In this document: one piece after another, positions 1 to 30,049 of the stretch
How positions within the stretch are numbered: the first letter of the stretch is position 1
How the letters are laid out: every line of letters begins with the position of its first letter
Source: an uncultured Dehalococcoidia bacterium
Lineage (GTDB): Bacteria; Chloroflexota; Dehalococcoidia; SM23-28-2
Direction of reading: 5' to 3'
Assembly (NCBI GenBank): GCA_964638905.1
Contig: CAZXAF010000001.1
Span: forward strand, 1 to 30,049
DNA: 30,049 nucleotides
Translations under genes and position numbers: made by a program
Notes under the pieces: model-generated
Databases searched by the model: none
What the model saw: the letters and a program-made list of their open reading frames with translations, nothing else
Told to the model about the DNA's origin: nothing

Positions 1-921
1 GAGGAGGTAACCGCCGAGCCCGGCACCTACGAGCTCAGCGCCTGGGTGCACACGGTGGAGGGCGCCACTACCCGCCACTCCGACGGCGAACGGGTAGGGA
101 GCCCAACCGTATACATCGACAGCCAGTGGTCGCGATTCAGCCGCCGGGTCACGCCGCCGCCAAGCCTGCGGGTGACGGCGGTCGATTTGCCCTCGGCCGC
201 CCTCGACAGGGGCCTGGGCATGCCCATCGAAATGCCCCTGATCATCGTCGTCAACAACAGGACCGCCGTGGAGACGGTAGCCGACGTCCAGTGGTTCCTG
301 TACCGCCGGACGTCTCGCCTCCCCTGGAATGACAAGCCTGTCTATACCTCCAGGCAGTTGCAGCACCGGGTTTTCGCGCCCAAGCGCCAGACCCTCCTCA
401 GGACCAGCGAACCGATCTCCCTGTGGCCGGGCGAGTACCTGCTGCGGCTGGTGGTGACCGGCACCGACGGCGAAGGCAACGCGGTCAGCGACGATCTCTT
501 CCTGAACGATGCCATCACCCTGGTGGAGAGCGCCAACAAGGCGGCCATCATCAGGGTGAGCCCCACGTCGGGGCCCGTGGAGATAGCGAGCCTGGCGGCG
601 GACAGGGAGAGCTTCCAACGAGGAAAGGGCTCGGTGACCGCCAACCTGCGCAATCGCAGCGACAGCACGCAGGAGGCCATCCTCTGGTGGTTCCTGAGCC
701 GCCCCGGCACTCTCCAGCCGTGGGTGGAGTTCGACCTCCAGTCCAGGGTATTCGGCGCCAGCATCGCCTCCCAGCAGCAGGCTGTCCTTGACCTATCGGA
801 CGACGTTTCCCTGCCACCGGGCACCTATGAGCTCAGCCTGTGGGTTCACACCCTGGACGCCGCCGGCGGGGAGCACCCCAGCGACGGCGCCTGGCTCAAT
901 CGGCGGATAGAGATTCAGTGA
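1..921 (+). CDS. Hypothetical protein (5'-truncated by window edge) built from tandem ~130-aa beta-rich/Ig-like modules
   Basis: Frame 1 is open from base 1 (EEVTAEPGTYELSAWVHT...) to TGA at 919-921, so the ORF-track start at 46 is internal. The motif PGTYELSxWVHT...HxDG occurs at ~19-90 and ~817-890, and a weaker PGEYLLRLVVTG lies between them. Confidence 0.75.
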   Translation, partial: EEVTAEPGTYELSAWVHTVEGATTRHSDGERVGSPTVYIDSQWSRFSRRVTPPPSLRVTAVDLPSAALDRGLGMPIEMPLIIVVNNRTAVETVADVQWFLYRRTSRLPWNDKPVYTSRQLQHRVFAPKRQTLLRTSEPISLWPGEYLLRLVVTGTDGEGNAVSDDLFLNDAITLVESANKAAIIRVSPTSGPVEIASLAADRESFQRGKGSVTANLRNRSDSTQEAILWWFLSRPGTLQPWVEFDLQSRVFGASIASQQQAVLDLSDDVSLPPGTYELSLWVHTLDAAGGEHPSDGAWLNRRIEIQ

Positions 922-929
922 GGAACGGC

Positions 930-1763
930 ATGAGTATTCGAGAACTGGCAAACACCGGCAAGCGCCTGACCGAGGGCTATCGCCTTCTCTTTGGGATAGG
1001 CGCCGTGGCCGTAGTCATTGCCCAGACCGTGCTAACCTCCAAACTCACCGGCTGGGCCGTGCCCTGGCTGGGCGGTTTGGCCCTGACTGTCGCCGTTCTG
1101 GGAGCCTTGGGGATGCTATCCAGCCCGAGTCACGAACGGCCGGCCAGACTCTGGCTGGCCTGGGCTCTGGGCTGCGCCGCCGGCCTGGCCTCCTCGGCGA
1201 TCATCGCCTGGCGAGCGGAGGTCGAGCCGGCCATCGCCTGGCCGACAGCCACCCTGGCCGGCATCGCCACCGCCGTCTTGGTGGCCTTCTCGGAGACGGC
1301 GGTCGAGGACAGGCCGACCAGAACCGCCAACGCCAGCCCGGCCACCGCCATCGGGGACGCGCCTGCTCGCCGACAGCCGGCGGCGGAGGCGGTGGTGAGG
1401 ACAGCCGTCACCCTCGTGCTGGCGGGAGCCACTTTGGCGTTCCACGCCTGGCAGATCGACGCCGGTTGGTACCAGCCGACGCGAATCGTCGTTGGCTCTC
1501 TGTACGTGATTGTGGTGCCGGGCTGGCATCTCTCCCGCCTGTTCGACGGCGGCAAGCTGGACTTCATCGAGCGCAGCACCCTGGCGGTAGCCCTCTCGCT
1601 GGTTACCGTGCCGCTGGGATTGATGTGGACCCACTTCCTGGGCGCTCGCATCGACTTCTGGACCATCTGGGCCCTCGTCCTGGCCCTGGTGGTCATCAGC
1701 ATCCTGCCTGGCCGCGTTCGTCTCCTGCTCTCAGCGATCGCGCAGGAGAGGGCAAGTCGATAG
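930..1763 (+). CDS. Multi-pass membrane protein with DUF1616-like C-terminal region
   Basis: ATG at 930 follows GAGGA, 8 nt after the upstream stop (ORF-track start at 840 overlaps the previous gene). About 8 hydrophobic segments. The C-terminal pattern LYVIVVPGWHLSRLF...LDFIERSTLAVALSLVTVPL resembles DUF1616. Confidence 0.6.
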   Translation: MSIRELANTGKRLTEGYRLLFGIGAVAVVIAQTVLTSKLTGWAVPWLGGLALTVAVLGALGMLSSPSHERPARLWLAWALGCAAGLASSAIIAWRAEVEPAIAWPTATLAGIATAVLVAFSETAVEDRPTRTANASPATAIGDAPARRQPAAEAVVRTAVTLVLAGATLAFHAWQIDAGWYQPTRIVVGSLYVIVVPGWHLSRLFDGGKLDFIERSTLAVALSLVTVPLGLMWTHFLGARIDFWTIWALVLALVVISILPGRVRLLLSAIAQERASR

Positions 1764-1942
1764 CAAACGCTCTACTGGAGATGCCTATACATCTACGGCA
1801 ATAGAAGAGGGCGACGTCCCATCGCGGATGCCGCTCGGCGACCGAAGCACCAGTAGCGGCTGCCGAGAAAGGCCGGCCCCGAGGGGCCTGTCATCGCTGG
1901 GCAGCCCGGCGCACGAACGCCGAGAAAGGGAGAGAGCGCAAT

Positions 1943-2857
1943 ATGGAGCGAATCGCCATCATCGGCTCAGGAGTGGTGGGTACAGCGACAGGCGAGGGCT
2001 TCAGCAAGCTGGGACAAGATGTGGTCTTCGTGGACATCGACCCCCACGTCCTGCAGCGGCTCCGTCAGAAAGGGCACCAGGCGATCGAGCTCAGTTCCCT
2101 GGCGGATGCACGGGCCTCCGTCAGCATGATCTGCGTGCCCACTCCCAATGACGGCGATGGTCGCCAGAACCTCTCTTATCTGGAGGGAGCACTCGCCGCC
2201 ATCGGCCCTCTGCTGGCCAGCAGCGACTACCATCTAGTGGTCGTTCGGTCCACCGTCCTGCCCACAGTCACTGAGAACCTAGTGGTCCCCGCTCTTGAGA
2301 GCTGGTCGGGGATGAAGGCGGGACGCGACTTCGGAGTGTGCATGAACCCCGAGTTCATGCGCGAGGCGACCGCCGAGGATGACTTCCTGAACCCCTGGAT
2401 CGTCGTCATCGGCGAGCTCGACAGGAGGTCTGGTGACCTGCTGGAAGGTCTCTACAGACCTCTATGCCAACGCACCCACGCCCCCATCTTTCGCACCGAC
2501 CTTCGCACGGCGGAGATGACCAAGTACGCCCACAACCTGTTCAACGCCGCTAAGATCTCCTTCACCAACGAGATGTGGCAGGTGAGCCGGAAACTGGACA
2601 TCGACGGCAACCAGGTGATGGCTCTCATCGCGCAATCCGCCGAGGGCATGTGGAACCTCCGCTATGGCATCCGCGGCGGTTTCCCCTACGGCGGCAATTG
2701 CCTGCCTAAGGACATCGGTGCTTTCGTCAACCTCGCCCGCGATCTGGGCTGGCACACGCCCCTGCTGGAAGCGACCATCGAGGTAAACGAAAGGATGAGA
2801 GAGGCCGTCGGGCGGCGACCAGCCCTGGTCGAAAGCATCACCTCGGCAGCGAGCTAG
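1943..2857 (+). CDS. UDP-glucose/GDP-mannose dehydrogenase family protein, lacking the usual C-terminal domain
   Basis: Rossmann GSGVVG, ICVPTP, VVVRSTVLP, NPEFMREATA, AEMTKYAHN, and catalytic GFPYGGNCLPKD. It ends at 304 aa. Confidence 0.9.
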   Translation: MERIAIIGSGVVGTATGEGFSKLGQDVVFVDIDPHVLQRLRQKGHQAIELSSLADARASVSMICVPTPNDGDGRQNLSYLEGALAAIGPLLASSDYHLVVVRSTVLPTVTENLVVPALESWSGMKAGRDFGVCMNPEFMREATAEDDFLNPWIVVIGELDRRSGDLLEGLYRPLCQRTHAPIFRTDLRTAEMTKYAHNLFNAAKISFTNEMWQVSRKLDIDGNQVMALIAQSAEGMWNLRYGIRGGFPYGGNCLPKDIGAFVNLARDLGWHTPLLEATIEVNERMREAVGRRPALVESITSAAS

Positions 2858-2904
2858 GGTCGAAGGCCAAGACCGCTCGCTACGTCAGCCTGCCCGTAGA
2901 CAAA

Positions 2905-2941
2905 GAGAATCCGCCCAGCGCATTTCGCTGGGCGGATTCTC
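2905..2941. terminator. Strong hairpin between convergent genes (probable bidirectional terminator)
   Basis: Perfect 16-bp inverted repeat GAGAATCCGCCCAGCG / CGCTGGGCGGATTCTC with a 5-nt loop. Confidence 0.8.
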
Positions 2942-2977
2942 AGTTATTTCCGGCTAGTAGATAAGGGGGGCCCAGAC

Positions 2978-3505
2978 TTACTGTTGCGTGGACTTTCGCC
3001 TGGCTACCAGGAAGACGCCAACACCCAGGCCAAGACCGGCCAGCACGAACAACCAGGGCTGCAGGCCGAAGCCGCCGCCGGAGTCGACACCGCCGCCGGC
3101 ACCCGTGGGCGGCAAGGCAGCGATCAAGTTGAAGTTGGCCACGGCCACACCATCGATGGTCAGCGTGTGCGTGCCAGCGCCCAGCACCACAGGAACAACC
3201 GTAGAGAACTCCCCGGTAGCCGCATCAACCGTGACCTCCCACTCGATGGCCCCGTCGACGCTGAGCACCGCCGTGCTCTTGCCGGGCATGATCCTGCCCG
3301 TGATGGTAGGCGTGCTGCCAGCGACGTCTACCGTCGTCGTAGTGCCGTCCACGGTCTTGCCATCGATGGCCAGGCTCTCGACACCCGGAGCAAGCATTGG
3401 CGTTGCAGCGCGAGAGATCCCCTGAGCGGCCAAGCCCAGGAGAATGATCGTCGCTACCGCCAGCAGCGCCACGTGGATGAAGGTTACCCTTATCTTTCCT
3501 ACCAT
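2978..3505 (-). CDS. Secreted Ig-like protein with C-terminal LPxTG sorting signal
   Basis: ATG at 3505 follows GGGGGAG (the ORF-track start at 3526 translates the RBS). It has an N-terminal signal peptide, a beta-rich core, then LPPTG (3101-3115), a Gly linker, a hydrophobic helix and an RRK tail. Confidence 0.75.
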   Translation of the reverse strand: MVGKIRVTFIHVALLAVATIILLGLAAQGISRAATPMLAPGVESLAIDGKTVDGTTTTVDVAGSTPTITGRIMPGKSTAVLSVDGAIEWEVTVDAATGEFSTVVPVVLGAGTHTLTIDGVAVANFNLIAALPPTGAGGGVDSGGGFGLQPWLFVLAGLGLGVGVFLVARRKSTQQ

Positions 3506-3657
3506 ACTGTGCTCCCCCTTGGGCATAGAAATACAGCTTTCCTCTGTAATGGAGACGCGGCGTCTTGGACAAGCGTTACAGAATTTTCGGCCAATCGATT
3601 AGCTAATATCGGGGCTGCGGCCGAAATTCGGCTGTCGGGGATCGGGCCGGCAATGGC

Positions 3658-5016
3658 CTACGGGCCCGTTATGTCCATGTACTCGTAGTAGCTCTGCTTC
3701 GGTGCGCCCTCATACTCCAGCAGGCCGAAGTGACCCTCCGGGTTCTCGTCCGTTCCCTCATCCTCGAACATGTACCAGAACAGGGCCTCAGCGCCTGTGA
3801 GCTGTCGATAGGCCTTCCCTAGCCAAGAGGCGATGGTGGCATCGGGTTCGGCTCCGTAGTCGGCGGGGAAGAGCGCAGTGGAGAACCCGATCTCCGTGAC
3901 CCAGATCGGCTTGTCCTCGTCGCCGTTGGCGGCCATCACCGACCGCGTCTCGTCCAGAGCAGCTTGGAGGGTGGTCATCAGCTCCGGCTGCAACAGCTCA
4001 TATGTGTAGGGATAGAGGTGAATGTTGGCGACATCGAAGAAGCCCCTGCCGCCGTCGTCGTAGACCTGCTGGAGGAAGTTCCGCTCGTCCTCGGCGAGGG
4101 CGAACGGCGGGTAGGAGACGCCGTTGCCAGCGATCCCGCCCATCACCACCACCGCCGAGGGGTCCGCCATCTTGATCACCTGGTAGCAAAGGCGGAGCAT
4201 GCGAACGTACTGCTCGGCGTCAGGCTGGGGCCGCCAGAAGAAGGCGAGGTTGGGCTCGTTCCATATCTCCCAGTAGCGGATGACCGGCGAGCCTGGCGCG
4301 TCTACAAAGCCGTCCCCGTCGTAGCGCTCGACCACTGAGTAGACGTAGCTGGCGAAGGCGACCACGTCCTCACTGGGCCACTTCTGCCAGTAGGGTTCGT
4401 CCAGGCTGGGAGCCGACGTAGCCCAGGACGCCGAGCCGTCCAGGATGCCCAGGATGGCAATATCCCGCTCTTCCAGCCGCTCAACCACCCGGTCGAAGCG
4501 CTCCCAGCGATAGACGCCGGGTTCCGGCTCGATGCCCGCCCAGTCGAAGACGGTGCGCACGATGCCCACCCCCGCCTCATCCATGAGCTGAACCGTCTCG
4601 TCCACTCTCTCCTCAGAGCCGAACCAGGTGAGGTGGGAGTTGACGCCATAGAAGGGAGGAGAGTCGGCATCCACTTTAAGCTCCGTGTCCCGCCGGACGT
4701 ACACCCAGTACTTGTCGCCGTGCACCATGTTCGACAGGGATGGGCCGTAGCGGAAACCATACGCGAAGTGGCTCAGCCACAGCTCCTGAGCGGAGTCCCA
4801 GTAGTAGACGGCAAGGTAGTCGTCCTCGATGGAGCTAAGCGCTAGGGTAATGGGCTTCGTAGGGCCCTCGTAGGTAACAAGGTTCCAGCCCCGCTCCAGA
4901 TGGACGCCATCCGAGGAAGCCTCCCCAACCATCGTGAGGAAGACCACAAAGAGGCAGCACGCCAGGCCGGCCCGTGCCGCCAGCCAGGTCAGCCGTAGGA
5001 CCCTTGCTGTCGGCAT
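3658..5016 (-). CDS. Secreted clan GH-A glycoside hydrolase (GH39/GH5-like) with N-terminal ~70-aa accessory module
   Basis: Signal peptide; FYGVNSH; VRTVFDWAGIEPEPG; acid/base WEIWNEPN; DVANIHLY; nucleophile PIWVTEIG; HFGLL...PK. Confidence 0.8.
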   Translation of the reverse strand: MPTARVLRLTWLAARAGLACCLFVVFLTMVGEASSDGVHLERGWNLVTYEGPTKPITLALSSIEDDYLAVYYWDSAQELWLSHFAYGFRYGPSLSNMVHGDKYWVYVRRDTELKVDADSPPFYGVNSHLTWFGSEERVDETVQLMDEAGVGIVRTVFDWAGIEPEPGVYRWERFDRVVERLEERDIAILGILDGSASWATSAPSLDEPYWQKWPSEDVVAFASYVYSVVERYDGDGFVDAPGSPVIRYWEIWNEPNLAFFWRPQPDAEQYVRMLRLCYQVIKMADPSAVVVMGGIAGNGVSYPPFALAEDERNFLQQVYDDGGRGFFDVANIHLYPYTYELLQPELMTTLQAALDETRSVMAANGDEDKPIWVTEIGFSTALFPADYGAEPDATIASWLGKAYRQLTGAEALFWYMFEDEGTDENPEGHFGLLEYEGAPKQSYYEYMDITGP

Positions 5017-5164
5017 CGGTCGTCGCGGAGGCGGGCATTCCGCATCTCCACGATAGCCGAGCCGGCCTAGTTATGTCAGTAAAAGGGCGGTGAATATCGG
5101 CGGCCTTAACCGTCAGTTCACCCAGGCAGGCGGCGAACGCCATCCTCGAATGAGCGGACGACAG

Positions 5165-5953
5165 CTAGCGCCGCCTGCGAGGGAACCAGGGCAAGAAAGC
5201 GCTGGTGCTCTCGATGTAGTCCCTATATTGGGGCTTGGTCTGGACCTGGCTCCTTTCCAGGAGCGCCACTCCGGACACCCTCAGCAAGAGCACCGTCATC
5301 AGGATCGGGCTGAAGAACGTCCAGTAGCCGCCCGCCGTGCCCGCGGCGATCAGGTAGTACCCCCACCAAAGAGTGGCCTCGCCGAAGTAGTTGGGATGGC
5401 GTGTGTAGGCCCACAACCCGCTCCGCATCACCCTGCCCTTGTTGACGGGGTCGCTCTTGAAACGGGCGAGCTGCCAGTCTCCCACCGCCTCAAAGAAGAA
5501 GCCAACGCCCCATGCGAGGGCCCCCAGCAGGTCAAGAGCAGAGAAATGATCGGGGTCGTCGTTGAACTGCGCCGCCAGAATGGGCATGGCGATCAGCCAG
5601 AGGAGTGCCCCCTGCAGCAGGAAAACCTGAAAGAGGCTTGTCCACCAGAACTTGTCTCCGGCCTCCACACGCCACTTTCGGTAGCGGTAGTCTTCGCCCT
5701 TGCCCCAGTTGCGCCAGAGGATGTAGAGCGACAGTCGGAGCCCCCAGACGGCGACCAGGGCGGTGATGAGAACCTTGCGGCCGACGAAGCCGTCGGTGGC
5801 CACGAAGTACACAACGGCCAACAGCACGAAGCCCAGCCCCCAGAAGATGTCCACGATGCTGGCATTCCTCTTGATAAGGCTGAGCAGCCAGATGGCCAGC
5901 ATATAGGCCAGGACAACAAGGGCGGAAAGGCCAAGGATCTCAGGTAGGTCCAT
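5165..5953 (-). CDS. DUF1295 family membrane protein (steroid 5-alpha-reductase-like)
   Basis: Motifs NASIVDIFWG, WGLRLS, EDYRY, GDWQLARFK, GLWAYTRHPNYFGE...WWG, LLRVSGVALLE. Confidence 0.9.
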   Translation of the reverse strand: MDLPEILGLSALVVLAYMLAIWLLSLIKRNASIVDIFWGLGFVLLAVVYFVATDGFVGRKVLITALVAVWGLRLSLYILWRNWGKGEDYRYRKWRVEAGDKFWWTSLFQVFLLQGALLWLIAMPILAAQFNDDPDHFSALDLLGALAWGVGFFFEAVGDWQLARFKSDPVNKGRVMRSGLWAYTRHPNYFGEATLWWGYYLIAAGTAGGYWTFFSPILMTVLLLRVSGVALLERSQVQTKPQYRDYIESTSAFLPWFPRRRR

Positions 5954-6224
5954 CTCTCGGCTCCTAAGTGCCTGCCTGGCTCCCCTTCAGGACCCCAGGA
6001 CCGCAACCCGGTGCACTCTATCATAGCAAGGAGGTCAAGCAGCGACCCCTCGCACTGAAGAGAGGATCTTCATCTAGCCAAAGGCGCCAGCAACATGCAC
6101 AGCCCAGCGAGCGCCTCTTTCCAGCAGCGGGCAGGCAGGCTACAATGCAACACAAGTTGAGCGTGATGACACAGACTGCCGAGGCTCAGGGACCTTCTGC
6201 GCAGACGAAGAGAGACACCTGATC

Positions 6225-7328
6225 TTGGACAGCACCACCCGTCTTGAGGACTCCCTTCGGCGAGGCTACGCAGCCGCGCGATCGAGGCGGTCAGCCATTC
6301 GCAAGCTGACCTACGAGCCGCTCATCCGTCGGATCGCCACGGCATTGATGGTCTTCGCGGCCCTGCTGGTGGGTGGCACCGTGGGCTACATGCTCATTGA
6401 GGGCTGGCCTTTTCTTGATGCCCTCTTCATGACGGCGATCACTATCTCCACGGTGGGCTACGGCGAGGTCCGGCCACTGTCGTCCGGGGGAATTGTGTTC
6501 AGCGTCTTCCTCATCCTCTTCGGCGTGGGAGCGGTGCTGTACCTGCTCAATGCCACTGTTCAGACAGTATTCGAGAGCAATCTGGGAGAGGTCCTGGAGG
6601 TACGCAAGATGAAGGCCCGAATCAATGCGCTACGAGACCACTACATCGTGTGCGGCTTTGGCCGGGTGGGCCATGAGGTGGCCCTGGAGTTCCAGGCCCA
6701 GACTACGCCCTTTGTCCTCATCGAGAACGATCCCGAGGCCCAGGAGAAGGCCCGCAGTCTAGGCTATCTCTACGTGGCGGAGAACGCCACGGCCGAGGAG
6801 GCACTGGACGCCGCCGGGGTCAGGCGAGCCCGTTGTCTCATTGCAGCGGTCGGCAGCGACGCGGAAAACACCTACATCACGCTCTGCGCGCGTTCCATGA
6901 ACCCGAAACTGTTCATCGTCGCTCGGGTTGACTCCACTCGAGGCGAGGAGCGTTTGCGTCAGGCCGGTGCCGACAAGGTGATCTCGCCCTATCGCATCGG
7001 CGGCCGGACTATCGCCTTTACGGCGCTTCAGCCGCACGTCAGCGACTTCCTGGACTCGGCAACCGGCGACCGGTGGATCGCTGAGATAGCGGTGAGCGAG
7101 GGCTCAGACCTGGTGGGGATGACCCTTGGTGATTTCCGACACACGCGCGCCGGCGACAACGTGGTGCTGGGACTGCGCGGGCCCAGCGGCCATTTCGTGG
7201 TGGGCCCGTCGGCCCACAGGCGGCTTGCGGTGGGTGATCGCATGCTGGTGCTCGGCAGAGAGAAGGACCTCGCCAGCATGAAGCTGCCGGACGACCATCC
7301 GGCCGCCGACAGGGCGGGCAGCGGCTGA
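6225..7328 (+). CDS. Potassium channel protein, 2TM pore + RCK_N (TrkA_N) + RCK_C (TrkA_C)
   Basis: Selectivity filter TISTVGYGE; HYIVCGFGRVG Rossmann fold; DAENTYITLCARSMNP; C-terminal LVGMTLGD...VVLGLR...LAVGDRMLVLG. TTG start is uncertain. Confidence 0.92.
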   Translation: MDSTTRLEDSLRRGYAAARSRRSAIRKLTYEPLIRRIATALMVFAALLVGGTVGYMLIEGWPFLDALFMTAITISTVGYGEVRPLSSGGIVFSVFLILFGVGAVLYLLNATVQTVFESNLGEVLEVRKMKARINALRDHYIVCGFGRVGHEVALEFQAQTTPFVLIENDPEAQEKARSLGYLYVAENATAEEALDAAGVRRARCLIAAVGSDAENTYITLCARSMNPKLFIVARVDSTRGEERLRQAGADKVISPYRIGGRTIAFTALQPHVSDFLDSATGDRWIAEIAVSEGSDLVGMTLGDFRHTRAGDNVVLGLRGPSGHFVVGPSAHRRLAVGDRMLVLGREKDLASMKLPDDHPAADRAGSG

Positions 7329-7407
7329 AACGGCGCGGCGTGTGAGCACGACGGCCGGTGATGATACACTGCCGCTATGCAAACACATGGATGGAGGCTA
7401 GCTGACC

Positions 7408-8655
7408 GTGCTATCCTTCCCCGGCTCTAGACACTGGGTCGCAGCTCTGGTCCTCGGATTGGTCCTCGCGCTGGCGCTGGTCGCCGTGGCCTGCGGCAGC
7501 GAGGAGGAAAAGAAGGACGAGATCAAGGACATCGAGCGAGGGCCGGATACGCCCATCGTCGTTCCAGCCGGCGAGCCGATCATCATCGGCGTGTCGGTGC
7601 CCCTGACCGGGCCCGACGAGACGGTAGGCACCGACGACCTCCATGCTGCGGTCGTAGGCGTAGAGCGCTGGAAGGAAGCGAACGGCACGACGATCGGCGG
7701 GCACGAAATCGAGGTCCGCGCCGAGGACGACGGGTGCTCTGAGCCCCAGATCACCGAACAAGCCGCAGAGCGACTGCTGGGCATCGAGGGGCTAGCGGGG
7801 GTCATCGGCCCCGACTGTAGCGCCGGTGCGGCGGCCGTCATTCCCACCTACGCAGAGGCCGGGCTCGTGATGATCTCCGGCTCCGCGACCAGCACCGACC
7901 TGACACTGGACCAGCCGGAGCCCAGGTTCTTCTTCCGCACGGCTTACACCAACGCCGGCGAGGGCGCCCTGCAGGCCCGCTACGTTGTTGCCGAGCTGGA
8001 CGTGACGACTGCCTATGTGATCGACGACGGCGAGGCTTACGGCGAAGACCTGGCGTATGCGGCACAGGAGGCCCTGGAAGCGACAGGCCACACGGTGACC
8101 CGCGAGAGCATCGTACGGGGAACCGTCGACTTCAGCCAGCTGGTCAGCCGGATAGCCGCCGACAACCCCGGCGTCGTGATCTTCGAAGGGTTCAATCCGG
8201 AGGCCGCGCTCCTCCACCGTCAGCTTGAGGACGCCGAATACAGCGGCCCGTTTGTCTCCAGCGATGCCGCAGCGTCGGTATCGGACTTCATCGCGCCTCT
8301 GGGCGAGCTAGCCGAGGGCGCGGTCTTCGCCGGTTGCCTGCGCGATCTGCCCGAGGAATTCCTGGCCGACTACATCGACATCGTCGGGAGCGAGCCCACA
8401 ACGCCTTTCCCGGCGCAGTACGCCGACGCCGCCACCATCCTCCTCGATGCCGTTGCGGAGGTCGCCCAGGAGCAGCCAGACGGATCGCTGGTGATCAACC
8501 CCCTGGAGCTGCGCGACGCCGTGAGCGCACCGAAGCTGCTGGCCGGCGTTTCCGGCACCATCGCCTTCGATGAGAACGGAGATCGCCTCGCTGAGAGCTC
8601 AGGCCTTGTGATGTGCGAGGTGCAGGATGGCGAGTTCGTTAGAATCCGATTCTAG
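7408..8655 (+). CDS. Branched-chain amino acid ABC transporter substrate-binding lipoprotein (LivJ/LivK-like)
   Basis: Lipobox LVAVAC; IIIGVSVPLTG, EDDGC, VIGPDCS, MISGSAT, FFRTA, YGEDLA, GVSGTIAFDENGDR. Confidence 0.88.
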   Translation: MLSFPGSRHWVAALVLGLVLALALVAVACGSEEEKKDEIKDIERGPDTPIVVPAGEPIIIGVSVPLTGPDETVGTDDLHAAVVGVERWKEANGTTIGGHEIEVRAEDDGCSEPQITEQAAERLLGIEGLAGVIGPDCSAGAAAVIPTYAEAGLVMISGSATSTDLTLDQPEPRFFFRTAYTNAGEGALQARYVVAELDVTTAYVIDDGEAYGEDLAYAAQEALEATGHTVTRESIVRGTVDFSQLVSRIAADNPGVVIFEGFNPEAALLHRQLEDAEYSGPFVSSDAAASVSDFIAPLGELAEGAVFAGCLRDLPEEFLADYIDIVGSEPTTPFPAQYADAATILLDAVAEVAQEQPDGSLVINPLELRDAVSAPKLLAGVSGTIAFDENGDRLAESSGLVMCEVQDGEFVRIRF

Positions 8656-8666
8656 GGATTAGGCAG

Positions 8667-11009
8667 ATGACATCATCCCATCCTCGTGGAGCGCGGTCCT
8701 TCACCGCCCGTATCGCCATGTGGAGCGCCCGCCACCGGAAAGCTGTGGCGCTTGCCTGGGTGATCATCGTCGTCGCTGCTCTGGGCGCCTGCAGCACCAT
8801 CGAGCCCGACACCAGCGTTGAGGGAGAGGCGCCCGGCGAGTCCGGAGAGGCCCAAGCTCTCATCGAAGAGAGGTTCCCGGCAGATCAGGAGATGCCCCAG
8901 GAGTTCGTTGTCTTCTCCCACCCTTCCCTCAGCGTGGACGACCCCGAGTATCGCGAGACGGTCGAAGGGCTTCTGGGGGAGCTTAGCACGCTACGAGTGA
9001 GGAAAACGGAGGTCATCGGCGGTACCACAGTGGTCCGCAGCAGCCGGATCGTGGCCGGGACGCTCAGCCACTACGACATCGGTCTGCCGCGGCAAGCGTC
9101 GCCCTTCGTCGCCCAGAACGCGACGGGCGGCGACGTCACCTTCGCTATAGTCACGCTCGAAGGGAACCTCGACGAGGCGATAGCCAACATCGACCCGCTC
9201 CTGGCCACCGTCGATCGAGCCAAGGAGGAGGCCGAAGGGTTTGAGATCAACATCGGCGGCACGGCCTCCCTCACCAAGCAACTGACGGAGATCATCGACG
9301 AGGACTTCGGTAGCGCCAGCACCCTGAACCTGCCCATTACCCTCGCGATCCTTGTCCTCGCCTTCGGTACTCTGGTCGCCGCTGTCGTGCCGATAGTCCT
9401 TGCCTTTGTGGGCGTGTTCGTCGCCCTGGGAGCCCTGACCGTCATCAGCCTGGCCTATCCCCTGGCAGACGTCTATACGCAGGTCGTGCTGCTGATCGGG
9501 CTGGCCACCGGTATCGACTACTCCCTGTTCGTCATCACCCGCTACCGGAGCGAGCGCCGAGCCGGCCTCTCCAAAGAGGAGGCCCTGCGCGTGGCCACGG
9601 GCACCTCCGGCAAGGCGATCTTCTTCGCCGGCGCCACCACCGTATTCGCCGTGGCCGGCATGTTCCTGGTCGGCGACCCGATCTTCAGCAGCCTGGGTCT
9701 CGCCTCCATCGTTATCGTCGTCTTTGCCATAAGCATGGCCATGACCCTCCTGCCGGCGATCATCGCCATGCTCGGCGACAACATAGAGCGGCTGCGCGTA
9801 CCGCTGCTCGGTCGCCCTGCCGAAGAGACCGGGGGAGTGTGGGGGGTCATCTTCGACCGCGTGCTGGCCTGGCCTGTCATCCCCGCCGTAGTTACCGTGG
9901 CCGTTCTGATCGCCATCTCCGCTCCGGGCCTCAACTTCAACCTCGGCTTCAACGGGCCCAGGAGCTTCCCCGAGGACGCGGAAGGCACCAGGGCGCTCAT
10001 AGCTCTAGAAGAGAGCTTCACCCTGGGGCTGGTCTCGCCGGCGGTGGTAGTTGTGGACGCCGGAGAGAAGCAGAACGTCTTCGCTGCGGACATTCAGGAG
10101 TCCGTTTCGGAGCTGCTGAGCCTGGTCGGGGCAGATACCGTGTCGCCCGACAAACCCGAGGCCCTCTACGGGCCGGCGGCCCAAGCGCCCGAGTTCAGCG
10201 ACGCCGGCGACACGGAGCAACTGTTCATCCCCGTGAACGGCGACTCCGGCGAGGACCGGGCCATCGACGCCGTCAATAACCTGCGCGACAAGCTCGTTCC
10301 TGCCGCCTTTGAAGCCAGCCCCGCCGATGCCCTGGTCACCGGCGCTACCGCCGCCAACATAGACTTCCGGGACAAGATCGAGGCTCGAACCCCCATCGTC
10401 TTTGCCTTCGTTTTGGGGCTCGCCTTTATCACCCTCCTCCTCACCTTCAGGTCGCTCGTTATTGCCATCACAGCCATCGTCCTCAACCTCTTCTCCGTCT
10501 TCGCCGCCTACGGCCTCCTCGTGCTCGTCTTCCAGGAAGGCTGGCTGCTGGAGGGCGTACTCGATTTCAAAGCCACGGGCATTATCGAGTCCTGGCTGCC
10601 TCTCTTCCTGTTCTCTCTCCTGTTCGGCCTCTCCATTGACTACGAGATGTTCATCATGGGCCGGATCAAAGAGAGATACGAGCGAGGGGCCAGCACCACT
10701 GAGGCTATCGCCATGGGCGTCAAGAGCAGCGCGCGGGTGATCACCAACGCTGCGGCCATCATGGTCGCAGTCGCCGCCATCTTCACCTTCACGCGGAGCA
10801 TTGCCCTCAAGCAGTTCGGCTTTGGTCTGGCCACCGCCATCTTCATCGATGCCACGATCATCCGCACCTTCCTGTTGCCGACTACCATGAAGCTGCTCGG
10901 CGAGTGGAACTGGTACCTGCCGTCCTGGCTCGAGTGGCTGCCCACACTGCCGATGGCCGAAGAGAGCAGCCCGATGCCTGCGAAGGGCACAGCCAGCGAC
11001 GCCCCCTAG
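8667..11009 (+). CDS. MMPL family transporter
   Basis: Two membrane repeats with GLATGIDYSLFVITRYRSER and FGLSIDYEMFIMGRIKERY; ITNAAAIM; IDATIIRTFLLP...LLGEWNWYLP. Confidence 0.93.
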   Translation: MTSSHPRGARSFTARIAMWSARHRKAVALAWVIIVVAALGACSTIEPDTSVEGEAPGESGEAQALIEERFPADQEMPQEFVVFSHPSLSVDDPEYRETVEGLLGELSTLRVRKTEVIGGTTVVRSSRIVAGTLSHYDIGLPRQASPFVAQNATGGDVTFAIVTLEGNLDEAIANIDPLLATVDRAKEEAEGFEINIGGTASLTKQLTEIIDEDFGSASTLNLPITLAILVLAFGTLVAAVVPIVLAFVGVFVALGALTVISLAYPLADVYTQVVLLIGLATGIDYSLFVITRYRSERRAGLSKEEALRVATGTSGKAIFFAGATTVFAVAGMFLVGDPIFSSLGLASIVIVVFAISMAMTLLPAIIAMLGDNIERLRVPLLGRPAEETGGVWGVIFDRVLAWPVIPAVVTVAVLIAISAPGLNFNLGFNGPRSFPEDAEGTRALIALEESFTLGLVSPAVVVVDAGEKQNVFAADIQESVSELLSLVGADTVSPDKPEALYGPAAQAPEFSDAGDTEQLFIPVNGDSGEDRAIDAVNNLRDKLVPAAFEASPADALVTGATAANIDFRDKIEARTPIVFAFVLGLAFITLLLTFRSLVIAITAIVLNLFSVFAAYGLLVLVFQEGWLLEGVLDFKATGIIESWLPLFLFSLLFGLSIDYEMFIMGRIKERYERGASTTEAIAMGVKSSARVITNAAAIMVAVAAIFTFTRSIALKQFGFGLATAIFIDATIIRTFLLPTTMKLLGEWNWYLPSWLEWLPTLPMAEESSPMPAKGTASDAP

Positions 11010-11064
11010 CGTCGGTTCGCCCTAGCGATTGCGCGCCCAGAATAGCCCACACGAGTAAACGCCG

Positions 11065-11092
11065 TTGACATTCGCGTTATTGGTGTTAGAAT
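11065..11092 (+). promoter_or_regulatory. Sigma70-type promoter P1
   Basis: TTGACA (11065-70), 16-bp spacer, TAGAAT (11087-92) with a TGn extension; ~12 nt upstream of riboswitch 1. Confidence 0.8.
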
Positions 11093-11104
11093 AAGATATA
11101 GATG

Positions 11105-11224
11105 TGATCGCCAAATCCCCCTCGGGGGAGCGGGTGAACGAAGCAGGCGGTGAGTCTCGCCTCGGCGAGTAGGGCAAGCCTTTCAGCCCGAACCGGCAGC
11201 TAAGCCCGTAGGCGTTAGAAAGGC
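11105..11224 (+). ncRNA. c-di-AMP riboswitch (ydaO/yuaA family), divergent copy
   Basis: Order of elements matches the ydaO motif: ATCGCCAAATC, stem TCCCCC/GGGGGA, GAGCGGG-GAAC, GGTGAGTC, stem CTCGCC/GGCGAG, GTAGGGCAA, CCTTTC, GCCCGAACC-GCAGCTAA-CCCGTAGGC, then GAAAGG pairing with CCTTTC. Several core positions deviate. Confidence 0.78.
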
Positions 11225-11256
11225 CTCACACTCCAAAGGGAGCGGGGTCTTTTTTG
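11221..11256 (+). terminator. Riboswitch-linked intrinsic terminator
   Basis: Imperfect stem AGGCCTC-ACA-CTCC / GGAG-C-GGGGTCT followed by a T run; its 5' arm overlaps the aptamer's 3' end. Confidence 0.6.
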
Positions 11257-11285
11257 ATCCCCCTTTCGAACGCTGAGGTGCTCTA

Positions 11286-12611
11286 ATGGTACAGGTTGCT
11301 TCACACGTCGACCGCCAGGAAAGCTCACGAACGGACTCCACCACCCTGCCCCCTTCACCCGAAGTGCGCGCCGATGACGTCCTGGTCGGCGGCTCCAACT
11401 CTGCTTTCCCCCTTCCGGTAAAGCTTTGCCTGGAGAGAGGCGCCGGAAGCCGCGTTTGGGACACGAACGGCCGAGAGTACATGGACTTCCTCCTTGCCTC
11501 CGGCCCTATGATCCTGGGCCATGCCCACCCTCGGGTCTGCGAGGCCGTTGCCCGCCAACTGTCCAACGGTACCGCCTTCCACACGCTGAACCGTCCGGCC
11601 CTGGAGCTTGCAGGTCGCCTGGTGGACATCCCCGGCTGCGTGGAGACGGTCCGGTTCGCTTCTACCGGCACAGAGGCGGTGATGCACGCAGTGCGACTGG
11701 CGCGCGCCTACACTGGCCGCGACAAGGTGCTCATCTTCGCCGGCTCATACCACGGCAGCCACGACCTGTCGATCATCGGCTACCGCGGGGCAATAAGGGC
11801 CGAAAGCGGTGGGGTGCCCCGCAGCGCCGTGGGGGACGCGGTCATCGCCAGGTTCAATGATATCGACAGCGTGGAGGCCAGCTTCGCCGCCCACGGCAGC
11901 TCCCTGGCGGCCGTCCTCATCGAGCCCCAGCAACGTTCCCTCGACCCGCTACCGGAGTTCCTGCCGCGCCTGGCTCAGCTATGCCGCTCCGCCGGTGTCC
12001 TACTGATATTCGATGAAGTCCTGACCGGCTTCCGCCTGGCATTCGGCGGCGCCCAGGAATACTACGGCGTAGAGCCCGACCTGGTGTGTTACGGCAAGAT
12101 CCTGGGAGGCGGCTTCCCCCTGTCGGCGGTTGGCGGCCGTCGCCAGATCATGCGCCTGGCCGATCCTGCGCTGCAACCCGCCCCCAACTTCGTTCACATC
12201 AGCGGCACGCTGAGCGGCAACCCGGTCTCGGCGGTAGCCGGGCTGGCAACCCTCGCCGAGCTGGAGAAACCAGGCGTGTACGCCCACCTGCACGGGTTGG
12301 GAGAGCGACTTCGCGGCGGCCTGGCGTGGCAACTGAATACCCACGGCATCGAAGGCTCTGTAATAGGCAGCGGCCCGATCGCCGCCGTCAGGTTCTCGGA
12401 CTCCGATCAGCCGGGATCCGGTCTGGCCCTCAGAGAGGCCGTGAACCGGGAGCTGATCCTCGGGGGCGTGCTTGCCCAGTTGCAGACCAGGTTCTACATC
12501 TCGCTCGTTCACACGGAGGCAGAGATCGACTTTGCGGTCGACGCCTTCGGCGGCGCGCTCCGAGCGGCGATTGAGCGCACATCCTCCGCCGAAGGTATCC
12601 CGGCGGTGTGA
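11286..12611 (+). CDS. Class III PLP aminotransferase, glutamate-1-semialdehyde aminomutase (HemL)-like paralog
   Basis: GSRVWDTNGREYMDF, ILGHAHP, VRFASTGTEA, YHGSHD, LIFDEVLTGFR, PLP lysine in YGKILGGGFPL, SGTLSGNP. GAGGTG RBS upstream. Confidence 0.9.
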   Translation: MVQVASHVDRQESSRTDSTTLPPSPEVRADDVLVGGSNSAFPLPVKLCLERGAGSRVWDTNGREYMDFLLASGPMILGHAHPRVCEAVARQLSNGTAFHTLNRPALELAGRLVDIPGCVETVRFASTGTEAVMHAVRLARAYTGRDKVLIFAGSYHGSHDLSIIGYRGAIRAESGGVPRSAVGDAVIARFNDIDSVEASFAAHGSSLAAVLIEPQQRSLDPLPEFLPRLAQLCRSAGVLLIFDEVLTGFRLAFGGAQEYYGVEPDLVCYGKILGGGFPLSAVGGRRQIMRLADPALQPAPNFVHISGTLSGNPVSAVAGLATLAELEKPGVYAHLHGLGERLRGGLAWQLNTHGIEGSVIGSGPIAAVRFSDSDQPGSGLALREAVNRELILGGVLAQLQTRFYISLVHTEAEIDFAVDAFGGALRAAIERTSSAEGIPAV

Positions 12612-12669
12612 GCGAGGGGCGGCACCGGCAAACAAGAAGTGTACAGGACATAAAGAACCGTACACAGAC

Positions 12670-12698
12670 TTGTCAAACGCCATTCGACACGTTATAAT
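12670..12698 (+). promoter_or_regulatory. Sigma70-type promoter P2
   Basis: TTGTCA (12670-75), 17-bp spacer, TATAAT (12693-98); ~12 nt upstream of riboswitch 2. Confidence 0.85.
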
Positions 12699-12709
12699 AC
12701 AAGAAAGAG

Positions 12710-12843
12710 AATACGGCCGAACTCCGGCGCACGTCGCCGGGGACGGGGGAACCAACCCACTGGGGTGAATCTCCGAATCGTTCGGAGTAGGCAATCTCCC
12801 TTGACCGAACCCGTCAGCTAACCCCGTAGGCACCAGGGAGAGG
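12710..12843 (+). ncRNA. c-di-AMP riboswitch (ydaO/yuaA family), canonical copy
   Basis: GGCCGAAC, stem CTCCGGCG/CGCCGGGG, GACGGGGGAACC, TGGGGTGAATC, stem CTCCGAA/TTCGGAG, GTAGG, CCGAACCCGTCAGCTAACCCCGTAGGC. GACGGG (12742-47) pairs with CCCGTC (12810-15), and TCTCCCT (12795-801) with AGGGAGA (12835-41). Confidence 0.95.
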
Positions 12844-12857
12844 GTAGCCAGTGCATG

Positions 12858-12890
12858 AAAGACCCGAGGCTACGCCTCGGGTCTTTTTCT
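12858..12890 (+). terminator. Intrinsic terminator in the kamA-like leader (riboswitch expression platform)
   Basis: Perfect stem AAAGACCCGAGGC-TAC-GCCTCGGGTCTTT followed by TTCT, between the aptamer and the RBS. Confidence 0.88.
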
Positions 12891-12937
12891 ATCTGCGCGC
12901 GAATGGCTGAGCTCTCACTCCCAACGGCGAAGGAGGT

Positions 12938-14434
12938 ATGATGATGGCGAGGCAGTGGCAGCACGCTGCCGCGAGAGCCGCCAGCGAGTTCAGAGGCCGC
13001 ACGCATTTGGGGCCGATGGAAGTGAGGTTTCCCGCGCTGCCGCCAACGGGCCGCGAGGCCGTTGGAGCAGAGCGTGCGGGGTCTCCTCGGACTTTTTCGG
13101 CAGGCTCTCAAGGCGGCCCGAAGTACCGCGCCTACAGAGTCCACAATTTCCGCGATCTCTCACAGCTTCAGTTGCTATCTTCTGAGGAGCAATTCGCCAT
13201 CGAGGTCGTCGCCCAGGTTCTGCCTTTCAAGACCAACAGCTACGTCGTCGAGGAGCTCATCAACTGGGATGACGTCCCCCAGGACCCGATGTTCGTGCTG
13301 AACTTCCCGCAGCGCGAGATGCTCCTCCCCCACCATTTCAAGGAGATGGCAGCCCTTCTGCGCAGAGGTGCGGACAAGGAAGAGATCGAGCGGGCGGCCA
13401 ACCGAATCCGCCTTCAGCTCAACCCCCATCCGGCCGGGCAGTGGGACCACAACGTCCCCACCCTCGGCGATACCAGGCTGACCGGCATGCAACACAAGTA
13501 CGCGGAGACGGTGCTCTTCTTCCCCAGCGACGGCCAGACGTGTCACGCCTATTGCACGTTCTGCTTCCGCTGGCCCCAGTTCGTTGGGATAGACGAACTG
13601 AAGTTCGCTATGCGGGAGACAGAGCTGCTGGTCGAGTACGTGCGCGTCCACCCGGAGGTGACCGACGTGCTGTTTACCGGCGGCGACCCCATGACCATGT
13701 GCATGCGCAAACTGGTGTCGTACATCGACCCCCTTCTGGAGGCACGCCTCCCCAACCTGCGCACGATACGCATTGGCACCAAGGCCCTCAGCTATTGGCC
13801 GTATCGCTTCCTCACCAACGATGACGCCGACGACCTGCTCGACCTGTTTAGGCGAGTCACCAGCGCCGGCATCCACCTGTCGATCATGGCCCACTTCAAC
13901 CACCCCCGTGAGCTGAGCACCGACGCCGTCAAAGAGGCGATCGCCCGCATCAGGGAGACCGGCGCGGAGATCAGGACGCAGTCGCCGCTGCTGCGGAACA
14001 TCAACGACCGCCCCGAGATCTGGAGCGAGATGTGGCAGCAGCAGGTGGAGCTCGGCTGCATCCCCTACTACATGTTCGTCGCCCGTGACACCGGAGCGCA
14101 GCACTACTTCAGCGTACCGCTGGTGCGAGCCTGGGAGATCTTCCAGGACGCCTACCAGCGCGTAAGCGGCCTCGCCCGCACCGTCCGGGGGCCGATCATG
14201 TCCGCCGACCCCGGCAAAGTGGAGATAGTCGGCGTGACGAAGGCCGGCGGCAAGAAGGTCATTGCCCTGCGAATGCTCCAGGGCCGCAACCCGGACTGGG
14301 CAATGCGCCCCTTCTTCGCAAAGTACGACCCGAAGGCCACCTGGCTAAGCGACCTCCGACCGGCCTTCGGCGAGAAGCGCTTCTTCTTCGAAGAGGAGCT
14401 GGAGCGGCGATACCACGGCCGCAAGGCCCGCTGA
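12938..14434 (+). CDS. kamA: KamA-family radical SAM protein (lysine 2,3-aminomutase-like; substrate uncertain)
   Basis: CxxxCxxC as CHAYCTFC; HKYAETVLFF; DVLFTGGDP; IRIGTK; AHFNHPREL; QSPLLRNIND; PYYMFVARDTG; probable PLP lysine in MSADPGKV. AAGGAGGT RBS precedes ATGATGATG, so the exact start is 12938, 12941 or 12944. Confidence 0.9.
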   Translation: MMMARQWQHAAARAASEFRGRTHLGPMEVRFPALPPTGREAVGAERAGSPRTFSAGSQGGPKYRAYRVHNFRDLSQLQLLSSEEQFAIEVVAQVLPFKTNSYVVEELINWDDVPQDPMFVLNFPQREMLLPHHFKEMAALLRRGADKEEIERAANRIRLQLNPHPAGQWDHNVPTLGDTRLTGMQHKYAETVLFFPSDGQTCHAYCTFCFRWPQFVGIDELKFAMRETELLVEYVRVHPEVTDVLFTGGDPMTMCMRKLVSYIDPLLEARLPNLRTIRIGTKALSYWPYRFLTNDDADDLLDLFRRVTSAGIHLSIMAHFNHPRELSTDAVKEAIARIRETGAEIRTQSPLLRNINDRPEIWSEMWQQQVELGCIPYYMFVARDTGAQHYFSVPLVRAWEIFQDAYQRVSGLARTVRGPIMSADPGKVEIVGVTKAGGKKVIALRMLQGRNPDWAMRPFFAKYDPKATWLSDLRPAFGEKRFFFEEELERRYHGRKAR

Positions 14435-14747
14435 CACGCTCGATATGCTGAAGGCTGCCGGGCGGCTGGCGTCTCACCGAGGACACTGGCCGCCCGCACT
14501 CATTTGGGTGAACCCAGGTCTCTCCACCACCCACTTATCCCCCCAAAGCTACCAGATACGGATAAGGCACTAGCCCCTCGCAGAAGTCACTCAGACGCTG
14601 AATCCCTGTGGATTTTTCCCCTCTCGTGTCAATCGGCTGTAACAGATAGCCCGCCCAATAGTCTTAACTTTGGGGCATAGTTATGTTAATCGGGCGCGTC
14701 GAGCGGAGTGCTCGCACCCTCGATATTGGATTACTTACGAAAGGCGA

Positions 14748-16601
14748 ATGTCGATGAAGCTGGCAAGGCTTCTTCCGCTTTCTCTAACGTTCCTACTCGT
14801 CTCCTGCTTCTCGGCGCAGGCTAATAATGCTACGTCTGGGATGACTTATGGAGCCCCGGATGAGCCCCTGCGGCCGCAGGCACAGGAAGCTCTCGGCGTG
14901 AGGCAAGAGACAGCGCCAGTCACCACTGGCCAGTTCGTCCCGGGAGAAGTGATCGTCAAGTTCAAGCCGGGCATGTCCGGGGCATTTAGAGCAGCTACCG
15001 TAGCTACCGAAGGAGCGTCTGTACTGGGCGACCTCCTCATGCCAGGCTATACCCTCGTTCGCGTGCCGACAGGCCAGGAGGGGGAGATCCTCGCCCGGCT
15101 GCAAGCGAACCCCTGGGTGGAACTGACGGAGCGAAACGTGGTCAGGCAGGTGACCTTTACACCGAATGACCCCTACTACTCTTACCAGTGGGACATGCCC
15201 CAGATCCAGATGCAACAGGCCTGGGACGTCGCCAACGGGTCGGGGGTGGTGGTGGCGATAATCGACACCGGCGTGGCCTACGAGAACTACGGTAGCTTCG
15301 CCCGCGCTCCCGACCTGGCCGGCACGTCGTTCACAGCCGGCTATGACTTCGTGAACAGCGACAGCCACCCCAACGATGACAACGGGCATGGCACCCACGT
15401 GGCCGGGACCATTGCTCAGACCACCAACAACAGCCTGGGTGTGACTGGCGTAGCCCATGGCGCCACCATCATGCCCATAAAGGTCTGCAATAATCTGGGC
15501 TCCTGCCCGATTTCCGCCATAGTCAACGGCCTCACCTGGGCCACGGACCATGGGGCCGATGTCATCAACCTCAGCCTGGGAGGCCCCTACTCGCCGTCGG
15601 AGGAGTCAGCGATCAACTATGCATTGAACCACGGCGTGGTGGTGGTTGCCTCGGCCGGCAACGACGGCACTTCAACCCTGAATTGCCCGGCCTGCCACCC
15701 CGGCGTCATCGCCGTGGCGGCCACTGACTACAACCGAAACCTTTCGTATTACTCAACTTACGGATGCGGCAGAGGAGGCCACTGTCTGGACGTGGTCGCC
15801 CCCGGCGGAGACACCTCGGCGGATGAGAATAACGACGGCTACGCTGACGGCGTACTTCAGCAGACGTTCGAAGACACCTGCGATGGCATCGAGCCCCCCG
15901 TTGACCTCGCGAGCTTTGTCTACTGCTTCTTCCAGGGCACCTCTATGGCCTCCCCCCACGTGGCCGGCGCTGCAGCCCTCCTCCTCGACGCCAACCCCAC
16001 CCTCACGCGCCAGCAGGTAGGGGACTGCCTGAGAAACACCGCCCTGGATCGGGGAGCGCCAGGCTATGACACCACCTATGGTTATGGCCTCATCCAGGTC
16101 AGGAATGCCCTGAACTCCTGCGGCCAGTCGACACCGACGCCTACGCCGACGCCGACGCCCACACCGACACCCACGCCTACACCCACGCCGACACCCACGC
16201 CGACGCCCACGCCGACACCCACGCCGACACCCACGCCGACGCCTACGCCCACACCCACGCCGACGCCTACACCGACGCCTACACCGACACCCACGCCTAC
16301 ACCGACACCGAGTTGCAACCCTGACGTCGACACCGACGGCGATGCCTATGATGACGACATCGAGTGCTACATCGGCACCGACTCTCTTGACGACTGCCCC
16401 GACGATCCCAGCGACGACGCCTGGCCGCCGGACGTAAACATCGACACCTCAGTCAACATCATCGACATTCTCCTCTACAAGGGGAGGCTACCGCCCAACC
16501 CCTATGACTGCCGCTACGACCTCAATGCCGATGGCAAAGTGAACATCCTTGACGTGCTCCAGTACAAGTGGTTCATCGGGATGTCCTGCACGAACCCATA
16601 G
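14748..16601 (+). CDS. Secreted S8 (subtilisin-like) serine peptidase with (TP)30 linker and C-terminal dockerin/EF-hand-like domain
   Basis: ATG at 14748 follows GAAAGG; signal peptide; propeptide GEVIVKFK; catalytic triad IIDTGV / GHGTHVAG / [11 protein letters not shown]; oxyanion-hole AGN; C-terminal paired D-x-N-x-D loops. Confidence 0.9.
16131..16310 (+). repeat. Hexanucleotide tandem repeat encoding (Thr-Pro)30
   Basis: 180 nt of ACNCCN units in frame with the peptidase; third codon positions vary. Confidence 0.97.
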
Positions 16602-16625
16602 GGAAGCCCCGGCCAACGCTCGCGC

Positions 16626-16654
16626 GAGGGTGCCCCGACGGGCACCCTCCGTTT
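16626..16654 (+). terminator. Intrinsic terminator after S8 peptidase
   Basis: GAGGGTGCCC-CGAC-GGGCACCCTC followed by CGTTT. Confidence 0.7.
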
Positions 16655-16676
16655 GCTGCCCCTTTGTGTCCCTGCC

Positions 16677-16704
16677 TTGACAACCACGCCTGAACGGCTA
16701 TGGT
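16677..16704 (+). promoter_or_regulatory. Putative sigma70 promoter for the CAP-GH5 gene
   Basis: TTGACA, 16 bp, TATGGT; GGAAGGAG RBS at 16741-48. Confidence 0.55.
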
Positions 16705-16752
16705 AGTACAGGTAGCCGGTCTTGCTCTCCAAGCACAGCTGGAAGGAGTCCG

Positions 16753-19152
16753 ATGGCCCACCCTGGCCGGCGTGAACGAACACTCGTCTTAGTAGCCACC
16801 GCCCTGGCGTTTGCCGCCTTCTTAGTGGGGCTGGGAATCTCCCCCCCGCTGAGTGCTTCTCCCCCCGATATGGCATCTTCCCAATCGCTGCTGGGGCCGG
16901 AAGAGCAGGCTCTCGTAGACCTGATCAACGCCTATCGGCTGGAGAAAGGCATATCGCCCCTGATTGTTTCGCCAACCTTGACCCACGCTGCTCGATGGAT
17001 GAGCCAGGACATGGCTGGAAACGGATACATGAACCATACCGACTCTCTGGGGCGGGACTTCCGCCAGCGGCTGGCAGACTTCGGCTACGACTACAACACC
17101 TACATCGGCGAAGACCTGGCGAGAGCCAATGATAATTACCAGACCACATTCCTGCTCTGGCAGAGCAGCCCTGGCCACGAGGCCAACATGCTCAGTCCCA
17201 ACTACCGCGTTATCGGCGTCAGCCGCACCCACGACGGTATCTCCAGCTATGGCTGGTACTGGGTTGCTGACTTCGGCGGATATGACGATAGCGGCGTCCC
17301 GCCGCTGCTGACCATCGAGCCGGCACCCACGCCCACACCTATACCTACACCTACACCTACGCCCACTCCTATCCCAACGCCTACACCCCCACCCACCCTC
17401 ACGCCAGAATCGGAGAGCCATGTCCTCCCCTGGACCACCGGCCCCGCCTCATCTCACATGGAGGACGACACCCTCCACAATTGCCCTCAGCCAGGCAGTT
17501 GGGCAATTTCCGTCTGGAACGGCGCCGATAGCACTGAGACCGGTGAGGTACTAGACACCTGCGGTGAGGGGAATGTGGACTTCGCATACTACATCGACCC
17601 GGATACCCAGGACTGGCTGCACTACTTCGTCGGCCTCACAGAGTTCAGCGATCTTCCGGCGGTGGACAATGGGCAGGCGGTCATCACCCACGGCGCAGCA
17701 GGTGTCCCGCCGCCTACCCCAACAAGCCCCGACGTCGGGCCCGTGGCCGATAAGTGGACGCTGTGGACGGAAGGCACTCGCCTGCGGGGCGCCAACATCT
17801 ACCAGCGCCGCGTGTACCCCGAGCTGGACGACAGCTCGATGGGAACCGGCCCTGTCGGCCCCCCCTACACGCAAGAGGACTTCGACCGGCTGGCGGCGCT
17901 AGGCGCCAACTACGTCAATATCTCGCACCCCGGCCTGTTCAGCGAGACCCCGCCCTACACCCTGGATCAGGGCATCCAGGACAACCTGGACAGCCTGCTG
18001 GACATGATCGCCGAAGCCGACATGTTCGCCGTGATCAGCTTCCGCACCGGCCCGGGCCGCAGCGAGTTCACTTTCTTCCACGACGAGGTCGGCACCTGGT
18101 TCGATGACAGCTATCTCAATGACTCCGTGTGGCAAGACCAGGCAGCGCAGGATGCTTGGGTGGCCATGTGGCGCCAGACGGCGGAACGCTACCGCAACAA
18201 CCCGATCGTTGCCGGCTACGACCTGATGGTCGAGCCGAACGCCAACGACGTCTGGCTGGACATCTGGGAGCCGGAGGAGTTCTATCCGACCTATGCCAAC
18301 ACGCTGTACGACTGGAACCAGCTCCACCCCCGCATCACCACCGCCATCCGCGAGGTGGACGCCGACACGCCCATCCTGATCGGCGGCATGAGCTATAGCG
18401 CCGTCGAGTGGCTGCCTTACCTCCAGCCGAACGCAGACACCCGCACCGTCTACACAGCGCACCAATACCAGCCGTTTCAATACACGCACCAAACGCCTCC
18501 CCTGGAACACACCTACCCGGGGGTGTTCGACACAGACTGGGACGGCATCGACGACGAGGTCGACCGCGCCTGGCTGGAGGGCCTGCTGTCCGCGGTTGGT
18601 ACGTTCGCGTCAGCACACAGCGCTCCGATGGCGATCAATGAATTCGGCGTCATGCGCTGGGAGCCTGGCGCCGCCGACTTCATGGACGACCAGATGGACC
18701 TCTTCGAGGACCTGGGCATGAACCACGCGCTGTGGCTGTGGGAAGCGTCGTGGGAACCGCGAGCGGCAATGGACGATGGCTTCAACTTCCTTCACGGCCC
18801 GGACCCTGACCACCACACCGACGTATCATCGAGCGACCTGATCGACGTCATCGTTCAGTACTGGGGACGCAATACGATACGGCCATCGAACTTCAGCGAG
18901 GAGGCAACCGCTCAGGGAACCCTGCACAACTGTCCCCAGCCGGGCAAGTGGGTGCTATCCGTCTGGACCGGCGCTGATGGCACTGACATCAGCGAGGCCG
19001 TCGCCAGTTGCACGGAGGCAACGGTGGCAGCCGCCTACTGGGTCGACCCCCAGTGCCAGGAGTGGAAGCACTACTTCAGCGCGCTGCCCGAGATCACCAC
19101 TCTGAAGACCCTGGACTGGATGCAGGCAGTCATCACCCTCGGCAAGAAGTGA
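16753..19152 (+). CDS. Secreted multidomain protein: CAP/SCP domain - Pro/Thr linker - module A - GH5-like catalytic domain - module A'
   Basis: CAP motifs LVDLINAYR, MNHTDSLG, IGEDLA, WQSSPGHEANML, IGVS, YWVADFG. GH5-like LRGANI, GANYVNI, GYDLMVEPN, YTAHQY, INEFG. Two 75-aa TLHNCPQPG modules. Confidence 0.8.
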   Translation: MAHPGRRERTLVLVATALAFAAFLVGLGISPPLSASPPDMASSQSLLGPEEQALVDLINAYRLEKGISPLIVSPTLTHAARWMSQDMAGNGYMNHTDSLGRDFRQRLADFGYDYNTYIGEDLARANDNYQTTFLLWQSSPGHEANMLSPNYRVIGVSRTHDGISSYGWYWVADFGGYDDSGVPPLLTIEPAPTPTPIPTPTPTPTPIPTPTPPPTLTPESESHVLPWTTGPASSHMEDDTLHNCPQPGSWAISVWNGADSTETGEVLDTCGEGNVDFAYYIDPDTQDWLHYFVGLTEFSDLPAVDNGQAVITHGAAGVPPPTPTSPDVGPVADKWTLWTEGTRLRGANIYQRRVYPELDDSSMGTGPVGPPYTQEDFDRLAALGANYVNISHPGLFSETPPYTLDQGIQDNLDSLLDMIAEADMFAVISFRTGPGRSEFTFFHDEVGTWFDDSYLNDSVWQDQAAQDAWVAMWRQTAERYRNNPIVAGYDLMVEPNANDVWLDIWEPEEFYPTYANTLYDWNQLHPRITTAIREVDADTPILIGGMSYSAVEWLPYLQPNADTRTVYTAHQYQPFQYTHQTPPLEHTYPGVFDTDWDGIDDEVDRAWLEGLLSAVGTFASAHSAPMAINEFGVMRWEPGAADFMDDQMDLFEDLGMNHALWLWEASWEPRAAMDDGFNFLHGPDPDHHTDVSSSDLIDVIVQYWGRNTIRPSNFSEEATAQGTLHNCPQPGKWVLSVWTGADGTDISEAVASCTEATVAAAYWVDPQCQEWKHYFSALPEITTLKTLDWMQAVITLGKK
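17320..17406 (+). repeat. Pro/Thr low-complexity linker
   Basis: Encodes [29 protein letters not shown]. Confidence 0.9.
17470..19143 (+). repeat. Intragenic duplicated 225-nt module (17470-17694 and 18919-19143)
   Basis: TLHNCPQPGSWAISVWNGAD...C...AYYIDPDTQDWLHYF...QAVITHG versus TLHNCPQPGKWVLSVWTGAD...C...AYWVDPQCQEWKHYF...QAVITLG; equal length. Confidence 0.9.
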
Positions 19153-19164
19153 GCGAACCCCTGA

Positions 19165-20442
19165 TCAGTGAACGGGAAGCTCCACCGTGATGGTGGTACC
19201 CATGCCGGGGTAGCTGTCCACTCGTATCGCGCCCCGGTGGCCCTCCACGATCCACTTGGCGATCGCCAGCCCCAGACCAGCTCCGCCCTCCTCCCGCGAG
19301 CGCGCCTTGTCCACCCGGTAGAAGCGATCGAACACGTGGGGGAGCATGTCCGGCGGGATGCCCCTGCCCGAGTCCCTGACCTGCACCACGGCTTTGCCGC
19401 CATCCGCCGCCAGCGTCAGCACCACCGTGCCCGCTGCGTCCGTGAACTTCATAGCGTTGTCCAGCAGGATGAGCAGAAGCTCCCTCAGCCGCAACTCATC
19501 CCCTCTGACCCGCGCCGGCCCGTCGACCCGGACGTCTAGCTGAAGCCCCTTCTTGTCGGCCAGCACCCTCACCTGCTTCCCCACGTCTTCCACCAGGTCG
19601 TGGAGGGCGATCTCCGTGAAGGCGAAGGTCGTCGCTCCTGCGTCCGCCTTTGCCAGAGTGAGCAACTGACTGACAAGGGTGCTCAGCCTGTCAGTCTCAG
19701 AGATGATATCGTCCACCGACCCCTTGCTGGCTCCAACCGTCTTCCGCGGATGACGCTGCAGTAGCTCCGCGTTGGCCCGGATCAACGACAGAGGCGTGCG
19801 CAGCTCGTGGGAGGCATCGGCCACGAACGCCTGCTGGCGGTCCATCGCATCGCTTATCGGCCGGAGGGCCCGCCCGGCGAGGAAGAAGCCCGCAACCAGG
19901 GCGAGCACCAGCCCGACGCCTCCACCGCCGCCGAGAATGAAGACCAGGCGTCGCAGCGCTTCCTGCTCCGGCTCTATGCTCCTGCCCACCTCCAGAACCA
20001 CCCTGCCCCCCCAGGGGCTCTCCACCGGCACCACGTACACCCGCAGGTTCTCACCGGTGGACGAGTCCGTATTGTCGAAAGTGGGATGGCCGGTCGCCGC
20101 CTTATCGATTGCCTCCTGACTTGCCAGCCCCTCGGGGTCAACATTGGACGTACCGCCCACCAACTGGCCGTCGCGGTCCACCAGGGCGTAGAAGTAGCCG
20201 CTTGCCGTGAAGGCAGGCCCCACGATGATGTTCCGCAGCGGCTGCTGGCGTTGGCCCTGCTCTAAGAGCCTTGGGGCCAGCGAGCGCACCTCGGTAGTGG
20301 CGCGGTCGCGTAGGCTATCGTCAACGGCGTCCAACAGGACGGCGCGAGCGGTGAAGAAAACGGCCACGCCGATAACGCTCAGGATCAGGGCCAGGACAGC
20401 CACGAACCAGAGGGTCAGCCGCCAGCGTGTAGAGGCAAACAT
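19165..20442 (-). CDS. Membrane sensor histidine kinase (HisKA + HATPase)
   Basis: Two TM helices around an extracytoplasmic domain; FVADASHELRTPL; LLDNAMKFT; VRDSGRGI; FDRFYRVD; GAGLGLAI. No room for a full HAMP domain between TM2 and the H-box. Confidence 0.95.
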   Translation of the reverse strand: MFASTRWRLTLWFVAVLALILSVIGVAVFFTARAVLLDAVDDSLRDRATTEVRSLAPRLLEQGQRQQPLRNIIVGPAFTASGYFYALVDRDGQLVGGTSNVDPEGLASQEAIDKAATGHPTFDNTDSSTGENLRVYVVPVESPWGGRVVLEVGRSIEPEQEALRRLVFILGGGGGVGLVLALVAGFFLAGRALRPISDAMDRQQAFVADASHELRTPLSLIRANAELLQRHPRKTVGASKGSVDDIISETDRLSTLVSQLLTLAKADAGATTFAFTEIALHDLVEDVGKQVRVLADKKGLQLDVRVDGPARVRGDELRLRELLLILLDNAMKFTDAAGTVVLTLAADGGKAVVQVRDSGRGIPPDMLPHVFDRFYRVDKARSREEGGAGLGLAIAKWIVEGHRGAIRVDSYPGMGTTITVELPVH

Positions 20443-20444
20443 GA

Positions 20445-21122
20445 CTATCGCCCAAGGAAGTAGCCAACGCCCCGAATGGTGCCGATGAGCTTGTCGGGGT
20501 GGCCCTTGTCAACCTTCCGCCGGAGGTAGGAAACGTAGACATCCACCAGATTGGAATCGGGGGTGTGGTCGTAGCCCCAAAGATGGTCCAGGATCTGAGT
20601 ACGGGTGATCACCCGCCCCTCGTTGCGCATGAGGAACTCCAGCAGCGCGAACTCCTTGGGGCTCAGCTCGATGAGCCGGCCGGCCCGTTCCGCTCGTCGT
20701 CGGTTCAAGTCGAGCACGAGATCAGCGGTCTGCAACCGATCGGCCTCCCGTGCCTGGACACGGCGGCGGCCCAGAGCGCGCAGGCGGGCCAGGAGCTCCT
20801 GGAAGGCGAAGGGCTTGCCCAGGTAGTCGTCGGCGCCGGCGTCCAGTCCCCGCACACGGTCCTGCACATCGCCCAGGGCGGTGAGCAGGAGGATGGGCGT
20901 ATCCACCCGGTTCTTACGCAGCGCCTGGCAGACCTCGATCCCGTTGATCCCCGGCAGCAAAATGTCCAGGACGATGACGTCGTGTGAGCCCTCCATGCCC
21001 ATGGCCAGCCCTTCCTCGCCGTCGTAGGCCAGGTCCACCGTGTGCCCCTCCTCCTCCAGGACACGCCGTACCAGTTGGGCCAGCCGTCGTTCGTCCTCTA
21101 CCACCAGCACGTACATCTTCAC
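20445..21122 (-). CDS. OmpR/PhoB-family response regulator
   Basis: VLVVEDE, phospho-Asp in LDILLPG, GADDYLGKPF, winged helix LSPKEFALL...VDVYVSYLRRK...TIRGVGY. The true start may be ATG at 21116. Confidence 0.96.
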   Translation of the reverse strand: MKMYVLVVEDERRLAQLVRRVLEEEGHTVDLAYDGEEGLAMGMEGSHDVIVLDILLPGINGIEVCQALRKNRVDTPILLLTALGDVQDRVRGLDAGADDYLGKPFAFQELLARLRALGRRRVQAREADRLQTADLVLDLNRRRAERAGRLIELSPKEFALLEFLMRNEGRVITRTQILDHLWGYDHTPDSNLVDVYVSYLRRKVDKGHPDKLIGTIRGVGYFLGR

Positions 21123-21152
21123 TCACTCCTGCTCTGCCTATTGTAGACGAAA

Positions 21153-21229
21153 AACATTAAAGAAACGTTAAGGACTTCCCCTCCCATCATTGAAATACCC
21201 TAACCCTCTTTCAATGTGCCTTTAACGTT
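21153..21229. promoter_or_regulatory. Candidate OmpR-type binding boxes in the divergent intergenic region
   Basis: Direct repeats AACATTAAAG (21153-62) and AACGTTAAGG (21164-73) with 11-bp period; reverse copy CCTTTAACGTT (21219-29); palindrome CATTGAAA...TTTCAATG (21188-21216). Confidence 0.5.
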
Positions 21230-21312
21230 GGTGGGCTAACCTCTGTAGTAGAGGTTATTTGCAGGGATGGAGGAGGCCCAGGGTCTCCTTCGGGGTAGCA
21301 AAGGAGGAGAGG

Positions 21313-22026
21313 ATGAGAAAGATCACGATCGCAGTGCTGGCCATTGTGCTTGCCGGCGCAGCGCTCGTTGGCGGCGGCATCGGCCTGGCGACAGCCCAGG
21401 GCGATGACGACCCGGTGCAGACCTTACTGGGCCGCGTTGCCGACAAGCTGGGCATCGGCGAGGACGAGCTCCGCTCAGCCATGACCGAGGCCGAGCAGGA
21501 CGCCGTCGATGAGCGGGTGGCCGAGGGCAAGCTGACCGAGGAGCAAGGCGAGCGCATCAAAGAGCGCATACAAGAGCAGGGCCTGCTCGGCCCGGCCATT
21601 CGCGACGCCATCGGCGACCGTATCCGCGAGCGCGTCCGCCAACAAGATCAGCGGCTCACAACGGAGGCGGCAGCGACGGTGCTGGGCATGGAGCCCGCAG
21701 AGCTTCTGGACCAACTGAAGGACGGCAAGACGCTGGCCGAGGTCGCTGAGGCGCAGGGCATGGCCGTGGACGACTTCAAGACCGCCTTGCTGGCTCAGGC
21801 CCAGCAGGAACTGGATGCACGCGTCGCCGAGGAAAAGCTCACCGAACAGCAGGCCGAGACGATCTACGGAGGCATCGAGGAGAACATCGACCGCATCGTG
21901 AATGCCCAACCGGCGTCTCCTGCCCCTCGCTTCGACTGCCACTGTCAGTGCGGTCCTGCCGGCGGTCCTCCCGGCGGTGCCAATGGCGCGGGTTCCAACG
22001 GCCCCCTTGAGGAGCCACAGGCCTAG
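21313..22026 (+). CDS. Exported helical hypothetical protein
   Basis: ATG at 21313 follows AAGGAGGAGAGG; signal peptide MRKITIAVLAIVLAGAALVGGGIGLATA; internal repeat (VAEGKLTEEQ / VAEEKLTEQQ); GKTLAEVAEAQG. Confidence 0.8.
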   Translation: MRKITIAVLAIVLAGAALVGGGIGLATAQGDDDPVQTLLGRVADKLGIGEDELRSAMTEAEQDAVDERVAEGKLTEEQGERIKERIQEQGLLGPAIRDAIGDRIRERVRQQDQRLTTEAAATVLGMEPAELLDQLKDGKTLAEVAEAQGMAVDDFKTALLAQAQQELDARVAEEKLTEQQAETIYGGIEENIDRIVNAQPASPAPRFDCHCQCGPAGGPPGGANGAGSNGPLEEPQA

Positions 22027-22080
22027 AAAGAGCACGACGCCCAACCAACGGAGAAATCGGAGCCCTCACAACCTACCGAA

Positions 22081-22116
22081 AAGGCAGAAGGTCGCTCGGC
22101 GGCCTTCTGCCTTCTT
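22081..22116 (+). terminator. Intrinsic terminator
   Basis: AAGGCAGAAGGTCGC-TCG-GCGGCCTTCTGCCTT followed by CTT. Confidence 0.75.
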
Positions 22117-22261
22117 GGGCAAGCCCTTCGGGGGTTGATCAGCCTCTCACCGACGGCTTTCACCATCTCCCAGCTAGTCGCTCAGCACTATCAGCGCAAC
22201 ACCTGCTATAATCGACCGCAGCGTACTCTGCCCGATGTGGCTTTGATGGTGGGAGGTCACT

Positions 22262-22993
22262 ATGAAGACTTGGCTCATCGCAGTCGCCCTCGGTTTCGCC
22301 GCCGTCGCGTCAGTCGTCGGGGTGGGCTGCGGCGGAGACGGCGAGGAAGGCCCTTCGGCAACGGCCACTCCAGTCGACAGGGCAACGCTGGAGGACATGC
22401 TCTCGAGGATGATCATCACAGTGGAGGATCTGCCCGCTGGCTTCGCTCTGCAGGATCCCGGAGAGCAATTCACCGACAACGAGGAGGCCGTCGAAGTCGA
22501 CCCGACGGGACAACTGGCGACCCTCAGTCGCCTGGACGAGTGGGGACGGCTCCTGGGATACAGGGCCGCCTATATGACCAACGACCCTATAGGCACCTAT
22601 ATGCAAGGCGGCATCGCCACGATCACCGTCTCGGTGAGCATCTTCGAGACTGCGGAGGGAGCTGAGGCCAGCCTGGAATGGGGTAGGGGGGTGGCTAATG
22701 ACCCCGCGCAGGCAGCGAGCATGGTCCCTGGTGTGCTCACTCTTGAGACGGAGCCGATGTCCTTCCCCAGCATCGGCGATGAGATGCTGGCTGGTAAGTA
22801 CACAGGCACAATCCGGCCGCAGGGCATGGACGTTGAGATCGACGTTGACTTCGTGGCTCACGTGGTCGCCTTCAGGCAAGATCGAGTTGTCGCTCAGCTC
22901 CTGGTGTCTGCAATAGGCGGCGCCGAGCCAGGACAGGAAGTGGAAGACATGGTCCGCCTTCTGGACGAACGGATCACTGAGGTAATCGAGTAG
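22262..22993 (+). CDS. Hypothetical lipoprotein
   Basis: GGGAGG RBS; signal peptide ending VGVGC-GG; acidic mature region; extended -10 TGCTATAAT near 22203-11. Confidence 0.8.
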   Translation: MKTWLIAVALGFAAVASVVGVGCGGDGEEGPSATATPVDRATLEDMLSRMIITVEDLPAGFALQDPGEQFTDNEEAVEVDPTGQLATLSRLDEWGRLLGYRAAYMTNDPIGTYMQGGIATITVSVSIFETAEGAEASLEWGRGVANDPAQAASMVPGVLTLETEPMSFPSIGDEMLAGKYTGTIRPQGMDVEIDVDFVAHVVAFRQDRVVAQLLVSAIGGAEPGQEVEDMVRLLDERITEVIE

Positions 22994-23011
22994 AAGGCGG
23001 CCTCGCCGCTG

Positions 23012-24289
23012 TCATTCGTGGCGCAAGGCCTCGATGGGATTCAGACGAGAGGCATTGAAGGCGGGATAGATACCGAAGAAGAGGCCGATGGCCGCCGACA
23101 CGCCAAAGGCCAGGATCACGGCCACCGCCGACACTTCCGCCCGCACGCTCTGCTCCAGAATGGTGCGGCCGTCCGCAAACGTGGCAAGGGCAACGCCAAG
23201 AACAACTCCCATGAGCCCGCCGGCCATCGTCACCATCAGCGCTTCGATCAGGAACTGCGTGAGAATGTCGGCCCGCGTCGCTCCCACAGCCTTGCGGATG
23301 CCTATCTCCCGGATGCGCTCCGTGACGGAGACCAGCATGATGTTCATGATGCCGATGCCGCCGACCACCAGGGAGATGCCGGCGATAGCCGCCATCGCCG
23401 CCCACAGCGTCTGGGATATCTCCGTCTCGGCGGCCTTCAGGGTGGCCACGTCGCTCTGACTTAGAATCACGAAGTCGTCCTCGTCCACGTTGTGCCGCTC
23501 GCGGAGCAGGGCTGCTATCTCCTCCTCCGCCTGGTCAAAGTCATCCCTGTCCCTCACCTTCACCGTTATCTGGAACACATTGCTGAGCCCTTGAGGATTC
23601 CTCAGAAAGGGAATGCGGGCCTGCATTGTCGGCAGGGGTATGAACATCAGGTCATCCTCATCGCCGGTGGCCGTCGCTCCCTTCGGCTCCATGACCCCGA
23701 TGACCCGGAAGTTGAAGGTGATCATGCCCCCCGGGCCTACCGCCAGGCGCACGCTCTTGCTGAGGGGGTTCTTGTCACCGAAGAGCGTCTGAGCCACCCT
23801 GTGTCCCAGGACAGCCACAAGGCCTTTGCGGGTAACATCGTTATCACTGATGAACTGACCGCTGGCCACATAGAAGTCGCGTACGTACGGGTAGTCGGGC
23901 GTCGTGCCGATGATGGTGGTGCGCGTGTTCTCCGCACCGGCGATCAGTTGAGCCTCGAAGTCGACCTGAGGCGCCACGCCCTCCACATAGGGAAACTTCT
24001 CCGGATCATTGATAGCGTAGGCATCCTCGTCTACCAGGGTCAGCGCTTGGCCCCCATATACCGCCGCTTGGACATTCGATGCCTGCGACTGGCCGGGCCT
24101 GATGAACAGAAGGTTGCTGCCCAGCCCCCGAATGCTCTCCGTGACGCCTTTCTGAGAGCCCTGGCCCACCGCCATGAGGGTGATCACCGCGCTCACGCCG
24201 ATGATGATGCCCAGCATGGTCAGCGACGAGCGCAGCTTGTTGGCAGTCAGAGCGGCGAAGGCACTACGGATTGTGTCGATGATGCTCAT
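23012..24289 (-). CDS. MacB-type ABC transporter permease
   Basis: ANKLRSSLTMLGIIIGV, ISLVVGGIGIMNIMLVSVTERIREIGIRKAVGA, FFGIYPA...LNPIEALRHE. Confidence 0.96.
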   Translation of the reverse strand: MSIIDTIRSAFAALTANKLRSSLTMLGIIIGVSAVITLMAVGQGSQKGVTESIRGLGSNLLFIRPGQSQASNVQAAVYGGQALTLVDEDAYAINDPEKFPYVEGVAPQVDFEAQLIAGAENTRTTIIGTTPDYPYVRDFYVASGQFISDNDVTRKGLVAVLGHRVAQTLFGDKNPLSKSVRLAVGPGGMITFNFRVIGVMEPKGATATGDEDDLMFIPLPTMQARIPFLRNPQGLSNVFQITVKVRDRDDFDQAEEEIAALLRERHNVDEDDFVILSQSDVATLKAAETEISQTLWAAMAAIAGISLVVGGIGIMNIMLVSVTERIREIGIRKAVGATRADILTQFLIEALMVTMAGGLMGVVLGVALATFADGRTILEQSVRAEVSAVAVILAFGVSAAIGLFFGIYPAFNASRLNPIEALRHE

Positions 24290-25032
24290 GCCCCGGAAGC
24301 CTCACCTTCACCGTTACCGCCGAGCGAGGGCCCGCCCGCCGTTGGTGGCCGCTTCGGCAATGAGTTCCGCTCGTCGTCGACGATTTGCCCATCCTGAAGG
24401 CGAACGACCCTGTGAGCGTAGTCCGCGATCTCCCGCTCGTGCGTCACAAGAACAATGGTAATGGCTCGCTCCTCGTTCAGCCGCCGAAAGATATGCATAA
24501 TGTCGTGGCCGGTGGCGGTGTCCAGTGCGCCTGTCGGCTCATCAGCCAGGATCAGCGAGGGATTCGTCACCAGGCAACGGGCGATGGCCACCCTCTGCTG
24601 CTCGCCTCCCGAAAGCTGCGGGGGCCGGTGCGCCAGGCGGTCGGCCAGCCCCAGCTCGGTAAGGGCCTGGACGGCCAGACGCCGCCGGTTGGGCACCCTT
24701 CTATAGAGCAAGGGTAGCTCCACCTGCTCCACCGCTGCCAGGCGGCGAAGGAGGTTGAAGCTCTGGAAGACGAAGCCGATCTTGTGGTTACGGATCACCG
24801 CCAGTTGCTCCTCATCGAAGGCGCTGACCGTCAAGCCATCGAGCTCGTAGGTACCCCCGCTGGGTTTGTCCAGGCAGCCAAGGATATTCAGTAGGGTGGA
24901 CTTGCCGGACCCCGAATGCCCCATGATGGCCAGGAACTCGCCCTCCTCTATTTGCAGGTTGATTCCGCGCAGGGCGGGCACGGGCACATCGCCAGCTAGA
25001 TAGACCTTGATGATATCGGTTAGCTTGACCAC
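24286..25032 (-). CDS. ABC transporter ATP-binding protein (MacB/LolD type)
   Basis: Walker A GHSGSGKS, signature LSGGEQQRV, Walker B ILADEPTG, H-loop VTHE; 4-bp overlap with the permease. Confidence 0.97.
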   Translation of the reverse strand: MVKLTDIIKVYLAGDVPVPALRGINLQIEEGEFLAIMGHSGSGKSTLLNILGCLDKPSGGTYELDGLTVSAFDEEQLAVIRNHKIGFVFQSFNLLRRLAAVEQVELPLLYRRVPNRRRLAVQALTELGLADRLAHRPPQLSGGEQQRVAIARCLVTNPSLILADEPTGALDTATGHDIMHIFRRLNEERAITIVLVTHEREIADYAHRVVRLQDGQIVDDERNSLPKRPPTAGGPSLGGNGEGEASGA

Positions 25033-25047
25033 GGCTCGAATTGTCGC

Positions 25048-26949
25048 CTAGCGAATGCCGCCGGGGAGCTCCTCCCCTCCCTCGACCGTCCCCTCAACCG
25101 TCCCCTCAGACAAAGCGCTGCCTGGGAGTACTACCAGGTCGCCAACCTCCAGGCCGCTGACGATCTCCGTATTTTCGGTGTCGCTAATGCCTATTAGGAC
25201 GACCCTTGTAATCACCTCGCCGTCGACCAGCACCTCTACAGTATGGTTCTGCCCCTGACGCCTGATAGCCCGGTTAGGCACAGCCACGGCATTGGGCTTC
25301 TCCTCGGTGACGATAACCGCTGCCCCGCTCATGCCTGGAGCCGGCCGGATGTCATCATCTGGTTCGAAGTCCTCAAGCTGGGCGGTGGCAAGATAGGTGA
25401 CCACGCCCTGCTCAACGCTGGGAGCAAGGCCTACCGACGTTACCGTGAGATGATAAGCCTTCTCCGGGATGGCATCGAAAATGATGATCCCCGTTTGACC
25501 GACCCTGACGCTGGGAAGGTCCGTCTCGCCGAGGGTCAGCTTCACCTCCAGGGCATCGGGGGTGAGCAGGGTGATGGCCGGCGTGGCCGAGGTGACCAGA
25601 TCCCCCGTGTCGATATTGATGGCGGCAATAGCGCCATCGAAGGGCGCTATCAGCTTTGCGTCCTCCAGGTTCTCGCGAGCCTGCTTCACCGCCAGCTCGG
25701 CGATCTGCACCTGCTGAACCTGCAAGTCGATGTCCTCCTGGCTGGCGCCGGCGAGGAGATCATTCCTGGCTTCTATGGCTGACTTCAGGTTGGCCTGGGC
25801 AGTGTTGACGGCGCCCTGAGCAGCGGCAATGGCCGAGTCCGACGCACCCTCGCGAAGATCGTCCAGTTGCAGTTCAGCCGCCGTCAGGGCCTGCTCGGCC
25901 GCTGTTACCGCCGATTCGGCCGTGGCGATGTCCTCCGGGTCGGCCCCCTCCTCCAATGCATCGAGAGCCTTCTGGGCAGATGCCAGAGCGCTCTCGGCAG
26001 CGTCAACAGACGCCTGGGCATCGGACCTGGCTGTCAGCGCGTTGCGGTAGAGCGAGTTCGCTTCGATCAGAGCGCCGGTCGCCGCAGCGAGGACTGGATC
26101 CGGGTCCTCCTCCGGCCTGATGGAATCGTTGAGCTCGTTGATCTGATGGTTGCTGAGGGGAATGGAGAAGTTATCAGCTAAGTCATCACAGATGTCGAAG
26201 AGGTGGTCGTGGGTGTTGCAGTAGGTGTTGACGGCGTTTTGCAGAGCCGCCTCCGCCGACTGGACGCCCGCCATGGCGTTTGTCTGCAGACCCTTGGCGC
26301 TCGTCAGGTTCGCCTCGGCGATTGCCACGTTCGCCTGCGCGGCGGCCAGCTCGGCATCGGAAGCGCCCTCCTTTAGTTTCCTCAGGTTGTCCTGAGCGGC
26401 AAGCAGGGCTGATTCGGCGCTCCTCACCATCTCCTCAGCTACGGCCAGCTCCGCGTCAGAGGCTCCCTCCAACAGGTCATCCAGGTCATTCGTGGCGGTG
26501 TCAAGCGCTGCTTGTGCACCGACCACCGCCTTATCGGCAGCGGCCAGCTCGGCCGCCGAAGCCCCCTCCTGGATCTGCTGGAGGCGGATGCGCGCCGACA
26601 GGAGACTTGCCTCAGCGGTTGCCAACTGATTCTCCAGGGCGTCGGATTCCAGGCTGGCCAGCTCCTGATCCGTTTTGACCTCATCGCCTAGCTCCACCCC
26701 CACGGAGCTCACCCTCCCCGCTATGCCGAAGCTGAGCACTATCTCCTCCAGTGCTCGCGCCTCGCCTGAGGTAGTGACGGTGGAACGCATAGTGGTTGTG
26801 GTCACCCTGTACGTGTTCAAGGACTCCTCGTTGGAGCCGTTTCCAGCGAACCAGAACTGGTAGGCGAAGAAGCCCCCCACGGCAGCGGCGGCCAGCACAA
26901 CCAGGAGCAGGAGCCAGCGAGGCCTTCTTCTCCTGCCGAGCATCCCCAT
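25048..26949 (-). CDS. Membrane-fusion/periplasmic adaptor protein (MacA/YknX-like) with very long alpha-hairpin
   Basis: N-terminal TM; lipoyl halves LSFGIAGRVSSVGVELGDEV and LIAPFDGAIAAINIDTGD; beta-barrel; VAVPNRAI...GLEVGDLV; six 33-aa GAS repeats. Confidence 0.9.
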   Translation of the reverse strand: MGMLGRRRRPRWLLLLVVLAAAAVGGFFAYQFWFAGNGSNEESLNTYRVTTTTMRSTVTTSGEARALEEIVLSFGIAGRVSSVGVELGDEVKTDQELASLESDALENQLATAEASLLSARIRLQQIQEGASAAELAAADKAVVGAQAALDTATNDLDDLLEGASDAELAVAEEMVRSAESALLAAQDNLRKLKEGASDAELAAAQANVAIAEANLTSAKGLQTNAMAGVQSAEAALQNAVNTYCNTHDHLFDICDDLADNFSIPLSNHQINELNDSIRPEEDPDPVLAAATGALIEANSLYRNALTARSDAQASVDAAESALASAQKALDALEEGADPEDIATAESAVTAAEQALTAAELQLDDLREGASDSAIAAAQGAVNTAQANLKSAIEARNDLLAGASQEDIDLQVQQVQIAELAVKQARENLEDAKLIAPFDGAIAAINIDTGDLVTSATPAITLLTPDALEVKLTLGETDLPSVRVGQTGIIIFDAIPEKAYHLTVTSVGLAPSVEQGVVTYLATAQLEDFEPDDDIRPAPGMSGAAVIVTEEKPNAVAVPNRAIRRQGQNHTVEVLVDGEVITRVVLIGISDTENTEIVSGLEVGDLVVLPGSALSEGTVEGTVEGGEELPGGIR

Positions 26950-27143
26950 GGATATTCAGCCCATCCTTCCCTACAGCCACACGCCACAGAGGCCGGCCCA
27001 AGCGACCTTAAGGCCGCATTGGAAGAGCGTTGAGCCCTTCCAATGCTGGGCCAGAACGCCTTTGGCGCTTCCTCGACGTTCTCCGCCTTCCTGCGGAAAC
27101 AACGCCAGCCTACCGCACAACGGCACAGGGCACGTGTAATAAT

Positions 27144-27172
27144 ATAATGGCTTGCGGCCGTTTTACTGTCAA
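27144..27172 (-). promoter_or_regulatory. Putative sigma70 promoter of the ABC efflux operon
   Basis: On the minus strand: TTGACA, 17 bp, CATTAT, followed by an AT-rich tract. Confidence 0.6.
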
Positions 27173-27337
27173 ATAAGGGACTCTCCGCAATTCATGTTTT
27201 GCAGTGCGCTAACCCACTCCTGCGCGGCCGCCACCTTACAGTATCCACTATGTCGCATACAGCATAGCGCGTCGGCGGTCCGATAGACTCAGTACTGCAC
27301 CTCCCGGACTGCGCCCGCTCCACCCCTGAAACGAGGG

Positions 27338-27366
27338 TTGACGTCCTGCATTTGACGCTGTATAAT
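27338..27366 (+). promoter_or_regulatory. Sigma70 promoter of the DoxX-SHOCT operon
   Basis: TTGACG, 17 bp, TATAAT; AGGAGG RBS before ATG 27408. Confidence 0.75.
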
Positions 27367-27407
27367 ATGTCTAAAGTGTAGATAATGCCGGCCTTAGGAG
27401 GAGAACG

Positions 27408-27932
27408 ATGACGGAGCATGTATCTACCGCCCACCTTGGCGGCTGGAAGCTGACCTTCCGCTACGCGGACGTCATCCTGCCCTTCGTCCTGCTTATGCGA
27501 CTCGCTATGGGCTGGATCTTCGTCTGGTCGGGGTTCGACAAGCTGCTGGGCGACTGGACATCGGCCGGCTTCCTGGTCAACGGCACCACGGGGCCGCTGG
27601 AAGCCTGGTTCGTCGATCTGGGAACGAACAGTGCGGCCGTCGATGTCATCGACGGGCTGGTCATCTGGGGCCAGATCCTCATCGGTATCGCCCTGATCCT
27701 GGGTGTGGCCACCCGCTTCACCCTGTTTTGGGCGGGGGCGATGATATTCATGTTCTACATCGCCCAGTTCCCGCCTGCGAACAACCCGTTCCTCGATGAG
27801 CACATCATCTACATCGGCGTGTTTCTCCTTCTGGGTGCGCTGGGAGCGGGCCGTATCCTCGGCCTGGACGCGCTCGTGGAGAGGCTGCCTTTCGTCCGCC
27901 GGATTCCGGGCGCCGAGTACTTACTGGGATGA
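27408..27932 (+). CDS. DoxX/DoxD family membrane protein
   Basis: LLMRLAMGWIFVWSGFDKL, WGQILIGIALILG, NPFLDEHIIY, GAGRILGLD. Confidence 0.88.
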   Translation: MTEHVSTAHLGGWKLTFRYADVILPFVLLMRLAMGWIFVWSGFDKLLGDWTSAGFLVNGTTGPLEAWFVDLGTNSAAVDVIDGLVIWGQILIGIALILGVATRFTLFWAGAMIFMFYIAQFPPANNPFLDEHIIYIGVFLLLGALGAGRILGLDALVERLPFVRRIPGAEYLLG

Positions 27933-28363
27933 ACCGCTATCTGCTACTGGTGATCACTGTTTTGCTTATGGCGGCCGCTCTGATGCCGTCCAGCGGGTTG
28001 GCCGCCAGCGGTGGCACTCCCTCAGCGACGGCAGCCGCCGTTGAGCAGCTCCAGGACATGCCGGCCGGTCCTGGAGCTGCCGGCGGGTCAGGTTGGGCTG
28101 CCAATCCGGCTGTCGATGCCGACGAGGGCTGCTGCGACGATGGCCACATGTGGGGCTGGGGTGGCGGCTGGTGGTGGCTGCTCATGCCGATCGGGATGAT
28201 CGTCTTCTGGGGCGGCATCATCGCACTCATCGTCTGGGCGATTAGCCAGTTCACTCAGTCTCGCGGCGGTGGGGACAACGCCCTCGATATCGCCAGAGCC
28301 CGGTATGCCCGCGGGGATATCTCGCAGGAGGAGTTCGACCGGCTCCGCCGGGACCTAGGCTAG
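27929..28363 (+). CDS. SHOCT-domain membrane protein
   Basis: ATGA overlap with DoxX; signal-like N-terminus; MWGWGGGWWW TM segment; C-terminal ALDIARARYARGDISQEEFDRLRRDL. Confidence 0.8.
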   Translation: MNRYLLLVITVLLMAAALMPSSGLAASGGTPSATAAAVEQLQDMPAGPGAAGGSGWAANPAVDADEGCCDDGHMWGWGGGWWWLLMPIGMIVFWGGIIALIVWAISQFTQSRGGGDNALDIARARYARGDISQEEFDRLRRDLG

Positions 28364-28384
28364 GCTGCAGGCAGTCCGTGGGCG

Positions 28385-28509
28385 CCCTTCGACAGGCTCA
28401 GGGCGAGCGGCGCTGAGTTGGTATATGCATCTCCGCTCGTGGTGAGGCCGTCGGCCGCTCGTGGTGAGCCCACAGGCCGCTCGTGGTGAGCCCGTCGAAC
28501 CATGAGCGG
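28385..28509. repeat. REP-like palindromic repeat cluster
   Basis: Three tandem 22-bp units beginning CCGCTCGTGGTGAG (28433, 28455, 28477) plus an inverted copy CCCTTCGACAGGCTCAGGGCGAGCGG (28385-410). Confidence 0.8.
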
Positions 28510-28558
28510 AGACAACGGATATCTCAACAGCCTCCTACGCTTGCGCACCACGGCGGCC

Positions 28559-28587
28559 TTGACAGCGCGCAGCGGCTGCGGTATGAT
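28559..28587 (+). promoter_or_regulatory. Sigma70 promoter of the ArsR/SmtB-CDF operon
   Basis: TTGACA, 17 bp, TATGAT. Confidence 0.85.
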
Positions 28588-28589
28588 TG

Positions 28590-28607
28590 ATTGAGCATTT
28601 GCTCAAT
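28590..28607. promoter_or_regulatory. SmtB/CzrA-type operator palindrome
   Basis: Perfect ATTGAGCA-TT-TGCTCAAT just downstream of the -10; fits the TGA-CA-NN-TG-TCA core of ArsR/SmtB operators. Confidence 0.8.
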
Positions 28608-28616
28608 AATGCAGCC

Positions 28617-28988
28617 ATGACCCCGCCTGCCGGTACGTCAGCCGATTCCTCAGCCGCCGGCCACGTCGATGAGAAGGCCGTGGCGCGGCTCAAGGCAGCT
28701 CTGCTCGAGCCGCCGGTTGCTTCCCGCCTGGCAGAGACCTTCAAGGTCCTGGGCGACACCACCAGAGTCAGAATCATTCATGCCCTCTCCCTGGAGGAGC
28801 TGTGCACCCACGACCTGGCCTCGGTTCTGGGCATGAGCGAGTCGGCCGTCTCACATCAACTGAGCCTGCTGCGCCTGCTGAGGCTGGTCAAGTTCCGCCG
28901 GCAGGGTCGTATTGTCTACTACTCCCTGGATGATGAGCACATCCGCCGCCTGTTCGAGGACTCTCTGAGGCACGCTACGGAAAGATGA
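28617..28988 (+). CDS. ArsR/SmtB family metal-sensing repressor (alpha5-site, Zn/Co type)
   Basis: FKVLGDTTRVRI, ELCTHDLA, SESAVSHQL, RRQGRIVYYSL; alpha5 ligands D-x-H-x10-H-x2-E (DEH...HATE). The ORF-track TTG at 28587 overlaps the -10 box, so ATG 28617 is preferred. Confidence 0.9.
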   Translation: MTPPAGTSADSSAAGHVDEKAVARLKAALLEPPVASRLAETFKVLGDTTRVRIIHALSLEELCTHDLASVLGMSESAVSHQLSLLRLLRLVKFRRQGRIVYYSLDDEHIRRLFEDSLRHATER

Positions 28989-29917
28989 CCTGGCAACATC
29001 AGGCCTCCCATCGAGCCAGCCAGCGGGCCCTTTTCCTGGCCTTCGCCATAACCGTGGCCTTCCTGGTGGCGGAGGTGGTGGGCGGTGTGCTGACCAACAG
29101 CCTGGCCCTCCTGGCCGACGCCGGCCACATGCTTTCCGACGCGGCAGCGCTGGGCCTGGGCATGTTCGCCATCTGGATGGCCCTCCGTCCAGCCACGGCC
29201 ACTCGAACGTACGGCTTTCACCGAGTGGAGGTCCTGGCCGCTTTGGCCAACGGGGCTTTGCTTGTGGCCGTAGCCGCTTTCATCTTCTGGCAGGCGAGCC
29301 AGCGCCTCCAAGAGCCGCCAGAGGTGCGGAGCCTGCCCATGTTGCTGGTGGCGATAGCCGGCCTGGGCGCCAACGTCGCCGGCGGCTCCCTTCTCTTCCG
29401 CCACAGCAAAGACAGCCTCAACGTCAGGGCCGCCTTTCTGCACCTGCTGGCCGACGCCCTGGGGTCGGCAGGCGCCGTCGCGGCGGGCATCGTCATGCTC
29501 ACCACCGGCTGGTTTCTAGCCGACCCGATAGTCAGCGTTTTCATCGGCGTCCTCGTCCTGATCAGCGCCTGGCAGCTGCTCAGGGAGTCGCTGTGGGTGC
29601 TGCTGGAGGCGGTCCCCCCGCACATGGACGCCGGCCAGATCGAGGCCGCCCTGAAAGAAGCGGGCGGCGTGGAAGGCGTGCACGACCTGCACATCTGGAC
29701 GGTGACCTCCGGCTTCGTCGCCCTGACCTGCCACACCGAGCTCAACGCCAACTGCGATATCCAAAAGGTGATCGGAGCGCTCTGCCAGATGCTCCACGAG
29801 CGATACGGCATCCAACACGTGACCATCCAGCCCGAGACCGCCGGGCTGCACGGCCGCGGGGGTCATCGGTCGCTGCCCCGCTGTACGAGCGTCTCCAGCG
29901 ACGGCTGCGAGCAATAG
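28985..29917 (+). CDS. czcD: Cation diffusion facilitator (CzcD/ZitB-like Zn/Co/Cd exporter)
   Basis: SLALLADAGHMLSD, TYGFHRVEVLAA, AFLHLLADALGS (HD-HD site), HDLHIW, HVTIQPE; ATGA overlap with the repressor. Confidence 0.95.
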   Translation: MTWQHQASHRASQRALFLAFAITVAFLVAEVVGGVLTNSLALLADAGHMLSDAAALGLGMFAIWMALRPATATRTYGFHRVEVLAALANGALLVAVAAFIFWQASQRLQEPPEVRSLPMLLVAIAGLGANVAGGSLLFRHSKDSLNVRAAFLHLLADALGSAGAVAAGIVMLTTGWFLADPIVSVFIGVLVLISAWQLLRESLWVLLEAVPPHMDAGQIEAALKEAGGVEGVHDLHIWTVTSGFVALTCHTELNANCDIQKVIGALCQMLHERYGIQHVTIQPETAGLHGRGGHRSLPRCTSVSSDGCEQ

Positions 29918-29965
29918 CGACCTCGGGCCAGATCCGAAGATGGGACTTTCAACTAGTAGGAGGGT

Positions 29966-30049
29966 ATGATGCGAGGCGAGGGAAAGATCGCCGATAACAT
30001 TACGGAGCTCATAGGCAATACCCCCCTCGTCCGGCTGAACAGGATGGCC
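29966..30049 (+). CDS. cysK: Cysteine synthase family protein, N-terminal fragment (runs off window)
   Basis: AGGAGGG RBS, then MMRGEGKIADNITELIGNTPLVRLNRMA, containing the IGNTPLVRL motif. Missing from the ORF track. The motif is shared with CysM/CBS-like enzymes. Confidence 0.8.
   Translation, partial: MMRGEGKIADNITELIGNTPLVRLNRMA

What the first reader, a model, noticed from the sequence alone, without database searches (positions are those of the whole stretch)
11065..14434. Two adjacent enzymes, each with its own c-di-AMP riboswitch: candidate undescribed beta-amino-acid/osmolyte pathway
Seen in sequence: the cassette promoter > ydaO-type aptamer > terminator > RBS > gene occurs twice in a row, first for a HemL-like class III aminotransferase and then for a KamA-family radical-SAM 2,3-aminomutase. 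Established: ydaO riboswitches bind c-di-AMP and usually shut off K+/osmolyte genes. Lysine 2,3-aminomutase makes the osmolyte N-epsilon-acetyl-beta-lysine together with the acetyltransferase AblB, and in B. subtilis kamA shares an operon with the class III aminotransferase yodT. Inference: there is no acetyltransferase in this window, so aminomutase plus aminotransferase may make or recycle a different beta-amino compound (beta-lysine, beta-arginine, beta-glutamate or a derivative) when c-di-AMP is low. kamA-riboswitch links may already appear in comparative surveys; the paired, doubly switched module in a probable Chloroflexota genome is the unusual part.
Basis: partly seen in the sequence, partly recalled or inferred. 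Interest (0 to 1): 0.88.

Follow-up and report, generated by a model that had tools for sequence, protein, structure and literature searches.

The report
Twin c-di-AMP switches on enzyme pair
Two neighbouring genes of an uncultured Dehalococcoidia bacterium, a radical-SAM aminomutase of an unstudied but very widespread clade and a HemL-derived transaminase, each carry their own c-di-AMP riboswitch, and this double control is kept in relatives through several gene rearrangements, which points to an uncharacterised beta-amino-acid (probably beta-glutamate) module tied to potassium and osmotic balance.

Summary
Two full-length RF00379 (c-di-AMP) aptamers lie at 11099-11229 and 12705-12847. Each has a near-consensus promoter, an intrinsic terminator and an SD. 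The first precedes a class III aminotransferase and the second a KamA-family radical-SAM gene.

Neither enzyme reaches any curated equivalog cut-off.
- The KamA-like protein belongs to a huge clade (at least 597 species, bacteria and archaea, 62-81% identical). It has an invariant Arg where lysine 2,3-aminomutase has the lysine-binding Asp293. It is the only KamA-family gene in Nitrosopumilales, whose cultured member N. maritimus holds 730 mM beta-glutamate. Glutamate is therefore the likeliest substrate.
- The aminotransferase is a HemL paralog rebuilt as a transaminase. Its orthologs were found only in genomes that also hold the KamA-like gene. In four relatives it is translationally coupled to a Cys-less CMD-fold protein.

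In 10 of 11 loci the aminotransferase has its own riboswitch, and the loci show four gene arrangements. The aminotransferase-linked aptamers form one lineage, separate from the KamA-linked ones.

Function is inferred, not shown. This scan had already noted the riboswitch-KamA link and the beta-glutamate idea on other DNA. The separately switched transaminase (with CMD) partner is the new part. I class it as a new variant of a known kind.

The parts
11065..11092 (+). Promoter 1 (TTGACA, 16 nt spacer, TG-TAGAAT)
   Evidence: Promoter scan, 11 of 12 consensus matches with an extended -10 TG.
11099..11229 (+). c-di-AMP riboswitch aptamer 1 (aminotransferase-linked subtype)
   Evidence: RF00379 at 68.8 bits, E 3.4e-14, full model. 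It clusters with 9 other aminotransferase-leader aptamers. Its departures from the consensus are compensatory pair swaps.
11222..11255 (+). Intrinsic terminator 1: an imperfect hairpin (GGCCUC..CUCC / GGAG..GGGGUC) followed by U6
   Evidence: Read from the sequence. The homologous hairpin plus U-tract in six orthologous leaders is clean and carries compensatory changes. The window copy has two mismatches, so it is weaker.
11275..11280 (+). Shine-Dalgarno GAGGTG for the aminotransferase
   Evidence: Sequence read, 5 nt before ATG 11286.
11286..12611 (+). HemL-paralog class III aminotransferase (441 aa)
   Evidence: PF00202 at E 1e-57. All NCBIfam HemL models score below cut-off. HemL Arg32 is deleted, and EPQQR and QTRFY motifs are gained. 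A true HemL sits elsewhere in a relative.
12670..12698 (+). Promoter 2 (TTGTCA, 17 nt spacer, TATAAT)
   Evidence: Promoter scan, 11 of 12 consensus matches.
12705..12847 (+). c-di-AMP riboswitch aptamer 2 (KamA-linked subtype)
   Evidence: RF00379 at 90.7 bits, E 2.8e-20, full model. It clusters with the KamA-leader aptamers of relatives.
12858..12888 (+). Intrinsic terminator 2 (13-14 bp GC-rich hairpin, UAC loop, U5)
   Evidence: RNA fold, centroid structure. It is conserved in relatives. The tail after the pseudoknot can pair with the terminator's 5' arm and loop, and this pairing covaries between genomes.
12938..14434 (+). KamA-family radical SAM/PLP aminomutase of an uncharacterised clade (498 aa). 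The true start may be the third ATG, at 12944
   Evidence: TIGR00238 at 122 bits, below the 199 cut-off. Aligns to LAM 2A5H at E 8e-23. C202/C206/C209, R211, GGD248-250, R383 and K427 are invariant in 82 of 82 clade members.

Best explanation
The region holds two independent transcription units. Each consists of a sigma-70-type promoter, a c-di-AMP (ydaO-class) aptamer, an intrinsic terminator, an SD and a gene. By analogy with every tested member of this riboswitch class, bound c-di-AMP favours the terminator, so both genes would be read through only when c-di-AMP is low, which is the signal of low potassium or low turgor. This step is inferred.

Gene 2 encodes a radical-SAM/PLP 2,3-aminomutase of a large, very conserved and biochemically unstudied KamA clade. 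An Arg sits at the position where lysine 2,3-aminomutase holds the lysine epsilon-amino group with Asp293. This predicts an acidic substrate, most likely L-glutamate converted to beta-glutamate, an anionic solute that pairs with K+. This step is also inferred.

Gene 1 encodes a HemL paralog converted into an ordinary transaminase. It works on the same amino-acid pool. My preferred reading is that it transaminates the beta-amino acid (beta-glutamate to 3-oxoglutarate). That product then loses CO2, helped in relatives by the coupled CMD-fold protein. The module would then set the size of the glutamate/beta-glutamate pool when c-di-AMP falls. The alternative, that the transaminase feeds glutamate to the mutase, is nearly as likely.

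Rough odds:
- Riboswitches genuine: 0.95.
- The two genes form one functional module: 0.65.
- Substrate is glutamate: 0.55.
- Transaminase acts after rather than before the mutase: 0.55 to 0.45.
For: Riboswitches:
- Two full-length RF00379 hits, with promoters and terminators.
- Over 29 related aptamers, 96% of cells are paired and 18 of 28 pairs show compensatory changes. Slid controls reach at most 53%.
- The own genome has a DAC cyclase and six RF00379 copies.

Conserved double control. The aminotransferase ortholog has its own aptamer in 10 of 11 loci, spread over four arrangements:
- Aminotransferase then KamA-like gene: the window and CP070630.1.
- KamA-like gene then aminotransferase: a same-genus genome.
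- Divergent: L014, L017, L136, L137, L138.
- Apart: L101, where the two genes lie about 70 kb apart and each has its aptamer, and L131, whose genome was not held.
The aminotransferase-linked aptamers form one clade. Mean identity is 0.71 within that clade and 0.53 to the KamA-linked aptamers.

Aminomutase:
- The HMMER alignment to 2A5H puts R211 on LAM R134 and R383 on LAM D293. R383 is invariant in 82 of 82 members.
- The clade is the only KamA-family gene in five Nitrosopumilales genomes. N. maritimus holds 730 mM beta-glutamate (PMC8269262).
- Neighbours elsewhere are MscS, glutamine synthetase, a Na+/H+ exchanger and an AspAT-like gene.

Transaminase:
- A true HemL exists separately in a relative.
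- The HemL 'PVR' Arg32 is deleted, and a C-terminal Arg typical of transaminases is gained.
- The GSAM-like subgroup includes beta- and gamma-amino-acid transaminases such as Chloroflexota StoTA 6K8H.
- It is coupled to a CMD-fold protein by a 4-nt overlap or a 3-nt gap in L014, L017, L137 and L138, with a remnant in the same-genus genome.

Precedents:
- c-di-AMP and Na+ riboswitches on ablA, and Na+ riboswitches on eam (PMC9337991).
- A glutamate 2,3-aminomutase next to a PLP enzyme that acts on beta-glutamate, IdnL4/IdnL3 (PMC11284099, PMC11350588).
Against: - No enzyme of this KamA clade, and no ortholog of this transaminase, has been assayed. Substrate and direction are inferred from one residue and from gene context.
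- A 51%-identical relative is fused to a Lys/Orn-type N-monooxygenase in a natural-product-like cluster. This would fit a basic substrate, or shows that the clade is not uniform.
- Most KamA-bearing Dehalococcoidia lack the transaminase, and one ortholog (L100) has no riboswitch. The link is therefore not obligatory.
- Switching on a maker and a consumer of the same solute together is physiologically odd if beta-glutamate is meant to accumulate.
- The transaminase lacks the Arg that binds the substrate carboxylate in GSAM and in beta-transaminases.
- The CMD protein is absent from this genome and from CP070630.1.
- The OFF polarity of the switches was not derived here. The terminator of leader 1 in the window is degenerate.
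Confidence: 0.45

Rival explanations
1. Pure osmolyte synthesis with the transaminase as feeder. The HemL-derived enzyme makes L-glutamate from 2-oxoglutarate. Where the CMD protein is present, it decarboxylates the spent keto acid of the amino donor and pulls the equilibrium. The aminomutase then turns the glutamate into beta-glutamate, which accumulates with K+ when c-di-AMP is low.
For: - Co-induction of two consecutive biosynthetic steps under the low-c-di-AMP signal is the simplest regulatory logic.
- In 16 of 80 loci from other phyla an aspartate-aminotransferase-like gene directly follows the KamA-like gene.
- The transaminase has regained the C-terminal Arg that binds alpha-keto and alpha-amino acids.
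- c-di-AMP and Na+ riboswitches are known on genes that make beta-amino-acid osmolytes.
Against: - Cells already make glutamate in bulk, so a transaminase adds no net nitrogen.
- Class III, GSAM-like enzymes normally act on non-alpha amines.
- Most lineages run the KamA-like gene without any dedicated transaminase.
- No CMD-family enzyme is known to do such a job.
Confidence: 0.25
2. The two genes are two unrelated members of the c-di-AMP regulon that happen to lie near each other. Each answers to c-di-AMP for its own reason, and they share no pathway.
For: - Each gene has its own promoter, aptamer lineage and terminator.
- The two genes are about 70 kb apart in one complete genome.
- The own genome has four further riboswitches before unrelated genes: a zinc-ribbon protein, a VTT/DedA protein and a MarR plus RND pair.
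- The KamA-like gene mostly occurs without the transaminase.
Against: - The two genes are adjacent in 9 of 11 transaminase loci, in three different orientations. This is hard to explain without selection for linkage.
- Every transaminase-bearing genome that could be searched also holds the KamA-like gene.
Confidence: 0.15
3. One reading: the aminomutase acts on a basic amino acid (lysine, arginine or ornithine). The transaminase then processes the beta-lysine-type product, as in the Bacillus subtilis kamA-yodT operon.
For: - The protein is in the KamA family, and LAM is its best solved relative.
- A class III aminotransferase shares the kamA operon in B. subtilis (own knowledge, not tested here).
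- A 51%-identical relative is fused to a Lys/Orn-type N-monooxygenase.
Against: - LAM Asp293 is an invariant Arg here.
- The position nearest LAM Asp330 is variable across the clade.
- The AblA, EpmB and arginine-mutase equivalog models all score far below their cut-offs.
- No AblB is found in the genome.
- The clade sits in Nitrosopumilales, where the dominant solute reported for N. maritimus is beta-glutamate, not beta-lysine.
Confidence: 0.1

Closest known systems
c-di-AMP riboswitch, ydaO/yuaA class (Rfam RF00379)
   Same: Both leaders match the full model well above the gathering score. They keep the conserved GAAUC, CCGAAC and GCUAA elements and the pseudoknot tail, and each is followed by an intrinsic terminator, the usual OFF design.
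   Different: The aminotransferase-linked aptamers are a distinct sub-lineage. At two pairs that are G-C in every other aptamer compared, they carry G-C to C-G swaps, and they have a one-base shorter ACCCG element. An aminotransferase is not, to my knowledge, a listed target of this class. Ligand binding was not tested.
Tandem Na+ / c-di-AMP riboswitch on ablA of Dehalobacter sp. CF (White et al. 2022, PMC9337991)
   Same: A c-di-AMP riboswitch with its own terminator gates a KamA-family 2,3-aminomutase gene linked to a beta-amino-acid osmolyte.
   Different: In Dehalobacter, two different riboswitches sit in series on one gene that encodes a bona fide lysine 2,3-aminomutase. Here, two c-di-AMP riboswitches sit on two separate genes, the mutase belongs to another clade, and no Na+ riboswitch is found.
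Lysine 2,3-aminomutase KamA/AblA (Clostridium subterminale LAM, PDB 2A5H)
   Same: Shares the CxxxCxxC cluster motif, the GGD SAM motif, the Arg that binds the alpha-carboxylate (R134 = R211) and a PLP lysine in a PGK motif (K427).
   Different: Only 84 bits to 2A5H. Asp293 is replaced by Arg. There is no LAM_C domain and none of its zinc cysteines. An extra 40-aa insert lies in the N-terminal domain, and the C-terminal domain is different and conserved. The AblA model scores 116 bits against a cut-off of 525.
Glutamate 2,3-aminomutases: Eam of Clostridioides difficile (TIGR04368) and the methanogen enzyme of Tunckanat et al. 2022
   Same: The residue at the LAM Asp293 position is basic, as reported for Eam (Lys; own knowledge). 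The context is osmotic, as for the methanogen enzyme.
   Different: TIGR04368 scores 97 bits against a cut-off of 650, so this is not an Eam ortholog. The methanogen enzyme is described as having a 160-aa N-terminal extension (from memory of the abstract). Its sequence and the paper were not available here, so its relation to this clade is untested.
Glutamate-1-semialdehyde 2,1-aminomutase HemL and the GSAM-like beta/gamma-amino-acid transaminases (e.g. Sphaerobacter StoTA, PDB 6K8H)
   Same: Class III fold. The PLP lysine (YGKILGGG), the DEVxTGFR Asp and the SGTLSGNP motif are kept. Best PDB hits are GSAMs at 250 bits, and StoTA gives 227 bits over the full length.
   Different: It lacks the carboxylate-binding Arg (GSAM R32, StoTA R36), has a shorter gating loop, and has EPQQR in place of the EP...N motif. 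GSAM Glu406 is replaced by a QTRFY Arg. It scores below every HemL cut-off.
IdnL4/IdnL3 of incednine biosynthesis, and the Bacillus subtilis kamA-yodT operon
   Same: In each case a KamA-family aminomutase is paired with a PLP enzyme that acts on the beta-amino acid it makes (the yodT operon is from own knowledge).
   Different: IdnL4/IdnL3 belong to secondary metabolism and the B. subtilis operon to sporulation. Neither has a riboswitch. IdnL3 is a decarboxylase, and no homology of either partner to the present pair was tested.

Membership tests
c-di-AMP riboswitch (RF00379) | Covariance-model score at or above the curated gathering score, over the full model | tested here: met
   90.7 and 68.8 bits against a gathering score of 38. 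Both cover model positions 1-134 of 134.
c-di-AMP riboswitch (RF00379) | Helices supported by compensatory changes in relatives | tested here: met
   29 related aptamers: 96.3% of cells are paired, 18 of 28 pairs change on both sides, 0 of 500 shuffles reach this, and slid controls reach at most 53%. The alignment was fitted to the model, so the counts lean towards it.
c-di-AMP riboswitch (RF00379) | Binds c-di-AMP and switches expression | not testable with these tools
   Needs in-line probing or ITC, and transcription termination assays. A DAC cyclase is present in the genome.
KamA family radical SAM/PLP aminomutases | CxxxCxxC cluster, SAM-binding GGD motif, PLP-binding lysine | tested here: met
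   C202/C206/C209, GGD248-250 and K427 are invariant in 82 of 82 clade members.
KamA family radical SAM/PLP aminomutases | NCBIfam TIGR00238 subfamily cut-off (199.2 bits) | tested here: not met
   122.1 bits. The protein is homologous but lies outside the curated subfamily boundary.
Lysine 2,3-aminomutase (AblA/KamA proper) | Asp293 and Asp330 bind the lysine epsilon-amino group; the LAM_C zinc domain is present; the equivalog cut-off is reached | tested here: not met
   R383 aligns with Asp293. The position near Asp330 is variable. There is no PF12544 hit. TIGR03820 scores 116 bits against a cut-off of 525. The residue roles come from the LAM structure literature (own knowledge).
Lysine 2,3-aminomutase (AblA/KamA proper) | Partner AblB acetyltransferase in the genome | tested here: not met
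   TIGR03827 gives only a 21.8-bit generic GNAT hit against a cut-off of 205. The genome is 69% complete.
Glutamate 2,3-aminomutase (Eam, TIGR04368) | Equivalog cut-off of 650 bits | tested here: not met
   97.2 bits.
Glutamate 2,3-aminomutase (Eam, TIGR04368) | Basic residue in place of LAM Asp293 | tested here: met
   Arg383 is invariant. That Eam has Lys at this position is own knowledge. The source paper was not held.
HemL (glutamate-1-semialdehyde 2,1-aminomutase) | Equivalog cut-off, and the substrate-carboxylate Arg in the GGVxSPVRAF motif | tested here: not met
   TIGR00713 scores 318 bits against a cut-off of 527. The motif reads GGSNS---AFPLP, with the Arg deleted. A true HemL scoring 540 bits lies elsewhere in a relative that also has this paralog.
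Class III aminotransferases (PF00202) | Pfam gathering score and the PLP lysine | tested here: met
   196 bits against a gathering score of 30.5. The YGKILGGG lysine is conserved.

The most novel reading that the evidence does not exclude
The riboswitch pair marks an undescribed three-enzyme route: a glutamate 2,3-aminomutase of a new clade, a beta-glutamate transaminase derived from HemL, and a CMD-fold 3-oxoglutarate decarboxylase. The route converts glutamate through beta-glutamate to acetoacetate, or yields a new beta-amino solute. It is switched on when c-di-AMP falls, which would tie the second messenger directly to the size of the cell's glutamate/K+ counter-ion pool. In addition, the aminotransferase-linked aptamers would be a separate functional subclass of the c-di-AMP riboswitch.
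Probability: 0.2. Interest if true: 0.75.

Novelty: new variant of a known kind. Interest (0 to 1): 0.55.

Why it matters
c-di-AMP is the main bacterial signal for potassium and turgor. Its riboswitch regulon is known mostly for transporters and cell-wall enzymes.

This case shows the riboswitch gating two metabolic enzymes of unknown function through two separately inherited copies. That is a strong regulatory hint to what the enzymes do.

The aminomutase clade is present at over 60% identity in at least 597 species. These include marine ammonia-oxidising archaea, where the origin of their dominant solute, beta-glutamate, is unassigned to my knowledge. Assigning its activity would fill a real gap in the osmolyte and marine metabolite literature.

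The HemL-derived transaminase and its CMD partner would add either a new way of making or trimming a beta-amino-acid pool, or a new glutamate degradation route. One set of enzyme assays would settle all of this.

Tried and rejected
- True HemL: rejected for the aminotransferase. It scores below the cut-offs, Arg32 is deleted, and a separate HemL exists in a relative.
- AblA/AblB acetyl-beta-lysine pathway: rejected. The model scores are too low, Asp293 is Arg, and no AblB was found.
- Position 424 (D in Chloroflexota, N in some others) as a specificity determinant: rejected. It takes 12 different residues across the clade.
- Recent local duplication of one riboswitch: rejected. The two aptamer types are separate lineages across genomes.
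- Translational control only for leader 1: set aside once the orthologous leaders showed a conserved terminator.
- Link to the methanogen glutamate 2,3-aminomutase: not achieved. The paper was not held. Cluster look-ups of long-form relatives gave no methanogen names. The 608-aa relative lies on a bacterial-looking contig.
- Ruzicka and Frey 2007 was not held.
- A CMD gene next to a 51%-identical paralog of the transaminase (L144) is only 29% identical to the coupled CMD. I treat it as weak evidence.
- The ESM Atlas search gave only generic KamA labels.

Full report
**1. Observation**

An Rfam scan of the whole window at gathering threshold returns only two hits, both to RF00379, the c-di-AMP (ydaO/yuaA) riboswitch. 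One lies at 12705-12847 (90.7 bits, E 2.8e-20) and the other at 11099-11229 (68.8 bits, E 3.4e-14). Both are on the + strand, cover the full model, and score above the gathering score of 38.

Each aptamer is preceded by a promoter-like site matching 11 of 12 consensus positions, at 11065-11092 and 12670-12698. The scan found 3 sites against 0.7 expected by chance.

Leader 2 carries a textbook terminator at 12858-12888. The terminator of leader 1 was missed by the scan tool. It is an imperfect hairpin at 11222-11249 followed by U6. In six orthologous leaders the same element is a clean hairpin plus U-tract, with compensatory differences between genomes. It is therefore real, but somewhat degraded in this genome.

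SD sequences precede both start codons. The KamA-like ORF starts with three consecutive ATGs, and the spacing to the SD favours the third.

**2. The genes**

ORF 11286-12611 (441 aa) is a class III aminotransferase (PF00202). Its best curated matches are HemL models, and all of them score below cut-off.

ORF 12938-14434 (498 aa) is a KamA-family radical SAM protein. It scores below the cut-off of every curated KamA subfamily: general KamA, AblA, EpmB, and the glutamate and arginine mutases.

No large ORF of the window has an acetyltransferase domain.

The genome is a 1.9 Mb MAG, 69% complete. It has a DAC cyclase, six RF00379 copies and no AblB. Its nearest relatives are Dehalococcoidia MAGs.

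**3. The aminomutase clade**

The protein belongs to a very large and tightly conserved family. The genome collection gave at least 597 species-level hits. The best 80 are 62-81% identical and span many groups:
- Chloroflexota
- Nitrosopumilales and other Thaumarchaeota
- Thermoplasmatota
- Bacteroidota
- Ignavibacteria
- Proteobacteria
- Nitrospirae
- Aquificota
- Verrucomicrobiota

Several residues are invariant in 82 of 82 sequences:
- the CxxxCxxC cysteines;
- the GGD motif;
- R211, aligned to LAM Arg134;
- K427, in a PGK motif at the place of the LAM PLP lysine;
- R383.

The HMMER alignment to LAM (2A5H) places R383 on Asp293. From the LAM literature (own knowledge), Asp293 is one of the two carboxylates that hold the lysine epsilon-ammonium group. 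In the Clostridioides glutamate 2,3-aminomutase that position is Lys (own knowledge). The charge reversal therefore points to an acidic substrate. Among acidic amino acids, aspartate would only regenerate itself, so glutamate is the obvious candidate.

The position nearest LAM Asp330 is variable and carries no information.

The LAM_C zinc domain is absent. It is replaced by a different conserved C-terminal domain.

Independent context supports an osmotic role and a C5 amino acid:
- In five Nitrosopumilales genomes this clade is the only real KamA-family gene.
- N. maritimus contains 730 mM beta-glutamate (PMC8269262).
- Recurrent neighbours are an MscS channel (14 loci), glutamine synthetase (7 loci), a Na+/H+ exchanger (6 loci) and, in 16 loci from other phyla, an aspartate-aminotransferase-like gene directly downstream.

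Earlier notes of this scan had already proposed beta-glutamate for this clade on other DNA. I re-derived the main points myself, but the activity remains untested.

One caveat stands. A 51%-identical relative is fused to a Lys/Orn-type N-monooxygenase, in a cluster with an ATP-grasp ligase and a FemAB-like protein. The fusion was seen on two independent contigs.

**4. The transaminase**

A complete relative genome has both a true HemL (540 bits, above the cut-off) and this paralog behind a riboswitch.

Against true HemL, the paralog clade shows these changes:
- a three-residue deletion that removes the substrate-carboxylate Arg (HemL GGVSSPVRAF becomes GGSNS-AFPLP);
- a shorter gating loop;
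- EPQQR in place of the EP...N motif;
- QTRFY in place of the SQFEA motif, so that GSAM Glu406 is lost and an Arg typical of keto-acid-binding transaminases appears.

It is therefore an intermolecular transaminase, not an aminomutase.

Its structural relatives include the beta- and gamma-amino-acid transaminase of the Chloroflexota species Sphaerobacter thermophilus (6K8H, 227 bits over the full length).

In four relatives (L014, L017, L137, L138) the gene is joined, by a 4-nt overlap or a 3-nt gap, to a 120-132 aa CMD-fold protein. That protein has no cysteines and has a conserved ExHxxAH motif, so it resembles the decarboxylase branch of the family more than the AhpD branch.

A 40-residue remnant of this gene follows the transaminase in the same-genus genome. 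Nothing is left of it in the window, in the rest of this genome, or in CP070630.1.

**5. Conservation of the double control**

I built a covariance model from eight local aptamers and scanned all fetched loci with it.

A riboswitch precedes the KamA-like gene only in Chloroflexota, and there in many lineages.

Orthologs of the transaminase (62% identity or more) are much rarer. In an even sample of the class, 2 of 201 genomes have the transaminase and 23 of 201 have the KamA-like gene.

Of 11 transaminase loci examined, 10 have their own aptamer directly upstream. The exception is L100. Every transaminase-bearing genome that could be searched also has the KamA-like gene.

The arrangements differ:
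- Transaminase then mutase: the window and CP070630.1.
- Mutase then transaminase: the same-genus genome.
- Divergent with two back-to-back riboswitches: five loci.
- About 70 kb apart, each with its own riboswitch: one complete genome.

A tree and identity matrix of 34 aptamers put all transaminase-linked aptamers in one clade. Mean identity is 0.71 within that clade and 0.53 to the mutase-linked ones. Each gene has therefore travelled with its own switch. The window does not show a recent duplication.

The transaminase-linked subtype departs from the consensus at positions that are normally invariant. These departures are G-C to C-G swaps of paired positions.

Over 29 aptamers, 96% of cells pair and 18 of 28 pairs show changes on both sides.

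**6. Mechanism**

Shown:
- There are two separate promoter-aptamer-terminator-gene units.
- The aptamers belong to the c-di-AMP class.
- The double control is conserved through rearrangements.
- Every transaminase-bearing genome searched also has the mutase gene.

Inferred:
- c-di-AMP binding favours termination, so both genes are expressed at low c-di-AMP. In the mutase leader, the tail that follows the pseudoknot can pair with the terminator's 5' arm and loop, and this pairing covaries between genomes. That fits an antiterminator which is released when the aptamer is empty.
- The mutase makes beta-glutamate.
- The transaminase works on the same pool.

Two readings of the transaminase remain open. 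It may consume beta-glutamate, giving 3-oxoglutarate. That product decarboxylates easily, which would explain why the CMD partner is dispensable. Or it may feed glutamate to the mutase.

The logic of co-induction favours the second. Enzyme assays would decide.

**7. Comparison and novelty**

Control of a KamA-family gene by a c-di-AMP riboswitch is published for ablA in Dehalobacter. The same paper reports Na+ riboswitches on eam (PMC9337991). The riboswitches themselves are ordinary members of their class. This scan has already met the riboswitch-KamA-like link and the beta-glutamate idea elsewhere.

Three things are new here:
- a second, separately switched enzyme, a HemL-derived transaminase with a CMD partner in relatives;
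- the finding that the two switches are distinct, co-inherited lineages kept through four gene arrangements;
- the recurring pairing of this mutase clade with non-homologous aminotransferases across phyla.

I rate it a new variant of a known kind, with moderate interest. The biochemical claims are untested.

**8. Limits**

- The two key enzymology papers were not held. Statements on LAM and Eam residues and on the methanogen enzyme therefore rest on my own knowledge.
- MAG incompleteness limits all statements of absence.

Noticed in passing
window 6225-7328 (and 7408-11009): A K+ channel with RCK domains (Ion_trans_2 + TrkA_N + TrkA_C) lies 4 kb upstream of the first riboswitch. It is followed by a periplasmic binding protein and an MMPL/RND transporter. 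RCK_C domains are known c-di-AMP receptors, so the neighbourhood may be a potassium/osmotic island.
   Followed up: no
L142:6001-8649 and L143:774-3422: An 882-aa fusion of a Lys/Orn-type N-monooxygenase (PF13434) with a KamA-like domain 51% identical to the window protein. It sits on two independent contigs, next to a cupin, an ATP-grasp ligase and a FemAB-like protein. This looks like a natural-product cluster that uses the same mutase clade.
   Followed up: partly
L029:5330-6679, L008:6490-7803 and 14 further loci: In Bacteroidota, Ignavibacteria, some Proteobacteria and a Thermoplasmatota MAG, an aspartate-aminotransferase-like class I/II gene lies directly beside the KamA-like gene. It is a non-homologous counterpart of the class III partner seen in Dehalococcoidia.
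   Followed up: partly
L014:3518-3901, L017:2760-3122, L137:3750-4148, L138:3969-4328; remnant at L099:9946-10065: A Cys-less CMD-fold protein (PF02627, PcaC-like, conserved ExHxxAH) is translationally coupled to the transaminase in relatives. It has decayed to a 40-residue remnant in the same-genus genome and is gone from this one.
   Followed up: yes
window 11099-11229 and nine orthologous leaders: The aminotransferase-linked aptamers form a subtype. GGGGGA becomes GGGCGA or GGGUGA, CUAACC becomes CUAAGC, ACCCGUC is shortened to ACCGAU, and GUGAAUC often becomes GUGAGUC. The paired changes are compensatory. Whether ligand affinity or specificity differs is unknown.
   Followed up: partly
own genome contigs C114, C80, C33, C68 (L001, L002, L004, L005): The four other c-di-AMP riboswitches of this genome precede a small zinc-ribbon protein, small proteins with no family match, a VTT/DedA-family membrane protein, and a MarR regulator with an AcrB-type RND pump. 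None precedes a classical K+ importer in the 69% of the genome that is assembled.
   Followed up: partly
L131:1-6300: In one complete genome the riboswitch-transaminase unit lies right after a block with a terminase, a serine recombinase and an AAA_25 protein, and before a phage-type integrase. This suggests that the unit borders or sits in a mobile element.
   Followed up: no
window 14670-19152 and 3658-5016: Secreted enzymes flank the module: an S8 subtilase with a dockerin domain, a GH5 cellulase fused to a CAP domain, and a further glycoside hydrolase. Another first-stage note reports a 75-aa module repeated on the hydrolases.
   Followed up: no
window 12938-12946: The KamA-like ORF begins with three consecutive ATG codons. 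The SD (12932-12936) is only 1 nt from the first and 7 nt from the third. The first 60 residues are conserved only among close relatives and absent from most of the clade.
   Followed up: no
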